Part shown: positions 1 to 64,000 of the stretch, piece after piece
Layout: the number at the start of each line of letters is the position of its first letter
Position numbering within the stretch: position 1 is the first letter of the stretch
Assembly (NCBI GenBank): GCA_020073105.1
Contig: JAIQFW010000002.1
Span: forward strand, 6,353-70,352
DNA: 64,000 nt
Origin: Terriglobia bacterium
GTDB taxonomy: Bacteria; Acidobacteriota; Terriglobia; Terriglobales; Acidobacteriaceae
Direction: 5' to 3'
Program-made: the position numbers and the translations under genes
The notes under the pieces: generated by a model
What the model saw: only the letters and a program-made list of their open reading frames with translations
Told to the model about the DNA's origin: nothing
The model's database searches: none

Positions 1-1215
1 CGCGAGCGCTATTCCGTCGTGTACGGCGCCAAGGTGAAGGTCAATGAAGGCGACCCGGTCCAGCTCGGCCACGTCATGGTCGAGTGGGATCCGTACACCT
101 TCTCGATCCTGACTGAGATCGGGGGTACGGTGCAGTTCAAGGACCTGCAAGAAGGGGTGACCCTGCACGAAGAAGTGGATGAAGTCACCGGCTTGTCGCG
201 CCACGTGGTGGCGGATTCGCCCGACGAGAAACGCCAGCCGGCCATCGTGATCAAGGGCAAAGCCAGCAAGCGGTACCTCATGCCGTCACGCGCTCACCTT
301 ATGGTGCAGGACGGCGATACCGCCCATCCTGGTGATGTGCTGGCCAAGATCCCGCGTGAGACCACCAAGACCAAGGACATTACCGGTGGTCTGCCGCGCG
401 TGGTCGAGTTGTTCGAAGCCCGCAAGCCGCACGAGACTGCGGTCATCAGCGAAATTGATGGCCTGGTCAAGTTCGGCGAGGTTTCCAAAGGCCAGCGCAA
501 GATGTATGTGGTGGCCGACAACGGCACGGAGAAAGAGTACTCCGTGCCGCGCGGCGTGCACATTAACGTTCAGGAAGGCGAGCGCGTCAAAGCGGGTGAG
601 CCCCTTATGGACGGCCCGCTCAACCCGCACGACATTCTGGCCGTGCTGGGCGAGAAGGAACTGCAGGCTTACCTGGTGAACGAAATCCAGGAGGTCTACC
701 GTCTGCAAGGCGTCAACATCAGCGACAAGCACATCGAGGTGATCGTCCGTCAGATGATGCGTTGGCGCAAAGTGGAAGACGTCGGCGACACTCAGTTCCT
801 GCTGGAGCAGCAAGTCGACAAGTTCCGCTTCAGCGAGGAGAACGAGCGGGTGATTGCGCAGGGCGGGCGTCCGGCGACCGGCCGGCCGCTGCTGCTTGGC
901 ATCACCAAGGCCTCGCTCTCGACCGACTCGTTCATCTCCGCGGCTTCGTTCCAGGAGACCACCCGGGTGCTCACCGAGGCCTCTATCCAGGGGGCCGTCG
1001 ACCATCTGCGCGGTCTGAAGGAAAACGTCATCGTCGGCCGGCTGATTCCAGCCGGCACTGGCATGGAGTACTACCGCAATGTCCGTCTGTCTCCAGAAAT
1101 GGAAGAGGCGGCGGCCAAGGTGCAAGAGGAGGTCTCACAAGCGTACGAGGAGGCCGAGCGCGCGCTCGAGCTGATGCGGCACGAAGGCGAGACCGAAGAG
1201 CTGACAGCGGAGTAA
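1..1215 (+). CDS. rpoC: DNA-directed RNA polymerase subunit beta-prime, C-terminal part (5' end outside window)
   Basis: Frame open from base 1. Motifs [42 protein letters not shown] and [17 protein letters not shown] are conserved C-terminal blocks of beta-prime. Confidence 0.95.
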
Positions 1216-1230
1216 ACTACCTCAAAAGGA

Positions 1231-1266
1231 GCAAGGGGCGGGGAATCCGCCCCTTTGCTTTTTCAG
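1231..1266 (+). terminator. rho-independent terminator after rpoC
   Basis: GCAAGGGGCGG / CCGCCCCTTTGC stem-loop followed by TTTTTC, about 15 nt after the rpoC stop. Confidence 0.75.
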
Positions 1267-1272
1267 TGACCC

Positions 1273-2241
1273 ATGCATGCCAGCCCACAACAAGTGCGAG
1301 AGCAGGAACTCCCGGAGATTTCCCTGTTGTATGACGTCTCCGACGGCGCTACTCTCGGGCCAGTGATCCTGCGTTTTCTACGCCTGCTGCGGCTTGCCTC
1401 CTGGCGCGCATTTCAGCATGACGCGTTCGCCATCGCCAAGGCGTCCGCCTACTCTTCGATTCTGACTTTCTTCCCCAGTTTGCTGGTGGTCGGCTCAGTG
1501 CTGGCCACCTCGCGCAAGACTGAAGCTTACCTGCGTGAGATTTCCTACGCCCTGGGCCGAATTCTTCCCGCCGGCGCCGCCACCGCCCTGGGGTATTTGA
1601 AAGGCACCTCGCTGCAACGCCCCTTGGGTGTGCTGATTACCGCTTCATTGATCACCCTGTGGACCGGATCGGGCGTGATGATTTCCTGGATGGAAGGTTT
1701 CCGCCACGCCTATCAGCTTCCGAAGAAATGGGGGCTGGTCAAGGAGCGAATGATCGCGTTCTCGCTGGTGGTGCTGGCGGGGATCCCGTTGACTTTCGCC
1801 ACCATGCTGGTGGCATTCGGCAGCCGCATCGAGACTCGCATCCTCTTCGAGCTTGGGCACGAGTTCGGCCCGTTGATTCTGCTGATGTGGACCATGATGC
1901 GCTGGCTGATCGCCACCCTCACCAGCATCGCCGTCATCGCACTGATCTATCACAATGCCGTGCCGCGCACCCAGCCTTGGCATAGCGTGTTACCAGGAGC
2001 GACCCTGGCTACCGTTCTCTGGTTCTTGACCACCGCGCTGTTCGGCTGGTATCTGCAGCGCTACGCCGATTACAGCCTGATCTACGGGTCTCTCGGAGTG
2101 GCCATAGCGCTATTGGTTTGGATGTACATGATCTCGCTGATCATTCTTGTGGCTGCCGAGTTTAACGCCATGCTGTTCCCGCGGTCGATGCTGGGGAAAG
2201 AGCTGAAGGAAATGCCCGCGCCGAAGACGGCGACTGTGTGA
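1273..2241 (+). CDS. YihY/BrkB-family inner membrane protein
   Basis: 322-aa polytopic membrane ORF. N-terminal AFAIAKASAYSSILTFFPSLL and C-terminal YGSLGVAIALLVWMYMISLIILVAAEFNA resemble the YihY/ribonuclease BN-like family. Confidence 0.8.
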   Translation: MHASPQQVREQELPEISLLYDVSDGATLGPVILRFLRLLRLASWRAFQHDAFAIAKASAYSSILTFFPSLLVVGSVLATSRKTEAYLREISYALGRILPAGAATALGYLKGTSLQRPLGVLITASLITLWTGSGVMISWMEGFRHAYQLPKKWGLVKERMIAFSLVVLAGIPLTFATMLVAFGSRIETRILFELGHEFGPLILLMWTMMRWLIATLTSIAVIALIYHNAVPRTQPWHSVLPGATLATVLWFLTTALFGWYLQRYADYSLIYGSLGVAIALLVWMYMISLIILVAAEFNAMLFPRSMLGKELKEMPAPKTATV

Positions 2242-2321
2242 AGCGGTACAAGTGGGTGGCGCACGAGCTTTCTATCTTGGGGTGTTGGTTTTCTGTCAGC
2301 GGACAAGCGAACGATCCCTCC

Positions 2322-2618
2322 TCACCACGCCTTGTGCAGCGTCGTGAGTCCGTGCCGATAATCCTCCTCTTCGATTCTGCTCTCCACGCCAAATTCGCTC
2401 AGCAACGTCATCATCTGCCCCACCCGGACTCCGGCAAGCCGGGCCGCCCGGCCCAGAGACGCCTCCCCCTTCTTGTATCTCTCCACCGCCAACAGGACTC
2501 TGCCACGGGTCACCATCTCGCGCACTGCCTTGGACAGATCGCTTTTTTGCTCTTTCGTGAGTTCTTGCAAGAATTCAAAGTTCTCCGGATCCATACGAAT
2601 GCTCATCGTCTTGGTCAT
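2322..2618 (-). CDS. UPF0175-type antitoxin-like protein
   Basis: 98 aa. KGEASLGRAARLAGVRVGQMMTLLSEFGV matches the UPF0175 helix-turn-helix pattern. GGAGG lies 7 nt upstream of the ATG. ATGA overlap with the upstream PIN gene. Confidence 0.7.
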   Translation of the reverse strand: MTKTMSIRMDPENFEFLQELTKEQKSDLSKAVREMVTRGRVLLAVERYKKGEASLGRAARLAGVRVGQMMTLLSEFGVESRIEEEDYRHGLTTLHKAW

Positions 2619-3127
2619 GCCGGCGCCTCCAGTCGCTGTCGGGCGTCATCTAGAATGGATTGCCTATAACGCCCGTACCTTGCCAGCGCGGCGAGCTTCA
2701 CCATCGCTTCACCCGTCGGCAGGAATCCCTTCTCATGCATACGCACCAGGATGCTGATCGCCGTGGTGAAGGCCACTCCCATCAGCTTGCACGCATTGAT
2801 GCCATTCTTGTCGTCGATCCCCAATACCCGCGCGTCTTGGGCGAGAGCCAGGGCAATGGCCTCGGATTCACCCTTGGCAAGTCCGAAGTCTTCTTGCAGT
2901 CTTGCCACCATCTTCTTGTCTTTCACTGCTAGTACGCGGATTTTCGATTGCTCCACTGCCTTTTGAATCATGAAGGCATCCAGAGACTTCTTGATCCCGC
3001 AACATTCCGTCTGAACCTCAGAGGGAATGGCGACCGGGAATCCCACCCGATCCAGAAACAGGTCGAGCATCTCGGCCTTCGCCAAGAGGATCAGCGTCGA
3101 GGCATCGAAGACGAACGTGTATGACAA
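2615..3127 (-). CDS. PIN-domain (DUF3368-like) toxin-like protein
   Basis: 170 aa. FVFDAS at the N-terminus (first PIN acidic residue), then GESEAIALA and GIDDKNG acidic motifs. TTG start with no obvious Shine-Dalgarno sequence. Confidence 0.7.
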   Translation of the reverse strand: MSYTFVFDASTLILLAKAEMLDLFLDRVGFPVAIPSEVQTECCGIKKSLDAFMIQKAVEQSKIRVLAVKDKKMVARLQEDFGLAKGESEAIALALAQDARVLGIDDKNGINACKLMGVAFTTAISILVRMHEKGFLPTGEAMVKLAALARYGRYRQSILDDARQRLEAPA

Positions 3128-3131
3128 TCTA

Positions 3132-3143
3132 TTACATATGTAA
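3132..3143. promoter_or_regulatory. perfect 12-bp palindrome TTACATATGTAA just upstream of the PIN gene start (candidate operator)
   Basis: Read directly. Lies in the only AT-rich stretch of the divergent PIN/pyk spacer, 5 nt from the TTG start. Confidence 0.3.
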
Positions 3144-3318
3144 GTATAGCATAAACCTCCTTCTTCTGTTCGCTATTTTTTCGCCAATCCTCTGGTCCAG
3201 GAACTTAGCTTGGCCGTCCTCAAGCCTATGTTCCCATATACAATGTCTTCTCTCACTCCAACTCTGATCGAGGAGCCATTTGCCTCTGGGCAAACCCTTG
3301 GTACAACCGGGCGTCGTT

Positions 3319-4797
3319 ATGCCGGCCTCGCGCCGCGCCAAGATCATCTGCACCATCGGCCCCTCGTGCCACCATGAACCCGCCTTGCGCGACCTGATGC
3401 GGCTGGGCATGGACGTGGCCCGGCTCAACTTTTCGCACGGCACCCACAAGGATCACGGGCAGGTCATTGAGCGGCTACGCTTGGCTGCAAAGCACGAGAA
3501 GCGCACCATTTGCATCCTGCAGGACCTGCAAGGCCCTAAAATCCGCACCGGGCCGCTGACAGACCACGTTCCCGTCACGCTCAAGACCGGATCAAGGGTC
3601 ACGATCACCCCGCGCGAGATTGAAGGCACGGCGTCGCTGCTTTCAACCACGTTTCAGGGCTTGGCGCGAGAGGTCCAGCCGGGCGCCCGCATCCTGCTCT
3701 CCGATGGTTTGATCGAGCTCCGTGTCCTCCGCGTGCGCGGACGAGATGTGGAATGTAAGGTGGTCAACGGGGGCGAGCTTGGGGAGCACAAGGGCATCAA
3801 TCTGCCAGGAATCGCCCTTTCCATTCCCGCACTCACCGAGAAGGACCGTGCCGACCTCAAGTTCGGTCTCACACATGGCGTGGACGTGGTCGCGATGTCA
3901 TTCGTGCGCTCTGCGGCCGATGTCCGCATGGTGAAAGACGTCATTGCTAAGCACGGCAGCGACGTTCCCGTGATCGCCAAGCTGGAGAAGCCGCAGGCGC
4001 TGGAGAAACTGGAAGAGATTTTCGAAACAACCGACGGCGTCATGGTGGCACGCGGTGACTTGGGCGTCGAGATGCCGCCGGAAAAGGTCCCGGTCATTCA
4101 GAAGCACATCATCCGTCGCGCGGCGGAGTGGCGGAAGCCGGTGATTACGGCGACCCAGATGCTCGAATCCATGATCGAGAACCCGCGTCCCACGCGGGCA
4201 GAAGCCAGCGACGTGGCCAATGCCATCTTCGACGGCACCGATGCGGTCATGCTCTCTGCCGAAACCGCCAACGGGAGGTATCCTAGAGAGGCTGTGGCGA
4301 TGATGGCAAAGATCGTGGTCGAGGCCGAGCAGAACATGCGGGACTTCCTCCGGCGCCGCCGTGAACGGCACTCGCTCAGCATTGCCGAGACCATTTGCGA
4401 GTCCATTTCGCATGCCGCCGAAGATTTGCACATGGGTGCCATCGCCGTGTTCACCGACTCCGGAAATACCGCCCGCATGATTTCCAAGTACCGCCCCAAA
4501 GCCCGCATCTATGCCTTCAGCCGGACGCAGCCGGTTTGCAATCGCATGAACCTTCTCTGGGGTGTACAACCCCTGCGCCACGAAAAGGCACACAACGCTG
4601 ATGGCATGGTGGCCGCCGCTGAGCGAGAACTGCTTCGCCTTGGAAAAATCAAGGTTGGCGATGTGCTGGGCGTAGTGGCAGGTACGCAGATGGCATCGGG
4701 CTCGACCAATTTCATGAGGCTTCATGCGGTGACGGCGAAGGAGGCTCGATCAGCCGCACCCGGACGGAAACGCCGGATCACCTACAGGAAACGATAA
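3319..4797 (+). CDS. pyk: pyruvate kinase
   Basis: RRAKIICTIGPS, MDVARLNFSHG, IAKLEKPQA, MVARGDLGVE and TQMLESM motifs. Start moved to the internal ATG (MPASRRAKI). Confidence 0.93.
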   Translation: MPASRRAKIICTIGPSCHHEPALRDLMRLGMDVARLNFSHGTHKDHGQVIERLRLAAKHEKRTICILQDLQGPKIRTGPLTDHVPVTLKTGSRVTITPREIEGTASLLSTTFQGLAREVQPGARILLSDGLIELRVLRVRGRDVECKVVNGGELGEHKGINLPGIALSIPALTEKDRADLKFGLTHGVDVVAMSFVRSAADVRMVKDVIAKHGSDVPVIAKLEKPQALEKLEEIFETTDGVMVARGDLGVEMPPEKVPVIQKHIIRRAAEWRKPVITATQMLESMIENPRPTRAEASDVANAIFDGTDAVMLSAETANGRYPREAVAMMAKIVVEAEQNMRDFLRRRRERHSLSIAETICESISHAAEDLHMGAIAVFTDSGNTARMISKYRPKARIYAFSRTQPVCNRMNLLWGVQPLRHEKAHNADGMVAAAERELLRLGKIKVGDVLGVVAGTQMASGSTNFMRLHAVTAKEARSAAPGRKRRITYRKR

Positions 4798-4803
4798 CTG
4801 CGC

Positions 4804-5094
4804 ATGTCCCAAGAGATACTGTCCATCGCGATCTTTGAGCCCGTGGCGGGCAGTGAAGAGGCAGCGCTCGCCAGCATGAAGGACCTAACGGCGGCGCTCG
4901 CCCGTGGCGGCTACAGCCGGGATTCCTTGTATCGCGACGAGAAGTCCCACACCCAGTATGTGTTGCTGCGTTACTGGAAGTCGGAGGCGGCACGCCGCGC
5001 TGCCCTCGAAGATCCCGAGGTGCTGCGCTGCTGGGCACGGTTGGCGCACGAAGTCCGCATCCTGAAAGTCCTCGAAACGCTGGAAGAAATCTGA
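4804..5094 (+). CDS. small ABM (antibiotic biosynthesis monooxygenase)-like domain protein
   Basis: 96 aa. The pattern (IAIFEP..., YVLLRYWKSEAARRAA) resembles ABM/Dabb ferredoxin-like domains. Starts 6 nt after the pyk stop. Confidence 0.55.
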   Translation: MSQEILSIAIFEPVAGSEEAALASMKDLTAALARGGYSRDSLYRDEKSHTQYVLLRYWKSEAARRAALEDPEVLRCWARLAHEVRILKVLETLEEI

Positions 5095-5768
5095 TGATGG
5101 CGACTGGTTCGAGCGGAACTCCGTTCACCGACGCAGCCGTTGATCCTCCGGTCCGCGGTTTTCTCCACACGCCAGCTACCCCTGCGAAAGATGGCTTGGT
5201 GCTGACCCACGGCGCCGGAGGCAACGCCAAGAGTGCGCTGCTGGTGGCGCTGGCGGGGGCATTTTCCCAGGTAGGTTTTACGGTGTTGCGCTGCGATCTG
5301 CCTTTTCGCCAAGCGCGGTCCTTCGGGCCGCCCAGGCCAGGTGACGCCAGCCGGGACCGCCAGGGCTTAAAGAACACCGTGGCTGCCTTACGAAAGCTAG
5401 TCCCGGGGCGAGTTTTTCTGGGCGGGCAATCCTACGGCGGCCGGCAGGCATCGATGCTGTGCGCGGAAGAAGCTGAAGTGGCGGACGGCCTGCTCCTGCT
5501 TTCGTACCCTCTGCATGCCCCGGGCAAGCCGGACCAACTCCGCACCCAGCACCTGCCCCAGCTGCAGGTCCCCGTTCTCTTCGTTCACGGAACGCGGGAC
5601 CCATTTGGCTCGATCGAAGAGATGCAGGCGGCAATAAAGCTGGTTCCGGCGAAGACATCCCTGCTGCGCGTCGAGGGCGCAGGCCACGACCTCGGACTCA
5701 AGGGGAAGAAAAAGCTGGAGAGCCTGCCTGAGACTGTCTTGTCTGAGTTTCGGAAGGTGTTTACTTGA
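5094..5768 (+). CDS. alpha/beta-fold hydrolase (dienelactone hydrolase-like)
   Basis: GGQSYGG nucleophile elbow (GxSxG), HGTRDPFG and GAGHDL occur in Ser-Asp-His order. TGATG overlap with the previous gene. Confidence 0.75.
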   Translation: MMATGSSGTPFTDAAVDPPVRGFLHTPATPAKDGLVLTHGAGGNAKSALLVALAGAFSQVGFTVLRCDLPFRQARSFGPPRPGDASRDRQGLKNTVAALRKLVPGRVFLGGQSYGGRQASMLCAEEAEVADGLLLLSYPLHAPGKPDQLRTQHLPQLQVPVLFVHGTRDPFGSIEEMQAAIKLVPAKTSLLRVEGAGHDLGLKGKKKLESLPETVLSEFRKVFT

Positions 5769-5784
5769 ACCGCTGGAATCCATG

Positions 5785-5845
5785 TTGATCCGCGAGAATC
5801 CGTCGCGTCTTACGCTTTTCTGGATCTGCGTTGCTCTGCGAAACC
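5785..5845 (+). repeat. 10-nt-periodic ATCYGCG repeat unit(s)
   Basis: TTGATCCGCGAGAATCCGTCGCG...GGATCTGCGTTGCTCTGCGAAACC, between the convergent hydrolase and rhomboid genes. Confidence 0.7.
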
Positions 5846-5858
5846 TGCTGCGGTGGGT

Positions 5859-6575
5859 TCAGTTCACCCAGCCCGACTTTGACCCGCCGTTCTTCTTGTC
5901 AATTTCATCCGGAGGAACGTAGTTGCCGTGCTCGTCGAAGGTCACGGTGCGGTCGTGCTTGCGCATGTAGACTTCGAACTTGCGCGCGGCGCGGCGGCGC
6001 TTCCAGCGGTAGTACGAGTTGCGCAGGCTGAAGTAGCGCTCCGAGGTGCCAAACATCAGCCCTCGTTTTGGCAGGAACTTGATGTAGAGAAATCCGAAGA
6101 GCAGCCCGCCGAGGTGGGCGAAATTTGCGATCCCGCCTTGCGACGGCTGGAAGGTCGCGATGACCACCAGAAAAATCATGATGGCGACCATATATTTGGC
6201 CTTCATCATGAAGAAACTGACCAGATTGTTTCTACTTCGCCAGATTCTGTTCGCTGACAGGTAGAACTCCAGAAATTTCTTCGATCCCCAGTCGACTTCC
6301 TCCTGCGCGCCAAACATCCAGAGCATCAGCATATTGATCAGCACATGACCGACGCTGGCGTGCAAGAACGAATAAGTGATGAGCTGCCAGATCCAGCCAT
6401 GGACGACCGCCGCGGGAATGAGTGCGCCGAAGGTGATCAGGTACGATCCAGCCATTGGGGAAAACGCGCCCAGCACCACTTGCAGGAAGTAGACTGCGAC
6501 GCAGCCAATGACGATCCTCTTCACCCAGGGGGTGAAGGGAGGAAAACTCAGCGAGAGCGTTCGTCCGCGATTCAT
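5859..6575 (-). CDS. rhomboid-family membrane protein, apparently lacking the catalytic GxSG helix
   Basis: WQLITYSFLHASVGHVLINMLMLWMFG (HxxxN) and ANFAHLGGLLFG are rhomboid TM2 and TM6 signatures. No GxSG motif lies between them. Confidence 0.8.
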   Translation of the reverse strand: MNRGRTLSLSFPPFTPWVKRIVIGCVAVYFLQVVLGAFSPMAGSYLITFGALIPAAVVHGWIWQLITYSFLHASVGHVLINMLMLWMFGAQEEVDWGSKKFLEFYLSANRIWRSRNNLVSFFMMKAKYMVAIMIFLVVIATFQPSQGGIANFAHLGGLLFGFLYIKFLPKRGLMFGTSERYFSLRNSYYRWKRRRAARKFEVYMRKHDRTVTFDEHGNYVPPDEIDKKNGGSKSGWVN

Positions 6576-6851
6576 GAAGTCGTCATTCGTCGTGAGCGCG
6601 CCGAGTACGGTTAGAAGACCGCAGTTGCCGACCTAGCAATCTTATCAGTTCGCCTCGCCGCTCTGGCAGCGGCACCGCCGGCAAGCTACGGTCGCCGAAT
6701 CTGGTGGCGGGTCTTGTCGCAATTCCCGCCTTTTGTCAAGGCCCGCCCGCCCCTGCACAGAGGATCGATTTCAGCAGATAAGCACTTGACCGCAGCCGCC
6801 AGAGTCACTAAATATTATCAGGGAGCCCTAATTGGACGGAGGCACGTGAGC

Positions 6852-7052
6852 ATGGTTTATTGTCCTGAATGTGAGAGCAACCTGGACATCGATGAAGACG
6901 AAGTGGACGAAGGTGAAATCGTCACCTGCCCGGAGTGTGGCACCGATTTTGAAGTGGTGACCGTTAGCCCCCTTGCGCTAAAGGCGGTGGACGAGAATGA
7001 ATACGAGGAGGACGACGAGGAAGAGGATGCCGAAGACGGTGACTACTCCTGA
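6852..7052 (+). CDS. LysW-like zinc-ribbon protein with acidic tail
   Basis: 66 aa from the internal ATG with GGAGG upstream. CPEC...CPECG ribbon and an EYEEDDEEEDAEDGDYS tail. Confidence 0.6.
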   Translation: MVYCPECESNLDIDEDEVDEGEIVTCPECGTDFEVVTVSPLALKAVDENEYEEDDEEEDAEDGDYS

Positions 7053-7476
7053 GTTCCGCCCACGCTTGCGCTCCCTCCTTTCACGTCTCACCTGCCGTAA
7101 CGCCCGCGTAGTGCTCCTTGGAGTGATCTTCTGCCTAGCTGGCCTCTCTGCTGCCGCCGGCAGCGATTCTAAGAAGAATGCGCAAAAGCCCTACGCCCTG
7201 ATCTTCGGAACGGTGTGGGGGCCCGACAGCCAGCCGGTTTACGGGGTGAAGGTCAAGATCCGGCGCGCGAAGGAGAAGAAAGCACGCTGGGAGCTCTATT
7301 CCAATCACACCGGAGAGTTTGCCCAGCGCGTGCCCGCCGCCCGGGAAGATTACGTAATCTGGGCCGACTTGGGTGGCTATAAATCACAGAATGGAAAGCA
7401 CTTACATCGCGGCGAAGAAGCCCGGGCCCACGTCGAATACGACGAGCGCGTCGACACCAGTTTGCATCTAAAATAA
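7027..7476 (+). CDS. secreted carboxypeptidase-regulatory-like (Ig-like) domain protein
   Basis: Signal-like VVLLGVIFCLAGLSAAAG, then IFGTVWGPDSQPVYGVKVKI...SNHTGEF. Overlaps the previous gene by 26 nt if this ATG is used. Confidence 0.6.
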   Translation: MPKTVTTPEFRPRLRSLLSRLTCRNARVVLLGVIFCLAGLSAAAGSDSKKNAQKPYALIFGTVWGPDSQPVYGVKVKIRRAKEKKARWELYSNHTGEFAQRVPAAREDYVIWADLGGYKSQNGKHLHRGEEARAHVEYDERVDTSLHLK

Positions 7477-7518
7477 GAGCGTTCCTGACAGGACTGTTTG
7501 GCAGGCGGAGGCACTGGC

Positions 7519-7881
7519 ATGAAAAGGTTCCGAGTAGCCGTCCTCGTGATGCTGCTGACGAGCTTTGCCTTGGCTGCGAATCCCTACGGCCCCAAGGACA
7601 AGGAGAAGGTCAGTGCCGGGCGCATGCTGACCGGCAGAGTGCTCGACAAACGCGATAACCCCGTCGTGAATGCCGTGGTCTATCTTTCCAACACTCGTAC
7701 CCGGGCGATGAAGAGCTACATCGTGGGTTCCGACGGCAACTATCGTTTTCCTGAGCTCTCGCCCAACGTCGATTACGAAGTTTACGCCCAGTTCAAGGGC
7801 CAGAAGAGCGACACCAAGACGGTGAGCCAATTCGATGACCGGAAGCAGGTAAACATCGTCTTGCGGATCGACGTGAAGTAA
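7519..7881 (+). CDS. secreted carboxypeptidase-regulatory-like domain protein (paralogue of previous)
   Basis: Signal peptide MKRFRVAVLVMLLTSFALA, then LTGRVLDKRDNPVVNAVVYL...SDGNYRFPEL. Confidence 0.65.
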   Translation: MKRFRVAVLVMLLTSFALAANPYGPKDKEKVSAGRMLTGRVLDKRDNPVVNAVVYLSNTRTRAMKSYIVGSDGNYRFPELSPNVDYEVYAQFKGQKSDTKTVSQFDDRKQVNIVLRIDVK

Positions 7882-7885
7882 CCCC

Positions 7886-7927
7886 TTCGCCGCGGATTCA
7901 CGCGGATAAACGCAGATCAAGAAAATT
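7886..7927 (-). repeat. ATCYGCG-type unit (left arm of an inverted pair with 8037-8078)
   Basis: GCCGCGGATTCACGCGGATAAACGCAGATCAAGAAAAT; CGCGGAT/CGCAGAT recur every 10 nt. Confidence 0.8.
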
Positions 7928-8012
7928 AAGAATATGGGCGCGAGCGCGCCCATGCGGGAGCCAATCATGTTCAATCATGTCATCTAGGCCGGAGCGAATG
8001 ATAACAAAGAGT

Positions 8013-8040
8013 AAAGGCCGCCATTTCTGGCGGCCTTTTC
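8013..8040. terminator. bidirectional terminator-like hairpin between convergent genes
   Basis: AAAGGCCGCC-ATTTCT-GGCGGCCTTT, with T/A runs on both sides. Confidence 0.5.
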
Positions 8041-8078
8041 AATCCGCGTTCATCTGCGTAAATCCGCGGCGAAAGATT
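8037..8078 (+). repeat. ATCYGCG-type unit (right arm)
   Basis: TTTCAATCCGCGTTCATCTGCGTAAATCCGCGGCGAAAGATT abuts the rpsA stop codon. Confidence 0.8.
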
Positions 8079-9911
8079 CTAGTTGTTCTCGTTCCCGGCC
8101 CGCTTCCAGGTGATCAAGTCGCCAATCGTCGACCCGCCAGTGCTCGCCGCCGGATGCTTATAGGCCTCGACCTCCGTACGGGAAGCTTCTTCGCCCACCG
8201 CCTTGATGCTGAGCCCGACCTTCTTCTCTTCCGGATTCATCTTGATGATCTTGAAGTCGTGCTCCAGTCCGGGCTCCAGCGTCATGGGTTGGCCATTGCC
8301 GTCCACAGCTTCCGAGTTGTGGCAGAGGCCTTCGATCCCGTCAGCAATTTCCACAAATGCGCCAAAGCTGGCCACCCGCAGGACTTTGCCCTTCAACACG
8401 TCACCGACATGATGCTGCTGGAAGAAGCTCTCCCAGACGTCGGGTTGGAGTTGCTTGACTCCCAGCGACAGCCGCCGCTTGTCGGGTTCGATGGCCAGGA
8501 TCACGGCCTTTACCCGGTCGCCCTTCTTCAGCACTTCCGAAGGATGCTTCACGCGCTTGGTCCAGCTCAAGTTGCTGACATGGACCAGCCCATCGATGCC
8601 GTCTTCGATCTCGATGAACGCCCCGAAGTCCGTCAGGTTGCGTACCCGGCCCTCCACGGTTGCGCCCACCGGATACTTCTCATGCAGCGCGTCCCAGGGA
8701 TTGGTCGCCAGCTGCCGCATGCCCAGCGAAATGCGCCGCTCGGTCGGGTTCACATTGAGGACCACACACTCCACATGGTCGCCCACGTTCACCAGCTTGG
8801 AAGGATGCTTCATGCGCTTGGACCAGGTCATCTCGCTGACATGGACCAGCCCTTCGATGCCCTGCTCCAATTCGACAAACGCGCCGTAGTCGGTCACGCT
8901 AATCACGCGTCCGCTGACGTGGGCACCCACGGGATAGCGGTGCTCCGCGTCCAGCCAGGGATCAGGCGTGAGCTGTTTGAAGCCGAGAGAAACGCGCTGC
9001 TTGTCTTTGTCGAACTTCAACACCTTCACCTGGATCTGGTCACCCACGTTGACCAGATCGCGAGGATGCGTCAACCGGCCCCAGGACATGTCGGTGATAT
9101 GCAGCAAGCCGTCAATTCCGCCCAGATCAACAAACGCGCCGTAATCGGTGAGGTTCTTCACCACTCCGGTCAGGACCCCGCCTTCTTCCAGATGCTCCAG
9201 CGTCTTGGACCGCTTCTCGCTCTGTTCCTCTTCCAGCACCTGCTTGCGCGAAACCACGATGTTGCCACGCTTTTTGTTCAGCTTGATGATCGCGACGTCG
9301 AGGACCTGGCCTTTCACCGCGTCCAGGTTTCGGGTCGGACGCAGGTCGGCCTGGGACCCGGGCAGGAATGCCCGCGCGCCCATAATATCTACAGTCAGGC
9401 CGCCTTTGATGCGCTCGACAACCACCGCCCGGATGGGTTTCTTTTCGTTGTGCGCCTTCTCAATCTCGTCCCAGGCGCGCAACTTCTGCGCCTTCTGATG
9501 CGACAGATTGATGTAGCCCTCCTCGGTCTGCCCCTTGTCGCGCATGACCGCGATTTCGTCGCCGGGTTGAAATCTGGGATTGCCTTCATGGTCCAGAACC
9601 TCGGCCAGCGGCAGCATACCCTCCGACTTAGCGCCAATGTCCACGACGACGTGCGTCGGAGTTAGCTTCAGTACCGTACCTTTGATGACTTTATCGTCGC
9701 TGGCAGCTTCTTCCGTCTCGGTAGTGAAAATCTCCAAAGCCGAGGCGAAGTCATCGGCGCCGGGGGTACTGGCTGACTTTTCTTCTTGGGGTTGGACAAG
9801 TTGAGGTTGAGGAGCGACATCGGTTTCCGGTGCTGGGTCTGCACGGTGTTCAGTCAATGTTGAAGTCGCGGATTCCAGGGTGGGGGCAGTGTTATCGTCG
9901 AACAAGGTCAT
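8079..9911 (-). CDS. rpsA: 30S ribosomal protein S1
   Basis: 610 aa with six repeated S1 domains (G.V..V...GAFV.L..G..GL.H.SE). Acidic/Pro-rich N-terminal extension. Confidence 0.95.
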   Translation of the reverse strand: MTLFDDNTAPTLESATSTLTEHRADPAPETDVAPQPQLVQPQEEKSASTPGADDFASALEIFTTETEEAASDDKVIKGTVLKLTPTHVVVDIGAKSEGMLPLAEVLDHEGNPRFQPGDEIAVMRDKGQTEEGYINLSHQKAQKLRAWDEIEKAHNEKKPIRAVVVERIKGGLTVDIMGARAFLPGSQADLRPTRNLDAVKGQVLDVAIIKLNKKRGNIVVSRKQVLEEEQSEKRSKTLEHLEEGGVLTGVVKNLTDYGAFVDLGGIDGLLHITDMSWGRLTHPRDLVNVGDQIQVKVLKFDKDKQRVSLGFKQLTPDPWLDAEHRYPVGAHVSGRVISVTDYGAFVELEQGIEGLVHVSEMTWSKRMKHPSKLVNVGDHVECVVLNVNPTERRISLGMRQLATNPWDALHEKYPVGATVEGRVRNLTDFGAFIEIEDGIDGLVHVSNLSWTKRVKHPSEVLKKGDRVKAVILAIEPDKRRLSLGVKQLQPDVWESFFQQHHVGDVLKGKVLRVASFGAFVEIADGIEGLCHNSEAVDGNGQPMTLEPGLEHDFKIIKMNPEEKKVGLSIKAVGEEASRTEVEAYKHPAASTGGSTIGDLITWKRAGNENN

Positions 9912-10297
9912 GGCCTCTCTGCTGTAGTCGCACGTCGCGTGCGAAGGATGCGGGAGTTGCTTAGCGGACTGCTGGAGTGAGCCTCTGTTTGTGTTGAGCC
10001 CGTCCTGGCGAACGGACTAGGACAATCCCAGCGGTCGGACGTCTGTAAAGCGAACCCGCGTCCAAAAGGGAACTCTTCGACTATAGCAACCGATTCCAAA
10101 CAGTGTCAATTGCCCAACCCACGGTTTTTTGGGACAAGTGACACTTTCTTGCACTTTTGAGTGCTGTCCCGCGGCGCAGAGCTTCCCGGGTCGGGTTTTG
10201 ACGGCCACAGCACGCCTGCTTTACGGCTCTATCGCAGGCCTCGGGCTCCGGCTCTGGGCTACCCACCAACCGCCGCACCGGACGTTACAATACCGGG

Positions 10298-11080
10298 GTG
10301 GACGCGGCTGCAACTCCAGCTACGGAAACCGGTTCCCCGGCACAAGGGCGTTTTACCCCGTGGCAACGATTCCTGCTGTGGCTGATTGAACGGGCGGGGT
10401 ATCTAGTTATTTGGGCGATCGGGGTGACCATGAAGTTCGCAGTTTCGTGGGAGGAGGGCTCTCCTGCCGGCCTGGATGAGCGCCCGTTCGTGTATAGCTT
10501 CTGGCACAGCTGCATGCTCCCAGCCATGTATTTCTGGCGCCATCGACAAGTCCGGGTGATGAGCAGCGACAGCTTTGACGGAGAGTACACGGGCCGGATC
10601 ATGCAAAGGTTCGGATTTGTAAAGGTACGCGGGTCAAGCAGCCGTTTCGCAGTGCGGGCGCTCCTGCGGATGCGGCGTGAACTCGAGCGAGGCTGGATAG
10701 TGGCCTTTACCCTCGACGGACCCCGAGGACCGCGATACGTCGCCAAGCCGGGGCCAGTGCTCTTGGCAGGCGCGACGGGTGCGCCCATGGTTGTCTTCCA
10801 CATCGCCCTGAGTGACGCCTGGATACTGAATACCTGGGACAAGCTCATGATTCCAAAACCATTCTCGCGGGCTCTGATGCGGGTAAGCCGCCGCATGCCG
10901 GTTCCGGGCGACGCCGGCGAGGTTCAAAAACAGCAATCTCTGGAAGAGCTGCAGGTCTCGCTGGATCGAGTCCGGGAGTTCGCAGAGGCCAATGTGGCCA
11001 AGGCGGGAAGTGCGGAATTTCCGTTCTTTGACGGCGTAGCACCGGTTTCAGGTGGAGCAGGGCCTTCGGCCCTGCAATGA
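10298..11080 (+). CDS. DUF374-domain (lysophospholipid acyltransferase-like) protein
   Basis: SFWHSCMLP, FDGEYTGRIMQRFGF..VRGSSSR and FTLDGPRGPRY motifs. GTG start is uncertain. The last 13 codons lie in a repeat element. Confidence 0.78.
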   Translation: MDAAATPATETGSPAQGRFTPWQRFLLWLIERAGYLVIWAIGVTMKFAVSWEEGSPAGLDERPFVYSFWHSCMLPAMYFWRHRQVRVMSSDSFDGEYTGRIMQRFGFVKVRGSSSRFAVRALLRMRRELERGWIVAFTLDGPRGPRYVAKPGPVLLAGATGAPMVVFHIALSDAWILNTWDKLMIPKPFSRALMRVSRRMPVPGDAGEVQKQQSLEELQVSLDRVREFAEANVAKAGSAEFPFFDGVAPVSGGAGPSALQ

Positions 11081-11128
11081 GAGTTTCTCTGCACCGGTTT
11101 CAGGTGGAGTAGGGCCTTCGGCCCTGCA
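11039..11128 (+). repeat. tandem duplication (period 52 nt) of a GGTGGAGCAGGGCCTTCGGCCCTGC hairpin element
   Basis: GCACCGGTTTCAGGTGGAGCAGGGCCTTCGGCCCTGCA at 11039 and again at 11091 with one mismatch. A related copy lies at 58555-58582. Confidence 0.9.
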
Positions 11129-11360
11129 TGGGAGGCTCTCGAATCAATGAGGGGCTTTAGCCCCCTGGCGATAGGCCAGTTCACCGTTCGCACTTTGCGC
11201 TCTTTGCGGCAGTCCTTCGCGAACTTTGCGGTAAAGAGTACCTGACTGGCAATTCGCAAGGTAAATAGGAATGCAGACCAAACTGACACGCAACGTCGGC
11301 CTCTGGGGTACGCGGACTTCATATACAATTTTCCTTCACCATCAATGACACCCAGGACCC

Positions 11361-12296
11361 ATGGCCGCGACCATTCTTGACGGCAACAAAATCGCTGCCG
11401 AAATTCGGGCTGAAGTCGCCGCCGGGGTGAAGACCATGGCGGCCGCAGGGGTGCGCCCTGGCCTCGCCGTGGTGCTGGTCGGTCACAATCCCGCTTCGGA
11501 GATCTACGTTCGCGGAAAAGTAAAGAGCTCGGAGGAAGTCGGCCTCCACAGCGAAAAGCACACCCCACCGGAAAGCGTCTCGACTGACGAGCTGCTTCGC
11601 CTGATCGCCGATCTGAACCGGCGGGATGAGATCGATGGCATTCTGGTGCAGCTTCCGCTGCCGCCGCAAGTCGATTCCAAGCGAGTCCTGCTGGCCGTCG
11701 ATCCCGCGAAGGATGTGGACGGTTTCCATCCCATGAACGTCGGCTTTCTTTCGACCCAGAGACCCGGCCTGGTGCCGTGCACGCCGGCAGGCATCATGGA
11801 GATTCTGAAGCGCAGCCACATTCTGATCGCCGGGCAGGAGGCTGTGGTCGTCGGACGCAGCGACATCGTGGGCAAACCGACAGCCATGCTGCTGATCAAT
11901 GCCAATGCGACGGTGACCATCTGCCACTCGAAGACCCGCGACCTGCCCGGAGTCTGCCGGCGAGCGGACATTCTGGTGGCTGCGATCGGCCGCGCGGGAA
12001 TGATCACTCGCGACTTCGTGAAACCGGGTGCGACCGTGATTGACGTCGGCATGAATCAGGTGACCACTCGGACCGAGTTCGAGCGCTTGTTCGCTGGCAA
12101 CGCCAAACGGGAAGAGGCGTTCCGGGCGAAAGGTTCGACGTTGGTGGGAGACGTTCACCCCCAGGTGGCGATGGTCGCTGGAGCGATTACTCCCGTGCCA
12201 GGTGGCGTCGGCCCCCTGACCATTGCCATGCTGATGGCAAATGCGGTCCGGGCGGCGAGGCTGCGGCGAGGTGTCCCAGAATTTTCGAAGGCTTGA
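11361..12296 (+). CDS. folD: bifunctional methylenetetrahydrofolate dehydrogenase/cyclohydrolase
   Basis: ILDGNKIAAEIR, ASEIYVRGK, GILVQLPLP, VVVGRSDIVGKP and ITPVPGGVGPLT motifs. Confidence 0.93.
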   Translation: MAATILDGNKIAAEIRAEVAAGVKTMAAAGVRPGLAVVLVGHNPASEIYVRGKVKSSEEVGLHSEKHTPPESVSTDELLRLIADLNRRDEIDGILVQLPLPPQVDSKRVLLAVDPAKDVDGFHPMNVGFLSTQRPGLVPCTPAGIMEILKRSHILIAGQEAVVVGRSDIVGKPTAMLLINANATVTICHSKTRDLPGVCRRADILVAAIGRAGMITRDFVKPGATVIDVGMNQVTTRTEFERLFAGNAKREEAFRAKGSTLVGDVHPQVAMVAGAITPVPGGVGPLTIAMLMANAVRAARLRRGVPEFSKA

Positions 12297-12297
12297 G

Positions 12298-12337
12298 TTC
12301 CTCTGTGTCCTCCGCGTACTCTGCGTTGAGGGTTTTT
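12298..12337 (+). repeat. 9-nt-periodic CTCTGYG repeat unit, single arm
   Basis: TTCCTCTGTGTCCTCCGCGTACTCTGCGTTGAGGGTTTTT in the folD/coaE spacer. Confidence 0.85.
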
Positions 12338-12338
12338 C

Positions 12339-12968
12339 TTGCTAAAAGTAGGTCTCACCGGTGGAATCGCCGCTGGCAAATCCGTTGTAGGCGAGATGCT
12401 GGTCGCGCTTGGCGCTCATTTGATCCAAGCCGACGCCATCGCCCACCAACTGATGCAGCCGGGCCAGCCGGTCTACGAGGAAGTCGTGCGCCACTTCGGC
12501 GCTGGCATCCTGAATCCCGACAGTACCGTCAATCGGGCCCGCCTCGCCGAAGCCGCATTTGGCGGTCCCAATTCCCGCATTCAGGAGCTGAACAAAATCG
12601 TCCATCCCGCCGTAGTTAAGAAACAGGACGAATGGATGGAAGAGGTGGGCCGTCAGAATTCCAAGGCGATCGCCATCGTGGAAGCCGCTCTGATTCTGGA
12701 AGCCGGAGCCGCGGAGCGTTTCGACCGGCTGGTGGTCGTGACCTGCCGTCCCGAACAACGTGTTGAACGCTGGGCCGCGCGATTGAAGGTCGATCTGGAG
12801 ACGGCTCGTCGCGAGGTTGAACGGCGGATGGCTGCACAGTTCCCGGACGAAAGAAAGATCAAAGCCGCAGATTACGTCATCGACAACTCCGGCTCGCTGG
12901 ATGAGACCCGCAAGCGAGTGAGAGAAGTGTTCGAGAAGCTGAAAGCCGAAGCTGAGCGAAGCCCTTGA
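12339..12968 (+). CDS. coaE: dephospho-CoA kinase
   Basis: N-terminal LKVGLTGGIAAGKS P-loop and HPAV motif. TTG start lies inside a repeat tail. Confidence 0.9.
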   Translation: MLKVGLTGGIAAGKSVVGEMLVALGAHLIQADAIAHQLMQPGQPVYEEVVRHFGAGILNPDSTVNRARLAEAAFGGPNSRIQELNKIVHPAVVKKQDEWMEEVGRQNSKAIAIVEAALILEAGAAERFDRLVVVTCRPEQRVERWAARLKVDLETARREVERRMAAQFPDERKIKAADYVIDNSGSLDETRKRVREVFEKLKAEAERSP

Positions 12969-12991
12969 CTCCGAATTCAGTACAATTAATT

Positions 12992-13025
12992 CAGATCTGC
13001 GTAAATCTGTGGCTGAGGGTTTGAC
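12992..13025 (+). repeat. ATCYGCG-type unit, single
   Basis: CAGATCTGCGTAAATCTGTGGCTGAGGGTTTGAC, 6 nt before the htrA-like ATG. Confidence 0.75.
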
Positions 13026-13030
13026 GTTCT

Positions 13031-14173
13031 ATGAGGCTGTTACGACCCATTCTCCTGGCTCTGCTTCTGGTCGGCGCATTTTTCTATTTCACGACTTATC
13101 GTTCGGCTCGAGGCCGGCTGGCCGACTGGATCGGCCGCCCCAACAAGGTGGAAATTACCGAGGCGGCCAGTGGCACCGAAGTGCTGGACGCCGAAGAACA
13201 GAACAACATCAGCGTCTATCGCAAGAACATCGCGTCTGTGGTGAACATCACCTCGCGGGCGGTGACGTTTGATTTCTTCTACGGGCTGGTGCCCGAGGAG
13301 GGCCAAGGGTCGGGCTTTATCATTGACAAAGAGGGCCACGTCCTCACCAACTACCACGTGATCGCGGACGCGCGCCAAGTTGAGGTCACGCTCCACAACC
13401 GCAAAAAATACAAAGCGACGATTGTCGGCACCGACCGCTCGCACGATCTGGCCGTGGTGCAGATCAAAGCGCCCGACCTCCAGCCCATGACGCTAGGCGA
13501 CTCGACGAACCTGCAGGTCGGGCAGAAGGTGTATGCGATTGGCAATCCCTTTGGCCTGTCCGGCACACTGACGCGAGGGATTGTGAGTTCGATCCGTTCG
13601 GTGCAGGAACCTAACGGGCAGAGCATCGACGAAGCCATTCAGACTGATGCCGCTATCAATCCCGGAAACTCCGGCGGGCCGTTGCTCAACTGGCACGGCG
13701 AGGTCATCGGCATCAACACCATGATCGCCTCCAGCGTTGGACAGAGCGCGGGCATCGGTTTTGCCATTCCAATCAATACCGCGAAAGCTGTCCTCAATGA
13801 CTTGGTCACTCTGGGACGGGTGCGCCGCCCGGCGATGGGAGTACGGACCATTCCCGTCGATCCCGACTTGGCTGACCAATTGGGCCTGGCGGCAGATTAC
13901 GGATTGCTGATCGTGCAAGTTGTTCCTGGAGGGGCGGCCGACCGCGCAGGACTGCATGGCGGCAACGAGCGCGCCTATCTGGGCAACGTGCCCATCGCGA
14001 TTGGTGGCGACCTAATTGTTGCCATCGACGGCGAGAGAGTCGAAGACCAGCAGGACCTGGCCCGGATCATGAACAAGCACCGCGCCGGAGATGCCGTCCA
14101 CGTGACTATCTACCGCGGCAAGAAGAAACTGCAGGTCGAGGTCACGCTGGGCGAAGTGCGGGAGCAGGTTTAG
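13031..14173 (+). CDS. HtrA/DegP-family serine protease with PDZ domain
   Basis: TM anchor, then LTNYHV, DLAVV and GNSGGPL (His-Asp-Ser), followed by a C-terminal PDZ-like region. Confidence 0.9.
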   Translation: MRLLRPILLALLLVGAFFYFTTYRSARGRLADWIGRPNKVEITEAASGTEVLDAEEQNNISVYRKNIASVVNITSRAVTFDFFYGLVPEEGQGSGFIIDKEGHVLTNYHVIADARQVEVTLHNRKKYKATIVGTDRSHDLAVVQIKAPDLQPMTLGDSTNLQVGQKVYAIGNPFGLSGTLTRGIVSSIRSVQEPNGQSIDEAIQTDAAINPGNSGGPLLNWHGEVIGINTMIASSVGQSAGIGFAIPINTAKAVLNDLVTLGRVRRPAMGVRTIPVDPDLADQLGLAADYGLLIVQVVPGGAADRAGLHGGNERAYLGNVPIAIGGDLIVAIDGERVEDQQDLARIMNKHRAGDAVHVTIYRGKKKLQVEVTLGEVREQV

Positions 14174-14185
14174 GAAAAACCTCCT

Positions 14186-14321
14186 CAACGCAGAGGACGC
14201 AAAGGCCGCAGAGTAAACAAAGAAAATACTCAGTCCTCCGTGGTCCTCTGTGCCCCCCTGTGGTTCAGATTTGACTTTTACCTCTGCGTCCTCGGCGTAC
14301 TCTGCGTTGAAAGCCTTTGAC
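14186..14321. repeat. cluster of three CTCTGYG-type units (one reverse, two forward)
   Basis: CAACGCAGAGGACGCAAAGGCCGCAGAG ... CCTCCGTGGTCCTCTGTGCCCCCCTGTGGTTCAGATTTGAC ... CCTCTGCGTCCTCGGCGTACTCTGCGTTGAAAGCCTTTGAC. Confidence 0.85.
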
Positions 14322-14453
14322 TTTGGCTTGCGACCACGATAACTTGTCCTTCTGCCTATGACTGCCGTCCGCTAGTCCGTGTCTCTTGCGATCCTGCGCC
14401 GCAGTGTGCGCAATCGCTTCCCGTTTTCCACCAAAATCAGAGAGGATATTTCC

Positions 14454-15272
14454 ATGGACTTCGTGGATCAATCATTAGCTCGCCGCCTGGAATCGGCAGA
14501 GGAGATGCCGCAGGTGCACTACGCCAAGCTGTATCAGAAGCTGTGTCCTGAGATCGGTGCCGCGGTCGAGCCCATCTGTGGCGGACACATGATTTTTGCG
14601 GGAGTTGGATCGCCGATCGGGCGCACAACCGGCATGGGTTTCGACGGTTCGGCTACCGCCACCGACCTCGACCGCATGGAGGAGTTTTACCGGGCGCACA
14701 AGGCTCCTTCGCAAATTGACGTCTGCCCGCTCACCGACCCGTCGCTCCTCGAACTGCTCAAGCCCCGCCGCTACGAAATGGGCGAGTTGAACAACGTGCT
14801 GTTTCGCAAGCTGGACGGCGTGGATGCGGGCATGGCGCCTGCCGGAGCCACAATTCGCCAGGGGCAGGCCCAACGGGCCGAGGAGTTTGCCGACATCGTG
14901 GTACGCAGCTTCTTTCCTGACGGAGATGCTCCCGAGGGTTTCACCGCGATGATTTCTCCGATCTATCAGATTGACGGGGCAATCCTGTTCGTCGCAGAAA
15001 TTGACGGTAAGCCGGTGGCGTGTGGCGCCGGACTGATCATCCCGGAGCATCGAATCCTGGCGTTGTTCGGGGCCGGAACTCTGCCCGAGTTCCGGCGGCG
15101 CGGTTTGCAGACGGCGCTGCTCCGCAAGCGCATGGCGGTCGCAGCCAAGGCTGGCTGCGAGTACGCCGTGATCGTGACTCGGGGAGGAACCACTTCCCAG
15201 CACAATGCCGAACGTCTGGGCTTCCGCGTCGCCTATAGTAAAGCCACGCTGGTGAAAGAGCTAAGAGACTGA
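14454..15272 (+). CDS. GNAT-family N-acetyltransferase
   Basis: C-terminal RRRGLQTALLRKRMAVAAKAGCEYAV acetyl-CoA binding motif (R/Q-x-x-G-x-G/A). Start moved to the ATG with a GAGAGGA Shine-Dalgarno sequence. Confidence 0.75.
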   Translation: MDFVDQSLARRLESAEEMPQVHYAKLYQKLCPEIGAAVEPICGGHMIFAGVGSPIGRTTGMGFDGSATATDLDRMEEFYRAHKAPSQIDVCPLTDPSLLELLKPRRYEMGELNNVLFRKLDGVDAGMAPAGATIRQGQAQRAEEFADIVVRSFFPDGDAPEGFTAMISPIYQIDGAILFVAEIDGKPVACGAGLIIPEHRILALFGAGTLPEFRRRGLQTALLRKRMAVAAKAGCEYAVIVTRGGTTSQHNAERLGFRVAYSKATLVKELRD

Positions 15273-15280
15273 TTTTTTTT

Positions 15281-15365
15281 ACCGCAGAGGCCGCCGAGAC
15301 CGCCGAGAAATCATAGATCTCAGAATTTCTCTGCGTACTCAGCGTCCTCTGCGTTTCAAGATTTT
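15281..15365. repeat. inverted pair of CTCTGYG-type units (imperfect ~30-bp hairpin)
   Basis: CGCAGAGGCCGCCGAGACCGCCGAGAAAT ... ATTTCTCTGCGTACTCAGCGTCCTCTGCG + TTTCAAGATTTT. Confidence 0.88.
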
Positions 15366-15387
15366 AGGTTCAGATACATGGGACACT

Positions 15388-15762
15388 ATGACCGTTGATG
15401 ACATTCGCGAATTCTGCCTTTCCTTCCCGCAGGCCACTGAAAACCTGCAGTGGGGAGACGACCTCTGCTTCAAAGTAGCGAAGAAGATATTTGCCATCGT
15501 GAGCCTGGAATCGGTTCCTCCCAAGCTTTGCTTCAAGTGCACGCCGGAGAAGTTCGCCGAGCTGTGCGAACTGGAAGGCATCGTCCCCGCGCCCTATGTC
15601 GGCCGCTACAAGTGGGTTCTGGTGGAGCGGCTGGATGTTCTCAAAGATGACGAACTGCAAGACCTCATCCGGCAGTCGTACGAGATGGTAGCTGCGAAGA
15701 GCAAACCCAAAAGCGTGAAACGCAGAGGACGCCGAGTGCGCAGAGTGAAGAAGAAAAAGTAA
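15388..15762 (+). CDS. MmcQ/YjbR-family protein
   Basis: IREFCLSFPQATENLQWG.DLCFKVAKKIFA and PAPYVGRYKWV motifs. The Lys/Arg tail is encoded by a repeat arm. Confidence 0.75.
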   Translation: MTVDDIREFCLSFPQATENLQWGDDLCFKVAKKIFAIVSLESVPPKLCFKCTPEKFAELCELEGIVPAPYVGRYKWVLVERLDVLKDDELQDLIRQSYEMVAAKSKPKSVKRRGRRVRRVKKKK

Positions 15763-15831
15763 ATCCGCTATTGAGGGTTTCTCCGCGCCTTCTGCGGCTC
15801 TTCTCAGCGGTCTCTGCGTTAAGTGTTTGAC
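15719..15831. repeat. inverted pair of CTCTGYG-type units; left arm is coding
   Basis: AACGCAGAGGACGCCGAGTGCGCAGAG ... CTCCGCGCCTTCTGCGGCTCTTCTCAGCGGTCTCTGCGTTAAGTGTTTGAC. Confidence 0.85.
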
Positions 15832-15969
15832 CCTAATTTGACTCCCCCTCATCCCCTAAGCTAGCCTCAAGAGTCTGCCCAGGGCCTGCTTCCCGAGCCT
15901 GATCGCGGACGGATCAAGCTGCACCCGGCGTGACGGGCCAGACAGCCCGTTTCCCCAGTCCACGATTCC

Positions 15970-17727
15970 ATGCGATTCAACCGCAAGCCACTGATTCTGC
16001 TGCTTCTGGCGGCCCTGGTAGCCGCTGTCGCGCCGCTGCAGGGCTCGGTTCTTCCAGCCCATGCCCCCCATGCCATGGTGGCCAGTGTTCATGGGCTGGC
16101 TTCGCAGGCAGGTGTCGAGATCATGAAGGCGGGAGGTAACGCGGTGGACGCCGCAGTGGCCATCGGCTTCGCGCTCGCCGTCGTTCATCCTCAAGCGGGC
16201 AACCTCGGCGGCGGCGGATTCATGCTCATCCGCATGGCCGACGGCAAGACCCACTTCATCGACTACCGCGAGAAAGCTCCCGCGGCCGCCACCGCCAATA
16301 TGTACCTGGACGCCCAGGGCAACGTAATCGAGAATGCCAGCGTTGTCGGGTATCGTGCCATCGCTGTCCCCGGGTCGGTTGCGGGCATGGTTTACGTCGA
16401 GAAGAAGTACGGCAAGCTGACCCTCGACCGCGTAATGGCCCCGGCCATCAACTTGGCCCGCGGCTTCCCGCTGGCCTGGGAAGACGCCCGGGATCTCCAG
16501 CAGGACGAGGATCTCGCCAGGTTCCCCGAATCGCGCCGCATCTTTCAGCGAGGTGGGAATTACTACAAGCAGGGAGGGATTTTCCGCCAGCCAGACTTGG
16601 CGCGAACTCTGGAGCGCATTGCCGCCAATCCGGACGAGTTCTACCACGGGGCCATGGCACGTGAACTGGCGGCTTCCATTCAGAAAGGCGGCGGTCTCAT
16701 CACCCAGGACGATCTTGCACGCTACGAAGTGAAGGAACGCGAGCCCGTCCGCGGCACCTATCGCGGGTACGAGATTATCAGCGCTCCTCCACCGTCCTCG
16801 GGTGGAACCGCGCTGCTTGAGATACTCAACATCCTGGAAGGGTACGATCTGGCGAAAGCTGGCAATCGGTCATCCGAATCAGTCCACCTCACGGTCGAGG
16901 CATTCCGTCGCGCCTTCTACGATCGGGCCGAATTTATGGGTGATCCCGATTTTTCCAAACTTCCAGTTGCCCAACTCATTGACAAGAAATATGGCGTAGC
17001 CTGGAGGGAATCACTCGACCCGGCGCACGCCAGTGTCAGCAAAGACCTGAAGCGTCCTGCGATCTTCAACGAGCTGGAACAGTATGCTTCTCAGCATGCG
17101 CAACCCATGGCGGTGCCGGAACCGGAGCACACCACGCACTACTCGGTGGTGGACGCCGCCGGCAATGCGGTTGCCGTCACCACCACGCTGAACGACGATT
17201 TCGGTTCGCGCGTGACCGCCGAAGGGCTTGGCTTCCTCTTGAACGACGAGATGGACGATTTCTCCGCCAAGCCGGGCGTCCCTAATCTCTATGGCTTGAT
17301 TCAGGGCCCGGCGAACGCCATCGGTCCCGGCAAACGGCCCCTGTCGGCGATGACCCCAACGATTGTCCTGAAAGACGATAAGCTATTCCTGGTGCTCGGT
17401 TCGCCGGGCGGGTCAAAAATCATCACGACGGTCGCGAATATCCTGATGGGCGTAGTGGATTTCGGCATGAACATTCAGGAAGCTGTGGAAGCGCCACGTT
17501 TCCATCACCAGTGGCTGCCGGATAAGGTGAATGTGGAACAATGGTTCTCGCCGGACACCGTGAAGGCGCTCGAGGCCAAGGGACACCACGTCGAACGGGG
17601 AGTCACCGTGGGAGCAGAGTGGGAGCCCTACTGGAGCGACGGCGAGTGTGTCGCGATTGACCAGAAGACCGGCGAGCGCCTGGGCGCCAGCGACGGCAGA
17701 CACAACGGAAAGGCGATTGGCTACTAA
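15970..17727 (+). CDS. ggt: gamma-glutamyltransferase
   Basis: Signal peptide. MVAS.H.LASQAGVEIMKAGGNAVDAAVA. Autoprocessing site EHTTHYSVVD. GSPGGSKIIT. Confidence 0.93.
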   Translation: MRFNRKPLILLLLAALVAAVAPLQGSVLPAHAPHAMVASVHGLASQAGVEIMKAGGNAVDAAVAIGFALAVVHPQAGNLGGGGFMLIRMADGKTHFIDYREKAPAAATANMYLDAQGNVIENASVVGYRAIAVPGSVAGMVYVEKKYGKLTLDRVMAPAINLARGFPLAWEDARDLQQDEDLARFPESRRIFQRGGNYYKQGGIFRQPDLARTLERIAANPDEFYHGAMARELAASIQKGGGLITQDDLARYEVKEREPVRGTYRGYEIISAPPPSSGGTALLEILNILEGYDLAKAGNRSSESVHLTVEAFRRAFYDRAEFMGDPDFSKLPVAQLIDKKYGVAWRESLDPAHASVSKDLKRPAIFNELEQYASQHAQPMAVPEPEHTTHYSVVDAAGNAVAVTTTLNDDFGSRVTAEGLGFLLNDEMDDFSAKPGVPNLYGLIQGPANAIGPGKRPLSAMTPTIVLKDDKLFLVLGSPGGSKIITTVANILMGVVDFGMNIQEAVEAPRFHHQWLPDKVNVEQWFSPDTVKALEAKGHHVERGVTVGAEWEPYWSDGECVAIDQKTGERLGASDGRHNGKAIGY

Positions 17728-18548
17728 TGCTGAAAGCAATTTCTACTTATGTTTATGTGAAGGAACGGCTGCATCCCGGGCTGCTGGACGGCTTGGTGAA
17801 GGGTGGCGCTCAGGCGATTGAGATCTTTGCCGCGCGCCAGCATCTGGACTATGCCAACCGCAAGCAGCACGTTCGGGAAATTGCCGACTGGTTCCGCGCC
17901 AGCGGCGTCCCCCTGCATTCCGTGCATGCGCCGCTCTATGCCGATTATGAGTGGGGACGCGCGGGAGCGCCGCCGGTCAACATCACCTCCACCGACCGGG
18001 CCACCCGAATCGAAGCTATGGACGAGATCAAGCGCGCCCTGGAGATCGCCGAGCAGATTCCATTCCGCTTCCTGGTGCAGCACATGGGAGTGGGCGGAGA
18101 ATCGTTCGATGACAACAAATTCGAGGCTGCGATGACCTCCATCGAGCATCTGCGAGCATTCGCCCGGCCGCTGGGAGTGCGCATTCTGCTGGAGAACATT
18201 CCCAACGAGATCTGCACTCCGGAAAGACTCGTGGAGTTCATTCACACCTCGCACTTCGACGACGTCGGAGTGTGCTTCGACTTTGGCCACGCCCACATCA
18301 TGAGCGACGTGCCCCAGGCCTTCGAGACCGTGAAGAAGTACGTCCAGTCGACACATGTCCACGACAACGCCAAGGACCGCGATTCGCACCTCTGGCCGGG
18401 CGATGGGTCGATCGACTGGAAGCAGGCCATGGAATTGCTGCGTTCGGCGCCGCACACCCCGCCATTGCTGCTGGAGATTGAGGAGAACGAGAAGATCAAT
18501 CCGGCAGAGAAGATGGGAGCAGTGTTCGAGAAGCTGGAGAGATCATAA
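17727..18548 (+). CDS. sugar phosphate isomerase/epimerase (xylose isomerase-like TIM barrel)
   Basis: LHSVHAP, LLENIPNE, FDFGHAH and HVHDN metal-ligand pattern. TAATG overlap with ggt. Confidence 0.8.
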   Translation: MLKAISTYVYVKERLHPGLLDGLVKGGAQAIEIFAARQHLDYANRKQHVREIADWFRASGVPLHSVHAPLYADYEWGRAGAPPVNITSTDRATRIEAMDEIKRALEIAEQIPFRFLVQHMGVGGESFDDNKFEAAMTSIEHLRAFARPLGVRILLENIPNEICTPERLVEFIHTSHFDDVGVCFDFGHAHIMSDVPQAFETVKKYVQSTHVHDNAKDRDSHLWPGDGSIDWKQAMELLRSAPHTPPLLLEIEENEKINPAEKMGAVFEKLERS

Positions 18549-18596
18549 CCGCCGAGCCCTCTGTGCACTCTGTGTCCTCTGTGTTGAAGATTTTTT
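18549..18596 (+). repeat. CTCTGYG-type unit, single arm
   Basis: CCGCCGAGCCCTCTGTGCACTCTGTGTCCTCTGTGTTGAAGATTTTTT. Confidence 0.85.
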
Positions 18597-18615
18597 CGGA
18601 TGAGAAAGTTTTCAT

Positions 18616-19941
18616 ATGTCATCACCGGTAACCACCATCGCCGACATCGGCAAGCACGAAGGCCAGGCTGTCACCATTCGCGGCTGGCTCTATAACCTGC
18701 GCGAAAGCGGCAAGCTGCTGTTCCCGCAATTCCGCGACGGCTCCGGGGTCATTCAGGGAGTCATTGCCAAGAACGCCGTTCCGCCGGAGGTGTTCGACTC
18801 GGTCAAGGGCCTGACCCAGGAGTCCAGCGTCATCGTTGAAGGCAAGGTCCGCGCCGACAAGCGCGCCCCGGGAGGCTATGAGCTGGACGTCTCAGGCGTG
18901 CAGGTGGTTCAACGCGTATCCGAGGCCGATCCCTATCCGATTTCCCTGAAAGAACACGGCGTCGATTTCCTGATGGAGCACCGCCATCTCTGGGTGCGCT
19001 CGCCGCGTCAGGCGGCCATCCTCCGTGTGCGGGCGGAGATCATCAAGGCAGCGCGCGATTTCTTCGACGAGCGTGGCTTCACTCTGACTGATCCGCCGAT
19101 TCTCACTCCCGCGGCGTGCGAAGGTACCACCACACTCTTCCCGGTGGATTACTTTGAAGAGCAGGCTTTTCTCACCCAGTCCGGGCAGCTTTACATCGAA
19201 GCTACCGCGATGGCGTTGGGCAAGGTCTATTCCTTCGGGCCCACATTCCGTGCAGAAAAATCCAAGACCCGCCGCCACTTGACCGAGTTCTGGATGGTCG
19301 AGCCGGAAGTCGCCTACGCCCAGCTCGAAGACATTATGGAACTGGCCGAGGGACTCATCAGTTTCCTGGTGAAGCGTTGTCTGGAGCGCCACCGCCCTGA
19401 TCTGCAGACCATCGGCCGCGATGTCTCAAAACTTGAAAAAGTCGAAGCTCCATTCCCTCGCATCACTTACGACGAAGCGGTCAAAATGCTGCAGGAAGCC
19501 CACGCAAAAGGCGCCTTGGAAGACAACTTCGAATATGGCGGCGACCTAGGGTCTCCCGACGAAACCTACATCTCATCGCAGTTCGACCGGCCGGTGATGG
19601 TGCACCGCTATCCCGCAAAAGTAAAAGCGTTTTACATGGAGCCGGATCCCCAAAACCCTGACTTGGCATTGTGCGTGGACGTGCTCGCGCCCGAAGGCTA
19701 CGGCGAGATCATCGGCGGCTCGCAGCGTATGGCATCGTATGATCTGCTGCTAAAACGCATTCACGAACACGGGCTGCCGGAAGAGGCGTTCAAGTGGTAT
19801 CTCGACTTGCGGAAATACGGCAGCGTGCCGCACGCGGGTTTTGGTATGGGCATTGAACGCGCAGTAGCGTGGATCTGCGGCTTGGAGCATGTGCGGGAAA
19901 CGATTCCGTTCCCCAGGATGCTGCACCGGCTTTATCCGTGA
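18616..19941 (+). CDS. asnS: asparagine--tRNA ligase
   Basis: Class IIb synthetase motifs: [25 protein letters not shown], and [27 protein letters not shown]. Confidence 0.9.
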
Positions 19942-19946
19942 AACCC

Positions 19947-20044
19947 AAACCACAGAGGACACGGAGGACCCAGAGGATTGACCATGAAAAACCAGATGGA
20001 TTGCTCAACTCTGTGTCCTCTGTGACCTCCGTGGTGCAAGATTT
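19947..20044. repeat. inverted pair of CTCTGYG-type units
   Basis: AAACCACAGAGGACACGGAGGACCCAGAGG ... CAACTCTGTGTCCTCTGTGACCTCCGTGGTGCAAGATTT. Confidence 0.88.
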
Positions 20045-20052
20045 ATGAAGCT

Positions 20053-21000
20053 ATGACAACCACTCCTCCAACTTATCCCAACATTACTCCCCGCAAGATT
20101 CGGGTCATCGGCGTCCCCCTCGACCTTGGCCAGTCGCGCCGCGGTGTTGACATGGGGCCTTCGGCGGTGCGCGTTGCCGGTCTCGAAGCGCGTCTGGAAG
20201 CCCTCGGCCACATCGTCGAAGATGGCGGCAACGTGGCCGTCGCCATCCCGGAACAAAAGAAGGAAGGCCATCCCAACGCGAAGTACCTCAAAGAAATCAC
20301 TGCGACCTGCACCAAGCATGCCGACCTGGTACTGAAGACGCTGGAAGCGGGCAAAGTGCCGGTGTCTCTCGGCGGGGACCACTCGATGGCAGTGGGCAGC
20401 GTGGCGGGCGTGGCTGAGTTCTACCGTCGCCAGGGTCAGAAGATCGGCCTGATCTGGATCGACGCCCACACCGACATCAACACGCCCGAGAGCTCGCCCA
20501 GCGGACACGTCCACGGCATGCCGCTGGCAGCGATCATGGGGCTCGGCCCGGTGGAACTCTCCAACATCTACAACTTTTCCCCCAAGATCAAGCCCGAAAA
20601 TTGCGTGCTGGTCGGGGTGCGTGACATCGACGCCATCGAACGAGAAAACGTTCACCGAGCCGGGATCGAAGTTTTGACCATGCGCGATATCGACGAGCGC
20701 GGCATGCGCACGGTCATGGAAGAGGCCTTGCGGATGGCTGGCCGCGGTACCGCCGGCTACCACGTTTCCCTCGATATGGACTGGATCGATCCCGAAGACG
20801 CGCCTGGAGTCGGGACACCCGTGCGGGGCGGCGCCACCTACCGCGAGGCCCACCTTGCCATGGAAATCATCGCGGACCACGGCCGCATGCTGAGCTTCGA
20901 AATCGTGGAAGTTAACCCTGTCATCGACGAGCACAACCAGACGGCGGATCTGGCGGTGGAAATGGCGCTGTCGGCGTTCGGGAAGACGACGAACCAGTAG
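20053..21000 (+). CDS. rocF: arginase
   Basis: Mn-binding motifs GGDHSMA, IDAHTDINT and SLDMDWIDP, plus GGATYRE. Confidence 0.9.
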   Translation: MTTTPPTYPNITPRKIRVIGVPLDLGQSRRGVDMGPSAVRVAGLEARLEALGHIVEDGGNVAVAIPEQKKEGHPNAKYLKEITATCTKHADLVLKTLEAGKVPVSLGGDHSMAVGSVAGVAEFYRRQGQKIGLIWIDAHTDINTPESSPSGHVHGMPLAAIMGLGPVELSNIYNFSPKIKPENCVLVGVRDIDAIERENVHRAGIEVLTMRDIDERGMRTVMEEALRMAGRGTAGYHVSLDMDWIDPEDAPGVGTPVRGGATYREAHLAMEIIADHGRMLSFEIVEVNPVIDEHNQTADLAVEMALSAFGKTTNQ

Positions 21001-21068
21001 TCGCACAGGAATCTCGACACTCCTTACGATCAGGTGAGGCTCCTGATCGCTCGCTCTTGGTGCTCAAA

Positions 21069-23099
21069 TCACTCTACATCCGAGACTTTGCCGTTCTTGA
21101 AAGTGACCTTCATATCTTTGTACTTGAAGATCTTCTTCGGACCCAAATCGATCACCGTAAGCGGGGGGCCGAAGGTGGTGGTGACATCTTCAACGCTTTG
21201 CCCCAACGCGATTGTTGCCGGAGCCGCAGCCTGAGTTGCCGTTTCTCCATTTTCCTGCTGGGCTTCGCCGACTACTTCCTTTTCGGCTTGGTCGGCATCC
21301 GCTAGTTGCTGGTTCACCTCAGCGTCACCATTCGGGTCTGGTGGTGGGGCGTCCTTGGCAATGGGAGCATCCGCCAAAGCCCCGTTGGCAGTGAGGGGAG
21401 CCGACGGCAGTCCTCCCGTGCCTTGCTTGGACCGAAGTTCCTGCAGGCCTTGATCGATAGTCTCCCGCATGTGGTTCTGCATTTCCTGCAAGTCGGCTAG
21501 GGGGACTGAGACGGTATCGGACTTCCGGCACTCCGGGCCACCCTTGCTCGACAACATCACCAGATCGGCCGAGGTGGCCGAGGGTGGCGGGGGCGTCGCC
21601 AGTTCGAGCGCGTCGCCATCGCTGATGGCGCATTCCATTCCAGCGGCGTCAACCACGTCGAGCGAGCTGCCGGCAACAAAGACGTGGGTTTTACCATCGG
21701 ACAGCAAGGTGGCGATGCTGCTGGAACCTGGATCGACCTCCTGGTTCCGGGCATTCTGCTGCGCCTCGGCGTTCTCCAGGGCGAGCTGGTTCTTCACCTC
21801 ATCGGCGATCCTCTGCTTTACTTCCGGCGTGAGTGGAGCAGCTCCTGCAGCTGCTTCCTCGTCCATTCGGACTTGTGCCTCCTGCCGGGCTTCCTGCCGG
21901 GCCTGATAGGCGGCGGCCAATTCGCTGGAGATGATGTAGTCGGTCAGCCACAACGAGGCAGTTGGATACACCGGGTAGGGCGTGAAATAAGTGCCGTAAT
22001 AGCCGTACCAGGGACTATGTGCCCAACCCCAGGAATAGACCACAGGGTGGTACCAAGGGTCATAGGCCCAACCGTAAAATCCAACTGGGTAGTAGCGGAC
22101 GGGCGCATACACCTGCACATAAACGCCGTGATAGGGATATCGCCGGTAGTAACGGTCATAGGCCTGGCCGTGGTAGTAGTAGGTGCGGCGGTCATATTCG
22201 TGGCCGTTGTGCACGTACCCGCGTTGCACATACCCCGGACGTCCGCGCTCGGCAAAGACTCGCGAATGGTCCCGGCGCTCGACTACGACGCGCGTGTTCC
22301 CGTAGATTCCGTGGTGAACATTCATGTCGCGCCTGGCGTCATGCATGTCACTGACTCTGCCGTCGGCGCGCCGCTGCACCAGACTGCCATTCCTCAACTG
22401 GGTTTCGTGGCTGCCTCTCGGTGCAGGCCTGCCCAGGATGCCGTTGTGAGCCGTATGTTCGCGGTCTGCGCCCGGCCTGTTGCCCATTTCCGGCCTATGC
22501 GAGTCGGCTTCTGTGGTTCTGGTTATATGCCGGTTCGGGACGCTATCATCCCCGTGGCCATGCCGGCCGGTCAGACCATTGGCCGTAGGAACCACGTGCG
22601 GGGTAGCTCGGCTGTTGGCAGTGGGAGAGGTACGTGCGATAGGGGAGCTTATACGTGCCGCAGCCGGGCCGCTGGCAGTAGAGCCGCGATGAACTCCCGG
22701 ATTGTCCGCGCTCGGACCCTGATGCATTCCACCTCTGGTCGATGGACCGTGGTTTGCGCTGGACAGACCGCCACCTGCGGGTCTCGACGGCATCGACGCA
22801 GCAGGTCTGGATGGCGCCGCCGTAGGTCTGGATGGCGCTGCGGAGGGCCTGGATGGCGCTGCGGAGGGCCTGGATGGCGGCGCAGATCGGGCGGTTGCCG
22901 GTCTGGAATGCTGGTTTGATGGTTTTCTGTTGTCGGTTTGAGCCAGCAGTCCGACGCTGCCCAGCATGATGAACATACCTGCCGCAAGATGGCTGCAACG
23001 ACCCTTCCAGGTGCACGTCGACTCCATGAGGCTCTCCTTTTGACGTTCGCCGGTGCAATCTTTCGTGCTGCCTGCGCTGGCCCACCGGTTATTGGACAT
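21069..23099 (-). CDS. membrane-anchored Pro-rich / Tyr-Trp-rich repeat protein, function unknown
   Basis: One TM (AAGMFIMLGSVGLLA), 4 x S(A/P)APSRP repeats, a long Y/W/P/G-rich block, a coiled acidic region and a C-terminal small beta domain. The ATG chosen overlaps the upstream small ORF. Confidence 0.7.
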   Translation of the reverse strand: MSNNRWASAGSTKDCTGERQKESLMESTCTWKGRCSHLAAGMFIMLGSVGLLAQTDNRKPSNQHSRPATARSAPPSRPSAAPSRPSAAPSRPTAAPSRPAASMPSRPAGGGLSSANHGPSTRGGMHQGPSADNPGVHRGSTASGPAAARISSPIARTSPTANSRATPHVVPTANGLTGRHGHGDDSVPNRHITRTTEADSHRPEMGNRPGADREHTAHNGILGRPAPRGSHETQLRNGSLVQRRADGRVSDMHDARRDMNVHHGIYGNTRVVVERRDHSRVFAERGRPGYVQRGYVHNGHEYDRRTYYYHGQAYDRYYRRYPYHGVYVQVYAPVRYYPVGFYGWAYDPWYHPVVYSWGWAHSPWYGYYGTYFTPYPVYPTASLWLTDYIISSELAAAYQARQEARQEAQVRMDEEAAAGAAPLTPEVKQRIADEVKNQLALENAEAQQNARNQEVDPGSSSIATLLSDGKTHVFVAGSSLDVVDAAGMECAISDGDALELATPPPPSATSADLVMLSSKGGPECRKSDTVSVPLADLQEMQNHMRETIDQGLQELRSKQGTGGLPSAPLTANGALADAPIAKDAPPPDPNGDAEVNQQLADADQAEKEVVGEAQQENGETATQAAAPATIALGQSVEDVTTTFGPPLTVIDLGPKKIFKYKDMKVTFKNGKVSDVE
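22801..22884 (-). repeat. in-frame tandem repeat, 4 x 21 nt
   Basis: GCAGGTCTGGATGGCGCCGCC / GTAGGTCTGGATGGCGCTGCG / GAGGGCCTGGATGGCGCTGCG / GAGGGCCTGGATGGCGGCGCA. Encodes the SAAPSRP heptads. Confidence 0.9.
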
Positions 23100-23280
23100 C
23101 GGTGACTTCCGTTGACGACTGGTCACCCTCATGTCGGAGTAAATGGTAAATCTCTTTCGCCCGCAGCTCGACGACCGTTGGGTGCTGTCCGAAGTCCGAC
23201 ACTACCTGAACTTTAGTTTTGCCCGGTGCAGGGGGCCTAGGGAGGCGCGGCTCCACCTCCGGCGGCGGAGGAGTTGGCAC
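23089..23280 (-). CDS. small ORF resembling the C-terminal domain of the downstream large protein
   Basis: GKTKVQVVSDFGQHPTVVELRAKEIY...EVTDVQ aligns by eye with GQSVEDVTTTFGPPLTVIDLGPKKIF...KVSDVE. Overlaps the next gene by 11 nt. GTG start is uncertain. Confidence 0.4.
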   Translation of the reverse strand: MPTPPPPEVEPRLPRPPAPGKTKVQVVSDFGQHPTVVELRAKEIYHLLRHEGDQSSTEVTDVQ

Positions 23281-23317
23281 TCTCCGTGGTTGTGAGGAAG
23301 GTTCTGTAACCTGGCCG

Positions 23318-23351
23318 CAAACAAAAACCGGAGCACTTTCGCGCTCCGGTT
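23318..23351 (-). terminator. rho-independent terminator after the CsgG-like gene
   Basis: The minus strand reads AACCGGAGCGCGAAAGTGCTCCGGTT followed by TTTTGTTTG. Confidence 0.7.
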
Positions 23352-23371
23352 CTCAGTGGCTCAAAAAACAG

Positions 23372-24373
23372 CTACTGGGTTACTGTCTTTACCGCATCGC
23401 CGATCTTGAACCCGGTTCCGGAAACTGCGGTGCAAACCGACGAAATGTCATCGACATCCGTCACTTTCACTACTCCGACAGCCGTCGCCAGCCGCCGAAT
23501 GACCTTGCCGGTTGAAGGGTCCTTGATTTCTTTGGTCACGCGCTCCACGTTCAGCTGATCGCCGACTTTCACGCCCTGCTTGCCGCCCACGTTCAGAACG
23601 ATCTGGCCGCCGTCCACCGCTGCCACCAGGCCCTCCACGATGATGGTGCGCGCCACCAGTTTGTCCTTGTTAGCGATCACCTCCGTGCTCAGCTGCGTGG
23701 TGGCGTTCTTCACTGCTTCGCCGATGATCGTGCTTTGAAAGTCGCTGCTGCCGAAATCTGCCGCGCCGCCGCCCCAGCCATGCCAGTTGCCGCCGCCGCC
23801 GAGCAAGGACGTGTGCTCGCGCGAGGACTCTCCCTTGCCTTCGGCAACACCCAGGATTTCGCCGGTATCAATGTCCACCATGCGTGCGGTCACAGCCACG
23901 ATCGCTTTGGACTTCTTGTGTCCGAAGCCACCCACGCCGAACCCACCCCAGTTGCCGCCCCCACCGCCGACGTTGGTGTTCTTGGTTTCATTGCCGAATT
24001 GGGTGATGCTGCCGACAACGATGGCATCCACGCCCAGCAATTTACCAATCTTGGCGGCCGAGTTCGGATTGGCGCGGTCGCTGTTGGAAAAATTCTGTTC
24101 GGCCATGATCTTGTCCAGCGCCTTGCGCTCAATGATCGAATAGGTCCCGTCTTTGACCAGATTGGTCACCAGCAGGTCGGTGATGCCCTTGCCTACATCG
24201 ACGTCCTGGCCGAAGATCGCCGCTACCCCGCCATGCACCGTGGCGTAGTCAAAATCCAGAATGGCGAGCCGCTTCTTGCGGGCCGGCGCCGCGGCCTGTG
24301 CGGTTGCTTCCGCCACGGCCAGGCAAGCCAATGCCAACAGCAGCAACGAAACCACAACTTTTCTCATACCCAC
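23372..24373 (-). CDS. CsgG/HfaB-family periplasmic protein
   Basis: Signal peptide, then RLAILDFDY...ITDLLVTNLVKDGTYSIIERKALDKIMAEQNFSNS...KIGKLLGVDAIVVGSITQFG, typical of the CsgG/LpoB-like fold. Confidence 0.78.
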   Translation of the reverse strand: MGMRKVVVSLLLLALACLAVAEATAQAAAPARKKRLAILDFDYATVHGGVAAIFGQDVDVGKGITDLLVTNLVKDGTYSIIERKALDKIMAEQNFSNSDRANPNSAAKIGKLLGVDAIVVGSITQFGNETKNTNVGGGGGNWGGFGVGGFGHKKSKAIVAVTARMVDIDTGEILGVAEGKGESSREHTSLLGGGGNWHGWGGGAADFGSSDFQSTIIGEAVKNATTQLSTEVIANKDKLVARTIIVEGLVAAVDGGQIVLNVGGKQGVKVGDQLNVERVTKEIKDPSTGKVIRRLATAVGVVKVTDVDDISSVCTAVSGTGFKIGDAVKTVTQ

Positions 24374-24499
24374 TCCCCTTTTTGGAAGGAAATCGAAGAA
24401 CTGCAGTATACCCCGCGCCTCGCAGGCTAACTCTGCCCCGCAACCGTTGTCAACCGGAGGTTCGCCCGCCTAGTGCCTCAGTTTGCTCCCCGCGCCGGG

Positions 24500-24624
24500 T
24501 TTCTCAGCGGACTCTGCGGGTGTTCTCCGCGATCTCAGCGATTTAGGACTTTGCTTTCGGGGAGTCTCCTTAAGTCCTTGAGACGCAGAAATCCCCGAAC
24601 AGCCACAGAGCACGCTGAGAAATC
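24500..24624. repeat. inverted pair of CTCTGYG-type units, tails facing inward
   Basis: TTTCTCAGCGGACTCTGCGGGTGTTCTCCGCGATCTCAGCGATTTAGGAC ... AGACGCAGAAATCCCCGAACAGCCACAGAGCACGCTGAGAAATC. Confidence 0.8.
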
Positions 24625-24670
24625 CCGAGTTTGCTGAAATTGAGACAATACCTTCTCCCGCAAAATTACA

Positions 24671-25687
24671 CTATGTCCTCCCCATAGCCTTCACCACTTG
24701 CAGCTTCACCCCCGGAGTTATCGCCGCCATAACGGCTTCTGCTGCACTCTTCTGGCTGATGACCGCACCCTCCACCTCAACCAGGGCAACCTTGGAAACC
24801 GACGAACTACTCTCGCCCGCCACAATCAGCGCAGCCAACGCCGTTTGCAGCGGCGGCAGGCTGGGATTGAAAGCCACGTTCTCGATGTACGCACCCTTGT
24901 AGATCCGACCAGTGCGTGTCCTGAGCGCGATTCCTGAATTGGCCTTGGTATAGGGCGCGTACGATTGCCGGGCCGCGTTCAGAGCTGCGACGCTCAATTC
25001 ATCATCCACTCCCTTGGGCAGAGAGAGATCGGCCTCCCTTACCGGGAATGCGCCATCCTTGAACCCAAGGTCTTTGGGGCCGAACGCCGCCGGCAAAAGA
25101 GCAGAAAGCTTTACCGCTGGGCTGCTACCCACCAGTATCTGAATATCCCCCTCGGGTGACATCTCCGTCATGAATTGCCGGCAGTGCCCGCATGGTGCTG
25201 CCGTCACCGCAACCGAAGCAATGCCGGTATCTGAGTGCATGTATGCATTCGACAAAGCCGACTGCTCAGCATGGACCGCGAACCCCAAGGAGTGGCCAGG
25301 AAATTCAATATTGGCGCCGAAGTAGAGGTTCCCACTCGCACCGCGCACCACTGCTCCCACGTGATAGTTGGAGATGGGTGGACGGGAATATGTGCGGGCC
25401 AGCGGAAGCAGGCCAAGCATTAGAGCACCGACGCTCTTCTGTTCAGTTTCGGCGAGGGCTTGCGCCTCCGCGGCCGGGATGTGTCCGCTGAATCCGGGTG
25501 CGCTCAGCAGGCGCCGCAAACGGTCGCGCGACTTCTCGCTGAATTCTGGCAAGAGACTGTTGAGGTCGTTCCCTTTGGAGTCGTCCGCATGGGCTGATGG
25601 CGAGTGCATAGCCCACAATCCTAAACCGGCAGCTCCCAGAGTCGCTAATGTGCTTCGCCGGCTCATCAATCTGTTTGGATCAGTCAT
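24671..25687 (-). CDS. cdd: homodimeric-type (two-domain) cytidine deaminase with Tat-like signal peptide
   Basis: Aligns by eye along its whole length with E. coli Cdd (VHAEQSA, TAAPCGHCRQFM, FGPKDL, NAAFNPSLPPLQ). N-terminal SRRSTLATLGAAGLGLWAMHSPSAHA. Start placed at the ATG preceded by GAGGAGG. Confidence 0.85.
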   Translation of the reverse strand: MTDPNRLMSRRSTLATLGAAGLGLWAMHSPSAHADDSKGNDLNSLLPEFSEKSRDRLRRLLSAPGFSGHIPAAEAQALAETEQKSVGALMLGLLPLARTYSRPPISNYHVGAVVRGASGNLYFGANIEFPGHSLGFAVHAEQSALSNAYMHSDTGIASVAVTAAPCGHCRQFMTEMSPEGDIQILVGSSPAVKLSALLPAAFGPKDLGFKDGAFPVREADLSLPKGVDDELSVAALNAARQSYAPYTKANSGIALRTRTGRIYKGAYIENVAFNPSLPPLQTALAALIVAGESSSSVSKVALVEVEGAVISQKSAAEAVMAAITPGVKLQVVKAMGRT

Positions 25688-25771
25688 GGCCCGCCTCCTC
25701 ATCGCGTAAGTAACAGAGAGATCATACCGGGTAATTGACGCAATGGCCGCGGACGTCCAGACTAAAGTGTC

Positions 25772-26968
<1,197 letters not shown>

Positions 26969-26970
26969 GG

Positions 26971-27053
26971 TTTCTTCCTCTGTGAACTCTGTGTCCTCTG
27001 TGGTGAAAACCAAAAAATCCTAACCACAGAGGGCACAGAGGACACAGAGGTTT
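26971..27053. repeat. inverted pair of CTCTGYG-type units
   Basis: TTTCTTCCTCTGTGAACTCTGTGTCCTCTGTGGTGAAAACC ... TAACCACAGAGGGCACAGAGGACACAGAGGTTT. Lies between the ddl stop and the SAM riboswitch. Confidence 0.88.
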
Positions 27054-27121
27054 GTAACCCCTCTTGACGAACTCCGTCCTCTCTGGGTAGTATCTGTCCA
27101 CCAGTTTGCTCTTCAATAGAG

Positions 27122-27234
27122 CAGACCTTGGATTTCATGCAGAGTGGCTGAGGGACGAGCCCTAAGAAGCCACGACAACCGGATCGGGAGTCATCTCCCG
27201 GTCGCCCGGTGTCAACTCTCTCCTGGAAACGGGG
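27122..27234 (+). promoter_or_regulatory. SAM-I (S-box) riboswitch aptamer
   Basis: P1 ATTTCATG/CATGAGAT. Conserved blocks in canonical order: CAGAG, TGGCTGAGGGA, GAGCCC, AAGAAGCC, GACAACC, GC-rich P3 hairpin, GGTGTCAACTC, P4 CTCC-TGGAAAC-GGGG. Confidence 0.85.
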
Positions 27235-27361
27235 AACATGAGATTCGAGGTGCCGAATTTCCAGCATCTCGTTGACCTCTTTTCCCGTTTTTCCTTCCGA
27301 GAGACTTTTGACACACTAGGTTTTCGACGCTCGTCCCGGAGCCATCGGAAATGAGTGGCCG

Positions 27362-28624
27362 ATGAGTTACGAATTGCGTTGCCGGGAATGCGGCAAGAGT
27401 TGGGGAAACCAGCCCCTTTCGATCTGTGAGGATTGCTTTTCTCCCCTCGAAGTTGCGTACGACTACGAGTGGCTGCGCGGCCCGGTGACGCGCGAGCGCA
27501 TCTCCGCGCGCGCTCCCAACATGTGGCGTTATGCGGAGTTGCTGCCGCTGCCGCAGAATTTCCGGCTCACCGTCCCTGCCGGTTTTACCCCACTGCTGCC
27601 GGCGCCGCGTCTCGCGCAAAGTCTGGGTGCGAAGACGCTGCTGCTCAAAAACGATGCGGTCTGTTTGCCCTCCCTTAGCTTCAAAGACCGCGTCGTGGCA
27701 GTGGCTTTGGCGCAAGCCAGAAATTTCGGCTTCGACACCGTGGCCTGCTCCTCCACGGGGAACCTGGCCAACGCCGTAGCGGCGCAAGCAGCGCGCAACG
27801 GATTGAAAGCCTGGATATTCATCCCCGCCGACCTCGAACCCGCCAAGATTCTCGGCACGCAAGTCTTCGGGGCGAAAGTAGTTCGCATCGCGGGCAGCTA
27901 CGACCAGGTGAACCGCCTCTGCTCGCAGATCGCGGACGAACACCCATGGGGATTCGTGAACGTCAACCTGCGCCCCTACTACGCCGAGGGCTCAAAGACC
28001 GTGGGTTTCGAAATCGCCGAGCAACTGGGCTGGCGCCTGCCAGACAATGTGGTAGTTCCCATGGCGGGCGGATCGCTGATCACGAAAATCAAGAAGGCAT
28101 TCGACGAGTTGGTTTTGTTGGGACTGGTTGAGCCGAAGCCGGTCAAGATCTTCGGCGCACAAGCCACGGGTTGCTCTCCGATCTCAACCGCGGTGAAGGC
28201 AGGGAACGCGGAGATCGAGCCGCAGAAACCGGCGACACTCGCGCGCTCGCTGGCCATCGGCAATCCTGCCGACGGCCACTACGCCATCAAGACCATCCGC
28301 AGCAGCGGCGGCTGGGCCGAGGACATTTCCGATCCCGAGGTCGTTGAGTCCATCCAGCTTCTCGCCCAGACCGAGGGTGTCTTTACCGAGACCGCCGGTG
28401 GAGTCACCGTCGGCTGCGCCCGCAAGCTCTACCAGCAGGGCCGCATTCGTCCGGACGAGACCACCGTGCTCTGCATCACCGGGAACGGTTTGAAGACCAC
28501 CGACATCTTTGCCGGTAAGTATGAAGCCGAGGAGCCAATTCGCCCCAAGATGGCGGACTTTGCGGCTCGGCTGGAAAGAACGTTGGAGCCCCAGCGGCCC
28601 ATTCAAGAATCTGTGGAGGCATGA
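27362..28624 (+). CDS. threonine synthase-family PLP enzyme with N-terminal zinc ribbon (candidate MetM-type homocysteine synthase)
   Basis: CRECG...CEDC ribbon and PSLSFKDRV PLP-lysine motif; 420 aa. Preceded by a SAM riboswitch and followed at 1 nt by a sulfur-carrier gene. Confidence 0.88.
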   Translation: MSYELRCRECGKSWGNQPLSICEDCFSPLEVAYDYEWLRGPVTRERISARAPNMWRYAELLPLPQNFRLTVPAGFTPLLPAPRLAQSLGAKTLLLKNDAVCLPSLSFKDRVVAVALAQARNFGFDTVACSSTGNLANAVAAQAARNGLKAWIFIPADLEPAKILGTQVFGAKVVRIAGSYDQVNRLCSQIADEHPWGFVNVNLRPYYAEGSKTVGFEIAEQLGWRLPDNVVVPMAGGSLITKIKKAFDELVLLGLVEPKPVKIFGAQATGCSPISTAVKAGNAEIEPQKPATLARSLAIGNPADGHYAIKTIRSSGGWAEDISDPEVVESIQLLAQTEGVFTETAGGVTVGCARKLYQQGRIRPDETTVLCITGNGLKTTDIFAGKYEAEEPIRPKMADFAARLERTLEPQRPIQESVEA

Positions 28625-28625
28625 C

Positions 28626-28928
28626 ATGACGGTAACCATCCAAATTCCCAGCGCACTGCGCCGCCACACCGGTGGGGCGGGCAAGGTGACTTGCTCGCCC
28701 GCCAACCTGACCGAGTTGTTCTCCGTGCTCGATCAGCAGTTCCCCGAACTCAAGCCGCACCTGCGCGATGAGGCTGGCGAAGTCCGCCGCTTTCTCAACG
28801 TGTATGTGAACGAGGAAGACATCCGCTTCCTAGGCGGGAACAGCTACGCCTTTCAGGATGGGGATGAAGTGCTACTGGTGCCGTCGATCGCTGGGGGAGC
28901 TTCTTGCCTGCCACAGACGCAGCGATAA
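28626..28928 (+). CDS. MoaD/ThiS-family sulfur-carrier protein with C-terminal extension after Gly-Gly
   Basis: 100 aa. FLNVYVNEEDIRFLGG...GDEVLLVPSIAGG followed by ASCLPQTQR. GGAGG lies 5 nt upstream of the ATG. Confidence 0.85.
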   Translation: MTVTIQIPSALRRHTGGAGKVTCSPANLTELFSVLDQQFPELKPHLRDEAGEVRRFLNVYVNEEDIRFLGGNSYAFQDGDEVLLVPSIAGGASCLPQTQR

Positions 28929-29028
28929 CTGATAGGCTTTGAGGCATATTGCATCCCTGACCGACGTGGCTTCAGATCGGCAACTGAACGACTGGCCAGA
29001 AATGTGCTGCGAGAGGTAAGGAACCCCG

Positions 29029-30081
29029 ATGCGAAGAGTCTCGTATCTCCTCTTCGGAATTCTCCTGGCCGCTGCCGTGTACCTACGCGGACAAGGCCGC
29101 GCTCCTGCCCGGCACCGCGCGAACGAGGCAAGCAGCGGAATCCTCAAGCAAGTTGCCCAGATTGATCTCCCCGGGGCAAAAGGCAAACGCTTTGACTATC
29201 TCACCCTTGACTACGCTCACCATTACCTGCTGTCGAACCACCTTGGCGCGGGATTACTTTACGTCATTGACACGCGTACGAACCAACTCATTAAAGCCAT
29301 CCCTGACGTGCCCGGCGCGGAAGGCGTGGTTGTCATTCCCGAGTTGCAGCGTGCCTACACCGCGGACTGGTACGAGAACAGCATCGCCATCGTCGATTTA
29401 ACAGCAATGAAAGTGATCGGCAAACTGCCAACGCGGGAGAAACCCGACGGTATCGCCTACGCAGTGCCCTTTCAGAAACTCTACGTCTCAGATGAGCGCG
29501 GGCGGGCAGAAGCTATCGTAAGCGTCGAGCAGAACCGGATCGTCAAGACTCTGGAGTTCGACAGCGAGACGGGAATGCCGCAGTACAATCCTGTTGCGCA
29601 GAAAGTGTATGTGAACCTGCAGGACCAGAACCTTATCGCAGTGATCGATCCGGCGACCGACGCCGTGGTGGCGCGCTGGCCGGTGCAGGGTTGTAAGTCG
29701 AATCATGGCATGGCGCTCGATCCGGAACATCACCGGGCATTCCTGTCCTGCGAGGACAACGATACGCTGGCCGTTTTTGATCTTGACCGGCACGCCGCCA
29801 TCGCGCACCTGCCCATGGCATCGGGAGCGGATGTAGTAGATTTTGACCCTGGACTGCGCCGCATTTATGTCGCCTGTGGAACTGGGGCCATCTCCATTTT
29901 TCAGCAGGATGACCCGGACCATTACCGCAAGCTGCCGGACTTTCCGGTGCAGCCTCGTGTCCATAGTTTGGCTGTAGACCGGGAAACGCACCGCGTATAT
30001 GCTCCTGAGGAGCAGGAACACGGTGAGCCGGTGGCGCGCATGATCGTCTACGAACCGGCGGATATCCCCCAATCGAAATGA
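29029..30081 (+). CDS. secreted YVTN/YncE-like beta-propeller protein
   Basis: Signal peptide, then repeated blades (LYVIDTRTNQLIKAIP, IAIVDLTAMKVIGKLP, IAVIDPATDAVVARWP, LAVFDLDRHAAIAHLP). Confidence 0.75.
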   Translation: MRRVSYLLFGILLAAAVYLRGQGRAPARHRANEASSGILKQVAQIDLPGAKGKRFDYLTLDYAHHYLLSNHLGAGLLYVIDTRTNQLIKAIPDVPGAEGVVVIPELQRAYTADWYENSIAIVDLTAMKVIGKLPTREKPDGIAYAVPFQKLYVSDERGRAEAIVSVEQNRIVKTLEFDSETGMPQYNPVAQKVYVNLQDQNLIAVIDPATDAVVARWPVQGCKSNHGMALDPEHHRAFLSCEDNDTLAVFDLDRHAAIAHLPMASGADVVDFDPGLRRIYVACGTGAISIFQQDDPDHYRKLPDFPVQPRVHSLAVDRETHRVYAPEEQEHGEPVARMIVYEPADIPQSK

Positions 30082-30724
30082 GCTGTAAACTCTGCGTCAC
30101 GGCCCTGCTGCTGGTGATGTTTGCGGTCCTCGCGGGCCAGGCTTCCTTTGCCCAGGCAGGCCGCTGCTCGACGTGAACTATGGCGCGGGCGATCACCTTC
30201 AGTTGAAGTTTGAAATGCCCTATGTCGTGCGGACCGCGGACCAGGCAATCCATGCGGGCCTGGGGAATTCCAAGATCGGAGTCAAGTGGCGCTTTCTAGA
30301 CGAGTCCGGGCAAGGGGTTTCCGTCTCGACGTATCCGCAGTTCACATTCAACAACCCTACGACTTCAGTACGACAGGGCCTGGCCGACGACGGCTGGCAG
30401 ATGTTTCTGCCGCTCGAGTGCTCGAAGACATTTAGAAAGCTCCAAGTTGACGGGGAAGCAGGCTATAACCTGCAACGGAAGCGTCCGGACGAACTTTGGC
30501 TGGGCCTCGTTGCAGCCGTCCATCCTCTGGCTAGGGTCGAGCTCCTAGGAGAGTTGCATTCCATCGGCTCCCGCCATTTTTCTGAAAACGAGTCGGTGTT
30601 CGATTTGGGGAGCAGAATCAAATTGACCAGGTTGAACACACTGCTGTTTGCCGCCGGTCGGAGTTTGCCGGGGTCCGTTGCCGTTAGGTTCTTTACCTAT
30701 GCCGGTGTTCAATTCACGTTTTGA
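30078..30724 (+). pseudogene. outer-membrane beta-barrel gene split by a frameshift (or assembly error)
   Basis: ATG at 30078 encodes signal peptide MSCKLCVTALLLVMFAVLAGQASFAQA and stops at 30174-30176. The barrel (ends ..YAGVQFTF) continues in another frame that is open from 30089. Confidence 0.5.
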
Positions 30725-30751
30725 GCCATAGCGGGGAGCAAAGTCGCGCGT

Positions 30752-30933
30752 CTGAAATCCATTTGGCATGGGAGCGGTGAGATCCGCGGCTTACGAAAGG
30801 TGTACGTGAACGAGGTGGACATTCGTTTCCTCGGTCATCTGTTCTCCCACTGAGCATCGCCGTCCCGGCCATCCAACCCAGTTCCAGGCCGCAGTTACCG
30901 TCCTTTGAAACCACCACCTGCCCGCACTCGTAA
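30752..30933 (+). pseudogene. decayed MoaD/ThiS-like sulfur-carrier gene fragment
   Basis: LKSIWHGSGEIRGLRKVYVNEVDIRFLGH then a stop. In a different frame, PSFETTTCPHS-stop. Nucleotide core GTGTACGTGAACGAGGTGGACATTCGTTTCCTCGG versus GTGTATGTGAACGAGGAAGACATCCGCTTCCTAGG at about 28800. Confidence 0.5.
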
Positions 30934-31013
30934 GCCCTAGTGTACGAAGAACATAAAGAGATTGTGCTTCTTCAGTTGGCGGTCTATAATCTAACTAACC
31001 AGTTAATTAAACC

Positions 31014-31697
31014 ATGAAGACTGCACCCGTCAAGCCCCGTCTCGGTTCCCGCGGCCGCCCCGAACAAAGCCGCGCCGCCATTCTCAAGGCTGCCGTAATC
31101 GAGTTCTCCCGTGAAGGTGTTGCCGGCGCCCGCACCGACGCCATTGCCCGCGCCGCCCGGGTGAACAAGGCCCTGCTTTACTACTACTTCAAGGACAAAG
31201 AGGCCCTCTACAGTGCTGTCCTCGACCAGGTTTTCGGGGGGTTGACCGAATCCGTGCAAGCAGCGTTTGCCCTACAAGTGCCCCCACGCGAGACGATTCT
31301 CGCCTACGCCCGCGCCCACTTCGACTACATCGCCAGCCATCCCCTTTACCCGCGAATTGTGCAAGGCGAAATGATGCGTGCCACCCGCGGCGGCGCCACC
31401 CAGCTCGAGCGGATTGTCAAGCAGTACTTCCTTCCCTTGTCACGCCAACTCGCGCAGGTGTTGAAGGAAGGCATGGCCTCAGGTGACTTCCGCCAGGTCG
31501 ATCCCATGCAGTTTGTCTCCTCCATGATTGCTGTGATCGTGTTCTACTTCACCAACGCCCCGGCCATGCGTTTGATGAGCGGAGCAGACCCACTTGCCCC
31601 CGAGCGTATTGCCGCCCGCCGTGCTGCCGTTCTCGACTTCATCTCTGCCGCCTTGTTTCAGCCCCCTGGTTCACAGCGGCAAGGAGCAAGCCAATGA
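31014..31697 (+). CDS. TetR/AcrR-family transcriptional regulator
   Basis: N-terminal HTH: ILKAAVIEFSREGVAGARTDAIARAARVNKALLYYYF. Confidence 0.9.
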   Translation: MKTAPVKPRLGSRGRPEQSRAAILKAAVIEFSREGVAGARTDAIARAARVNKALLYYYFKDKEALYSAVLDQVFGGLTESVQAAFALQVPPRETILAYARAHFDYIASHPLYPRIVQGEMMRATRGGATQLERIVKQYFLPLSRQLAQVLKEGMASGDFRQVDPMQFVSSMIAVIVFYFTNAPAMRLMSGADPLAPERIAARRAAVLDFISAALFQPPGSQRQGASQ

Positions 31698-32791
31698 GTG
31701 TACGCAATAAATTCCTGATTCTTCTCGGTGTGATCACTGCGATAGCGCTCGGCTACTATTTCATTTCCACGCCGCGCAACAAAGACCTGATTCTGATCGG
31801 CACCGTGGACTCCAACCAGGTGATCGTCAGCCCCCAGGTCAACGGCCGGCTCATGAAACTGCTGGTGGACGAAGGCACACCCGTCAAGCAGGGGGATTTG
31901 ATCGCGGTGCTCGATCCCGCGGAACTCGAAGCCCAGGCCCGGGCGGCTGCCGCCACCATCGACAGCATGAAGTACAAGGTGGCGGAAACTCAGTCCACCC
32001 TGGAAGCCACTCAGGGGTCCACCACCAGCAGCGTGGCCAACGCGCAGGCCCGGCTGCAATCCGCGCGGGCGCAGCTGCTGCAGGCCGAGGCCACCCTGGA
32101 GCGTACTCAGAGTGACAGCCGCCGCATGATTGAACTGGCAAAACAGGGCGTTGCATCAGACCAGGAGCGCGTACAGGCCGAGACCAATCTCGCCGCGCAG
32201 CAGGCTGTGGTCCAATCGCTGAAAGATCAGGTTCGAGCGGCCGAGGCCGATCTCAACGTTGCGATCGCAAACACCCATCAGGCGCACGCCGCCCAGCGCA
32301 CCGTTGAATCCACGCGCGCCCAGCAGGCCAATGCGGAAGACATGCTCAAACAGGCCGAGGTCCGGCTGGGCTATACCAAGATTTACGCCCCCATCACGGG
32401 AACGGTATCGGTGCGCGCGGCCCGCGAAGGCGAGGTCCTCAACCCCGGGCAGCCGATTGTGACCATCGTCGATTTCAGTGATACCTGGGTTCGCGCAGCC
32501 ATACCTGAGACCGACGCCGATCACATCGGTCTGGGAGACACCTTACACATCCAGCTTCCCGGCGGCACCATCACTTCCGGCAAAGTCTTCTTCAAGTCTG
32601 CGGAAGCCGATTTCGCTACACAGCGCGACGTCGGCCGGCGCAAGCGCGACATCCGGACCATTGTGCTCAAGGTGCGATTGGATAACCCCAAAGGTGCTTA
32701 CGTCCCCGGCATGACCGCTGAAGTGTTGGTCTCGCCCGAGCAGCTGAAGGGCAAAGCGCAGGAAAAGACCGCCGCGGAGCAGCGCCCGTGA
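31694..32791 (+). CDS. HlyD-family membrane fusion (periplasmic adaptor) protein
   Basis: N-terminal TM, lipoyl-like GDLIAVLD, long coiled coil, YTKIYAPITGTV and beta-barrel region. Overlaps tetR by 4 nt. Confidence 0.88.
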   Translation: MSVRNKFLILLGVITAIALGYYFISTPRNKDLILIGTVDSNQVIVSPQVNGRLMKLLVDEGTPVKQGDLIAVLDPAELEAQARAAAATIDSMKYKVAETQSTLEATQGSTTSSVANAQARLQSARAQLLQAEATLERTQSDSRRMIELAKQGVASDQERVQAETNLAAQQAVVQSLKDQVRAAEADLNVAIANTHQAHAAQRTVESTRAQQANAEDMLKQAEVRLGYTKIYAPITGTVSVRAAREGEVLNPGQPIVTIVDFSDTWVRAAIPETDADHIGLGDTLHIQLPGGTITSGKVFFKSAEADFATQRDVGRRKRDIRTIVLKVRLDNPKGAYVPGMTAEVLVSPEQLKGKAQEKTAAEQRP

Positions 32792-33852
32792 TTACCGACC
32801 TCCATGCCAACGGCGGGACGGGAACGAACGGGCACGATTCGGCGGGCGGACCCAAAGCGAACGCCATCGAAGTCGAGAACATCGTTAAGAAGTACGGGGA
32901 CTTCACGGCAGTCGATGGCGTGTCTTTTCAAGTGAAAGAAGGGGAGATATTCGGCCTGCTCGGTCCGAACGGGGCGGGCAAGTCCACGCTGATCCGCATG
33001 ATGACCACGCTCATTCCCATCACTGCGGGCAGTGCGCGCATTGCCGGACACGACGTGGAAAGAGAGCCCGACGCGGTCCGCCGGACCATCGGCGTGATCC
33101 CGCAGGCGTTGACCAGCGACCTCGACCTCACCATCGAAGAGAACCTCAATATCTACGCCAAGCTCTACGACGTTCCCGCGAAGAAGCGCAAAGCAACCAT
33201 CGAAGAACTGCTGGAAGTGGTGGATCTCACCAAGTGGCGCTCCGCCCAGACCAAGACCTTGTCTGGCGGCATGCGGCGGCGTCTGGAGATCGCCCGCGGT
33301 TTGGTGCACAGCCCACGCATCTTCTTCCTGGACGAGCCCACCACCGGCCTGGACCCCGTCTCGCGCGTGTCGGTCTGGGAGATGCTGACCAACATCAAGA
33401 GCCACCGGGAACTCACCATTCTCATCACTACGCACTACATGGACGAGGCCGACCGTCTGTGCGATCGCATTGCCATCGTCGATCACGGCAAGCTGGTGGC
33501 CCTTGATACCCCGGCAGCGCTGAAGGCCAGCGTGCCAGGCTCCAATGTGATCGAAGCACAATTCGAAAACGCTCCCGCCGACTGGGAGCAACGCCTGCGC
33601 AAACTGGGTGACGTGACCTCGGTGCAGCACGAGGGTGCCGGAATGTACCGCATCCTCACTGGTAACGGTTCGCAGACCACGACCGCGCTGGTGGAGTCGG
33701 CTGTCAAGGCCGGCGTAGGCATCAAATCGCTCTCCGTTCAGAACACCACGTTGGACGATGTTTTCGTTCACTACACGGGGCGTCAATTGCGCGACGAACT
33801 GCAGAAGGCCTACGCGTTCGTCATGCCGCAACGCCCAGGATTGCAACCATGA
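32788..33852 (+). CDS. ABC transporter ATP-binding protein (ABC-2/DrrA-like)
   Basis: Walker A GPNGAGKST, signature LSGGMRRRL, Walker B IFFLDEPTTGLD. 4-nt overlap upstream. Confidence 0.92.
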   Translation: MITDLHANGGTGTNGHDSAGGPKANAIEVENIVKKYGDFTAVDGVSFQVKEGEIFGLLGPNGAGKSTLIRMMTTLIPITAGSARIAGHDVEREPDAVRRTIGVIPQALTSDLDLTIEENLNIYAKLYDVPAKKRKATIEELLEVVDLTKWRSAQTKTLSGGMRRRLEIARGLVHSPRIFFLDEPTTGLDPVSRVSVWEMLTNIKSHRELTILITTHYMDEADRLCDRIAIVDHGKLVALDTPAALKASVPGSNVIEAQFENAPADWEQRLRKLGDVTSVQHEGAGMYRILTGNGSQTTTALVESAVKAGVGIKSLSVQNTTLDDVFVHYTGRQLRDELQKAYAFVMPQRPGLQP

Positions 33853-34961
33853 ACCGAATAATGGCGATTGTCGAGCGCGAGATGCGCAAGTTTTTCCGTT
33901 CTCCGGCGCTGATGATGGCGTCCATGATCTTCCCTCTGGTGCAGCTCATCGTGCTGGGCAACGCCTTTGGCGGCAAGATTCGCGATGCCAAGCTCGGCTT
34001 GGTGGACCAGGACGGCGGTACCCAGGCGCTGAAGATTCGCGAGGCATTCGACTCGGTCCGCGCCAACATGCGCACCTTCGAACCGGTTTACTACCACGAC
34101 CCGAAGACCGCCATGGAGGACGTGCGCAACGGCAAGATCCAGGGTGCCGTCATCATTCCGCCCCAGTTTTCGCGCCGCGTATACGAGCAGGACCAGCCAC
34201 GCATCGCCCTGGTCGTGGACAACAGCGACAACTTCATGAGTTCCACGTTGGAAGCGTCGCTGACTGAAATTACCAAGGCCCTGAACCAACCCGCGGTCAC
34301 GCCTCGCATGATGCAGGAAACCGTCCTGCAGATCGTCGAGCTCTATCCCTATATCGAATACATGAAATATCTGCTTCCCGGTTCTATCACCCTGGCGATG
34401 TTTGTCTCGGTCATGATCGGCGGTGGCATGTTGTACATCGACGACAAAGCCCGCGGCGTACATGAGGGCTACCTGGTCACGCCCATCACCAAGACCGAGC
34501 TGGTCTTCGGGCTCAACGGCGCGGGAGCGATCAAGGCGGTGCTGACCGGGGTTGTGATCACGCTGGTGGGGTCGTTGCTGGCGGGCGTGAGTACGGTGTT
34601 CAATCCCGCCACGATCCTGGGCTTGATGATCATGATCCTGCTGACCTCGCTAGCCTTCAACACCATGATGTTCCTGATGATGGTGCGCATCGAAGACCCC
34701 TTGGTGCCGCGGGCCATCTTCGGGATTCTCAACACGCTGCTGTTTTTCCCCAGTGGCTCGATCTATCCGGTGCAGGCGTTCCCGTGGTGGCTGCGCGCCA
34801 TCGCCAAAGCCGATCCCTTCACTTATGCGGTGCATGGCTTGAAATCGCTTCTGCTGAAAGAAACCGGCCTGGCCGCCATCGTTCCCGACATGATTTACCT
34901 GTCGATATTCGCGGTGGTCACGCTGGCCATCGCGACTCCCCTGTTTAAGCGGACACTGTAA
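33849..34961 (+). CDS. ABC-2-type transporter permease
   Basis: 370 aa. N-terminal TM, large extracytoplasmic loop, five C-terminal TMs. 4-nt overlap with the ATPase gene. Confidence 0.88.
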   Translation: MNRIMAIVEREMRKFFRSPALMMASMIFPLVQLIVLGNAFGGKIRDAKLGLVDQDGGTQALKIREAFDSVRANMRTFEPVYYHDPKTAMEDVRNGKIQGAVIIPPQFSRRVYEQDQPRIALVVDNSDNFMSSTLEASLTEITKALNQPAVTPRMMQETVLQIVELYPYIEYMKYLLPGSITLAMFVSVMIGGGMLYIDDKARGVHEGYLVTPITKTELVFGLNGAGAIKAVLTGVVITLVGSLLAGVSTVFNPATILGLMIMILLTSLAFNTMMFLMMVRIEDPLVPRAIFGILNTLLFFPSGSIYPVQAFPWWLRAIAKADPFTYAVHGLKSLLLKETGLAAIVPDMIYLSIFAVVTLAIATPLFKRTL

Positions 34962-34966
34962 ATCTT

Positions 34967-35095
34967 CACCGCCGAGCACGCCGAGAGCGCCGAGAAATTC
35001 TTCCTTGCGCCAATCTTGGCAAACTCTGGGCTTAAGGGCTTTTGCTGCATTTCGTTTTCTCTGCGTCCTTTGCGCCCTCTGCGTTTCAAGATTTT
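34967..35095. repeat. inverted pair of CTCTGYG-type units with a long loop
   Basis: CACCGCCGAGCACGCCGAGAGCGCCGAGAAATTC ... TTTTCTCTGCGTCCTTTGCGCCCTCTGCGTTTCAAGATTTT. Confidence 0.85.
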
Positions 35096-35126
35096 GATCC
35101 GTTCTTGGTATGCTCTAAGGGAAGAC

Positions 35127-35600
35127 ATGACCCTGCTCGATGCCCAGCAGTACGACCCGGCCCGCGACCGGCGCCGCAGAAACCGAGTAATCGTCCTCAT
35201 TGTTGTTATCGTGATCTGCGCTTGGGTCGCCTACCACTTCCGCGCCTATCCCGAGCGGGCTGCGGTGGGCCGCTTTTTCGCCGCGCTGCAAAAGCAGGAT
35301 TATGAGGCAGCCTACGCCGTCTGGTTCCGCGACCCTGATTGGAAACAGCACCAGGAGAAGTATTCCAGCTACCCGTTCAACGACTTCTATCGGGACTGGG
35401 GCCCGGGCGGAGAGTGGGGTCTGGTGAAATCCTACAACGTAGATTGTTCGCTGAGTCCTGGTAACGGCGTGATCGTGCAGGTGACAGTGAACAGCCGCGC
35501 CCAGCACGCCTACGTCTGGGTGCAGAAGTCGGACAAGACGTTGTCTTTTTCCCCCAGTGAGATCGAGTGCGGGAATTGGTGGACGCGGGTGACAGAGTAG
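35127..35600 (+). CDS. membrane-anchored hypothetical protein
   Basis: ATG at 35127. RRRRNRVIVLIVVIVICAWVAYHF anchor, then a soluble domain. No family recognised. Confidence 0.55.
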   Translation: MTLLDAQQYDPARDRRRRNRVIVLIVVIVICAWVAYHFRAYPERAAVGRFFAALQKQDYEAAYAVWFRDPDWKQHQEKYSSYPFNDFYRDWGPGGEWGLVKSYNVDCSLSPGNGVIVQVTVNSRAQHAYVWVQKSDKTLSFSPSEIECGNWWTRVTE

Positions 35601-35802
35601 TAACTCCCCGGGAAACAGCCCGACAAGCGGCTGAGATTCCCACCCATGCCCGGCTAACTGTCCTTCCCACAACCCCATAGCCGAGGCCGCCAGTAACCTC
35701 CTAATTAAGTGCTAGTAAAGGGGTTACCTTCGTTCGTTGTGACCTCGCAGCCCCGATGACTACCATAGATAGTTGCTAAATTCCTGAAGATTAGGGCATG
35801 GC

Positions 35803-36324
35803 GTGGAGCATCAGAGCGGACGAAGGAATTCTGCCACAGATGCAGTTGGAGATGAGCTTGCCACGGGTGCGCGGCGTTCGGCGCACAAGGGCTTTACGCT
35901 CATTGAGTTGCTCATCACCATTGCCATCATCCTAACCCTCTGTGCCATTGCTATCCCTAATCTCTTGGCGGCGGTTAATCAAGCCAGAATTGCCAAGGCA
36001 ATCGGGGACATTCGCAGCATCGGAGATGACATCGAAGCTTACAACGTTATCCACTACCAATATCCGGAGAGCCTTGCAGATATTGGCCGTGACACGTTTC
36101 CCGATCCATGGGGCAATCCCTACCGGTACTTGAATTTCGCCTCGGCAAGCGGCAAGGGGGGGATGCGAAAAGATCGCTTCTTGGTGCCGATCAACACCTA
36201 TTTCGACCTCTACAGCATGGGCAAAGACGGGAAAAGCGTGCCACCACTGACTGCGCAGGCCAGCCAAGATGACGTGCTGTGGGCAAATGACGGGGGTTTC
36301 ATCGGGCTAGCTTCGCAGTATTGA
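35803..36324 (+). CDS. GspG-like type II secretion pseudopilin / prepilin-type N-terminal methylation domain protein
   Basis: KG-FTLIELLITIAIILTLCAIAIPNLL prepilin motif. DPWGNPYRY and DLYSMGKDGKS are typical of GspG. The leader is unusually long and the GTG start is uncertain. Confidence 0.8.
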   Translation: MEHQSGRRNSATDAVGDELATGARRSAHKGFTLIELLITIAIILTLCAIAIPNLLAAVNQARIAKAIGDIRSIGDDIEAYNVIHYQYPESLADIGRDTFPDPWGNPYRYLNFASASGKGGMRKDRFLVPINTYFDLYSMGKDGKSVPPLTAQASQDDVLWANDGGFIGLASQY

Positions 36325-36341
36325 GAAGGGACAAGAGCGGG

Positions 36342-38459
36342 ATGGGATGGCGAACCACATTCTTGAGCAGTAAAGTGGCGCGGAGAATCTTTCTGCTCTT
36401 TGTGTGTTGTGCCCTCCTCCCGATCATCATCCTGGCTGCCGTTTCTTTCTATCAAGTCTCAGATCAATTGCAGATTCAGGGTCAAAAACAGCTGTCGCAG
36501 ATGGCCAAAGCCCAGGCCATGGACCTTTACAATCGCCTGCAGTTGGCCGAGGCCGAACTGCAGGTGTTGTCCCTGCAAATCGGCGATGGGCGCCATCCAG
36601 TTCTGGGCGCCTCGCGGACCCACTTCCTGGCGATGACGGTCTTCAACGACCGGGGTGAAGAGCTGACGGATTCGGGAACTCGGGCCACCTTTCTGGATCC
36701 CGCACTCCTTGCCCGCCTACGCACGCTCGACGAAAAGCCTCTGATCATCATCCATTCCTGTTCGGACCAGTTTGGGAATTGCGTCGCCATGGCCAGAAGA
36801 ATCAATCTTGGCCAGGCTGACAAGGGCATACTCGTAGGCGAAATGAATTCGGGCTACTTGTGGGAGGGGCAGAGACTTCCCTCGGCATTCGACACTTGCG
36901 TGGCCACCTCCTCCCGCGCGACTCTTTTTTGTTCTGACCCTGGAATGGTTGATTCGGCCAACACTCTCCCGAGGCAGATCTCGCAATCCTCTGGCTTTTT
37001 CCAGTGGAAGCGCGATCAGACGCTGTATGACACGGCTTATTGGGGCCTGCTTCTCCGGCCTGGTTTCTCCACCGAGTCTTGGACGATTACCGTCAGCCAG
37101 AAGCACGACGAGGTCCTGGCGCCAATGCGGCACTTCCGCAGCAGCTTTCCCTTGGTCATTTTGTTGGCCTTTTGGATCGTAACCTTGTCCAGTTCAGTTC
37201 AGATTCGCCGCACTCTGGTGCCGCTGGAAGAACTCCAGACGGCCACCCACCAGGTTGGCGACCAGCACTTTGACAAGCAAGTTGTGGTGAAGAGCGGCGA
37301 TGAATTTGAAGCGCTCGCGGGTTCGTTTAATGCCATGACGAACCGGCTGGGCAGGCAGTTCCACGCCCTCAAAACCATTAATGCCATCGACCAGGCCATT
37401 TTTGCCAGCCTGAATTACGAGGCCATTGCCGACGCCGTGCTCGACCACATGCCGTACTTGTTGCCTTGCGATTGCATTGCCGTCAGCATGTTTGGAGGCC
37501 CCTCTCATCCCGGCTGGACTCGCTTCAAGAGAGCACCTGCGGGAACAGCTCAATCGATCCTCAACCCGCAGCTTTCCGCTTCCGAACAACAGCAATTCCA
37601 GGTCAACCCGGAATATTTTGTCGTCGCGGCCAATCAGGTTCCCCAGTTCATTGGACCCCTGCGCGCCGCTGGCCTGACTTCCTTCCTGGTTCTGCCGATC
37701 TTCGTTGACAAAGCTCCGTTTGCGGCCCTCGTCTATGGGCATGAAGATCCACCCCAGATGCCGGCCGACGACCTGCAACAGGCACGCCAAGTAGCCGACC
37801 AAGTGGCGGTTGCCTTCTCCAACGCGCAACTGGTCGAAGCTCTGGAACGACTGCATTGGGGAACGCTGACCGCTTTGGCACGCGCCATCGACGCCAAATC
37901 AGCCTGGACGGCAGGTCACTCGGAACGAGTCACAGCTTTGGCGGTTAAGATAGGCAGCGCGATGGGGCTGTCCCCCAAGGACCTGCAAATCATGCACCGT
38001 GGAGGGTTGCTACACGACATCGGCAAGATCGGTACCCCGCCCACCATCCTGGACAAACCTGGCAAACTCGACCCGGAGGAAACGCGAGCCATGCAGGACC
38101 ATGTCCGAATCGGCGCCCGGATCCTCGAACCCATCCCAAGTTTCCGTGAGGCCCTCCCGATCGTCCTGCAGCATCACGAATGGTTTGATGGTTCGGGATA
38201 TCCGGAAGGCATAGCCGGAGAAAATATCAGCTTGTATGCCCGCATTTTTGCCGTAGCGGACTGCTACGACGCGATGACGTCGGACCGGCCCTACCGCAAA
38301 GGACTGCCCGAGGAAGAAGTGCGGGAAATCATCACGCGACAGTCTGGGACGCACTTTGACCCGAAAGTGGTTGAGGTGTTTACCCAACTCGTGGCCCAGG
38401 AGGAAGGTTCAGCGGGCGACGTATCCGCGCGAGCGGTAGGTGCGGGGCAATCGGTGTGA
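36342..38459 (+). CDS. membrane sensor HD-GYP phosphodiesterase (periplasmic domain - HAMP - GAF-like - HD-GYP)
   Basis: Two TMs flank a ~250-aa loop. HAMP-like GDEFEALAGSFNAMTNRL. LLHDIGKIG and HHEWFDGSGYPEG motifs. Confidence 0.88.
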   Translation: MGWRTTFLSSKVARRIFLLFVCCALLPIIILAAVSFYQVSDQLQIQGQKQLSQMAKAQAMDLYNRLQLAEAELQVLSLQIGDGRHPVLGASRTHFLAMTVFNDRGEELTDSGTRATFLDPALLARLRTLDEKPLIIIHSCSDQFGNCVAMARRINLGQADKGILVGEMNSGYLWEGQRLPSAFDTCVATSSRATLFCSDPGMVDSANTLPRQISQSSGFFQWKRDQTLYDTAYWGLLLRPGFSTESWTITVSQKHDEVLAPMRHFRSSFPLVILLAFWIVTLSSSVQIRRTLVPLEELQTATHQVGDQHFDKQVVVKSGDEFEALAGSFNAMTNRLGRQFHALKTINAIDQAIFASLNYEAIADAVLDHMPYLLPCDCIAVSMFGGPSHPGWTRFKRAPAGTAQSILNPQLSASEQQQFQVNPEYFVVAANQVPQFIGPLRAAGLTSFLVLPIFVDKAPFAALVYGHEDPPQMPADDLQQARQVADQVAVAFSNAQLVEALERLHWGTLTALARAIDAKSAWTAGHSERVTALAVKIGSAMGLSPKDLQIMHRGGLLHDIGKIGTPPTILDKPGKLDPEETRAMQDHVRIGARILEPIPSFREALPIVLQHHEWFDGSGYPEGIAGENISLYARIFAVADCYDAMTSDRPYRKGLPEEEVREIITRQSGTHFDPKVVEVFTQLVAQEEGSAGDVSARAVGAGQSV

Positions 38460-38488
38460 AGCGATACGCACATTACTCGGTGGCAGCT

Positions 38489-38870
38489 ATGAAGAAGTTG
38501 TTTCCAATTCTGCTATTGTTCACCTGCCTCGGTTGCAATCGAGACAACCCTCGGCTGCTGCCCCGCCAGTTGGTGGGATTCTGGACCACCGATGAAGCGC
38601 GCTACCAGGGTCGCTTTCTTGAGCTGTACACGGCATTTGTCATCATCGGGACAGGGACTGGCCAACCTCACGCAAGTGCAGATGGTCGACAACGTCAAAG
38701 TCCAGTCGCTCGGTGATGAAACCGCCTATACCATCAGCTCGACCGACCTCGATGGCGTCCACTCTGAAATGGCGCTGCGGTACAACCCGGCGAGGGGAGG
38801 GGAGATTCGCTTCACGAATTCGAGTGTCACTTGGAGGCGACACAGCCCGGAAACTGCCGAAAAACACTAG
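38489..38870 (+). pseudogene. small lipoprotein gene apparently split by a frameshift near 38650
   Basis: MKKLFPILLLFTCLGCN lipobox ORF runs to ..FVIIGTGTG. Its natural continuation LANLTQVQMVDNVKVQSLGDETAYTISS.. is in another frame (ORF 38592-38870). Confidence 0.45.
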
Positions 38871-38885
38871 CTCGCTGAATCACGA

Positions 38886-39833
38886 TCAGACTCCAACCGC
38901 AATATGTTCTGATGTCTTTTGCAGCGAAGCCTCATCTCCGACGTTGAGTGCCGCCTTCGACCGGTCAATCTGGCGCATCAAGCCGCACAGCACTTTTCCT
39001 GGACCGACTTCTACAAACGTCTGAACGCCTTGCGCGATCAACAGACGAATTGACTGGTCCCACTTCACCGATCCCGTTACCTGCCGGACCAGCGCCTCGC
39101 GGCTGTGGTCTGCTTCTTCCAGCAGTGCCGCATCGACGTTACAAGCCACGGGAACTCCCGGCTTCTGGAAGGCCAACGTGGCAAGGTCCGTCGCCAGTCG
39201 GTCTTGCGCGGGCTTCATCAGCGAACAATGGAAGGGCGCGCTGACCGGCAGCAGAATGGCCCGTTTGGCGCCGCGTTCGCTGGCCAGCGTGGTCGCGCGC
39301 TCGACCGCGGACTTGGTTCCAGAAATGACAATCTGCTCGGGCGAGTTAATGTTGGCGGGTTCGCAGACCTCGCCTTGGGCCGCGTCGGTACAAACCCCTG
39401 CAACTCTCTCCAGGTCCATGCCCAGAACGGCCGCCATCGCGCCCACCCCCACCGGAACCGCTTCCTGCATGTACTTGCCGCGATTACGCACCGCGCGCAC
39501 CGCATCCGCGAAACTGAGGGTTCCGGCGGCCACGTGTGCCGAGTATTCCCCCAGGCTGTGTCCAGCTACAAATGCCGGCTTGAACCCCCGCTCCTGCAGC
39601 ACTCGCCAGGCCGCGACCGAGGTGGTTAGGATTGCGGGCTGCGTGATCTCGGTCAGCCGAAGCTTGTCCTCTGGGCCCTCGAAGCAAGCTTCTGACAGCT
39701 TGTAGCCGAGGGCCTCGTCGGCCTCGTCAAACGTCTGCCGGGCAGTCGAATGCTTCTCCGTCAGATCCTTGCCCATGCCAACCGCTTGGGAGCCCTGGCC
39801 GGGAAAGAGAAAAGCAATGTTCGATGTGGTCAT
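38886..39833 (-). CDS. fabD: malonyl CoA-ACP transacylase
   Basis: FLFPGQGSQ, GHSLGEYSA (active Ser), and PVSAPFHC. Confidence 0.93.
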   Translation of the reverse strand: MTTSNIAFLFPGQGSQAVGMGKDLTEKHSTARQTFDEADEALGYKLSEACFEGPEDKLRLTEITQPAILTTSVAAWRVLQERGFKPAFVAGHSLGEYSAHVAAGTLSFADAVRAVRNRGKYMQEAVPVGVGAMAAVLGMDLERVAGVCTDAAQGEVCEPANINSPEQIVISGTKSAVERATTLASERGAKRAILLPVSAPFHCSLMKPAQDRLATDLATLAFQKPGVPVACNVDAALLEEADHSREALVRQVTGSVKWDQSIRLLIAQGVQTFVEVGPGKVLCGLMRQIDRSKAALNVGDEASLQKTSEHIAVGV

Positions 39834-39880
39834 AGTTCTTCAAGAACAGCGCTGTTTGAGCCACGCATGATCAGTCTACT

Positions 39881-39946
39881 TTGTCATTCCGAGCTGTTCC
39901 GTAGCCGCATGCATGCGGCGAGGACGTGTCGAGGAATCTGCTTTTT
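39881..39946 (+). repeat. TCATYCCGAGC...TCGAGGRATCTGC palindromic element
   Basis: TTGTCATTCCGAGCTGTTCCGTAGCCGCATGCATGCGGCGAGGACGTGTCGAGGAATCTGCTTTTT in the plsX/fabD spacer. Confidence 0.85.
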
Positions 39947-39950
39947 GATT

Positions 39951-40976
39951 CTACGTGCTCAAAACCGCCGCCGGCCGGATTGCTGCCAGCTCTCTCTCGA
40001 TCTTCTCGGTAATCCGGTGCTGGGCAAATTCCGCGGCCACGCGAATCGCATTCTTGATGGCGTTCGCATTCGACGATCCGTGCGTGATGAAGCACACGCC
40101 TTTCACGCCCAGCAGCGGCGCCCCGCCGTACTCGGTGTGGTCGAGGCGCTTTTTGAAATCGGCGAATGCGCTGCGCGACAGCAGATATCCCACCTGCCGC
40201 GTGATCGTCGCTTTCAGCGACTCTTTCAGCGTGGCCCGGACCAGGCTGGCCACCCCTTCAGAGATTTTCAGAGCCACATTGCCCACGAACCCGTCGGCTA
40301 CAACGACGTCCACATCGCCGCTGTACAGATCACGCCCTTCCACGTTGCCCACAAAATTCAGCGGGAGCTGCTTCAAAAGTTGGAACGCTTCCCGCGTCAG
40401 ATCGTTGCCCTTGGTCTCTTCTTCGCCGATGGAAAGTAGACCTACCCGCGGACGCTTGGTTCCAAACATCGTCCGGAAATAAATCTCGCCCATCACGGCA
40501 AACTGCTCGAGGTTGTCGGGCTTGGAGTCGACGTTGGCCCCGACATCCAGCATGGTGGCGGCGGTACCCAGCACCGTGGGAAACACCGCTGCCAACGCCG
40601 GGCGGTCTACTCCGGGAATCGCTCCCAATACCATTTTGGCGGTCGCCATGGCAGCGCCGGTGTTGCCCGCAGTCACAAAGCCGACGGCACTCTGTTCCCG
40701 CACCAGCCGCAATCCCACGCGCATGGAGGAGTCCCGCTTGGCGCGCACGGCCTGCACCGCCTTGTCCTCCATGCTGATGACTTCGCTGGCGTGGACGATT
40801 TCGATTGGCAAACCTGCCGCGGCGGGATAGCGCGCCAGTTCCGCCCGCAGCACCGGTTCCGGACCCACCAGCAGCACACGGACATCGTAGTGCCGCGTTG
40901 CCTGGATTGCGCCTTCGATCGCAGGCTTGGGCCTGCGGTCCGAACCCATCGCGTCCAGGGCGATGACGCTTGGCAT
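39951..40976 (-). CDS. plsX: phosphate acyltransferase
   Basis: [24 protein letters not shown] and GFVGNV motifs. Confidence 0.93.
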
Positions 40977-40988
40977 GGTGGGATGGTG

Positions 40989-41174
40989 CTAGCTGGCTTC
41001 CTCGACGTTGAGAACTTCGCGGCCTTTGTAATAGCCACATTTCGGGCACGCCCGATGCGGCATCTTGCGTTCGTGACAGTTCGGGCATTCGGAAAGCGAA
41101 TGGTGCTTCAGCGAATCATGGGCTCGCCGGCTTCCGGTGCGTGCCTTGGAGTGCCGCCGTTTTGGATTGGGCAT
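40989..41174 (-). CDS. rpmF: 50S ribosomal protein L32
   Basis: MPNPKRRHSKARTGSRRAH with CPNC...CPKCG zinc knuckle; 61 aa. Confidence 0.93.
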   Translation of the reverse strand: MPNPKRRHSKARTGSRRAHDSLKHHSLSECPNCHERKMPHRACPKCGYYKGREVLNVEEAS

Positions 41175-41228
41175 CTTGTTCCTCTTTCGGCGCGATCTTG
41201 CCAGACCGCCGCCAGAATTTTCAATCTC

Positions 41229-41290
41229 TTCTCATTCCGTGCTGTTCGTAGCCGCGCTTGCGCGACCAGAACACGCGAGGAATTTGCACT
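41229..41290 (+). repeat. TCATYCCGWGC...GAGGAATYTGC element
   Basis: TTCTCATTCCGTGCTGTTCGTAGCCGCGCTTGCGCGACCAGAACACGCGAGGAATTTGC in the yceD/rpmF spacer. Confidence 0.8.
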
Positions 41291-41299
41291 TCAAAAAGC

Positions 41300-41851
41300 T
41301 CAGTGTTCCAGCTTGCTCCGCAGGTCCTTCAGCGCCGACCATCGCGGATCCTCCAGCGACTCGGCACAAGAGCATTGCTCAACGTTGAGGTTCTTGCCGC
41401 ACTGCGGGCATAAACCCTTGCAATTCTGGCGGCAGATGACTTTCAAGGGAAGAGCCAGCAACACCTGCTCGCGGATGGCATCCTCCAGCAGGAGCCCCTC
41501 CCCTTGATAATAACTGATCTCAGCCTCGGCGCCGGTCACCGAAAGCTCTTCCCGGCCAGCGTCCACCCCGAGCGGACGGTACAGCAGATCGAACGACCGC
41601 TCCACATTCTGAACCACTGGCTCCAGACATCGGGCACAGGCCATTTCTAGCCTCGTCGCCAGCTGGCCGTTGAGCCGTATGTCCTTGATTGTACGATGCT
41701 TGCCGTGATGTTCCTCGACCAGCTGGGCCCGCCCGCTGGCCTGCAAATCAGAGGTCTGGCGATAGTCTGGCCCTAGGTCAATGGCTCCCAGACCGAACGC
41801 TTCGCTGAAATCAACCGGATGGAGCTCCAACTCGCGGATTTCAATGAACAT
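41300..41851 (-). CDS. yceD: YceD/DUF177-family protein
   Basis: Sits upstream of rpmF as usual. C-terminal CRQNCKGLCPQCGKNLN motif. Start moved to MFIEIREL. Confidence 0.85.
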   Translation of the reverse strand: MFIEIRELELHPVDFSEAFGLGAIDLGPDYRQTSDLQASGRAQLVEEHHGKHRTIKDIRLNGQLATRLEMACARCLEPVVQNVERSFDLLYRPLGVDAGREELSVTGAEAEISYYQGEGLLLEDAIREQVLLALPLKVICRQNCKGLCPQCGKNLNVEQCSCAESLEDPRWSALKDLRSKLEH

Positions 41852-42089
41852 CGCAACCTCCCGCGCCCCCACTCGATACCGCCAACCCCGCGGAAGACGC
41901 TCAGAGGCGTAACTCTTTCGGGAGCAATAGTTAACAGAATAAAGGCCATCCGAGCAGAGTGTCAAGAAAACCCGGCCAGATCGCCGCTGTACTATTCTGG
42001 AGATACCGGGAAACTTGCATGGCTACCATTGAAGAACGCCCCAGTGGGGAAGAACTGAAGAGACGCCGGGAGATCCTCCGACACCGACC

Positions 42090-44213
42090 TCAGCTCAGAA
42101 TCGGCAACTTCCGGATCCTCTTCTTCGTCGCGGCGTAGATCGCATTGCACAACGCCGACGCCAGCGGCGGCACGGGCGGCTCGCCCACGCCGGATGGTGA
42201 TTCGGTGCTGGGTACAAAATACCCCTCGACGACCGGAACTTCATTCATGCGAATCGGTTGGTAGTCGTCAAAGTTGCCTTGGACGACGCGCCCCTTTTCG
42301 ATCGTGATCTGTGCCCGGAGGGCGTTCCCCAGGGCGAAGGTCACAGCGCCCTGAATCTGTTGCTCCAAAATGTTTGGGTTCACCACCTGCCCGCAATCGA
42401 TGGCCGCGACCACCCGATGCACACGGGGCACGCCCCCTTCCATCGAGATCTCGACCACCTCGGCCGCATAGGTGCGGAAACATCCGAAGCAGGCGATCCC
42501 ACGATAGTGCCCGGCGGGCAGGGGCTTGCCCCAGCCGGCCTTTTCCGCTGCCAGTTGCAACGCGCCGCGCATGCGCGCCGTGCGCCAGGTGGTGTCGAAG
42601 AACACGATGTCTTCATCGTTGGCCAGCAGATGCAGGCGGTACTCCAGCGGATCTTTCCCAGCAGCCGCTGCCAGTTCGTCGAGGAACGACTCCGAGGCAA
42701 ACGCCGTCTCCAGTCCATACACAGAGCGCATGTAGCCCGGCGGCACCGGCGTGACCGTCATTACGTACTCACGCAACGCGTTTGGGATGGAATAGATCAG
42801 CGACGCCTCATCCGGCAGATCGGCGTCCACCCCCGGCGACGGGCCCGGGAAACCCTTCTGATCGTTGATCGCGGGCTCCACGATGCGATGCGAGAAGGCC
42901 ACCGGCCAGCCGCTTCCGTCGAGCACCGCACTCAGCCGGTGAAGGCTCGCTGGACGGTAAGTGGAGAAGCGCATGTCGTCTTCCCGCGTCCAGATCACTT
43001 TCACTGGAACGCCAGCCGCTTTCGAAACCAGCGCTGCCTCCACCGCGTAGTCGTGGTCGAGGCGCCGACCAAACCCGCCGCCCATCAGCGTGACATGGAT
43101 ATTGATCTGATCAGGATCGAGCCCCACCGCCTTGGCGACGGCGTCGCGGACGTCCGGGGGCCATTGCATCGGGCCCCATATCTCGCAGCTGGAGCCGCGA
43201 AAATGCGCGGTGCAATTCTGCGGTTCCATCGGGGCCTGCGCCATCAGCGGAGTCTGGTACTCGGCCTGAATTCGCCTGCCAGAAACCCTGGCAACGTCTC
43301 CCCGCACATAAAGCGTTGCCGCTTTGTCATCGGCGGCCTTCCGCAGCGTGTCGAACACTGCTGCCGAATTCAGGTCCTGGTTCGGTCCCTCGTCCCAGTT
43401 CACGTTGAGCACGCGGCGGCCTTCCATGGCGCCCCAGACGCTGTCCGCAACCACTGCCACGGCGGAGTCGCTGATCGTGCCCACATAGCTGACTCCGGAA
43501 ATCGTTTTCGCCGGCTTTTCATCGAAGCTCGCCACCTTGCCGCCAATCACCGGGCAACGCGCCAGCAGCGCGTACTTCATGCCATCGACCCGGAAATCAA
43601 TGCCGAAGATCGCGCTTCCATCCACCTTCGAGACCACGTCCAACCTCGGCAACGGCTTGCCGACGATCTTGAAGTCCTTGCTGTCCTTCAACGCCGGAGC
43701 CGTCGGAATGGGGAGTCTTGCCGCCTTGGCCGCCAGTTCCCCGTAACTCAGGCGCCGGTTGGAAGCCGCGTGAACTACCGAGCTGTTTTCAGCCGTGCAT
43801 CCGGAGCGTGGTACGCCCCATTCAAGCGCCGCCGCGCTGACCAACATTTCGCGCGCGGTCGCCCCGGCCTTGCGCAGCGGATCCCACGAGATGCGCGTGC
43901 TGGCGCTCGATCCCGTTTGCTGGTCTCCATACAGGGTGGGGTTAGCTCCCGCCTGCTCCACCACGACTTGCTTCCAGTCGGCTTCTAGTTCTTCCGCCAG
44001 AATCATGGGAAGGGAAGTGCGCACGCCTTGACCCATCTCCGAGCGCGCCACGACCACGGTGATTGTGCCGTCAGGCGTGATCTTCAAGAAGGCATTGGGA
44101 GAAAACGTGCCGGATGCTCCGTTGGATCGGTGGGGCAGATAGAAGCCAATCACCAACCCGGCTCCGGCAGCCACCCCAACTGTCAGAAATTCACGGCGAG
44201 AGAGCGAGCTCAT
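42090..44213 (-). CDS. molybdopterin-binding subunit of xanthine dehydrogenase-family oxidoreductase (IorB-like), Tat signal
   Basis: [17 protein letters not shown] Tat motif, large Mo-binding body and GVGEPPVPP near the C-terminus. ATGA overlap with the upstream 2Fe-2S subunit gene. Confidence 0.88.
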
Positions 44214-44677
44214 CGCCCACCTCCCTGGCTGGCGGCGCGGTGAATGGCTTTGCGAACGCGGTGATAGGTTCCGCAGCGGCACAGATTACCCGACATTGCC
44301 TGGTTAATTTGTTCATCACTCGGCTGCGGCGTTTTGGACAGGAGCGCCACCGCCGTCATGATCAGACCCGTCTGGCAGTAGCCGCACTGCGGGACCTGTT
44401 CGGTGATCCAAGCCTGTTGCACAACATGAAGGCCATTGGCGGACAATCCCTCAATCGTTGTGATGTTCTTCCCAGCCACCTGCGAAACCGGTGTGGAACA
44501 GGAGCGCACCGGGTTTCCATCCACGTGCACGGTGCAGGCGCCACAGAGGCCCGCGCCACAGCCAAACTTGGTTCCAGTCAGTTGCAGGGTATCGCGCAGG
44601 ACCCAGAGCAGCGGCGTCTCCAGAGAGACGCTCACTTTGCGGTCACTGCCGTTGATGCGCAGAGTGATGTCGGCCAT
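44210..44677 (-). CDS. (2Fe-2S)-binding small subunit (IorA-like)
   Basis: [12 protein letters not shown] and CGYCQ...CRCGTY cluster motifs. Confidence 0.9.
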
Positions 44678-44788
44678 GGTTTGTTGTACCTTGGGATACG
44701 GCAGACATCGTACTCAACCCGCGCGGAAAAGTGAAATGAGAACTACGTACGCAGAGGATGGTTGTGGCCGCGTTCTGTCCTTGGAGAA

Positions 44789-44809
44789 GGGCACGACTTC
44801 AGTCGTGCC
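44789..44809. repeat. short GC hairpin GGGCACGAC-TTCA-GTCGTGCC
   Basis: Perfect 8-bp stem with a 4-nt loop in the spacer upstream of the 2Fe-2S subunit gene. Same architecture as the other hairpin elements. Confidence 0.6.
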
Positions 44810-44874
44810 GTCATCGTCACCCAGTTTCTGATGTCGCGCCCACGGGGTGCAGTCTTCGTGGACCGATCCGGCTT

Positions 44875-46536
44875 CTAATTCCTGCCCGCGGTCCGCACAA
44901 CGATGCGTTTGAGGATTTCCTCTCTTACCCGCTCCCCAATCTGTTCCTGAAAACCGGCAAATCCCGGCGACTCATAAAGCCGCAGCCCGAGTTCGTCCTG
45001 GCGGAGATTGTCCGCACGGGTCTCGCTGCCGCGGTCCCGGACCGCGTGCAGCAACTTGGCGGCGGTGGCCTGGTCGAAGCTCTCCGACACCACCACAGTG
45101 TTGTCCGACCACTGCTCGATGAGCACCGGCCCCTCTTCGGTCGAGAACTGCCCGGCCGCAACCGGACACTGGCTTCCGGCGCATGCAGCCAGTGGTTGCG
45201 CGACCGCATTCTGATAGCGCTGCGTGACCGCGCCCACATAGGTCTTGGCGAAACGCTGTGCCGCCTGGGATGATCTCCACTTCGAGACATACAGCAAGGC
45301 CAAATCCGCAGTCGAAGCGGCCTTGTCCGTTGCACTATTCTCTACCCTGCGAAAGGCTATGTACCGTCCACCCATCCATGCCGCCGCGACGTCGTCGGCG
45401 GTTTTCCGCTCTCCGTATTGTTTGAGCAGCGCCCGGACATCAAGTTCCCCGATTCCGCCGGAGTCATAGACCGAATACTGCCCTCCGACCAAAGGTTGCA
45501 AGTCGGGAAGGTGGACCGCTGCGATTTTTTCGTGCTCCAGGTACGCCTTAGGCTGCAGGACCTCGTGGGTGCTGCGCGGGGGATGTGCGAAAGCCCCGGT
45601 GAAGGCCATCTGTTTCCCGCCCTTCTGCAGCAGTTCACCCTCAAAGATCAAGCCAGCGCCGTAAGGAAAGGTCCCCAATTCCCGCATGATCATGGGCGCA
45701 GTGTGCAGCAATTCGGAGTCTGCCACCGCTTTCACCATGGGATCTTCCATCTGATAGATCAGGGCCGGAGTGTTCTGCACACTGCGTCCGTAGGGAGCCA
45801 GCACGTAGTCAACGTAGACCACCTGCGCCTGGCCTTCGGTTACAGCCCGCCGTGCCGTCGAGCTTTCATCGTCGATGTCGCTGTCCTCACTGGGCTTACT
45901 GCCTGCACTCGGTTCCGTTGGAGTCAACTTCAACCAGGCTTTCAGGTCGTAATTCTGGTCCTGCAAGGCGTGCGTCAGTTCATGCGCCAGAATGGGTTCC
46001 TGACGGTCCCGGGGAATCCAGTTCAGCATGGAGATGGTCTTGCTGTCGAAGTCGTAGTAGGCGGCGATCTGCTTGCCGTTGGCTTTTACCAGGAATTCCT
46101 GCAAGTTGAAGTTCCGCGGCAGCAGGCCGAATTTCTTCATGGTCATCTCGGAACTGGCGAATCGCTTCGCGTAATCCTGCTTGACTTCCTGTTCACGGGT
46201 ATATTTCTCTACTTCATCAGCCCCGACCAGGCGTCGTTTGACGCTGGCTCGTCTGGGGAAGCCGGTATCATCGGATGCGAATTCCAGAATCTTGTCCACC
46301 GACTTGAAGAGGTCCTTCGCGTCCGCGTCTGACATCTGTACTTCCTTGGTGTGGTCTTTCCTAGCTTTTCGAGCCATGTCCGCGACGCTCACAGTTTGTT
46401 CCGCCTGCGAGCCGCTGCCGTCGTCGGACGTTGGTGGCGTGGCGCCTGCCAGTTGGCTCTGGGCCGGGAGACAGAGAAGGCAAACCATCGATAGAAACAT
46501 GGGGGCGGAGAGTCGCCGGCCGAGAATCGCAGTCAT
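44875..46536 (-). CDS. secreted hypothetical protein with HExxH zinc-protease-like motif
   Basis: Signal peptide. ILAHELTHALQDQ is the only recognisable motif. Confidence 0.6.
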   Translation of the reverse strand: MTAILGRRLSAPMFLSMVCLLCLPAQSQLAGATPPTSDDGSGSQAEQTVSVADMARKARKDHTKEVQMSDADAKDLFKSVDKILEFASDDTGFPRRASVKRRLVGADEVEKYTREQEVKQDYAKRFASSEMTMKKFGLLPRNFNLQEFLVKANGKQIAAYYDFDSKTISMLNWIPRDRQEPILAHELTHALQDQNYDLKAWLKLTPTEPSAGSKPSEDSDIDDESSTARRAVTEGQAQVVYVDYVLAPYGRSVQNTPALIYQMEDPMVKAVADSELLHTAPMIMRELGTFPYGAGLIFEGELLQKGGKQMAFTGAFAHPPRSTHEVLQPKAYLEHEKIAAVHLPDLQPLVGGQYSVYDSGGIGELDVRALLKQYGERKTADDVAAAWMGGRYIAFRRVENSATDKAASTADLALLYVSKWRSSQAAQRFAKTYVGAVTQRYQNAVAQPLAACAGSQCPVAAGQFSTEEGPVLIEQWSDNTVVVSESFDQATAAKLLHAVRDRGSETRADNLRQDELGLRLYESPGFAGFQEQIGERVREEILKRIVVRTAGRN

Positions 46537-46703
46537 CGAGTCCTCGTGAGAAATCGGAATTGCTTACAGAATTCTCGTTGAGCCGCGGGGAATGCTGGCA
46601 GGAAAAGGCGGAAAATGGCTTACCAAGGTAATCGTCGGCGCTGTACGCACGTCTGTTGGCGTATCAGAATTGATTGTCATCTTCCGCTGCTACACTGTCC
46701 CCT

Positions 46704-47828
46704 ATGCTCCCGGGCCACGCTACGCCCGAAGGTACCGCCGGATATCGCGACCGCTTCCCGCTGTTGCGTGATGCCGGACACTTCCGCCGCCCTGGGCGGG
46801 TGCCGGGAGTTGGGGACCTGTGGCTGTCCTCCATCGGCCAAGGGACCTATCTAGGCGAGCCGGACGACTCGGCGGACGGCGAATACACCGCCGCGATTGC
46901 CACTGGCCTGCGTTCCGGCATCAACCTTCTTGACACCGCCATCAACTACCGGCATCAGCGTTCGGAGCGCAATGTCGGGGCTGCACTGACTCAACTCGTG
47001 GACTCCGGAGAGCTGAAGCGTAAGGAAGTTCTGGTTTGCACGAAAGCGGGATATCTCTCGTTTGACGGCAACCTGCCTGCCGATCCACGCGCTTATTTCA
47101 TGCGCGAGTACATCGAACCAGGCGTCCTCGATCCCGCCCAACTGGCCGGAGGAATGCACTGCATGGCCCCGGCCTATCTGGAGAACCAGATCGAGCGTTC
47201 CCGGCGCAACCTGGGCTTGGAGACCATCGACGTTTTCTATGTCCACAATCCCGAATCGCAATTGGCGGATGTTTCCCGTGAGGTCTTCCAGCAGCGGTTG
47301 CACGACAGCTTCGTCATGCTGGAGAAGCAGGTCAAGCATGGCCGCATAACGTACTACGGGATGGCCACCTGGAGCGCGTTCCGGCTTCCCGAAGGTTCGC
47401 GCGACTATGTCAGCCTCGCCGAGGTAGGCGATCTTGCACGCCAGGCCGGCGGTGACCGGCATCACTTCCGCTTCCTCCAGCTCCCTTTCAATCTCGCCAT
47501 GCCCGAGGCCTACGCCTTGGCCAACCAGCGTGTGGGTAAGCAGAAAATGTCGCTGCTCTCAGCGGCTGCAGAATTAGGGGTGGCGGTCATCGGCAGCGGA
47601 ACCCTGCATCAGGGGCAACTGACCCACGAGTTGCCGGACATGGTCAGCCGCGCACTCGGTCTGAACAGCGATGCCGAGAATGCTATTCAATTCTCCCGCT
47701 CAGCGCCCGGCCTCACCACCTCGCTGGTCGGCATGGGCCACAAAGAACACGTCACCGCCAATTTGAAGCCTGCACTGGTGCCGCCGGTTCCACTGGAGCA
47801 GTGGAGCAAGCTGTTTCGGAAGGCTTGA
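46704..47828 (+). CDS. aldo/keto reductase
   Basis: INLLDTAINYRHQRSE, TKAG and FYVHNPE, in the AKR pattern. ATG at 46704 preferred over the upstream TTG. Confidence 0.85.
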   Translation: MLPGHATPEGTAGYRDRFPLLRDAGHFRRPGRVPGVGDLWLSSIGQGTYLGEPDDSADGEYTAAIATGLRSGINLLDTAINYRHQRSERNVGAALTQLVDSGELKRKEVLVCTKAGYLSFDGNLPADPRAYFMREYIEPGVLDPAQLAGGMHCMAPAYLENQIERSRRNLGLETIDVFYVHNPESQLADVSREVFQQRLHDSFVMLEKQVKHGRITYYGMATWSAFRLPEGSRDYVSLAEVGDLARQAGGDRHHFRFLQLPFNLAMPEAYALANQRVGKQKMSLLSAAAELGVAVIGSGTLHQGQLTHELPDMVSRALGLNSDAENAIQFSRSAPGLTTSLVGMGHKEHVTANLKPALVPPVPLEQWSKLFRKA

Positions 47829-47905
47829 CAGTAATCGCCGGGGAAGCCGGACACTACACGAGGAGTTTTCTGGACAGGTATGTGACTAGGAGCAAGCAGC
47901 TAGCG

Positions 47906-47936
47906 GCCTGAAGCCTGAAGCCTGAAGCCTGAAGCC
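47906..47936. repeat. tandem octamer GCCTGAAG x ~4
   Basis: GCCTGAAGCCTGAAGCCTGAAGCCTGAAGCC, 5 nt from the stop of the minus-strand TPR gene. Confidence 0.9.
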
Positions 47937-47941
47937 TTCCC

Positions 47942-48667
47942 CTACTTCAGCGCCTGCAGTTTCGCCGAGGCCATTTGCGCCGCTTCGCTGGAGGGATTTT
48001 CCTTCTTGATCTGCTCGTAGAGCCTCTTGGCCTCCAAGGGCTGGTTATCGGCCTGATAAGTGGCAGCCAATTCCAATTGTGACGTTACCTTGCTCACGGT
48101 CACAGTGGGTTTCGCGATGAGCTGCTTGTACAGTTCGATGGCCTGCTTGTTACGGTTGGTGTTGCGATAGACGGAGGCCAGGGCAAACTTCGCCAGCGTG
48201 GACAACTCGGCATTGCGAAACGAAGCCACCTGGTGCAGTTCGCGCTCGGCGGCTGCGTTGTCGCTCAATTCCGCCGCGGTCAGACCCAGAAAGTAATGGG
48301 CGAAATCTGCCGTACGGGTATGGGGATACTTGTCCGCAATCTCCTGCAGCTGTTTATGGGCGGCAGCGGCCCGTTCCTGGGCGCTGGCAAAGCTGGGAGT
48401 CTCCGGCTGCGGCGGCATATTCGGCGGCCGAATGGGCGTATCCATCGTCCGCACGGCCTGGCCGAACGCGACGCTGGCTTTCTGGTCCTGCTGGTTCAGG
48501 TAGTACCACGAGCCGGCTGCGGCCACGGCCAGCACCAGCACGATGACGCCGGCGACGCTCAGCTTGTTCTTATGTTCAGCAGACCAGTGGGCCGTTCTCT
48601 CGGCCGCGTCAATCGTGGCCCGGCTAAAGCTGTCTTGTTTCAGTTGATGGCGGGTTTCTGCGCGCAC
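47942..48667 (-). CDS. membrane-anchored TPR-repeat protein (YfgM-like)
   Basis: N-terminal cytoplasmic segment, one TM (LSVAGVIVLVLAVAAAGSWYY), then TPR-like helical repeats. Confidence 0.7.
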   Translation of the reverse strand: MRAETRHQLKQDSFSRATIDAAERTAHWSAEHKNKLSVAGVIVLVLAVAAAGSWYYLNQQDQKASVAFGQAVRTMDTPIRPPNMPPQPETPSFASAQERAAAAHKQLQEIADKYPHTRTADFAHYFLGLTAAELSDNAAAERELHQVASFRNAELSTLAKFALASVYRNTNRNKQAIELYKQLIAKPTVTVSKVTSQLELAATYQADNQPLEAKRLYEQIKKENPSSEAAQMASAKLQALK

Positions 48668-48755
48668 GGACTTCCCTTCTAATAGGTAGCGAGGATGGCT
48701 GACAAACCTTCAGTTTAACAGACCGCCGTTTCCTTTGGGTACCCGGCCCCTTGCC

Positions 48756-48800
48756 ATTGTCGTCCCGAGCCGCCTTCTTTTGGCGGTCGAGGGATCTGAG
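48756..48800 (+). repeat. TCRTCCCGAGC...TCGAGGGATCTG element
   Basis: ATTGTCGTCCCGAGCCGCCTTCTTTTGGCGGTCGAGGGATCTGAG. Confidence 0.8.
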
Positions 48801-48911
48801 CGCGCCGTGCGAAAGCCTCGCGCACTTTGCGAGGCAATAATTCGCACGTTTGGCGCGCATCATCATTGAGCAACCTGTACCGCTACCCGGATGGTGCAGC
48901 CCGGACACGCA

Positions 48912-49298
48912 TTACTCCCTCGCCGGCTCCCACAACTCGATCCGGTTCCCGTCGGGGTCCGTAATCCAGGCAAAGCGGCCGTAATCGTAATCCTCGCGGT
49001 GCGGATCGACTTCGACACCTTCTTCTTTGAGCGCCTTTAGCAGCGCGTCCAGATCATCGACGCGATAGTTGATCATGAAGCTGGCGCGGCTGGGATCAAA
49101 ATACCTGGACTGCTGCGGAAAAATCGACCACGCGGTCAAGCCTATCTTCTCCTGATTCTTGGCGTCGCGCCAATGAAACGCCGCGCCCTGGCCATGAGGT
49201 TCGCGGACCACCCCCAGATGTTTCTCATACCACTGATAGAGTTTTTCGGGATCGTCTGATTTGAAGAAAATTCCGCCGATTCCGCTCACGCGTTTCAT
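48912..49298 (-). CDS. VOC/glyoxalase-family protein
   Basis: GIGGIFFKSDDPEKLYQWYEKHLG and FAWITDPDGNRIELWEP. GGAGG lies before the chosen ATG. Confidence 0.8.
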   Translation of the reverse strand: MKRVSGIGGIFFKSDDPEKLYQWYEKHLGVVREPHGQGAAFHWRDAKNQEKIGLTAWSIFPQQSRYFDPSRASFMINYRVDDLDALLKALKEEGVEVDPHREDYDYGRFAWITDPDGNRIELWEPARE

Positions 49299-49538
49299 CG
49301 GTTCGCCTCCGAGGTGGCCCATCCGCATTTTGCCTGTATCGTGAATTTCTTGCCACGACAGATTTCCTGCTCTCCCAACCCGGCTTCCATGAGTCCTAAC
49401 CAAACCCAGCCGCGGCAGTCACTTACAGCAAATGTCAGGGGGCATGTCTCGGTGGCAATCAACGTGTACTGATAACCGTCAATGCAGGCGCGCGCTTCCT
49501 CACCCGTGCCCCGGGTTTAGCAGGCTCGTGGAGGAATC

Positions 49539-50000
49539 ATGAAAAGGCGTTCTCCGTTCGCTCTGATCGTGTTCTGCGCCACTGCGGCCCTTGTTGCCGC
49601 TCTCGCTTCGGCGGTGGTCTTCACCAGCGCAACAGTTGCGCTCGCTGTTGCCCGTGGAACTCCCGCGAGCGAGGAGAGAGTCGCTTTGGCGCAGGCCGAG
49701 AAATCGGGCGAAGGCAACCAGGCTCCGCCGGATGCACCTCAAAGCCGGATCTTTGCCGGCATGATCACTGACGATCATTGCGGTGCGCGTCATGCCCCCG
49801 ATTCCGGAAAGAGCCCGTCCGAATGTGTGAAGATGTGCATCGGACACGGATCGCACTACGCACTGGTGAACGGAGACAAGCGTTATTTGCTGGAGGGAGA
49901 TTCCGAGGAGCTTGGCAAGCTGGCAAGCCAGCGAGCAAACATTGCCGGCTCACTCAGCGGAGACACCATCAGGGTGAGTTCGGTTTCAGCTACGCAGTAG
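49539..50000 (+). CDS. secreted or anchored hypothetical protein with Cys/His cluster
   Basis: GGAGG Shine-Dalgarno sequence and hydrophobic N-terminus. DDHCGARH...ECVKMCIGHG motif. No family recognised. Confidence 0.55.
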   Translation: MKRRSPFALIVFCATAALVAALASAVVFTSATVALAVARGTPASEERVALAQAEKSGEGNQAPPDAPQSRIFAGMITDDHCGARHAPDSGKSPSECVKMCIGHGSHYALVNGDKRYLLEGDSEELGKLASQRANIAGSLSGDTIRVSSVSATQ

Positions 50001-50015
50001 CGGACACCGCGCCAT

Positions 50016-50043
50016 GAGAAAAAGCGGGAGCAGTCGCTCCCGC
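50016..50043 (-). terminator. rho-independent terminator after the PIN/TRAM gene
   Basis: The minus strand reads GCGGGAGC-GACT-GCTCCCGC followed by TTTTTCTC. Confidence 0.7.
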
Positions 50044-50079
50044 CTTCAGAAGGATAAGTAATCCTACAGACGCCCAGTA

Positions 50080-51177
50080 CTATTCTGCCGGCCGGTCCGC
50101 CATCGCGGGCTGCGTCTTCTTGGGTTCCCCGTTGGGCACGGTCGCCACGGTGGTCATCACCACCGCAGCCCTTTGCTCCATGCGGGATGCCGCCCGCTCG
50201 TCCCACTTGCCGAAGATCATCTTCCCGGCCGTCGTCTGCAACACCGACGTCACCGAAATGTCGATGGTCTTGCCGATCATCTTGCGCGCATTGTCCACCA
50301 CCACCATGGTGCCGTCATCGAGATAGGCAACGCCCTGGTTGTACTCTTTGCCTTCCTTCAGGATGAACACCTTCATGGTCTCGCCCGGCAGCACGATCGG
50401 CTTCAGAGAGTTGGCCAGTTCGTTGATGTTCAGCACTTCGACGCCCTGCAGCTGCGCCACTTTATTCAGGTTGAAATCGTTGGTAATGATTTTGCCTTCG
50501 TACAGCTTAGCCAGTTCGATGAGCTTGAGATCAACTTCGCGAACGGCAGGGAAGTCATCTTCCACGATCTGGATCTGTACGGAAGCGACCTTCTGCAGAC
50601 GCTGCAGGATGTCCAGCCCGCGCCGTCCACGATTGCGCTTCAAAGAGTCGGCAGAATCCGCCACCAACTGCAGTTCGCGCAACACAAACTGGGGAATCAC
50701 AATGGTGCCGTCGAGGAAACCCGTCTCGGCGATGTCGGCAATGCGCCCGTCGATAATGACGCTGGTGTCGAGAATCTTATAGCTTTTCTTCGATTGCTTC
50801 TCGCCACCAAAAATTCCACCCAGCGCCGACAGGTTCAGCAGATCGCCCTTGTTGGCTCCTACGATCAAGCCAACGTAGGCCATCAGCAACATGACCATGA
50901 TCTGCAGGAAGCTCTGGGTGTTGCCCGCCGGGATGCTATTACGGATCACCAGGGCAAATAGGTAGGCGCCGAAGATGCCGAGGACACTGCCGATGGCTGC
51001 CCCAATCAACCGTTTCAGACTGACCAGCCGCAGCCGCCATTCGAAGAGTACGATGGCAATCCCGATCAGTGCTCCTACTCCCGCATCCAGGCGGGGCGTA
51101 AGACCGAAGGGGTGAATGAGAAAGCAAGTAACCGCAACAAAAATGACAAACAGGAAACGAACCAATATCAAGTCCAT
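50080..51177 (-). CDS. PIN/TRAM-domain membrane protein (YacL-like)
   Basis: Four N-terminal TMs, PIN domain ([12 protein letters not shown]), C-terminal TRAM-like beta domain. Confidence 0.85.
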
Positions 51178-51468
51178 GCTAACCTCTCTCGGAACCAGCC
51201 CGCAATCGGAGCAGGTCCCGCACTGGCCGCTCAGCTAACCCTTGCCAACGTTCAGCAACCAGTGATCCATTCGCGGAGCATATGAGGGAAGGCAGCTATG
51301 AAACCGCGCTCCGCCCCCCTGCCCAAACACGGGCAAGGGAACCACAAATATTTCCAGGGGGAAGTATATACCTGACGTAAAGCGCGCCGGATTACGCTAG
51401 TCACAGGCACCTGTGATGTGCTGGCCGAGACCGTGCTGCGAGTCCGGCCCTCCTGCTAGACTTCTTCC

Positions 51469-52431
51469 ATGAAGGCCATTGTCATCAGTCGCTTAGGTGG
51501 GCCCGAAGTGCTTGAGATTCAGGACGCGCCCGAGCCGCTACCCGTGCCCGGCCAGGAACTGGTTCGCGTGCAGGCCGGTGGATTGAACTTTGCCGATGTC
51601 TTGACCGCGTGCGGAGGCTATCCCGGGACCCCGAAGCCGCCGTTGATTGCGGGAAGGGAATTTTGCGGCGTGCGAGTACGCGACGGGCAGCGCGTCATGG
51701 GATACATGCAGTGGTCGGCGTTTGCCGAACGGATTGTCACTCGGCCCGAGTTGCTGTGGCCCGTGCCAGCGGCCTGGAGTGACGAGGAAGGAGCAGCTTT
51801 CCCGGTCAACTATTTCACCGCATACTTCGCCTATTGGAAGGCAGGGTTGCTTGATCCGGGGAAGTCGGATCGTACGCGAGTCCTGATTCACGCCGTGGCC
51901 GGCGGCGTGGGCACAGCCGCCGTTCAGATCGGCAAGCTGCTGGGCGTGGAAATGTACGGAACGTCATCGTCAGAGGAGAAGCTCCAGCGGGTGAAAGATC
52001 TCGGCCTGCAGCATGGCATCAACTACAAGCAGCGCGATTATGAAGAAGCCATTAAGGATCTCACTCACGGCGAAGGCGTCGATGCCGTATTCGAGATGCT
52101 TGGGGGTGAGCACACCAACAAGAGCGTTCGCTGCCTGCGTGATTTTGGGCGCGTGATTGTGTACGGAAGTGCAACCGGGGAAAAAGCCCAACTGGATACG
52201 CGACTTCTTTATGCCAAAGGCGCGAGCGTTCACGGATTGTGGCTCACCTACCTTTCCGCGAATCGCAACTTGATGAATGAAGCCTGGAAACAGCTTGCCG
52301 CCTGGGCAGCCCAAGGCCGCTTGCGTCCCGTGATCGGTCACGTGTTACCCATGGAGCGGGCGAGAGAGGCATACAAGCTTTTGTCCGAAGGAAAGAATTT
52401 TGGCAAGGTAGTGCTCAAGATCGCGATGTAG
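51469..52431 (+). CDS. NADPH:quinone oxidoreductase / zinc-type alcohol dehydrogenase-like protein
   Basis: GLNFADV, IHAVAGGVGTAAVQIGK Rossmann motif, and GKVVL at the C-terminus. Confidence 0.88.
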   Translation: MKAIVISRLGGPEVLEIQDAPEPLPVPGQELVRVQAGGLNFADVLTACGGYPGTPKPPLIAGREFCGVRVRDGQRVMGYMQWSAFAERIVTRPELLWPVPAAWSDEEGAAFPVNYFTAYFAYWKAGLLDPGKSDRTRVLIHAVAGGVGTAAVQIGKLLGVEMYGTSSSEEKLQRVKDLGLQHGINYKQRDYEEAIKDLTHGEGVDAVFEMLGGEHTNKSVRCLRDFGRVIVYGSATGEKAQLDTRLLYAKGASVHGLWLTYLSANRNLMNEAWKQLAAWAAQGRLRPVIGHVLPMERAREAYKLLSEGKNFGKVVLKIAM

Positions 52432-53058
52432 GCGCGGGCGTCCCCGCCCGTGCGAGGCTTGTTCATTTCCGAACGCGGTTTCTCGTTTGCGGACACGCAC
52501 TCCACTTCGGCGCTCGCGTTCCCGTTTAAAATCAATTCATCTTCAATTCATCTCCTCTTCACCTTCTGGCTGCGTGCGTGCAATAACATCGGTGCTACGC
52601 GCACATGTGAAAACTTGTCAAAAGTTGTAACGGTTTGTGTGCGCTGCATAGACAAGACAGGCCAAGCCTGTGCCCTGCACTTCCGGGCGCACAACTCGCT
52701 AACGACGAGGGCAGGAAATCGTCCAACCGGGTGATTGAGAAAAGAAGCCCAGAGGAACTTTTGAGCATCTAGGAGCGTATCAGGAAAGTATTGCGCGAAA
52801 GCCGGGCGACCAACCAGCCAGCCCGGCTTTCGTAAGTTTCAGGGGTTGAGGGACTGGCTCACACTCGGTTTGGCGGCCCAGGTGAGCGCAATCCCTGTAG
52901 CAGAGAGCCCGCGGCCTTGCGGCCACACGCTTTCTCCTTAACCCCGCGGCAGCATTGTAGGCTTTTGGCAAAGAAACGCAAGTTTTTTTGCGAAGGCGAG
53001 TTCAAGCCGCCCCGAACCGGTTCCCGACGCTTTTCGGGAAAGAAAAAAGGAGCATCGC

Positions 53059-53451
53059 ATGAAAATCGCACACGTTTCCAAGGGCTTGCTGCTCGGCTTG
53101 ACACTGCTGCTCGCAACAAGCGTTTTCGCTGCCAACAACAACAAGGGCTCTCTCTCCACTCTGAACGACGTGACCGTGAACGGCAAGTCGCTTCCCGCGG
53201 GAGACTACTCGGTGAAGTGGGAAGGCACCGGTTCCAACGTGCAGCTGAACATCCTCAAAGGCAAGACGGTGGTCGCTACCGTCCCCGCCCGTGTGGTGAA
53301 GCTCGACCAATCCTCGGATGGTGACGCGGCCGTGGTAAAGGCCAACGGTGACGGCAGCAAATCGCTGGCCGAAATCCGTTTCAGTGGTAAGAAGTATGCG
53401 CTGCAACTCAGCGATGACAACAGCATGGAAGCCAGCGGCAGCTCAAAGTAA
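53059..53451 (+). CDS. secreted hypothetical protein
   Basis: AAAGGAG Shine-Dalgarno sequence, signal peptide LLLGLTLLLATSVFA, and a clean terminator downstream. Confidence 0.6.
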   Translation: MKIAHVSKGLLLGLTLLLATSVFAANNNKGSLSTLNDVTVNGKSLPAGDYSVKWEGTGSNVQLNILKGKTVVATVPARVVKLDQSSDGDAAVVKANGDGSKSLAEIRFSGKKYALQLSDDNSMEASGSSK

Positions 53452-53476
53452 GGACTGCTGGCAGTCAGCGAACCAA

Positions 53477-53503
53477 GGGGAGCGCAAGCTCCCCGTTTTC
53501 TTT
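53477..53503 (+). terminator. rho-independent terminator
   Basis: GGGGAGC-GCAA-GCTCCCC followed by GTTTTCTTT. Confidence 0.75.
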
Positions 53504-53530
53504 GGAGGGGCTCAATTTCAGCAAATGCGA

Positions 53531-53585
53531 ATTCCTCAGCGTACTCTGCGGCTGTTCTCAGCGGTCTCGGCGTTTCAAGGTCTTT
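53531..53585 (+). repeat. CTCTGYG-type unit, single arm
   Basis: ATTCCTCAGCGTACTCTGCGGCTGTTCTCAGCGGTCTCGGCGTTTCAAGGTCTTT. Confidence 0.8.
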
Positions 53586-53595
53586 GAGGGAATTA

Positions 53596-53626
53596 CCAAA
53601 AGCGTAGGGAGCGCTTGCGCGCTCCC
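53596..53626 (-). terminator. rho-independent terminator after the PEGA gene
   Basis: GGGAGCGC-(4 nt)-GCGCTCCC; the minus strand continues TACGCTTTTGG. Confidence 0.6.
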
Positions 53627-53663
53627 TGCTTGACGGAGAGAAACCAAGCGTGCGGAGAATTGC

Positions 53664-54377
53664 CTACTGTGCCTTTTCCAGTTCGGCCGACACGTTGATG
53701 GTGCCGCCGCTGACTTTCATCGTGCGCTCCCAGTTCTTGTAGCCTGCCTTCTTGACCACGACAGAGTGTTCTCCGGGAGTTACGTCAATCGCCGATGGGG
53801 TGCTGCCCACGAAGCTGCCGTCAATCTCAATATCAGCGTTGCCGGGCATGGAGGAAACCGAGATCTGGCTCGCGGCCGACGTGTCCCCTGAATTCTGGCT
53901 GACCGTCATCAACTGAGCTGGCTGCTGCTGGCTCTGGGCATTGATCTTGCCCACGCGCGATGGCCAGTCTCTGGTGATCGCTTCACAGGCGTCTTTCACC
54001 GAGCTTCCCAGGGACCGCGTGGAATGGCTCACGATGGCGTCGCCATCACTGTTAAAGACCGCGACCTTATTGTCGTGGGACAGAATGCTCTTGCCACCTT
54101 CGTGGTCGAGCACGACGGTGTAGTCGGCTTTGTCCTGCTTGTTGTTGACCACGACCTCCTTGCAGCGTTCGCCGAAAGTCTTGATAATCTCGGCCGTCTG
54201 CGGCCGCGCGCCGCCGCCGATGTGGCCGCCGTGAGCGCCGTTGGCACCGCCGCTGTTGCCGGTCATCTGCCAGGATTGGCTGTCGGTAATGAACACCCGG
54301 GCTTTCTGATCGTTGCTCTGTGCCGCTGCAGAAAGCACCAACAACGAGACCACCAGGAAACCGAAAATACGTCGCAT
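53664..54377 (-). CDS. secreted PEGA-domain protein
   Basis: Signal peptide. C-terminal SSMPGNADIEIDGSFVGSTPSAIDVTPGEHSVVVKKAGYKNWERT matches the PEGA pattern. Confidence 0.75.
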   Translation of the reverse strand: MRRIFGFLVVSLLVLSAAAQSNDQKARVFITDSQSWQMTGNSGGANGAHGGHIGGGARPQTAEIIKTFGERCKEVVVNNKQDKADYTVVLDHEGGKSILSHDNKVAVFNSDGDAIVSHSTRSLGSSVKDACEAITRDWPSRVGKINAQSQQQPAQLMTVSQNSGDTSAASQISVSSMPGNADIEIDGSFVGSTPSAIDVTPGEHSVVVKKAGYKNWERTMKVSGGTINVSAELEKAQ

Positions 54378-54508
54378 TCCGTCCTCCAACGCTAAAGGTT
54401 AAGGGGATTGCAGATTCTTACACTGGTAGGATGCGACGGGATAGTTACGGTTGTCCCTGTACGAGAAGGCAAGGCTAAGGTGTCCGCGTGTGGCTGAACC
54501 TGGTTTCC

Positions 54509-54542
54509 GGAGACCTGAGACCTGAATCCTGAGACCTGACCC
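54509..54542. repeat. tandem CCTGAGAC-like repeats
   Basis: GGAGACCTGAGACCTGAATCCTGAGACCTGACCC abuts the stop of the minus-strand E1 gene. Confidence 0.8.
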
Positions 54543-55714
54543 TAGTACTTCGCCATCTTGGGATCCACCCGGTCCGCCCAGGCCAGTATCCCCCCCGCCA
54601 AGTTATGGACTTTCTTGAACCCCGCCTGTTGCAGGAACCCGACCGCCTTCCCGCTGCGCACGCCGGAGCGGCAGTGGGCCACGATCTCGCGGCTGGAATC
54701 CAGTTCGCTCACTCGCTTGGGCAGATCGCCCAGCGGGATCAGGTACCCGCCGATGTTGCAGATCTGGTATTCGTGCGGCTCGCGCACGTCCAGCACAAAC
54801 AGGTCGTCGCCTGCATCGAGGCGCCGCTTGAGTTCTTCGACTTGCATCTCGGGAATGCCTGCTTCCACGGGCTTCTCCTCACCGCGAATTCCGCAAAACT
54901 CGTTGTAGTCTATCAGTTTTGTGATGGTGCGATGCGTGCCGCAAGCCGGGCAGTCGGGGTTCTTGCGCAGCCTTAACTCGCGGAACTTCATGCCGAGCGC
55001 GTCTACGAGCAGTAACCGTCCGATCAGCGGCTCGCCTGTGCCCAGGATGAGCTTGATCACTTCCGTAGCCTGAATCACGCCAACCAGCCCCGGCAGGATC
55101 CCCAGTACCCCACCTTCCGCGCAGGAGGGCACCAGCCCCGGCGGTGGTGGCTCCGGATACAGGCAGCGATAGCAAGGGCCTTCCTCCGTAGCAAATACGC
55201 TGGCCTGTCCCTCGAAGCGGAAAATCGATCCATACACATTAGGCTTACCGCTGAGCACGCACGCGTCGTTCACCAGATAGCGCGTGGGGAAATTATCGGT
55301 TCCATCTGCGATGATGTCGAACTCCCGGAACAGTTCCAGTGCATTCTCGCTGGTCAGCTTGGTCTCGAACGTCCGGATATTCAGGAAGGGATTGATCGCT
55401 TTCAGCTTCTCCGCCGCAGAGTCCAGTTTCTTGCGGCCCACATCGGCCGTCGTGTGAATGATCTGGCGCTGCAGATTCGTATAGTCCACCACATCGAAGT
55501 CCACGATCCCGAGTGTCCCCACCCCAGCCGCACCCAGATAGAGCGCCAGCGGCGAACCCAGTCCACCCGCGCCGATGCACAACACACGTGCCGCCTTGAG
55601 TTTTTGCTGCCCCTCCATGCCTACCTCAGGCATGATCAGGTGGCGCGAGTAGCGCAGAATTTCGTCGTTATTCAGAACGGCGGTTGCGGGTTTGGTTTCG
55701 GTAATGGTGGCCAT
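54542..55714 (-). CDS. moeZ: MoeB/ThiF-family E1-like adenylyltransferase fused to a rhodanese domain (MoeZ type)
   Basis: CIGAGGLGSPLALYLGAAGVG nucleotide loop, CYRC...C zinc site, C-terminal rhodanese with HCRSGVRS active-site loop. Confidence 0.9.
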   Translation of the reverse strand: MATITETKPATAVLNNDEILRYSRHLIMPEVGMEGQQKLKAARVLCIGAGGLGSPLALYLGAAGVGTLGIVDFDVVDYTNLQRQIIHTTADVGRKKLDSAAEKLKAINPFLNIRTFETKLTSENALELFREFDIIADGTDNFPTRYLVNDACVLSGKPNVYGSIFRFEGQASVFATEEGPCYRCLYPEPPPPGLVPSCAEGGVLGILPGLVGVIQATEVIKLILGTGEPLIGRLLLVDALGMKFRELRLRKNPDCPACGTHRTITKLIDYNEFCGIRGEEKPVEAGIPEMQVEELKRRLDAGDDLFVLDVREPHEYQICNIGGYLIPLGDLPKRVSELDSSREIVAHCRSGVRSGKAVGFLQQAGFKKVHNLAGGILAWADRVDPKMAKY

Positions 55715-55821
55715 GGGAACCTCGGTGAATTTGCAATTAAAGGATTGCCGATTGGCGAATCAACAACAGCCGCAGGAGTGGCAACAGCGACGCATGGTAG
55801 GTTTGGTTGGGCAATCGCAAA

Positions 55822-56115
55822 TCATGAAATCGTCAATCCCGCTGCGCCTCCGGCGATGGAAGGCACAATCGAAATAGTATCACTGTCCTTGACCGCGGTG
55901 GCCTCTTTCTGCAGGTAGCGGACATCTTCGTCGTTCAGATAGACATTCACAAAAGCCCGCAGTTTGCCTTCGTCGGTGTAGAGATGGCGGCGCAGGTCGG
56001 GGTGCTTCGAGATCAAGCCGGAAAGGGCATCGCCGATCGTGCCGGCCTTGATCTCGATTGTGGCCTGCTTGCCGGCGTATTGGCGTAGCGGCGTGGGGAT
56101 GTGGATCTTGGTCAT
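55822..56115 (-). CDS. MoaD/ThiS-family sulfur-carrier protein (CysO-like) with extension after Gly-Gly
   Basis: 97 aa from MTKIHIPTPL. FVNVYLNDEDVRYL...ISIVPSIAGG followed by AAGLTIS. Confidence 0.85.
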   Translation of the reverse strand: MTKIHIPTPLRQYAGKQATIEIKAGTIGDALSGLISKHPDLRRHLYTDEGKLRAFVNVYLNDEDVRYLQKEATAVKDSDTISIVPSIAGGAAGLTIS

Positions 56116-56170
56116 ACGGTTAGATGATGCACCGGCGTTGACCGAAGATTCAACATTGCCCCCCACAGTC

Positions 56171-56232
56171 TTGTCATCCCGAGCGGAGCTGCTGGTTCGC
56201 TTGCGAACCAGATGCGGAGTCGAGGGATCTGC
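56171..56232 (+). repeat. TCATCCCGAGC...TCGAGGGATCTGC element (forward copy)
   Basis: TTGTCATCCCGAGCGGAGCTGCTGGTTCGCTTGCGAACCAGATGCGGAGTCGAGGGATCTGC in the JAMM/carrier spacer. Confidence 0.85.
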
Positions 56233-56273
56233 TGTTTGCCGGCAGGGGCCACGGACACCGCTCAGAATTCCAG

Positions 56274-56331
56274 CAGATTCCTCGACACGTCCTCGGCGCA
56301 TCCTGCGCCTGCGGACGGCTCGGAATGGCAA
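56274..56331 (-). repeat. same element, reverse copy
   Basis: GCAGATTCCTCGACACGTCCTCGGCGCATCCTGCGCCTGCGGACGGCTCGGAATGGCAA. Confidence 0.85.
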
Positions 56332-56350
56332 ACTACGAAAGGATGTAGGA

Positions 56351-56377
56351 ACCGCGGGCAGGAATGCCCGCGCTACA
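56351..56377. repeat. hairpin element ACCGCGGGCAGGAATGCCCGCGCTACA
   Basis: GCGGGCA-GGAA-TGCCCGC stem-loop, third structured element in the JAMM/carrier spacer. Confidence 0.6.
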
Positions 56378-56382
56378 CCCGC

Positions 56383-56814
56383 TCAAGTTACCTTGATCTC
56401 CTCCTCTACCAGCTTCTTATCGTTCTCCTCACTCCCCACCAGCTCAAACGAATTCGTCACCGCCGCCTTGCCTTTCTCCACGCTGGTGATCACATAGGAG
56501 CAGCCGATCCAATGCGCCTCGGCGAGGTCGGTCGGGGACCAACGCGGCGGATGATCGGGATGAGAGTGATAAAAGCCGACGATGTCCTCTCCACGCTCGC
56601 GCCCTTCCCGCTGAATGCGGATCAACTCGCGGGGGTCGATGTTATAGCGGTTGTGCGGCGAATCACTTCGCGTATTTCCGCAACGCGCCACCGACGTCAC
56701 GATTCGCGCGTCCCCGTCCATCTGCCCCAGCAACACTCCGCAGCACTCATGGGGATAGGTGTCCTCGCCGTGCTGACGAAGGGCGTCGTAGTGCGATTGG
56801 CCGATTTTCAACAT
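56383..56814 (-). CDS. JAMM/MPN+ metalloprotease (Mec-like)
   Basis: HECCGVLLG and GFYHSHPDHPPRWSPTD (HxHx7Sx2D). Start moved to MLKIG because the upstream codons lie in a repeat. Confidence 0.88.
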   Translation of the reverse strand: MLKIGQSHYDALRQHGEDTYPHECCGVLLGQMDGDARIVTSVARCGNTRSDSPHNRYNIDPRELIRIQREGRERGEDIVGFYHSHPDHPPRWSPTDLAEAHWIGCSYVITSVEKGKAAVTNSFELVGSEENDKKLVEEEIKVT

Positions 56815-56823
56815 ACCCCAGAA

Positions 56824-56902
56824 CCCACCACAGAGCCACAGAGGCACAGAGAACAAGAGAATTGGAATCCTCTGTGTACTCTGTGCCCTCTGTGGTAAAG
56901 AC
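56824..56902. repeat. inverted pair of CTCTGYG-type units filling the cysteine synthase / JAMM spacer
   Basis: CCCACCACAGAGCCACAGAGGCACAGAGAAC ... ATCCTCTGTGTACTCTGTGCCCTCTGTGGTAAAGAC. Confidence 0.88.
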
Positions 56903-57874
56903 TTACCCTTCCTCCCAGAATCTCTCGCTCAGATACTTGTCCCCGGAATCCGGCAGGATGGTCACAAACACGCCAGTTTCGTTCTTCTTGAGCTGCCGCG
57001 CCAGCTGCACACACCCAGCGACGGCGGCCGCCGCGGAAACGCCCACCAGCAGTCCCTCTTCGCGCGCCAAACGCTTGGCCATCGCATAAGCGTCCTCGGT
57101 GGCAATGCCCACGTCAGCATCCGCCAGCGACGTGTCGTAGATTTTCGGCACGATCGCCGTAGCCATGTGCTTGGCGCCTTCGATGCCGTGAAACGGAGAA
57201 TCTGGCTGCAGCGAGATGCAGCGCACGCGAGGGTTCAATTCTTTCAAGCGCCGCGCCGTGCCCACGAACGTGCCGCTGGTTCCCAACATGGAAACGAAGT
57301 GGGTGATACGTCCTTCCGTCTGTTGCCAGATTTCGTTGGCTGTGCCATGGTAGTGAGCCAGCCAGTTGGCGTCGTTGGAATACTGGTCGGCGTAGAAGTA
57401 GAGTTCAGGATGCTTGGCGGCGAGTTCGCGGGCCAGGCGGATCGCGCCATCGGAGCCCTCGTCCGGATCGGTATAAAGGATATTCGCGCCGTAGGCGTGC
57501 AGAATACGTTTGCGCTCGATGGAAACATTCTCCGGCATGCACAGCGTAACCGGAAAATTCAGCGCGGCGCCGATCATGGCGTAGGCAATGCCGGTGTTTC
57601 CGCTGGTGGAGTCGAGCAGAATTTTACCGGATGTTAACTTGCCACTGGCGCGAGCTTGAGCGACGATGTTGGCCGCGGCCCGGTCCTTGACCGAGCCTCC
57701 GGGATTGAACCACTCGGCTTTGCCGAGAATCTCGGCGGCGGGCAACTCCTGGGCAATGCGCCCCAGTCGCAGCAACGGGGTGTTGCCAATCCGGTCCAGA
57801 CTCCGCTCACCTAGACTGGCTTGATGTGCTGGAGGAATAGACACTTGCACCGATTTTCGCGAGGTGCCTGACAT
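56903..57874 (-). CDS. cysteine synthase-family PLP enzyme (CysM/CysK-like)
   Basis: IGNTPLLRL, NPGGSVKDRAA (PLP lysine), and SGNTGIAYA. Confidence 0.9.
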   Translation of the reverse strand: MSGTSRKSVQVSIPPAHQASLGERSLDRIGNTPLLRLGRIAQELPAAEILGKAEWFNPGGSVKDRAAANIVAQARASGKLTSGKILLDSTSGNTGIAYAMIGAALNFPVTLCMPENVSIERKRILHAYGANILYTDPDEGSDGAIRLARELAAKHPELYFYADQYSNDANWLAHYHGTANEIWQQTEGRITHFVSMLGTSGTFVGTARRLKELNPRVRCISLQPDSPFHGIEGAKHMATAIVPKIYDTSLADADVGIATEDAYAMAKRLAREEGLLVGVSAAAAVAGCVQLARQLKKNETGVFVTILPDSGDKYLSERFWEEG

Positions 57875-58046
57875 TGGATTTGGATCGAGCGCTCGTGACC
57901 TACGTAACGTGCATGAGACGCAAGACGGGGCACGAAGATTAGTTCTTTAGATTATAAGAGAAACGGGTTGGTTCCACGGAAAGATATCGCGGAAGCATCT
58001 TTTTCGGGATTCTGCATCTAATCAGACGAGATCGGCAAAGGACGCA

Positions 58047-58529
58047 ATGGCAACGAACGTCGAACACCGCAGTTATGAAGAGGCGCTGAACTGGCTGCGC
58101 GATCATGGCTTTGACTTGATCGAGGCTCCCGGCACCCAAGGCCGCGTCTTCCTGAAGAAATACAATTGCTCGGCCGCCATCCAGAAGAACGGTGGCGACA
58201 GCGTAAAGATATTCGCCTACCCGGGCTACATGATTGGCAGCGAAATTTCCAAGCTGGTGAACAAGGGATACCAGCAGTTCTTGAAGACATCCAAGGCCGA
58301 AGTCCCGGCTACGGCTGACCACCTGAAGGCCCTGCAGCAGTTCACGGAGGAGTTGAAAGAAGGCCTTGGCCTGCCCAGCCTGTACAACGAATCGCTCGGC
58401 ACGGTCAGCGAATCCTACCACTATGACCGTATCGAGAACCGCGACCAGCCGGCCACCGACCGTCCCAAGCGTCCGTGGGACAAGGCGGGTGCTATGGCCG
58501 CAGCCGTCGCCAAGAGAAGCCCGGCTTAG
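58047..58529 (+). CDS. hypothetical protein
   Basis: 160-aa ORF with normal composition. No family recognised. Confidence 0.5.
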   Translation: MATNVEHRSYEEALNWLRDHGFDLIEAPGTQGRVFLKKYNCSAAIQKNGGDSVKIFAYPGYMIGSEISKLVNKGYQQFLKTSKAEVPATADHLKALQQFTEELKEGLGLPSLYNESLGTVSESYHYDRIENRDQPATDRPKRPWDKAGAMAAAVAKRSPA

Positions 58530-58554
58530 TCGGCGGTGAAGAGACTCTCCTTCT

Positions 58555-58623
58555 AGGTGGAGCAGGGTCTCCGGCCCTGCGATTAGGGCTCCCAAAGTGA
58601 TAGAGGGGCTTTAGCCCCTGAGG
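58555..58623 (+). repeat. two short GC hairpin elements also found at 11039-11167
   Basis: AGGTGGAGCAGGGTCTCCGGCCCTGCGA and AGAGGGGCTTTAGCCCCTGAGG. Compare GAGGGGCTTTAGCCCCCTG at 11149-11167. Confidence 0.85.
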
Positions 58624-58734
58624 TGCCGATCTCGAATTGCTCCCGCTGGTGGTCTTCTCGTTCATTGCCCTCTTACTCTCAAAATACGAAGGGACGCCCC
58701 TGCGGGCGCCCCCCTTCGGTCCTTGCTGTCCCTG

Positions 58735-59616
58735 CTACTGTTTCGTTCTTTCCGCGGCTGGTTCCAGCGGTGTTTTGGTCTTCGTGGTGTGAGCCACTGT
58801 CGGCTTTGGCTGCCAGAAGTCAGGCGCGACTGCCAGCACATCCTGTGGAGGATTGCTGAGTTCCGGCGAGAAGCGCATGAGCGTGGATTGCGTACTCTCC
58901 ACCGCCTCCGTGTTGATCTGCAGGAACTTCTTGTACCCTTCGTCCCCGAGAATGTCGTGGATCGTGGGATTGTTGTCGAAGCCCGCGAGCGAAGTGCGCA
59001 AAGTGGAAACATAAAAGATGGTCCCTGTGCCGCCTTCGATCACTTGAGAGACCAGCACCGGTTGGGTGTGGGGGTTCTGCTCTCCCGCCGTCTTTGCATC
59101 CTTCAGCAGCGCCTCGAAATCGGCCACATGTCCGGGACGGACGTGCACAGCGGTCGTACGTAAGACCCGGGATTCGCCAAGGAATTTGGCATACGACGCT
59201 GCGTCCGGGGCTTTCCGGGACAGGTCCCAGCGCCGCTTGCGCAGTTCGCTGCGCGAACTAATCAGGCAGCTTTCCCAGTCACGTAACATTTTCTCCGAAG
59301 CCTCCTTACTGTAGGCTTTGTTGAGTGCGGTCATGAAAGCAGTGCTGGCTTTTTCGACATCTGCGTAATCCTGTCGAGTGCTGATGAACGCAATGGTGTC
59401 GCCCTCGCCATACAAGGTTTCCAGCGCCATCCAGTTGTCGCCGTTGTTGCGGCGATTGGCGTCGGCCATCTTTTTCGCCAGCGCGTTGAAGTCCGTCATT
59501 TTTTCGGGTTTCACTTTGACGATGTACACGTCGAGGTAATCGCCTTGCGCCTGAACTGCCACGGGCACGATCAGACACACAATTACCGCTACGGCCCAAA
59601 AGGCCCTTCGTAACAT
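58735..59616 (-). CDS. secreted hypothetical protein
   Basis: GGAGG Shine-Dalgarno sequence before ATG 59616. Signal peptide AFWAVAVIVCLIVPVAVQA. Confidence 0.6.
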   Translation of the reverse strand: MLRRAFWAVAVIVCLIVPVAVQAQGDYLDVYIVKVKPEKMTDFNALAKKMADANRRNNGDNWMALETLYGEGDTIAFISTRQDYADVEKASTAFMTALNKAYSKEASEKMLRDWESCLISSRSELRKRRWDLSRKAPDAASYAKFLGESRVLRTTAVHVRPGHVADFEALLKDAKTAGEQNPHTQPVLVSQVIEGGTGTIFYVSTLRTSLAGFDNNPTIHDILGDEGYKKFLQINTEAVESTQSTLMRFSPELSNPPQDVLAVAPDFWQPKPTVAHTTKTKTPLEPAAERTKQ

Positions 59617-59819
59617 AAACGCCTCCTCAAGTTTGGGAATTTCTGACCTGCGGACTCTATACCCGCAGGGGTGTTGGGTCAAGGTTATCGGCCTGTGATC
59701 GGTTGGGATCCCAGGGTCAAGGCTCCGTTTTGGAACCGCTGCCCCTTCCACGATTCACCGCGAAGCCTTATTCTTGGTAAGAGGGCTGGCGCTCTCCGGC
59801 GACTTCCTTCCCGCAAGTC

Positions 59820-60209
59820 ATGAACCCATTTCGACTTTATGCTTTGATTCTGGGCGGTTCCGGCGCCATTCTGGCCGCTTACCTTCTCCTGCGGCGCAAG
59901 CCTAAAGGGCTCGAGGAGTTGGAACGGGAGCGGCGCCAGTGGCTCGACCGCGTCGGCCGCATCACCGATGGCACGGTGATTGACGTACAGGAAGTTCAGC
60001 ACGGCAAGCAGGAGTCGTCAACCCTGCTGATTTTTCAATATGATGTGGCCGGCGTGTCCTACGAGGCCTCGCAAGACGTTACCTACCTGCGGCATTTCAT
60101 CAACTTGCACTCCTGCCGACTGGGGCTTCCTACGTCGGTTCGCTACGACCCCCAAAACCCGGGAAACTCGATCGTCGTGTCGGAGAGATGGATGGGATTG
60201 AGGCAGTGA
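59820..60209 (+). CDS. DUF3592-like small membrane protein
   Basis: N-terminal TM, then GTVIDVQ...YDVAGVSYEASQ...VRYDPQNPGNSIV pattern. Confidence 0.6.
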   Translation: MNPFRLYALILGGSGAILAAYLLLRRKPKGLEELERERRQWLDRVGRITDGTVIDVQEVQHGKQESSTLLIFQYDVAGVSYEASQDVTYLRHFINLHSCRLGLPTSVRYDPQNPGNSIVVSERWMGLRQ

Positions 60210-60285
60210 CGCCGTCGTTGGTCGTAGGTCCTTGGTTGTTGGCTTAAACAAGACCGTCGTTGGTCATTCGTCCTTCGTCGTTAGC
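60210..60285. repeat. CGTCGTTGGTCG-type repeats (left half of a composite palindrome)
   Basis: GCCGTCGTTGGTCGTAGGTCCTTGGTTGTTGG...GACCGTCGTTGGTCATTCGTCCTTCGTCGTTAGC starts 1 nt after the stop of the DUF3592-like gene. Confidence 0.8.
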
Positions 60286-60294
60286 TTGAACAAA

Positions 60295-60330
60295 GCAGAT
60301 TCCTCGTCGCTGCGCTCCCCGGAATGACCA
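60295..60330 (-). repeat. same element, short reverse copy
   Basis: GCAGATTCCTCGTCGCTGCGCTCCCCGGAATGACCA. Confidence 0.75.
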
Positions 60331-60346
60331 ATTGAAATAAGAGTGG

Positions 60347-60399
60347 GCCAAGGACCAACGACGAACGGCCGACGACGAACGGCCAACGACCTACGACGG
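60347..60399. repeat. CCAACGACGAACGG-type repeats (right half, inverse orientation)
   Basis: GCCAAGGACCAACGACGAACGGCCGACGACGAACGGCCAACGACCTACGACGG ends 4 nt before the M23 peptidase stop. Confidence 0.8.
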
Positions 60400-60403
60400 T
60401 TTT

Positions 60404-61363
60404 CTAGCTTCCCGCCGCGAATCCGCCGGCGTGGGCGTAAGTCAGGCGGAGATATTTGTGGGGGTTTACAGGAGTGTCGTTAATCCGGACTTCATAGTGA
60501 AGGTGTGGCCCGGTGCTGCGGCCGCTCAATCCGACATATCCGATGGCCTCGGCGCGGTGCACGTATTGTCCGACCGCGACCGCAAAATTAGCCAGGTGTC
60601 CGTAACGCGTTGTGATGCCGTGCCCGTGGTCGAGAACCACAGCCTTCCCATACCCACCCAGGAAATCAGCGAAAACCACGACTCCGTCGGCCGGGGCGAT
60701 GATCGCCTGCCCATAGGAAGCGGAAATATCCACTCCGCTATGGAACGCCCCTTCACCGTTGAACGGGTCGGTGCGCTCGCCGAACGACCCGGTGACCGGG
60801 CCTTCGACCGGCCAGAGGCTGGGAGCTGAATTGGCGCGCAGCCAGTCGGCAGGAGTCGCGTTCCGTGTCAGGCCAAGAGAAATACCGGTCGCAGCTGCGC
60901 CACTCAATGCCGTGGTTCTCAATGTATAGAGCCGGTCCAGGGAAGAAGTTACTGCGGCGTCCTGCAAAGCGTCGCTGCTCGGTGTCAGGATCTGGTCAGT
61001 CTTCAGCCCGTACAACGAAGAAACCTCGCTGGCCAGCGAGCCCAACGAGGCCACCTGGATGTCTCGCTCCTTGGCGACCTGTTCCAGGCGCGTATAGCGG
61101 TTCTTCAGTTCTTCCTTTTGTGCCCGCAATTCGTTGAAATGGGAAACCTTTAACAGCATCCGCAGATAGGAACTGGCGATGCCCGTCAGGCTCAGGCCCC
61201 CGATCGCTGCCCCGGCCACCAGCACGTAAAGATAGTAAGCTGGGATGGGGATCTTGCGCAGCTGCCCATCTTCCCCGCGGGCAACAAAAAGTATGTAGAA
61301 GCGCTTACGCAATACGTTCCTTTCTTTCTGTGGATCAGGATCGATCTTTTGCGGTAGGTTCAC
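60404..61363 (-). CDS. M23-family metallopeptidase
   Basis: N-terminal TM and coiled coil. HSGVDISA, GHGITTRYGHL and GPHLHYEV motifs. Confidence 0.9.
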   Translation of the reverse strand: MNLPQKIDPDPQKERNVLRKRFYILFVARGEDGQLRKIPIPAYYLYVLVAGAAIGGLSLTGIASSYLRMLLKVSHFNELRAQKEELKNRYTRLEQVAKERDIQVASLGSLASEVSSLYGLKTDQILTPSSDALQDAAVTSSLDRLYTLRTTALSGAAATGISLGLTRNATPADWLRANSAPSLWPVEGPVTGSFGERTDPFNGEGAFHSGVDISASYGQAIIAPADGVVVFADFLGGYGKAVVLDHGHGITTRYGHLANFAVAVGQYVHRAEAIGYVGLSGRSTGPHLHYEVRINDTPVNPHKYLRLTYAHAGGFAAGS

Positions 61364-61717
61364 CGCGTTGAGACGCCGACTCTCCTGATCCCGCCGTGCG
61401 TTCCCCTCTGGGAATGAGGCGCGATACCTCGACTACTCCTACCGGAACCAGGTCAGTCCCGAAATCTAAAGTGCACACAATCCTAGCTGCTTGCAGCACT
61501 TAGCTCGGCCAAAGGTGTATGGAAACAGCTTCGCAACGGTACCAAAGTGGCTTTAGTCCTGTCAATGACGCAAGCCACGGTTCCCGGGTTACGGAAGGTC
61601 GGGTGGGTGCCACCGTACCTGGGGCCACGTAATCCTGCTTTGTGTTACCTGCCTGGACCTGGGCGATCTGGCGGGCCTTATCCCCCGGCTCCAGGTGTTC
61701 CTATATATTGAATTCGC

Positions 61718-62680
61718 TTGCCCCTCAGCGAAAAATCGCTTATTGCACGAATCCGCCGCCAGGCGAAGCCAGGACCCGGAATAGTGGCGGGGATCGGGGA
61801 CGACTGCGCGATCCTCCGGATTCCTGCCGGCCATGAGGCGCTGGTCACCACCGATCTCAGCCTGGAGGGCATTCATTTCCGGCGGGAGTGGCACTCGCCT
61901 GAAGTTGTGGGGCATCGCTGCCTGACCCGCGGGCTCAGCGACATCGCTGCCATGGGAGGTGAACCGATCGCGGCCTTTCTGTCCCTTGCCTTGCCGCGAA
62001 ACCTCCCCCAAGGCTGGGTGGACCAGTTCCTGAAAGGCCTGCTCAAGCTGGCGGAAACATTCCACGTGACCCTTGCCGGTGGAGACACGGCGGAATCTCG
62101 CGCCGGCATCCTGGCCGATATCGTGGTGGTCGGCTCTGTACCTAGGGGCCAAGCGATCCGCCGTTCCGGTGCACGGCCGGGAGACCGCATCTACGTGACC
62201 GGCCGATTGGGCGGTTCCGCTGCCACCCTTAAACTGCTGTTATCCGGCCGTAAGCTCCGTCCCGCTGACTTTCAGGGGCACTTTCATCCCCTGCCCCGAG
62301 TCGAAGCCGGCCGAATCCTCAGGAAGAAGAGGATCGCATCGGCAATGATCGACATCAGCGACGGTTTGTCGACCGATCTTGCCCACATCTGCGAAGAAAG
62401 CGGCGTAGGGGCGGAAGTTCTGGCTGAAGCCATACCCCTCGCCAGCATTGGCAAACCGGCCTGCGCGGTTGATCTGAACTTTGCCCTGCACGGCGGTGAG
62501 GACTACGAACTGCTGTTCACCGCGCCGCGGAGCAAGCGCGTCCCCTCCCGGATTGCCGGTGTTCCGATCACTCAGATTGGCCAAATCCGCCGAGGCAAAC
62601 ACATATCTATACTGGATCCGATGGCCGTTCGATCTGAGTTGCGTCCCCAAGGCTGGGAACATTTCAGACTCCGCCAATAG
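61718..62680 (+). CDS. thiL: thiamine-phosphate kinase
   Basis: GIGDDCAIL, VTTDLSLEGIHF, GGDT, DISDGL and GGEDYELLFT motifs. TTG start. Confidence 0.88.
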   Translation: MPLSEKSLIARIRRQAKPGPGIVAGIGDDCAILRIPAGHEALVTTDLSLEGIHFRREWHSPEVVGHRCLTRGLSDIAAMGGEPIAAFLSLALPRNLPQGWVDQFLKGLLKLAETFHVTLAGGDTAESRAGILADIVVVGSVPRGQAIRRSGARPGDRIYVTGRLGGSAATLKLLLSGRKLRPADFQGHFHPLPRVEAGRILRKKRIASAMIDISDGLSTDLAHICEESGVGAEVLAEAIPLASIGKPACAVDLNFALHGGEDYELLFTAPRSKRVPSRIAGVPITQIGQIRRGKHISILDPMAVRSELRPQGWEHFRLRQ

Positions 62681-62712
62681 ACAACGACCAAGGACGAACG
62701 ACCAACGACCGT
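62681..62712. repeat. CCAACGACGAACG-type repeat copy
   Basis: ACAACGACCAAGGACGAACGACCAACGACCGT immediately after the thiL stop. Confidence 0.8.
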
Positions 62713-62788
62713 TCTTGCTAGTGACTTTCGTGCTCCGCGAACCTTTTGTTTCTCTATCCCCCCTCCGCTGCCGGAGCTAAAGTAAGGT

Positions 62789-63361
62789 ATGTCGTTCTCC
62801 CGATTTGCTTCTCTTGTTCTCGGCAGTGCCCTAATGAGCGCTTCTTTGTGGGCACAACAAGCCAGCAGTCCCAACGTCGACAATGACTTTGTCCAGAAGC
62901 AGTTCGGCACCAACTGCAACCTGGTTGGCATGCCCTCGCTCAAGGCAGATTTGAACGGCGACGGCGTCGAAGATATGGTCATCCCCGCTCGCTGCACCAG
63001 TCCGCTGATGGACCAGGCGGAGGACAATTACGTCGTCCTCGACCCCTACAACTCTTTCTTCGGCTACGGCAATCCCAAGGTCACGACTGCCTTTGTCGCT
63101 GACGATCCGATGCGGCGCGGGTTCTCCCTGCTGGTGATTCATGGGGCCGGGCCCGAAGCCTGGCATGCCACCTCACCCAAGGCCAAGTTTATGCTGGTCA
63201 ACATCCCCTTCCGCGACGTCCGGGTACGCAAGCTACAGGTCAAGAAGAAAGTGCGGATGGCGATTTATGTGGACGAAACCGGCGGCAACGCCATGACCTC
63301 CGTCGTATTCTGGGACGGCAAGAAATATCGCTACAACCCCATGGGTTCCACCATGGAGTAG
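62789..63361 (+). CDS. secreted hypothetical protein
   Basis: Signal peptide and DLNGDGVEDMVIP (FG-GAP/Ca-binding-like) motif. Confidence 0.6.
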   Translation: MSFSRFASLVLGSALMSASLWAQQASSPNVDNDFVQKQFGTNCNLVGMPSLKADLNGDGVEDMVIPARCTSPLMDQAEDNYVVLDPYNSFFGYGNPKVTTAFVADDPMRRGFSLLVIHGAGPEAWHATSPKAKFMLVNIPFRDVRVRKLQVKKKVRMAIYVDETGGNAMTSVVFWDGKKYRYNPMGSTME

Positions 63362-63442
63362 TGGAGGACGGGTGTCCTCGCGTCCGGCTTACTTCCACTT
63401 CTCTTTTCTTCAGCAATGGAGGACGGGCGTCCCCGCCCGTCC
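63362..63442. repeat. two copies of the TGGAGGACGGGCGTCCCCGCCCGTCC hairpin element
   Basis: A degenerate copy at 63362-63385 and a clean copy at 63417-63442. The related core CGGGCGTCCCCGCCCG at 52435-52450 follows the quinone oxidoreductase stop. Confidence 0.8.
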
Positions 63443-63460
63443 CGAGTCTTCGTCCTATGG

Positions 63461-63916
63461 CTACAACTCAAGGTGGAAGATATCCACCACCAGGAAACTC
63501 CTGCGGTTCATGAGCACCACATGACCGCCGATGAGCACGTGTTCACAATCCGGCGGAGGGGGTGGCAGCATCTGCACAAACTCCGGCGGGCAGGGATGGA
63601 GCTTCTTCCGCAGGCCCGGCGGCAGTGTGCCCCGCACCATCAATTGCCTCTCCAGACCGGGTGGTAGCCGGTCACGCTTGGCCAGCCCGGGGGGCAGGCG
63701 GTCGTAGTGGCCTTCATACCACTCCCGCATGGCGTAGCGGTCGTGGCCGTGGTAAAAGTCATGTCCCCGGTCGTCATCGTCCCGGTCGTGATGCTTGGCT
63801 TTGTCGTGGCCGTGTCCGTGACCATGTTCTCCGCTGTGCCCCTGGGCCAGCGCCGACGGGCCGACGAGCGCGAATAGTACTGCTACAAACACGTAGAGCC
63901 ATGTTCTGGATCGCAT
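63461..63916 (-). CDS. His-rich periplasmic protein with LPPGL repeats (CigR/RcnB-like)
   Basis: GGAGGG Shine-Dalgarno sequence, signal peptide, GHSGEHGHGHGHDKAKHH, three LPPGL(A/E/R) repeats, C-terminal HVLIGGHVVLMN. Confidence 0.65.
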   Translation of the reverse strand: MRSRTWLYVFVAVLFALVGPSALAQGHSGEHGHGHGHDKAKHHDRDDDDRGHDFYHGHDRYAMREWYEGHYDRLPPGLAKRDRLPPGLERQLMVRGTLPPGLRKKLHPCPPEFVQMLPPPPPDCEHVLIGGHVVLMNRRSFLVVDIFHLEL

Positions 63917-64000
63917 GGGACCCTCCTGACTGAGTGTTGCCACCAGACTAGCAGGTAAGAAGAAAATCACAAGAAACGGGAGTGCCTGTCCCCCCACTTG

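Follow-up and report, generated by a model that had tools for sequence, protein, structure and literature searches.

Phased heptad arrays in intergenic spacers of a Terriglobia bacterium as probable inverted arms of GxxExxY nuclease-gene cassettes

Short repeats around a small nuclease gene have been described for the Ssn family of GIY-YIG enzymes, in which 42% of the homologues have the SRM repeat, a single compact hairpin (GTCATTCC...GGAATC), on both sides; the enzyme cleaves its cognate repeat in single-stranded DNA (Chenal et al. 2025, Nat Commun, PMC11893778). In REP/REPIN-RAYT systems the repeat units are lineage-specific palindromes, 20–40 bp long and tagged with GTAG or CGTC, and the RAYT is a Y1/HUH enzyme (PMC3733652, PMC6006769). 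Short palindromic insertions also include MITEs and the Rickettsia palindromic elements (RPEs). The intervening sequences (IVSs) of 23S rRNA, such as those of Leptospira, carry an ORF for a four-helix-bundle protein (PF05635, '23S_rRNA_IVP'); these elements are located within rRNA, from which RNase III removes them. The cyanobacterial STRRs are reportedly contiguous heptamers, used for fingerprinting by Mazel and co-workers in 1990, and we know of no described link of STRRs to a gene or to inverted arms.

The stretch analysed here, referred to as the window, comprises 64,000 nt from a Terriglobia bacterium. A profile search found 23 units in it (15 strong and 8 weaker) of the form (CTCNGYG-NN)x3, each followed by a GTKAAA-like tail. 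The repeat family of the spacers proposed in the initial annotation is real: the strict pattern CTCYGYGNNCTCNGYGNNCTCYGYG, allowing up to two mismatches, has 15 matches versus 0.02 expected from shuffles, and 22 of the 23 units are intergenic in a window with an intergenic share of 15.1% (binomial P=1.6e-17). The sole unit inside a CDS is that at 15710–15747(−). Twelve units belong to the run from folD to rocF, where six of the seven non-zero spacers contain at least one, at the places first given, and the further copies near 24500, 26975, 34960, 53533 and 56827 are also present. The register, said to be a strict 9 nt, is dominated by that period but is not strict, since periods of 8 and 10 nt occur as well (14236–14262, 56827–56852 and relatives L121, L201 and L206). 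As for the seventh spacer, coaE/htrA, the supposed 10-nt variant amounts to just two weak units within a stretch (AATTA-TACAAT ... GGATCGG..GAAGGTTT) that is conserved in the same spacer of relatives and, therefore, more likely represents the leader or promoter of htrA and not a repeat element. A covariance-model search of Rfam gave the SAM riboswitch as sole above-threshold match and none at the repeats, even at E≤10. The elements are given below, with F for forward and R for reverse units and with E values from the profile search.

12298–12336, plus strand: solo F unit, CTCTGTG-TC-CTCCGCG-TA-CTCTGCG, with tail TTGAGGGTTTT; E=9e-9
14179–14216, minus strand: R unit beginning 6 nt past the htrA stop; E=1.4e-8
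14236–14272, plus strand: degenerate TG-type F unit, period 10, 1 mismatch, lying inside the 14179/14279 pair; E=0.39
14279–14317, plus strand: F unit 5' of the GNAT gene, its tail followed by a promoter-like hexamer, TTGACT; E=2.7e-10
15273–15310, minus strand: R unit of CTCGGCG type, directly 3' of the GNAT stop; E=4e-9
15326–15364, plus strand: F unit with the mmcQ start 35 nt downstream; E=2.5e-10
15710–15747, minus strand: R unit within the mmcQ ORF, forming an in-frame basic C-terminal tail, KRRGRRVRRV; E=1.4e-8
15781–15824, plus strand: decayed F unit, CTCCGCG ... CTCAGCG-GT-CTCTGCG-TTAAGT, just 5' of the conserved ggt promoter TTGACTC-N18-GCTAGCCT; E=0.015
18550–18594, plus strand: R-type heptad CGCCGAG, then F unit with tail TTGAAGATTTT, in the TIM-barrel/asnS spacer; E=5e-10
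19948–19979, minus strand: R unit of TG type beginning 6 nt past the asnS stop; E=6e-5
20007–20044, plus strand: F unit that extends to the rocF start region
7886–8078, unstranded: sister-family R-F pair with a 10-nt period and ACGCGGAT units
24502–24620, unstranded: decayed copies, four F heptads in two blocks (24502–24551) and two R heptads (24604–24620); E 0.09–0.28
26975–27052, unstranded: tails-inward F-R pair 5' of the SAM-riboswitch promoter; −54.7 kcal/mol, z −9.7
34959–35094, unstranded: gene-less R-F pair with 57 nt separating the units
53533–53580, plus strand: F array of four heptads broken by 5–6 nt; E 0.015–0.03
56827–56905, unstranded: R-F pair with an R arm of period 8, separating two minus-strand genes of a sulfur-carrier cluster; −42.8 kcal/mol, z −5.7

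A separate repeat family in the window (39881, 41229) looks SRM-like by eye.

The heptads and tail of the window units were found by an exact-pattern scan in at least 120 species and more than 12 phyla among the matches listed, Acidobacteriota, Planctomycetota, Verrucomicrobiota, Chloroflexota, Desulfobacterota, Beta-/Gammaproteobacteria, Cyanobacteria and Bacteroidota being represented. At the array ends the tail consensus is G(82%) T(75%) K(78%) A A A. In 200 fetched loci plus the window, 81 of the 123 neighbouring array pairs are R-F (tails-out), the remainder being 18 F-R, 19 F-F and 5 R-R. When arrays are separated by 298–707 nt (n=8), the gap holds a GxxExxY gene or its remains in six cases, and the other two contain one unrelated ORF (206 aa) and one ORF without assigned identity. 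The full cassette measures about 0.45–0.6 kb and is formed by a reverse array (TTTCAC + CRCNGAG x3), the gene and a forward array (CTCNGYG x3 + GTKAAA). Its product of about 125–145 aa has the PD-(D/E)XK fold (Pfam PDDEXK_3, PF13366, E=1e-41; TIGR04256 'GxxExxY protein', E=7e-44) and belongs to a family of about 23,000 clusters at 50% identity with no known function.

The arrays that directly flank the GxxExxY genes of L130, L154, L191, L202, L086, L059, L201 and L206 have the heptad consensus and tail of the window units, (CTCNGYG-NN)x3 + GTKAA, and the ACGCGGAT unit of the sister family also flanks such a gene in a Thermoflexales genome (L072). A blind sample consisted of six GxxExxY genes, five of them picked by protein alone (L201, L203, L204, L205, L206) and the sixth (L202) reached via a close homologue whose tail had already been seen. 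A phased-heptad array lies just 3' of all six, and an inverted array lies 5' in 4 of the 5 loci with usable upstream sequence. The array can even form part of the ORF, as in one clade: the protein terminates in SAxSAxSA, the in-frame translation of the F array, in 100 of 120 close homologues. The units also change with the protein. Copies at least 57% identical to that of L130 have CTCNGYG-type heptads, those at 51–55% have CTCTGTG, CTTAGTG or CTTCATG, and those at 44–45% have CAGTG- or ATCCGCG-type units, a joint divergence that is equally expected from common descent of gene and arms. Phased arrays of other units flank four-helix-bundle genes (PF05635), not nucleases, and in Terriglobales such genes are bracketed by phased ATCGGGTGA-type arrays; therefore, the arrays are not tied to one enzyme.

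The relation between these cassettes and the window is best seen at the asnS/rocF spacer, compared in relatives with the same gene order. There, L130, L154 and L202 have an intact GxxExxY gene flanked by an R and an F array, and L143 and L191 have a pseudogene; the intact copy of L191 is in its TIM-barrel/asnS spacer. L121 has R, 26 codons and F, the window has a gene-less R-F cassette (19948–20044), L161 has R alone and L133 is empty. At folD/coaE the unit at 12298–12336 fills the 42-nt spacer of the window, its tail adjoining the coaE TTG start, and it is the surviving arm, since L121 and L122 keep the full R-F pair. This comparison of orthologous spacers shows that the window holds only cassette decay products: five gene-less R-F pairs (14179–14317, 15273–15364, 19948–20044, 34959–35094 and 56827–56905), solo arms (12298, 18557), an arm absorbed by an ORF (15710) and eroded copies. 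Neither the window nor the adjoining 13 kb of contig contains a GxxExxY gene. The gene at asnS/rocF looks long resident, being present across relatives with AsnS 86–92% identical. No movement was seen as presence/absence differences among near-identical strains from four metagenomes, and the inspected junctions of filled versus empty sites had no target-site duplications. Within one spacer, relatives have arrays of quite different units (AATTGAGTA, GGTCAGAG, GTTTCAAG, others) or nothing.

Considering all this, we think that the units are inverted terminal arms of GxxExxY cassettes, with phased heptads that are likely read by the nuclease, and we give this reading a probability of roughly 0.7. 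By analogy with Ssn/SRM and RAYT/REP, the nuclease encoded by the cassette would probably recognise the heptads in trans. Cutting or nicking at the heptads might then be followed by copying from another copy, which would spread, convert or replace arms at spacers already occupied. A counterpoint is that the 9-bp spacing sets successive heptads on different faces of B-DNA, which makes a simple duplex reading awkward.

Inverted pairs form imperfect, interrupted hairpins, as had been anticipated, with −35 to −55 kcal/mol and z scores of −5.3 to −9.7; in the folD–rocF run the values are −53 kcal/mol (z −5.3) for 14179–14216 with 14279–14317, −35.6 kcal/mol (z −5.5) for 15273–15310 with 15326–15364 and −44 kcal/mol (z −6.5) for 19948–19979 with 20007–20044. 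The exception is the pair at about 34959–35094 (folded as 34962–35098), which is no better than shuffles (z −0.6). Solo units lack palindromic symmetry and show no folding (z −0.6, at 18550–18594, and −1.3). The expected compensatory changes between arms were found in part: in a set of 28 strict pairs there is co-variation at the Y, N and tail positions (permutation p≤0.0006), but none at the NN spacers (p=0.71). We therefore infer that the phased heptads, and not a continuous hairpin, are the selected feature. Of the roles suggested in the initial annotation, the best fit to the data is binding by a protein that reads a phased register, since the heptads are conserved and co-varying while the 2-nt spacers are free.

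The other role suggested there, that of terminators, is not supported. Intrinsic (Rho-independent) or bidirectional terminators between genes would account for hairpins right behind stop codons, and yet no U-tracts follow the R-F stems, no terminator site lies at the 3' stem base on the coding strand, and solo units are unable to form a stem. The scan found terminator-like sites at background level (11 versus 10.4 expected) and no classical terminator in the repeat-bearing spacers, in agreement with what had been noticed there; the sole repeat part that scores is the tail of one R arm, on the opposite strand. Very weak further evidence comes from a single metatranscriptome fragment (19934–20070) that traverses the asnS/rocF element. 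Terminators are thus a highly improbable explanation. Within operons the R-F pairs are probably co-transcribed with the adjacent genes, and the interrupted hairpins that they form in the RNA may influence processing or stability but are not intrinsic terminators. Host regulatory or architectural sites are less improbable, although we still consider them unlikely. Here a conserved host protein (for instance a nucleoid, transcription or RNA-binding factor) would bind the heptads, or the pairs would act as RNA stabilisers or processing sites, and GxxExxY genes would merely settle there. Conserved heptads with free spacers, the strong RNA folding of pairs, the RNA fragment across asnS/rocF and the second, unrelated small gene family flanked by arrays are all compatible with it, as are the promoter-like hexamers adjoining arrays at 14306 and 27049 and the F array found 8–15 nt upstream of the ggt promoter in eight relatives, besides that in the window. 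A fixed host site is nevertheless a poor fit because relatives differ in units at one spacer; copies decay, distances to starts, stops and promoters are inconsistent, and in one GxxExxY clade the array belongs to the ORF.

The resemblance to REP/BIME elements pointed out at the outset is right in that the units are short, intergenic and dense, and come as solos or as inverted doublets that fold well. It is, however, very unlikely in our opinion that they are REP/BIME (REPIN) elements of the classical kind, moved by a RAYT (Y1/HUH) whose gene lies in single copy elsewhere in the genome. Single units are neither palindromic nor folding, the GTAG/CGTC tag of the two REP superfamilies in PMC3733652 is absent at both unit ends, the NN spacers vary freely among copies, unlike in REP copies, and the spread over phyla differs from the lineage-specific REPs. 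The gene enclosed by the arms in relatives encodes a PD-(D/E)XK protein instead of a RAYT, and no Y1 transposase occurs among the Pfam-annotated genes of L207–L210. Tails-out inverted arms, a short variable core and many gene-less copies per full copy would also suit MITEs that descend from an ordinary insertion sequence and whose terminal inverted repeats are moved by a DDE transposase. This origin is scarcely credible: target-site duplication is absent at every inspected junction, none of the genes between arms (GxxExxY, the 206-aa ORF and the ORF without assigned identity) is a transposase, and the arms are arrays of a 7-nt motif with free spacers, not a continuous TIR.

Beyond the cassette-arm reading of the window units, a wider and rather doubtful idea is that GxxExxY proteins at large are sequence-reading nucleases, each clade with its own phased heptad 'code', which would comprise three sites per arm, free 2-nt spacers and a GTKAAA end. 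The proteins and their arms would jointly constitute an as yet undescribed class of nuclease-plus-repeat element, spread across phyla and parallel to Ssn/SRM and RAYT/REP; our literature search found no published description of cassettes of GxxExxY plus heptad arrays. If this were true, the class would persist at fixed operon spacers with turnover by conversion or replacement, which would be why related acidobacteria have different units at orthologous spacers. The four-helix-bundle '23S rRNA IVS proteins' with their own arrays would then be a second branch of the same phenomenon.

Each known system shares some of the traits found here. Tandem 7-nt units, intergenic and in both orientations, recall the STRRs, and the pattern scan matched Nostoc and Microcoleus. 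With the 23S rRNA IVSs there is in common a long inverted repeat, co-transcribed with its host RNA, whose loop contains a small ORF, the difference being their rRNA location, whereas the window elements lie in mRNA spacers. Short palindromic insertions are the likeness to MITEs and RPEs, and the in-frame absorption into a host ORF, here the mmcQ tail at 15710–15762, is shared with RPEs; target-site duplications and a transposase relative were not found here. REP/REPIN-RAYT systems are alike in being intergenic, in forming inverted doublets and singlets, and in having a single repeat-flanked enzyme gene far outnumbered by gene-less copies (PMC3733652, PMC6006769), but the present units are non-palindromic tandem heptads, cross-phylum and associated with another enzyme fold. 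In Ssn with SRM/NTS, as here, short repeats surround a small gene for a single-domain nuclease in many phyla, and gene-less copies of them are found by the hundred next to other genes (PMC11893778). The two differ in the enzyme, which is here of the PD-(D/E)XK fold and not the GIY-YIG type (cd10448), and in the repeat, since the heptad arrays do not contain the SRM motif and, instead of one compact hairpin, consist of phased heptads with free spacers.

In the 64-kb window the strict pattern CTCYGYGNNCTCNGYGNNCTCYGYG, allowing at most two mismatches, has 15 matches, where 0.02 are expected. A profile search started from the clear copies gave 8 eroded units and 15 strong ones; of the latter, 14 have E<1e-4 and one, a period-8 arm, came from a periodicity scan. 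Intergenic DNA is 15.1% of the window and holds 22 of the 23 units (P=1.6e-17). With these figures the repeats described in the initial annotation are present as stated, and it was also right that, of the seven non-zero spacers from folD to rocF, six contain at least one. This run of housekeeping genes holds 12 of the 23 units, tightly packed, and no further units were found in 13 kb of adjoining contig. A forward unit (F) is formed by three CTCNGYG heptads with two free bases between them and then a tail (GTTGAAGATTT, GGTGAAAA or GGTAAAAA); between window copies the 2-nt spacers vary freely and the heptads are kept. Tails-out pairs, in which the reverse complement (R) precedes F, give long interrupted hairpins on folding (−35 to −55 kcal/mol, z −5.3 to −9.7); the solo units of the window gave no fold. 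One R arm (15710-15762) supplies the C-terminus of mmcQ, and the coaE start lies inside an F tail. Rfam gave no matches at the repeats, either at gathering threshold or at E<=10.

The seventh spacer, coaE/htrA, had been assigned a 10-nt variant of the family. Two weak 10-nt-spaced units are indeed there, but since they are inside a stretch conserved in relatives they probably belong to a regulatory htrA leader rather than to a repeat element. An AT-rich conserved motif, AATTAATTACAAT / TGTTTAGAATT and then GGATCGG..GAAGGTTT, is located 5' of htrA (window 12969-13030), and it is also found in the coaE/htrA spacer of the comparison loci L121-L123, L136, L138 and L144.

The origin of the units can be followed in 80 metagenomic relatives fetched via the window gamma-glutamyltransferase (59-82% identity), among which the order folD-coaE-htrA-(GNAT)-mmcQ-ggt-TIM-asnS-rocF is widely conserved.

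Contents of the asnS/rocF spacer in comparison loci (L numbers) and in the window
L130, L154, L202: intact gene of 144-148 aa between arms, TTTCAC-(CGCCGAG-NN)x3 upstream and (CTCGGCG-NN)x3-GTGAAA downstream
L143, L191: pseudogene between the same arms as the intact cassettes (the intact copy of L191 is in its TIM-barrel/asnS spacer)
L121 (close relative): R array, 26 codons, F array
Window: R-F pair without gene, 27 nt between the units
L161: R alone
L133: empty

The gene encodes a GxxExxY protein (PF13366 PDDEXK_3, E=1e-41; TIGR04256, E=7e-44), with the D...ExK motif of PD-(D/E)XK nucleases conserved in 16/16 sequences examined; a PDB sequence search gave no related solved structure. We read the states of this spacer, from their sequences, as a decay series. 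The folD/coaE spacer likewise contains a full R-F pair in L121 and L122 and the F arm alone in the window. Because relatives carry these fuller forms at orthologous spacers, gene-less pairs and solo arms are decay products of the cassette. There is good support for identifying the repeats as orphan arms of GxxExxY cassettes. The elements of the window are decayed passengers of a conserved housekeeping gene run. No GxxExxY gene was found in the 13 kb of adjoining contig. A candidate gene remnant within the asnS/rocF pair of the window (ATGAAAAACCAGAT against ATGGAAGAAAAAGAC..GACCAGATC of L121) was discarded, the match being too short.

The association also appears when it is approached from the protein. 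Six GxxExxY genes were checked, five of them (L201, L203, L204, L205, L206) picked by protein and blind to DNA context, and the sixth (L202) from a close homologue whose tail had already been seen. A phased-heptad array stands directly 3' of the gene in all six; the upstream sequence was usable in five, and four of these have the inverted array 5'. Among neighbouring arrays of the window and the 200 fetched loci, the orientation is R-F in 81 cases, F-R in 18, F-F in 19 and R-R in 5. The R-F gaps are mostly of 8-200 nt; of eight gaps of 298-707 nt, six contain a GxxExxY gene or its remains and one an unrelated 206-aa ORF. The protein family is large, with 23,086 clusters (50% identity) at E<=1e-3. 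Many representatives of 263-295 aa (P0121-P0126, P0128-P0130 and others) carry two tandem GxxExxY domains, which may be genuine fusions or else two adjoining cassettes with readthrough across the arrays at their junction.

The ending SAxSAxSA of 100/120 close homologues (>=76% identical) is the F array translated in frame, and codons could be thought to impose the 9-nt period. This is true of one acidobacterial clade, in which the array is translated; as a general cause it was rejected because CTCNGYG arrays and sister families also show periods of 7, 8, 10 and 11 nt. The 9-nt register, initially called strict, is dominant but has exceptions with periods of 8 and 10.

A REP/BIME-like family had been suggested, and the inverted pairs and the intergenic location agree with it. 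Its lineage-specific character does not hold: an exact-pattern scan with one genome per species found CTCNGYG-type arrays in at least 120 species, and the matches listed include Acidobacteriota, Planctomycetota, Verrucomicrobiota, Chloroflexota, Desulfobacterota, Beta- and Gammaproteobacteria, Cyanobacteria, Bacteroidota, Cloacimonadota and others. Many of those listed are inverted pairs 10-200 nt apart, and 152 array ends share a tail consensus, G(82%) T(75%) K(78%) A(64%) A(65%) A(47%). Some matches (Streptomyces, Streptosporangiaceae, Ruminococcus; L057, L084, L090, L116) were not taken as the element, since they resemble long simple tandem runs and lack the tail. By its sequence distribution the array family is not specific to the lineage of the window, and the cross-phylum spread, together with the shared tail and the inverted pairs, makes a lineage-specific REP unlikely. 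The hairpin itself could instead be the selected object, and a test for compensatory change between arms had been proposed. Across 28 strict R-F pairs drawn from different genomes, the variable heptad positions and the first three tail bases match within a pair far above the level between arms of different pairs (p<=0.0006): the Y positions agree in 74/84 cases against 42 expected, and the tail bases in 73/84 against 53. No such co-variation is shown by the dinucleotide spacers (33/112 against 35 expected, p=0.71). A selected hairpin would have paired spacers and recently copied arms identical ones; the pairs show neither, and on the simplest reading recognition is of the phased heptads themselves. 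The heptads also change with the protein.

Repeat type by protein identity to the L130 copy
>=57%: CTCNGYG-type heptads
51-55%: CTCTGTG, CTTAGTG or CTTCATG
44-45%: CAGTG- or ATCCGCG-type units (ATCCGCG being a 10-nt family present also at window 7886-8078)

This joint drift fits a reader and its site, and common descent equally well. We think that a nuclease reading phased heptads is a plausible mechanism.

A terminator role had also been considered for the repeats, most of whose spacers lack a classical terminator. This lack was confirmed by a window scan, in which the stems had no U-tracts and terminator-like sites were at background level. The role itself is disfavoured by these stems and by one metatranscriptome fragment (19934-20070) that crosses the whole asnS/rocF element, in RNA data that are very sparse: only four metatranscriptome contigs overlap the 8.3-kb run, too few for 3'-end mapping. 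An influence on the stability or processing of RNA is conjectural. In eight relatives and the window, the conserved ggt promoter is preceded by an F array at a distance of 8-15 nt. The promoter-like element, TTGACTC-N17/18-GCTAGCCT (window 15837-15866), occurs in the same spacer of 20 relatives; it is strongly conserved although MmcQ is just 48-78% identical across them, and a repeat array often abuts it. At this position the periodic unit of L121 and L122 is a different one.

The same spacers in relatives contain palindromes of very different tandem units (AATTGAGTA, GGTCAGAG, GTTTCAAG, CATTGAxT and others) or nothing, and in L022, L058, L060 and L106 an element of one unit type lies within the loop of an element of another type. 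No target-site duplications were seen at the inspected spacers. Metagenome contigs from four runs end at the repeats; their joints were rejected as alleles of the window locus, since they derive from repeat copies elsewhere, and these contigs showed no movement, gain or loss. In L137 (~6500-6880, TIM-barrel/asnS spacer) a AATTGAGTA-type palindrome has a loop insert of ~300 nt with several GNRA-like (CGAAAG) hairpins, which looks like a structured RNA. Other short-period arrays of the window share their architecture with the palindromes of relatives: GTCGTTGG/CCAACGAC (period 7, inverted pair; 60210-60403, 62681-62712), GCCTGAA x4 (47902-47940) and GAGACCT x3 (54505-54533). G+C hairpins of the GGACGGGCGTCCCCGCCCGTCC type recur in window spacers (52432-52460, 63362-63460), with similar ones in L126, L127, L130, L146 and L175.

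The array design is not exclusive to the nuclease, because arrays of the ATCGGGTGA type flank PF05635 genes. These encode four-helix bundles ('23S rRNA IVS protein') with the same fold as DGR Avd and in Terriglobales lie between inverted arrays (L202 17371-17724; L211-L216 401-772), at the conserved sites efp/acylphosphatase and iPGM/histidine kinase. Judged by sequence, they are a second small-gene family with such arms.

If the cassette reading is true, a very large protein family whose function is unknown gains a concrete, testable DNA partner, the short motif array beside the gene, which is also dispersed among the operon spacers of many bacteria from soil and water. GxxExxY specificity could then be assayed directly with oligonucleotides varying heptad, spacing and strandedness, and the family could become a source of programmable site-specific nucleases, like the Ssn family before it. 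For annotation, this reading accounts for a widespread kind of 'mystery' repeat between genes, for spurious ORF extensions (SAxSAxSAV tails, AExAE leaders, the basic tail of mmcQ) and for metagenome assembly breaks.

Searches of titles and abstracts with sequence strings and family names found no published description of the GxxExxY arms or of the array family, the repeat strings matching primers only. A second repeat family of the window (39881-39950, 41229-41290), with ends GTCATTCCGAGC ... GTCGAGGAATCTGC and a variable G+C stem between them, resembles by eye the NTS/SRM motif (CGTCATTCC...GGAATC), the target cut by Ssn GIY-YIG nucleases (PMC11893778). The nearest published system to the GxxExxY cassettes is Ssn/SRM, in which the genes of small GIY-YIG nucleases lie between hairpin repeats; these are cut as ssDNA by the enzymes and exist in hundreds of scattered copies (PMC11893778). 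REP/RAYT is the other analogue (PMC3733652). From both, the GxxExxY cassettes differ in the fold of the enzyme and in having repeats built of phased heptads.

Follow-up and report, generated by a model that had tools for sequence, protein, structure and literature searches.

A SAM-I riboswitch upstream of a putative MetM/MetO-type homocysteine synthesis operon in an acidobacterium of the class Terriglobia

Sulfur carriers of the ThiS/MoaD type take part in several routes to sulfur amino acids. The CysO-CysM-Mec pathway of Mycobacterium tuberculosis, together with MoeZ, converts O-phosphoserine to cysteine and relies on a CysM-fold enzyme. The carrier HcyS of Wolinella succinogenes has an extra C-terminal residue, which is removed by a JAMM-type peptidase. 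The HcyS-HcyD-HcyF-MetY system of this organism (Krishnamoorthy and Begley 2011) reportedly takes the sulfur of homocysteine from the carrier thiocarboxylate. The use of a carrier thiocarboxylate by MetY is given in PMC8191291. MetM and MetO of Streptomyces albulus produce homocysteine from O-phosphohomoserine (Hasebe et al. 2024, Appl Environ Microbiol 90:e01247-24, as cited in PMC12172450; GapMind 2026); the original prediction had pointed to such a route, with a ThrC homologue and a carrier, in Streptomyces, and was right in this. According to the same sources, a SAM riboswitch lies upstream of S. albulus metM (PMC12172450) and the metM/metO route needs Mec and MoeZ. The acidobacterium Solibacter usitatus is among the organisms that Iyer, Burroughs and Aravind (2006, PMC1779556) list under gene-neighbourhood type 4c.

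Here, we analysed a 64-kb stretch of DNA (the window) from an acidobacterium of the class Terriglobia. It contains an operon that is, in our judgement, probably a methionine-pathway operon of the MetM/MetO type. The ThrC-fold enzyme would form homocysteine from O-phosphohomoserine by eliminating phosphate and adding sulfur, with the C-terminal thiocarboxylate of the co-translated carrier as sulfur donor. The carrier would first lose its 9-residue tail, the likely trimmer being a JAMM peptidase encoded 27 kb downstream. Its adenylation and thiocarboxylation would follow, and a MoeZ-type E1 encoded beside that peptidase is the most likely catalyst. SAM would shut off expression through the SAM-I riboswitch.

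The aptamer, the ThrC-fold enzyme and the carrier

The operon comprises the following features.

27132..27244, forward strand: SAM-I riboswitch aptamer (RF00162; Rfam match over the full model)
27362..28624, forward strand: MetM-like ThrC-fold PLP enzyme, 420 aa, predicted O-phosphohomoserine-dependent homocysteine synthase (PF00291, TIGR00260, motifs and identity)
28626..28928, forward strand: MetO-like ThiS/MoaD sulfur carrier, 100 aa (PF02597)

In a cmscan search against Rfam 15, RF00162 scored 67.0 bits (gathering score 44.4; E 1.9e-13) with model positions 1-108 of 108 covered, and this was the sole match above the gathering score in the window. P1, ATTTCATG/CATGAGAT, is 8 bp long with one G-U pair and is followed by CAGAG, GTGGCTGAGGGACGAGCCCTAAGAAGCCAC, GACAACC, a GC-rich P3, GGTGTCAACTCT and P4 CTCC-TGGAAAC-GGGG. 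In the consensus alignment P1, P2 (GAGGGA...GCCC), P3 and P4 were all paired, with non-canonical flags at two pair positions only, and fold prediction of the aptamer alone returned the same four helices. The original prediction had named a SAM-I aptamer at this place and proposed scoring it with the RF00162 covariance model; the full-length match bears it out, and every block that it listed (P1, CAGAG, P2, GACAACC, P3 and P4) was found. Its coordinates for the RNA (27122-27234) were 10 nt too low, and the distance from aptamer to ATG, given as about 127 nt, is 117 nt. The aptamer was also present upstream of the homologous enzyme gene in 20/20 Terriglobia loci and 16/16 actinobacterial loci tested.

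The enzyme has a C7xxC10...C22xxC25 ribbon and the sequence LSFKDR, which contains the PLP lysine, and it matched PF00291 with 224 bits and TIGR00260 with 266 bits. This agrees with the earlier description of a ThrC-family PLP enzyme with CxxC..CxxC and SFKDR motifs. It could be asked whether the protein is a genuine threonine synthase, the sole or a second copy in the genome, placed under SAM control beside a ThiS/MoaD gene that serves molybdopterin or thiamine, and we regard this as very improbable. The threonine-synthase equivalog model TIGR00260 was passed (265.7 bits, cut-off 167.1), and "threonine synthase" is the public annotation of the window's enzyme and of every named homologue among the top 120; both points speak for a threonine synthase. 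Streptomyces MetM-like proteins, at 260-272 bits, are also above the TIGR00260 cut-off, so no HMM separates threonine synthase from MetM function, and the NCBI models contain no MetM family. The absence of a further thrC from the window also counts for a threonine synthase: a tblastn search with three solved ThrCs against the window and 165 fetched loci matched only the MetM-like gene. Cluster look-ups of distant representatives returned no acidobacterial canonical ThrC.

Against a threonine synthase stands the position of the enzyme among its relatives, the ThrC/MetM placement that had been suggested earlier. Its identity was 50-58% to riboswitch-linked actinobacterial MetM-like proteins, including those of Streptomyces, and 34-36% to four solved ThrCs. 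In a neighbour-joining tree it grouped with the MetM-like clade, with which it has five motifs in common, among them SFKDRVV, STGNLA, VNVNLRPYYAEGSKT and AIGNPADG; the Streptomyces references in these comparisons were picked by their published architecture, and orthology to S. albulus MetM rests on other Streptomyces loci. The canonical loop motifs are SFKDRGM, STGNT[SA] and VN-SVNPxRxEGQKT, in place of which the window's enzyme has SFKDRVV, STGNLA and VNVNLRPYYAEGSKT, the phosphate-loop change to STGNLA being that of the Streptomyces proteins. The four-Cys N-terminal ribbon was examined as a possible marker of MetM but discarded, as two proteins with canonical-type motifs (P0356 and P0370) align from the first residues of the query and appear to carry the N-terminal region too. 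A physiological argument points the same way as the tree, namely that a sole threonine synthase repressed by SAM would be expected to leave the cell short of threonine when methionine is plentiful.

The stop codon of the enzyme gene (TGA, 28622-28624) is followed by one base and then by the carrier ATG at 28626, exactly the spacing noted before. The carrier matched PF02597 with 44.4 bits (cut-off 22.5) and ends VPSIAGG-ASCLPQTQR, so the 100-aa MoaD/ThiS-fold protein with this C-terminus is likewise confirmed. Its Gly-Gly corresponds to residues 90-91 (codons 28893-28898) and the 9-residue tail to 28899-28925; judging from this arrangement, the Gly-Gly would be available for adenylation only after cleavage of the tail. 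The same 100-aa gene, with its tail, was called on four independently assembled contigs, on three of which the tail sequence was read. A carrier gene was adjacent in 73/74 Terriglobia loci with room downstream and in 44/80 actinobacterial loci, the Streptomyces ones included. This linkage argues against a threonine synthase, as does the lack of moaE, thiG or thiF among the neighbour genes of the operon. Together, the RNA, clade, motifs and gene order support the original reading of a SAM-repressed homocysteine synthase rather than the housekeeping threonine synthase.

Tails after the Gly-Gly were present in 118 of 120 homologues and varied in length and sequence; in the two closest relatives, which have no tail, the carrier ends exactly at Gly-Gly. 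Variable tails that are absent from nearest relatives are as expected of a removable cap.

A further alternative is that the operon performs SAM-regulated sulfur chemistry other than the synthesis of homocysteine from O-phosphohomoserine; the enzyme might act on another phospho- or acyl-amino acid, or might use free sulfide while the carrier has a different role. Sequence cannot reveal substrate specificity, and a cyanobacterial homologue with 51.6% identity to S. albulus MetM is reported to act mainly as a threonine-related enzyme and not as a MetM (PMC12172450). This cyanobacterial gene, however, is described as being without a SAM riboswitch (PMC12172450), and the riboswitch, gene order and clade of the present locus are those of the characterised Streptomyces system. 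We therefore consider other sulfur chemistry unlikely, though less remote than a threonine synthase, and homocysteine synthesis of the MetM/MetO type is the reading that is followed below.

A second cluster encoding a peptidase and an E1

Four genes on the opposite strand form a CysM-JAMM-carrier-MoeZ cluster.

54542..55714, reverse strand: MoeZ-type E1 (ThiF plus rhodanese), 390 aa (PF00899, 286 bits; PF00581)
55822..56115, reverse strand: second carrier (CysO/SAMP1-like), 97 aa, ending VPSIAGG-AAGLTIS (NF041918, 61.1 bits, cut-off 60)
56383..56814, reverse strand: JAMM/MPN+ metallopeptidase (Mec-like), 143 aa, with the motif HSHPDHPPRWSPTD (NF041370)
56903..57874, reverse strand: CysM/CysK-family cysteine synthase, 323 aa (PF00291, 232 bits)

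The E1 matched the MoeZ model NF005902 with 511 bits and NF005646 with 547 bits, both under their cut-offs, and is predicted to activate and thiocarboxylate carriers. The JAMM peptidase, predicted to trim carrier tails, scored 94 bits with the desampylase model NF041370 (under the cut-off of 130), and the CysM/CysK-family protein scored 354 bits with TIGR01138 cysM (under the cut-off of 394). The cluster probably makes cysteine by the same kind of route as that proposed for the operon. When the cysM-moeZ cluster was scanned permissively with Rfam, the only matches were miRNA-like ones on a palindromic repeat, attributable to chance.

The second carrier is 38% identical to the MetO-like carrier. 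Because both are equally similar to Streptomyces MetO, the assignment of each carrier to its enzyme rests on gene order. The original prediction held that the 9-residue tail must be removed before the carrier is used, and the presence in the window of both a MoeZ-type E1 (54542-55714) and a JAMM peptidase (56383-56814) is consistent with this. MetM, MetO, JAMM peptidase and MoeZ, which are all the components for a reconstitution, are thus available from one 64-kb stretch.

The leader and its expression platform

The leader surrounding the aptamer contains the following elements.

27064..27093, forward strand: promoter-like site TTGACG-18-TAGTAT (consensus scan)
27104..27126, forward strand: hairpin GTTTGCTC-TTCAATA-GAGCAGAC at the 5' end of the leader (flagged as terminator-like by the scan; leader fold)
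27246..27271, forward strand: hairpin H1, CGAGGTGC-loop-GCATCTCG, directly after P1 (-10.9 kcal/mol)
27272..27314, forward strand: pyrimidine-rich tract and remnant of the relatives' terminator (comparison with related leaders)
27329..27354, forward strand: segment complementary to the aptamer 5' half (minimum-energy fold and conserved pairing)
27341..27364, forward strand: start-site hairpins over the ribosome-binding region and start codon (-5.3 and -6.1 kcal/mol)

An alignment of 66 related leaders showed both promoter hexamers to be conserved, with the consensus cTTGACg ... gTAgtAT. The hairpin at the leader 5' end is conserved: relatives have GCTC-TTCG-GAGC, apart from a single AGCC-GTA-AGGC variant. 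H1 is found in relatives with other arms, such as CGGAACGC/GCTTTCCG and GAGATGC/GCATCTC, and about 15 relatives have a T-rich run directly 3' of it.

A terminator-like hairpin is present in 60/66 related leaders. In approximately 43 of the 66 it takes the form (N)CCTCTTTTCC-loop-GGAAAAGAGG(N) followed by a T-rich tail (-12 to -18 kcal/mol), compared to only -0.9 and -3.8 kcal/mol for its equivalents in the window. The hairpin is also missing from three of the closest relatives (L085, L086 and L165); another close relative, L166, has its leader cut off and so lies outside this comparison. The intrinsic terminator between aptamer and gene, good in most relatives, appears to have decayed in the window's lineage, which explains why no clean terminator had been seen earlier.

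The whole-leader minimum-energy fold contains a long-range helix in which the aptamer 5' half pairs with the segment beside the start codon (-119.2 kcal/mol, compared to -104.5 kcal/mol with P1 enforced). In this helix GCTCGTCCC (27329-37) pairs with GGGACGAGC (27152-60), AGCCAT (27340-45) with GTGGCT (27144-49) and ATGA (27351-54) with TCAT (27135-38). The duplex energy in the window was -30.2, against -15.4 +/- 2.7 for shuffles, and across 56 leaders the median was -35.9 against -16.4 (z -6.5). In 56/56 leaders the segment beside the start codon was the best partner window for the aptamer 5' half, and 92% of the cells of the helix were pairable in register compared to 36-49% when slid; the aptamer side does not vary, which leaves no true compensatory changes. 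Beside the start codon, RNAalifold yielded nothing beyond a 4-bp helix, whose energy was negligible.

The same region can also fold on itself. The first start-site hairpin, GCCAT/GTGGC, pairs 27341-45 with 27355-59 (-5.3 kcal/mol), and the second, CATCGG/CCGATG, pairs 27343-48 with 27359-64 and includes the ATG (-6.1 kcal/mol). The sequence xATCGG/CCGATG is retained in L085 and L165. In the equivalent hairpin of the relatives, GCTACTCGC/GCGAGTAGC, 88.9% of cells were paired, against at most 48% when slid.

Beside the start codon, relatives too keep a segment able to pair with the aptamer 5' half, which suggests translational control. With SAM bound, the aptamer would keep its own 5' half, and the freed downstream segment would fold over the ribosome-binding region and start codon and block initiation. 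With SAM absent, the downstream segment would pair with the aptamer 5' half and the start site would be open. Most relatives also carry an intrinsic terminator after the aptamer and ahead of the gene, which the window's lineage has only in decayed form.

It is possible, although we think it rather unlikely, that SAM in the window acts on transcription and not by occlusion of the start site. Candidate sites of termination would be H1 with the pyrimidine tract and the weak hairpin at 27289-27307, or Rho could be responsible, and the downstream complement would then have another role. Classical SAM-I leaders terminate transcription, and the wide occurrence of a terminator-like hairpin in the related leaders fits such a mechanism. 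The P4 loop and 3' strand can also form an antiterminator with the pyrimidine tract (median -15 kcal/mol, against -10.6 kcal/mol for shuffles), but this is only marginally above the shuffles, with at most 5/100 shuffles as good in 34/66 leaders, and conservation is far stronger for the complement beside the start codon. The energies of the window's own candidate terminators, together with the lack of a clean T run after H1, also speak against control of transcription. Occlusion is itself weakened by the start-site hairpin: its covariation is weak and its energy in the window is a modest -5 to -6 kcal/mol.

In plain minimum-energy folds of the relatives no antiterminator was found; H1 and the terminator form with or without the aptamer. 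Two other switches, one by the P1 3' strand with the H1 3' arm and one by the P4 5' strand with the H1 5' arm, were dropped, as the nearer partner should win in each case. Literature searches on such an expression platform returned nothing relevant.

A wider reading, put forward tentatively and with somewhat less than even confidence, is that Terriglobia SAM-I riboswitches use an unusual platform, in which the aptamer 5' half switches translation, in most members on top of an intrinsic terminator that was lost here, and that the carriers of this clade can bear arbitrary tails because these are trimmed by a JAMM peptidase. The switching partner would be the P1 5' strand, P2a and P2b and not the P1 3' strand, over a span of approximately 190 nt. 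The long-range pairing would compete with the hairpin that hides the start site, and the window's lineage would keep the long-range switch alone. Trimming by the JAMM peptidase would account for the gain and loss of carrier tails between close relatives. Riboswitch leaders with and without the terminator offer a natural series in which one aptamer is joined to two kinds of expression control.

Comparison with known systems

Classical Bacillota S-box leaders have the same aptamer class, and like them most Terriglobia relatives have a terminator hairpin; in the window the terminator is decayed, and the aptamer 5' half can pair approximately 190 nt downstream beside the start codon. Literature searches combining S-box, threonine synthase and MoaD returned nothing relevant.

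Canonical class I threonine synthases (PDB 2zsj, 6cgq, 1uim and 2d1f) have the fold of the window's enzyme, its PLP lysine in SFKDR and probably its substrate, O-phosphohomoserine. They differ from it in their loop motifs (34-36% identity), lack the N-terminal four-Cys ribbon of about 55 residues and have no link to a carrier or SAM riboswitch.

The Wolinella route uses O-acetylhomoserine and MetY, which has the Cys/Met-metabolism PLP fold, whereas the enzyme described here has the ThrC fold and would use O-phosphohomoserine. By analogy with CysO-CysM, its chemistry would have a PLP enzyme bring together a phospho-amino acid and a carrier thiocarboxylate, although the riboswitch-controlled enzyme of the window is ThrC-fold. 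The second cluster (54542-57874) resembles the CysO-CysM-Mec system and type 4c: a cysteine synthase is encoded together with a JAB peptidase, a ThiS/MoaD carrier and an E1-rhodanese fusion.

As in S. albulus MetM/MetO, a SAM-I riboswitch is followed by a ThrC homologue and then by a ThiS/MoaD carrier, and the window also encodes a Mec-type JAMM peptidase and a MoeZ-type E1. The enzyme clade and motifs are in common with Streptomyces loci of the MetM/MetO architecture. The window belongs to another phylum, with identities of approximately 53% for the enzyme and 37-41% for the carrier. Actinobacterial carriers end at GG or GG-Cys, whereas those of Terriglobia nearly always extend further, with tails that vary. 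The actinobacterial Shine-Dalgarno sequence is placed within or beside the P1 3' strand; in the window the leader runs for 117 nt past the aptamer and the expression platform is different.

The pathway has already been published (Hasebe 2024; GapMind 2026), and the locus is a further member of a known system that leaves the picture of the MetM/MetO pathway unchanged. Recognition of the MetM clade corrects the reconstruction of the methionine pathway for Terriglobia, which are abundant soil bacteria. If the proposed route is true, thiocarboxylate-dependent homocysteine synthesis would be common in this class.

A SAM-I riboswitch operon with a MetM-like enzyme

The window is from an uncultured acidobacterium. 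In agreement with the original prediction of a SAM-I riboswitch, Rfam scoring of the 64 kb gave a single family that exceeded its gathering score, RF00162 (67 bits, gathering score 44.4; E 1.9e-13), and every sequence block named in that prediction was found in the aptamer. The operon contained:

27064-27093 (+), sigma-70-like promoter TTGACG-18-TAGTAT
27132-27244 (+), full-length SAM-I aptamer (RF00162)
27362-28624 (+), 420-aa PLP enzyme of ThrC fold, with the SFKDR lysine and a four-Cys ribbon at the N-terminus
28626-28928, 100-aa ThiS/MoaD carrier ending VPSIAGG-ASCLPQTQR

The RNA had been placed 10 nt too low, which explains why the gap between aptamer and ATG was 117 nt and not ~127 nt. 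The enzyme and the adjoining Gly-Gly carrier with its 9-residue tail were found as proposed, the carrier starting 1 nt past the enzyme stop. The carrier gene was called on four separately assembled contigs, on three of which the tail sequence was read. Both promoter hexamers were kept in relatives, and the aptamer passed Rfam in 20/20 of their tested loci.

The riboswitch transcript carried a conserved hairpin (27104-27126, +) at its extreme 5′ end, ahead of P1. Nearly all related leaders had this hairpin, with one variant in which both arms had changed, and it may stabilise the transcript 5′ end. A 117-aa ORF (26914-27267, -) runs antisense to the promoter and riboswitch. Public contigs list it as a gene; it matched nothing in Pfam and is almost certainly spurious.

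The 420-aa product has an identical counterpart in public records, entered as "threonine synthase [Acidobacteriia / Terriglobia bacterium]". The best solved structures for the enzyme were the canonical short threonine synthases 2zsj, 6cgq, 1uim and 2d1f, which aligned to it only from residue 50-57 on. The enzyme shared 34-36% identity with these four ThrCs versus 50-58% with actinobacterial MetM-like proteins. A neighbour-joining tree placed it inside a large clade of the latter together with further uncharacterised homologues; the four solved bacterial ThrCs grouped in a clade of their own. Motifs also differed.

Motifs in the window and Streptomyces proteins, followed by those in ThrC
SFKDRVV; SFKDRGM
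STGNLA; STGNT(S/A)
VNVNLRPYYAEGSKT; VN-SVNPxRxEGQKT
AIGNPADG; RIGNPASW
GLKT; GLKD

The public annotation arises because the window enzyme and the Streptomyces proteins alike pass the thrC equivalog HMM, NCBI's HMM library holding no MetM model. Identity, tree, motifs and gene layout support the earlier reading of a putative homocysteine synthase as opposed to a threonine synthase. A second thrC was not found in the window or any of the fetched flanks. One subclade of MetM-like proteins (leaders L089, L094-L098, L101, L104, L106, L108, L114, L121 and L136) carried an N-terminal extension of ~10-25 residues (MSATASV...), located after the conserved start-site hairpin and ahead of the four-Cys ribbon.

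Leader architecture and long-range pairing

Comparison of 66 distinct leaders, from the window and relatives in 80 metagenomic loci, revealed a common order of promoter, small 5′ hairpin, aptamer, a hairpin directly after P1 (H1; 27246-27271, + in the window), in most a terminator, a conserved GGCTCGTCCC element following the terminator position, and a last hairpin ending 1-5 nt upstream of the ATG. A good terminator (CCTCTTTTCC-loop-GGAAAAGAGG and a T-rich tail, -12 to -18 kcal/mol) was found in ~43/66 leaders, and in ~15 others H1 was followed by a T run. L085, L086 and L165, which are among the closest relatives, have lost the terminator 3′ arm, as has the window itself. This loss explains why no clean intrinsic terminator had been recognised initially; the best remnants in the window reached only -0.9 and -3.8 kcal/mol.

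All members kept complementarity between the aptamer 5′ half and a segment beside the start codon, which in the window comprised:

27152-60 with 27329-37, GGGACGAGC with GCTCGTCCC
27144-49 with 27340-45, GTGGCT with AGCCAT
27135-38 with 27351-54, TCAT with ATGA

The leader's minimum-energy fold included this helix (-119.2 kcal/mol versus -104.5 with P1 enforced). Across 56 leaders its median duplex energy was -35.9 kcal/mol versus -16.4 for shuffles (z -6.5), it was better than all 200 shuffles in 54/56, and the start-codon segment was the best partner window for the aptamer 5′ half in 56/56. In the fixed register 92% of cells were pairable, compared to 36-49% when slid. Variable columns held only C/T opposite G or A/G opposite U; the aptamer side does not vary, and compensatory changes were accordingly absent.

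The start-site hairpin has its 5′ arm within the segment complementary to the aptamer, and the GAGTGGC of the aptamer is repeated in the 3′ arm of the hairpin as GAGTGGC or GAGTAGC. The hairpin was 89% paired across relatives, with little covariation. Start-site hairpins were weak in the window, in whose lineage the ATG itself also lies within CATCGG/CCGATG. We infer from these folds that SAM may control occlusion of the start site through the long-range helix: without SAM, the aptamer 5′ half would capture the segment and leave the start site free; with SAM, the aptamer would keep its own strands and the segment would close over it.

Carrier tails and the CysM-JAMM-carrier-MoeZ cluster

Adenylation of ThiS, MoaD and CysO needs a free Gly carboxylate. 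Residues beyond Gly-Gly were present in 118/120 of the closest carrier homologues, usually two and at most ~32, with no common sequence. The two closest relatives, whose enzyme was 93% identical to that of the window, encoded an untailed 91-aa carrier with its stop right behind GG (L165:2765-3040 and L166:1280-1555). Their DNA past the GG codons was unrelated to that of the window and the next gene was also different, which places a rearrangement breakpoint exactly at the carrier gene end; a recent sequence junction thus gave rise to the window tail. As caps, the tails would be neutral: a JAMM peptidase presumably cuts after Gly-Gly and so lets them be tolerated.

A complete four-gene cluster (54542-57874, -), absent from the original prediction, lay 26 kb downstream of the operon. 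It encoded a CysM/CysK-family synthase, a JAMM/MPN+ peptidase whose HSHPx7SxxD motif is intact, another carrier of the ThiS/MoaD family (ending VPSIAGG-AAGLTIS, 38% identical to the first) and a MoeZ-type ThiF-rhodanese fusion. We take it to correspond to the CysO/CysM/Mec/MoeZ route of M. tuberculosis. By sequence, the cluster would bring the two activities missing locally from the MetM/MetO pair, predicted tail trimming and carrier activation. In gene arrangement it belongs to neighbourhood type 4c (Iyer et al. 2006; PMC1779556), which that paper already lists for Solibacter usitatus, an acidobacterium. A GC-rich 267-nt gap (56116-56382, -) separated the JAMM stop from the likely second-carrier start. 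A mechanical ORF runs through it from a TTG, and a permissive scan of the gap gave no Rfam match.

Intergenic palindromic repeats, consisting of three 9-nt units with CTCTGTG, a spacer and three units with CACAGAG, were found at:

26973-27055, between ddl and the riboswitch promoter
56824-56900, between cysM and the JAMM gene
19946-20030
18554-18589, half copy

The heptamer occurred 26 times in the window against 8 expected, and the elements are probably REP-like elements or terminators.

Actinobacterial counterparts

When 185,579 species genomes were searched with an alignment that had an actinobacterial homologue at its head, the hits comprised 80 loci from Actinobacteria, including Streptomyces, Kitasatospora, Micromonospora and others. 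RF00162 was directly upstream of the enzyme homologue in all 16 loci tested, and a ThiS/MoaD gene came next in 44/80, Streptomyces and Kitasatospora among them. As described in papers citing Hasebe et al. 2024, Streptomyces albulus MetM is a threonine-synthase homologue that forms homocysteine from O-phosphohomoserine and the sulfur carrier MetO (PMC12172450, GapMind 2026), with a SAM riboswitch upstream of metM (PMC12172450) and Mec and MoeZ as accessory enzymes. The layout given there is that of the actinobacterial loci with riboswitch, enzyme and carrier. These comparisons support the window system as a predicted acidobacterial addition to the MetM/MetO kind, which was described in 2024 and which GapMind 2026 already includes. 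Its carriers are capped and its putative expression platform is long-range, two peculiarities at clade level that are of modest interest. Actinobacterial carriers stop at GG or GG-Cys whereas those of Terriglobia are mostly tailed, and actinobacterial leaders are simpler, with a Shine-Dalgarno sequence in or beside the P1 3′ strand.

Follow-up and report, generated by a model that had tools for sequence, protein, structure and literature searches.

Four co-directional genes occupy positions 54542-57874 on the minus strand of the window (the whole 64,000-nt stretch that was analysed, from a soil acidobacterium), each of them where a previous sequence-only reading had placed it, with a short polycysteine open reading frame (sORF) between the third and the fourth. 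From the first gene to the last, the features are:

56903-57874, minus strand: PLP enzyme of the CysM/CysK type (323 aa; PALP 232 bits, SVKDR lysine motif)
56383-56814, minus strand: JAMM/MPN+ zinc protease, Mec-like (143 aa; Prok-JAB 89 bits)
55822-56115, minus strand: carrier A, a CysO-like ThiS/MoaD-fold protein (97 aa; ThiS 48 bits)
55760-55795, minus strand: polycysteine sORF MRRCCHSCGCC* (11 codons), between carrier A and the E1
54542-55714, minus strand: MoeZ/MoeB-type E1 adenylyltransferase-rhodanese fusion (390 aa; ThiF 286 bits, Rhodanese 58 bits)

The protease carries HECCG and HSHPDHPPRWSPTD, which supply the glutamate and the HxHx7SxxD signature of JAMM enzymes, and its best PDB match is 2kcq. 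The E1-rhodanese fusion displays the motifs GAGGLGSP, CYRC/CPAC and HCRSGVRS, the last being the loop of the rhodanese active-site cysteine; against NCBIfam it scored 547 bits with NF005646 and 511 bits with NF005902 (MoeZ), the latter value lying below the equivalog cut-off of 647. The PLP enzyme stayed below the cut-off of the TIGR01138 cysM model (354 versus 394 bits), and its best PDB matches were M. tuberculosis CysK1 (220 bits), E. coli CysM (218 bits) and M. tuberculosis CysM (175 bits); judged by these scores, it is no nearer to the CysM of M. tuberculosis than to an ordinary CysK or CysM. The M. tuberculosis CysM is specific for O-phosphoserine. The enzyme of the locus is presumed to be a carrier-thiocarboxylate-dependent cysteine synthase. 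Carrier A aligns with M. tuberculosis CysO (3dwg_C) across residues 4-90 (87 residues). Both the gene set and the gene order match those of mec-cysO-cysM plus moeZ, in agreement with the assignment made from the letters.

A second carrier is encoded on the plus strand, in the following group:

27132-27244, plus strand: SAM-I riboswitch (RF00162, 67 bits for a gathering score of 44.4, E = 1.9e-13, full-length model match)
27362-28624, plus strand: ThrC-family PLP enzyme with an N-terminal Cys4 ribbon (420 aa; PALP 224 bits, PRK08197 290 bits)
28626-28928, plus strand: carrier B, a MetO-like ThiS/MoaD-fold protein (100 aa; ThiS 44 bits)

The ThrC-like gene and carrier B follow the riboswitch directly, which points to regulation of the methionine/SAM type. 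The ThrC-family gene adjoins the ThiS-family carrier, as in MetM/MetO pairs, and is distinct from the housekeeping ThrC: two further ThrC paralogues (C30 and C304), 33-34% identical to it, are found in the genome. Carriers A and B are 38% identical. The ThrC-like enzyme is a candidate MetM-like homocysteine synthase, in a locus that matches the MetM/MetO homocysteine route. This pair is separated by about 26 kb from the JAMM and E1 genes.

Both carriers extend past their Gly-Gly, as had been noticed: carrier A ends in PSIAGG-AAGLTIS (7 residues beyond Gly-Gly) and carrier B in PSIAGG-ASCLPQTQR (9 residues). The accompanying statement that M. tuberculosis CysO ends at Gly-Gly was accurate, as can be seen from the CysO chain in 3DWG. 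Tails, ranging from 1 to 52 residues, are the rule in the clade: not one of the 120 closest relatives of carrier A ends at Gly-Gly, and only 2 of 120 carrier-B relatives do. The carrier-A tail pattern, xxGL[KRQT]I[SL], was found again in about 17 relatives, while the relatives of carrier B have mostly poorly conserved 2-residue tails, AS being the commonest.

The sequence-only reading had also noted only one JAMM and one E1 for the two carriers. A profile search of the whole genome gave a single Prok-JAB match above cut-off, the JAMM of the cysteine locus, and a single E1 with a rhodanese domain; ThiS-family genes number four (carrier A, carrier B, ThiS and a MoaD-MoaE fusion). This holds for the window and, as regards clear JAMM matches, for the genome, but ‘only E1’ is too strong because other ThiF/MoeB-type E1 genes are present. 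The further ThiF matches are:

C37: stand-alone MoeB/ThiF-type gene (341 aa), without rhodanese domain and with no carrier nearby
C201: first 35 codons of a MoeB/ThiF-type paralogue, the rest being cut off by the contig end
C125: PRTRC ThiF
C95: divergent E1-like gene, with a weak JAB-like gene ahead of it

None of these four genome-wide ThiF matches has a ThiS-family gene beside it. The products of C37 and of the truncated C201 gene could nevertheless charge carrier B, ThiS or MoaD.

The same question was asked of a sample of 151 genomes of the family. A MoeZ-type E1 is present in 138 of them (61-94% identical, single copy in nearly all), Prok-JAB in 148 (exactly one in about 117) and carriers in 124; 71 genomes have at least two carriers, and about 59 of those 71 have one JAMM. 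Ten of the 13 genomes devoid of MoeZ are also devoid of carriers, and the other three are 74-82% complete. Three genomes (G010, G039 and G091) have no cysO/cysM beside the pair, yet JAMM and moeZ stay adjacent; in G010, the only such genome checked, metM-metO is on a different contig from the JAMM-moeZ pair. The proposal that the locus processes and charges both carriers, as a hub between Cys and Met, is therefore supported by the census, the co-occurrence and comparative genomics, short of proof and minus the sole E1: the MetO-like carrier, too, would most likely depend on the same JAMM and E1 for its maturation and charging.

The tail of carrier A adjoins a conserved element that had gone unmentioned, the polycysteine sORF. 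The 11-codon frame, MRRCCHSCGCC, with its consecutive Cys codons, precedes the E1 gene by 45 nt; there is also a longer frame of 21 codons, MICDCPTKPTMRRCCHSCGCC*, the ATG of which, at 55825, overlaps the stop codon of carrier A (ATGA). A homologous polycysteine stretch occupies the same position in 37 of 57 family loci (26/30 and 11/27) and in 54 of 80 named MAG loci, for a chance expectation of 1.4%. In some relatives, carrier and stretch form one continuous frame, the stretch making up a long tail past Gly-Gly. The entropy of the Cys frame (0.25 at the second codon position, 0.64 at the first and 0.97 at the third) follows a coding pattern, and the existence of in-frame tail variants indicates that the frame is most likely translated. 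In the peptide motif M-R-C-C-C-(C)-P-[SA]-C-C, frequently with a terminal Arg, the amino acids are conserved and their codons vary synonymously; throughout the fused and unfused forms, with their shifting frames and lengths, a Cys run close to the stop codon is all that is kept. As an aside, the conservation of C-C-C-P-[SA]-C-C exceeds what a pure codon sensor needs. The spacer tolerates an insertion of about 60 nt in some relatives, its length being not strictly fixed. Two more polycysteine leaders were located in the same genome, one together with an intrinsic terminator ahead of a sulfite reductase gene, the other at a distance of 61 nt from the cysK paralogue that follows it. Cysteine genes in this genome are marked by such sORFs. 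The sORF changes what the carrier-A tail region is.

The explanation that we favour, with a probability of about 0.65, is a joint one: the locus would be a protein-thiocarboxylate cysteine operon, the JAMM and E1 of which are shared with the MetO-like carrier, and the sORF would be a Cys sensor. By homology, the JAMM would cut off the residues past Gly-Gly; the E1 would then adenylate the exposed glycine and the rhodanese cysteine would supply the sulfur, giving carrier-COSH; the latter would be the sulfide donor for the PLP enzyme, and the JAMM would finally free the cysteine from the carrier. Maturation and charging by the same JAMM and E1 would most likely extend to the MetO-like carrier, which is encoded in the metM/metO pair that the SAM riboswitch controls. 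As for the sORF, we lean slightly towards its being translated and sensing charged Cys-tRNA through ribosome pausing, which would set the expression of the downstream E1 gene. More tentatively, the tail past Gly-Gly may be more than a pro-peptide and belong to a cysteine sensor inside the operon that is read by ribosomes; in the fused lineages, a single JAMM cut might mature the carrier and at the same time release the sensor peptide, thereby coupling regulation with maturation. If this is true, the sensor would set the level of the single E1 from which cysteine, methionine and perhaps molybdopterin receive their sulfur.

How the sORF might act on the E1 gene was approached with crude thermodynamic models. 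The predicted accessibility of the E1 ribosome-binding site was about that of shuffled controls and did not rise with a ribosome placed on the Cys codons, pairing of the Cys tract with this site did not exceed that of shuffled tracts (mean z +0.65), and a long helix enclosing the tract was strong in only some loci. The scan for terminators between the sORF and E1 remained at chance level, with none significant, and no promoter-like site was found upstream of the sORF, which is operon-internal, its long frame overlapping the carrier stop codon, and thus appears to be neither leaderless nor a first ORF. The negative outcome of the sequestration tests, together with the loosely fixed spacer and the amino-acid conservation of the motif, lends some weight to the view that the ORF is no sensor and either encodes a functional Cys-rich peptide (a metal- or persulfide-binding sulfur-relay partner, or a redox-sensitive pro-peptide when fused) or is functionless. 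We hold this to be rather unlikely, given that nothing but the Cys run near the stop codon survives the changes of form, frame and length, that two other polycysteine leaders precede the sulfite reductase gene (with terminator) and cysK, and that the experimentally studied precedent is a regulatory one (bioRxiv 10.1101/834739).

Two other alternatives concern the proteins. The E1 and the JAMM could serve the CysO-like carrier only, the C37 enzyme or the C201 paralogue activating the MetO-like carrier, ThiS and MoaD, and another peptidase trimming carrier B. The additional full-length and partial ThiF/MoeB-type genes are in keeping with such a division of labour, as are the location of carrier B, 26 kb away in a separately regulated operon, and the short, variable tails of its relatives; but the C37 enzyme has neither a rhodanese domain nor a carrier in its vicinity, MoeZ and carriers co-occur across the family, the JAMM-moeZ pair is kept where only a MetO-type carrier is present (as checked in G010), and MoeZ and Mec act in the MetO pathway according to the Streptomyces precedent listed in PMC13759103, so that separate charging seems distinctly improbable. 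It is still harder to believe that the cluster serves mainly something other than cysteine synthesis, performing ubiquitin-like conjugation and deconjugation of the SAMP type, with the JAMM as deconjugase, or donating sulfur for another thio-metabolite. What suggests it are model scores: SAMP1 is the sole NCBIfam model that carrier A passes (61.1 bits for a cut-off of 60), the JAMM scores best with the haloarchaeal desampylase model (94 bits for a cut-off of 130) and the SAMP-activating E1 is among the models that the E1 matches (346 bits for a cut-off of 450), the last two scores both falling short of the cut-off. Against it, the first gene of the cluster is of the CysM/CysK type, in an order shared by many relatives, the solved structures nearest to carrier A are 4n6e_B (a bacterial ThiS/MoaD-family protein) and M. 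tuberculosis CysO, polycysteine sORFs mark cysteine genes in this genome, and no E2-like gene is present.

Under the joint explanation, the range of a pathway known in Actinobacteria is widened by the hub to abundant, uncultured Acidobacteriota of soil and peat, among them relatives of Candidatus Sulfotelmatobacter. One protease and one such E1 per genome would be the conserved state, even where the proteins to be processed include carrier-E1 fusions and a MoaD-MoaE fusion beside several carriers. The arrangement of cysteine and methionine carriers is already known from Streptomyces, and the Cys-Met link through shared Mec and MoeZ is not new because it is already listed there; the new part is the polycysteine sORF between the carrier and E1, which makes a more useful lead than the hub. 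To our knowledge, cysteine-sensing leader ORFs have been demonstrated experimentally in mycobacteria only. Here, the ORF is operon-internal and can be fused to a protein past a protease site, and its natural variants (separate, overlapping, fused or absent) constitute a test set for the control of a downstream gene by pausing at Cys codons.

The closest known system for the cysteine side is that of M. tuberculosis, where Mec+, CysO and CysM, with MoeZR, carry out protein-thiocarboxylate cysteine synthesis (structure 3DWG; dual role of MoeZR, PMC3227635). The same four protein types are found in both: a Gly-Gly carrier of the ThiS/MoaD fold, a PLP enzyme of the CysM/CysK family, a JAMM with E...HxHx7SxxD and an E1-rhodanese. 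The Terriglobales locus differs in that E1 sits within the operon, carrier A has 7 residues past the Gly-Gly at which CysO ends, the PLP enzyme does not resemble M. tuberculosis CysM more than it does CysK1 or E. coli CysM, and a polycysteine sORF separates carrier and E1.

For the methionine side, the MetM/MetO homocysteine route is that of Streptomyces albulus (Hasebe et al. 2024, as given in Table 2 of PMC13759103); the same table (GapMind 2026, citing Hasebe 2024) has Mec and MoeZ among the steps of the Streptomyces MetO pathway, with experimental evidence, and the SAM riboswitch of the route is noted in PMC12172450. As far as these listings go, the likeness is in a ThrC-family enzyme and a ThiS-family carrier behind a SAM riboswitch, and in a protease and an E1 that are encoded elsewhere and common to the cysteine system, a sharing that we infer for the present genome. 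The difference is in the phylum, here Acidobacteriota (Terriglobales); carrier B has a 9-residue tail.

Polycysteine leaderless sORFs are Cys-responsive attenuators in mycobacteria (Canestrari et al., bioRxiv 10.1101/834739). Like them, the sORF described here is a short ORF with a Cys run, directly upstream of a sulfur/cysteine gene on the same strand, and several such ORFs exist in one genome. Unlike them, it is not at the 5' end of a transcript but operon-internal, overlapping the stop codon of the preceding gene; no pairing with the downstream ribosome-binding site was found in silico; and in some relatives it is fused to the preceding gene past the protease cleavage site.

Tailed carriers trimmed by a JAMM are exemplified by HcyS-Ala with HcyD in Wolinella succinogenes and QbsE-CF with QbsD in Pseudomonas fluorescens; in both, the residues past Gly-Gly must go before adenylation and the JAMM gene is in the cluster. 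Tailed carriers and a JAMM gene in the cluster are found here too, but these tails have a greater length and vary far more (1-52 residues), and in part of the Terriglobales clade the tail is the polycysteine stretch.

The four co-directional genes that the sequence-only reading had described as a cysteine synthase, a JAMM protease, a tailed carrier and an E1 fused to rhodanese were all found where it had placed them:

56903-57874, minus strand: CysM/CysK-type PLP enzyme, 323 aa (PALP 232 bits; SVKDR)
56383-56814, minus strand: JAMM protease, 143 aa (Prok-JAB 89 bits; HECCG and HSHPDHPPRWSPTD)
55822-56115, minus strand: carrier A, a ThiS/MoaD-family protein of 97 aa with C-terminus PSIAGG-AAGLTIS
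54542-55714, minus strand: ThiF-family E1 fused to rhodanese, 390 aa (loop HCRSGVRS)

Against family models, the E1-rhodanese protein scored 547 bits with the NCBIfam MoeB model and 511 bits with MoeZ, and the PLP enzyme 354 bits with the cysM model, the cut-off of which is 394. Residues 4-90 of carrier A align with Mycobacterium tuberculosis CysO (3dwg_C). Since that chain terminates at Gly-Gly, whereas carrier A has seven residues beyond, the tail difference proposed in the sequence-only reading is real. Palindromic repeats (CACAGAG arms and GC-rich hairpins) fill the minus-strand spacers between the cysM-like and JAMM genes (56815-56902) and between the JAMM and carrier A genes (56116-56382); it is within one of these elements that the JAMM gene, taken as its longest ORF, begins.

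An Rfam scan of the whole window returned a SAM riboswitch as sole match, and none at the cysteine locus. It lies on the methionine side:

27132-27244, plus strand: complete SAM-I riboswitch, located just 5' of a ThrC-like gene (Rfam 67 bits; gathering score 44.4)
28626-28928, plus strand: carrier B, MetO-like, with C-terminus PSIAGG-ASCLPQTQR, directly 3' of the ThrC-family gene

The protein encoded directly 5' of carrier B is a ThrC-family member of 420 aa; two further ThrC paralogues are present in the genome, with an identity of only 33-34%. A third carrier gene survives as a relic, IRGLRKVYVNEVDIRFLGHLFSH followed by a stop, at 30780-30850 on the plus strand, where 52 nt are about 77% identical to the carrier B gene. 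The combination of a ThrC-like gene and carrier B with a SAM-I riboswitch corresponds to the MetM/MetO route known from Streptomyces albulus, in which metM likewise has a SAM riboswitch (PMC12172450). In Table 2 of GapMind 2026, MetO, MetM, Mec and MoeZ all appear as pathway steps with experimental support, citing Hasebe et al. 2024 (PMC13759103). Given this match and this listing, linking Cys and Met through a common protease and E1 is a design already known, here seen in another phylum.

The hub proposed earlier, in which one JAMM and one E1 serve both carriers, was confronted with the source assembly (308 contigs, 97.6% complete). Across the 308 contigs, the window JAMM is the only Prok-JAB match above cut-off, so that this half of the 'one JAMM, one E1' statement holds genome-wide; the other half is too strong, because several ThiF matches, some of them MoeB-like, were found besides the window E1. 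The relevant genes outside the window are:

C37: stand-alone MoeB/ThiF-type gene, 341 aa (PRK12475-type, 348 bits)
C201:9291-9400, plus strand: first 35 codons of a paralogue of the C37 gene (ThiF/MoeB, PRK12475-type), cut by the contig end
C125:15817-18447, minus strand: PRTRC-system ThiF (TIGR03736, 262 bits), followed by co-directional neighbours
C95:124-1519, plus strand: JAB-like gene (HSHP...SASD), then an overlapping E1-like gene, the pair lying at the contig start
C232: ThiS, 66 aa, ending Gly-Gly
C216:16986-17738, minus strand: MoaD-MoaE fusion, 250 aa (internal ...PPVSGG/VGPTAAD)

The E1 census is incomplete, as the remainder of the C201 gene is absent from the assembly. On C125, the ThiF gene, the one on which family models were run, and its co-directional neighbours suggest a mobile-element cassette. 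The C95 pair was rejected as a second processing system: its JAB-like gene is below the Prok-JAB cut-off (20 bits), the product of its E1-like gene is similar to E1-E2 proteins of the defence type, and the neighbourhood holds no carrier. The ThiS family has four members in the genome, namely carriers A and B, ThiS and the MoaD-MoaE fusion. Other E1/JAMM pairs adjoining carrier genes, which the sequence-only reading had itself named as evidence against a hub, were looked for genome-wide and none was found.

The same question was put to 151 genomes of the family, representing 142 genera. A MoeZ-type E1 is present in 138 of them (identity 61-94%), with more than one copy in one genome only, the remaining two-match cases being split genes. 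Prok-JAB is found in 148 genomes, and exactly once in about 117 by hand tally. Carriers of the A/B family occur in 124 genomes; 71 have at least two carriers, and in about 59 of these there is a single JAMM. MoeZ is missing from 13 genomes, 10 of which are also without carriers; the 3 exceptions are 74-82% complete. Three sampled genomes (G010, G039 and G091) keep the JAMM-moeZ adjacency with neither cysO nor cysM beside the pair; in G010 a metM-metO pair, 68% and 56% identical to its window counterparts, sits on a different contig. Taken together, the census and co-occurrence patterns, which are correlative, are those that a shared hub would predict. They are also compatible with activation of the carriers by a C37-type E1; the C37 gene is without a rhodanese domain and has no carrier nearby, and among the E1 genes of the genome the window E1 alone has a sulfurtransferase domain. 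The four-gene observation was correct, and its interpretation as a probable shared hub is largely right, with the corrections that other E1 genes are present and that the system was already known, albeit in another phylum.

The residues found after Gly-Gly are not peculiar to the window. None of the 120 closest relatives of carrier A, and only 2 of the 120 closest to carrier B, terminate at Gly-Gly. The carrier A relatives have a single extra residue, mostly Arg, in 69 cases, a window-like 7-residue tail, xxGL[KRQT]I[SL], in about 17, and tails of 16-52 residues with terminal cysteine runs in about 20; for carrier B, two extra residues, most commonly AS, are seen in 78. In 13 family genomes (loci L043-L055) carrier and MoeZ-type E1 form a single in-frame fusion, joined by an Ala/Pro/Glu-rich linker of 10-40 residues without polycysteine, the JAMM gene being just upstream. 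Tails being near-universal in relatives, exposure of Gly-Gly by proteolysis would be a general need in the clade. The C216 fusion would also need cleavage after Gly-Gly, as does M. tuberculosis MoaX, a fused protein cleaved after Gly82 by a still unidentified protease (PMC4326299); this need makes the single JAMM a candidate for cutting the fusion, its possible third client.

The Cys-rich tails of relatives are explained by the sequence beyond the carrier stop, which holds a polycysteine frame. In the window, the TGA stop of carrier A overlaps an ATG (ATGA) that opens a small ORF (sORF):

55825-55760, minus strand: polycysteine sORF, MICDCPTKPTMRRCCHSCGCC followed by a stop
55795-55760, minus strand: product of an inner ATG of the same frame, MRRCCHSCGCC followed by a stop, with 45 nt between its end and the E1 start

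With a polycysteine stretch defined as at least 4 Cys per 10 residues, one was found at the same position in 26 of the closest 30 family loci and in 11 of 27 additional unfused ones. Among 80 named loci, 54 have it, 48 of them as a sORF of its own and the other 6 as a tail in frame with the carrier; of the 26 named loci below threshold, about half still have three cysteines. The named loci are all from MAGs, assigned to Terriglobales, Acidobacteriaceae and Candidatus Sulfotelmatobacter, except for a few that have other phylum names (two Dormiibacterota, one Verrucomicrobiia). By chance, the threshold is reached by 1.4% of random 135-nt segments of the genome, and 5 Cys by 0.17%. The sORF, of which MRCCCCCPSCC is the typical form, varies in length, in fusion state and in frame relative to carrier and E1; its constant feature is a Cys run finishing 0-2 codons ahead of the stop. 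Entropy of the Cys frame in a 23-locus alignment is lowest at the second codon position (0.25), higher at the first (0.64) and highest at the third (0.97), which is a coding pattern, and the in-frame carrier tails are direct evidence that the frame is translated. Some relatives have an insertion of roughly 60 nt in the sORF-E1 spacer. A conserved insertion of about 45 nt, AACCACTAAGGGCACGAAGGTACACGAAGGAAA, is seen in this spacer in a subset of L107-L123 and looks like a small repeat element; some Sulfotelmatobacter-type loci have it and others do not.

Similar ORFs exist elsewhere in the genome:

C137:14396-14610: polycysteine leader ORF, MIFASRQIGCRCCSCCCTGPSSGAGRLLT followed by a stop (beginning MIFASRQIGCRCCSCCC...), and terminator, before a sulfite-reductase-like gene
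C28:4772-4846, minus strand: polycysteine sORF, MRAIANSAPCDSCRLCCCR followed by a stop, with a cysK paralogue 61 nt downstream

A first genome-wide scan was dominated by out-of-frame matches in coding sequence; the filter then applied left 15 candidates, of which only those of C137 and the window were convincing, and the C28 sORF was spotted by eye in the unfiltered scan. Upstream of the window cysM-like gene there is no polycysteine leader. On C137, a perfect intrinsic terminator (CCACCCAUCGCCAG...CUGGCGGUGGG and a U-run) stands after the leader ORF and immediately before the reductase-like gene, so named by eye from its sequence; CGCCAG/CUGGCG segments could pair alternatively, as an antiterminator. 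At the start of this gene the reading frame apparently has to shift close to a GC-rich run, which may reflect an error in the assembly. On C28, GCAGCAGGAG, which precedes the cysK start, is by eye complementary to the Cys codons UGUUGUUGU.

Several ways in which the window sORF could act on E1 were considered. Base-pair probabilities were calculated for 30 loci, both unmasked and with a mask of ribosome size over the Cys codons or the sORF stop: the probability that the E1 ribosome-binding site is unpaired was about 0.4, near shuffled controls, masked or not. By duplex energy, the Cys tract paired with this site no better than shuffles did (mean z +0.65, 37 loci). [quoted passage not shown] A scan for intrinsic terminators from the sORF to E1 gave nothing significant, only a 5-bp hairpin within the sORF, at chance level. 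In L016, L023, L025 and L030, a long helix that pairs the tail-coding region with the spacer is strong (z -3.3 to -4); it is weak in the window (z -0.9), the mean z is -0.9, and its GAUUG/CAAUC arms resemble repeats elsewhere in the genome (C223); being strong in some loci only, with repeat-like arms, it is not claimed as a specific structure. Ribosome arrest could be the role of the conserved C-C-C-P-[SA]-C-C motif, but a functional peptide would account for it equally well.

To conclude, we read the polycysteine sORF as a putative cysteine sensor, with moderate probability (about 0.55), because the genome has two more such ORFs and because mycobacterial polycysteine sORFs have been shown to be cysteine-responsive attenuators (bioRxiv 10.1101/834739). 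Compared with what is established elsewhere, the novelty is a polycysteine ORF inside the operon, sometimes fused to the carrier; the rest belongs to a system already described, in a phylum new for it.
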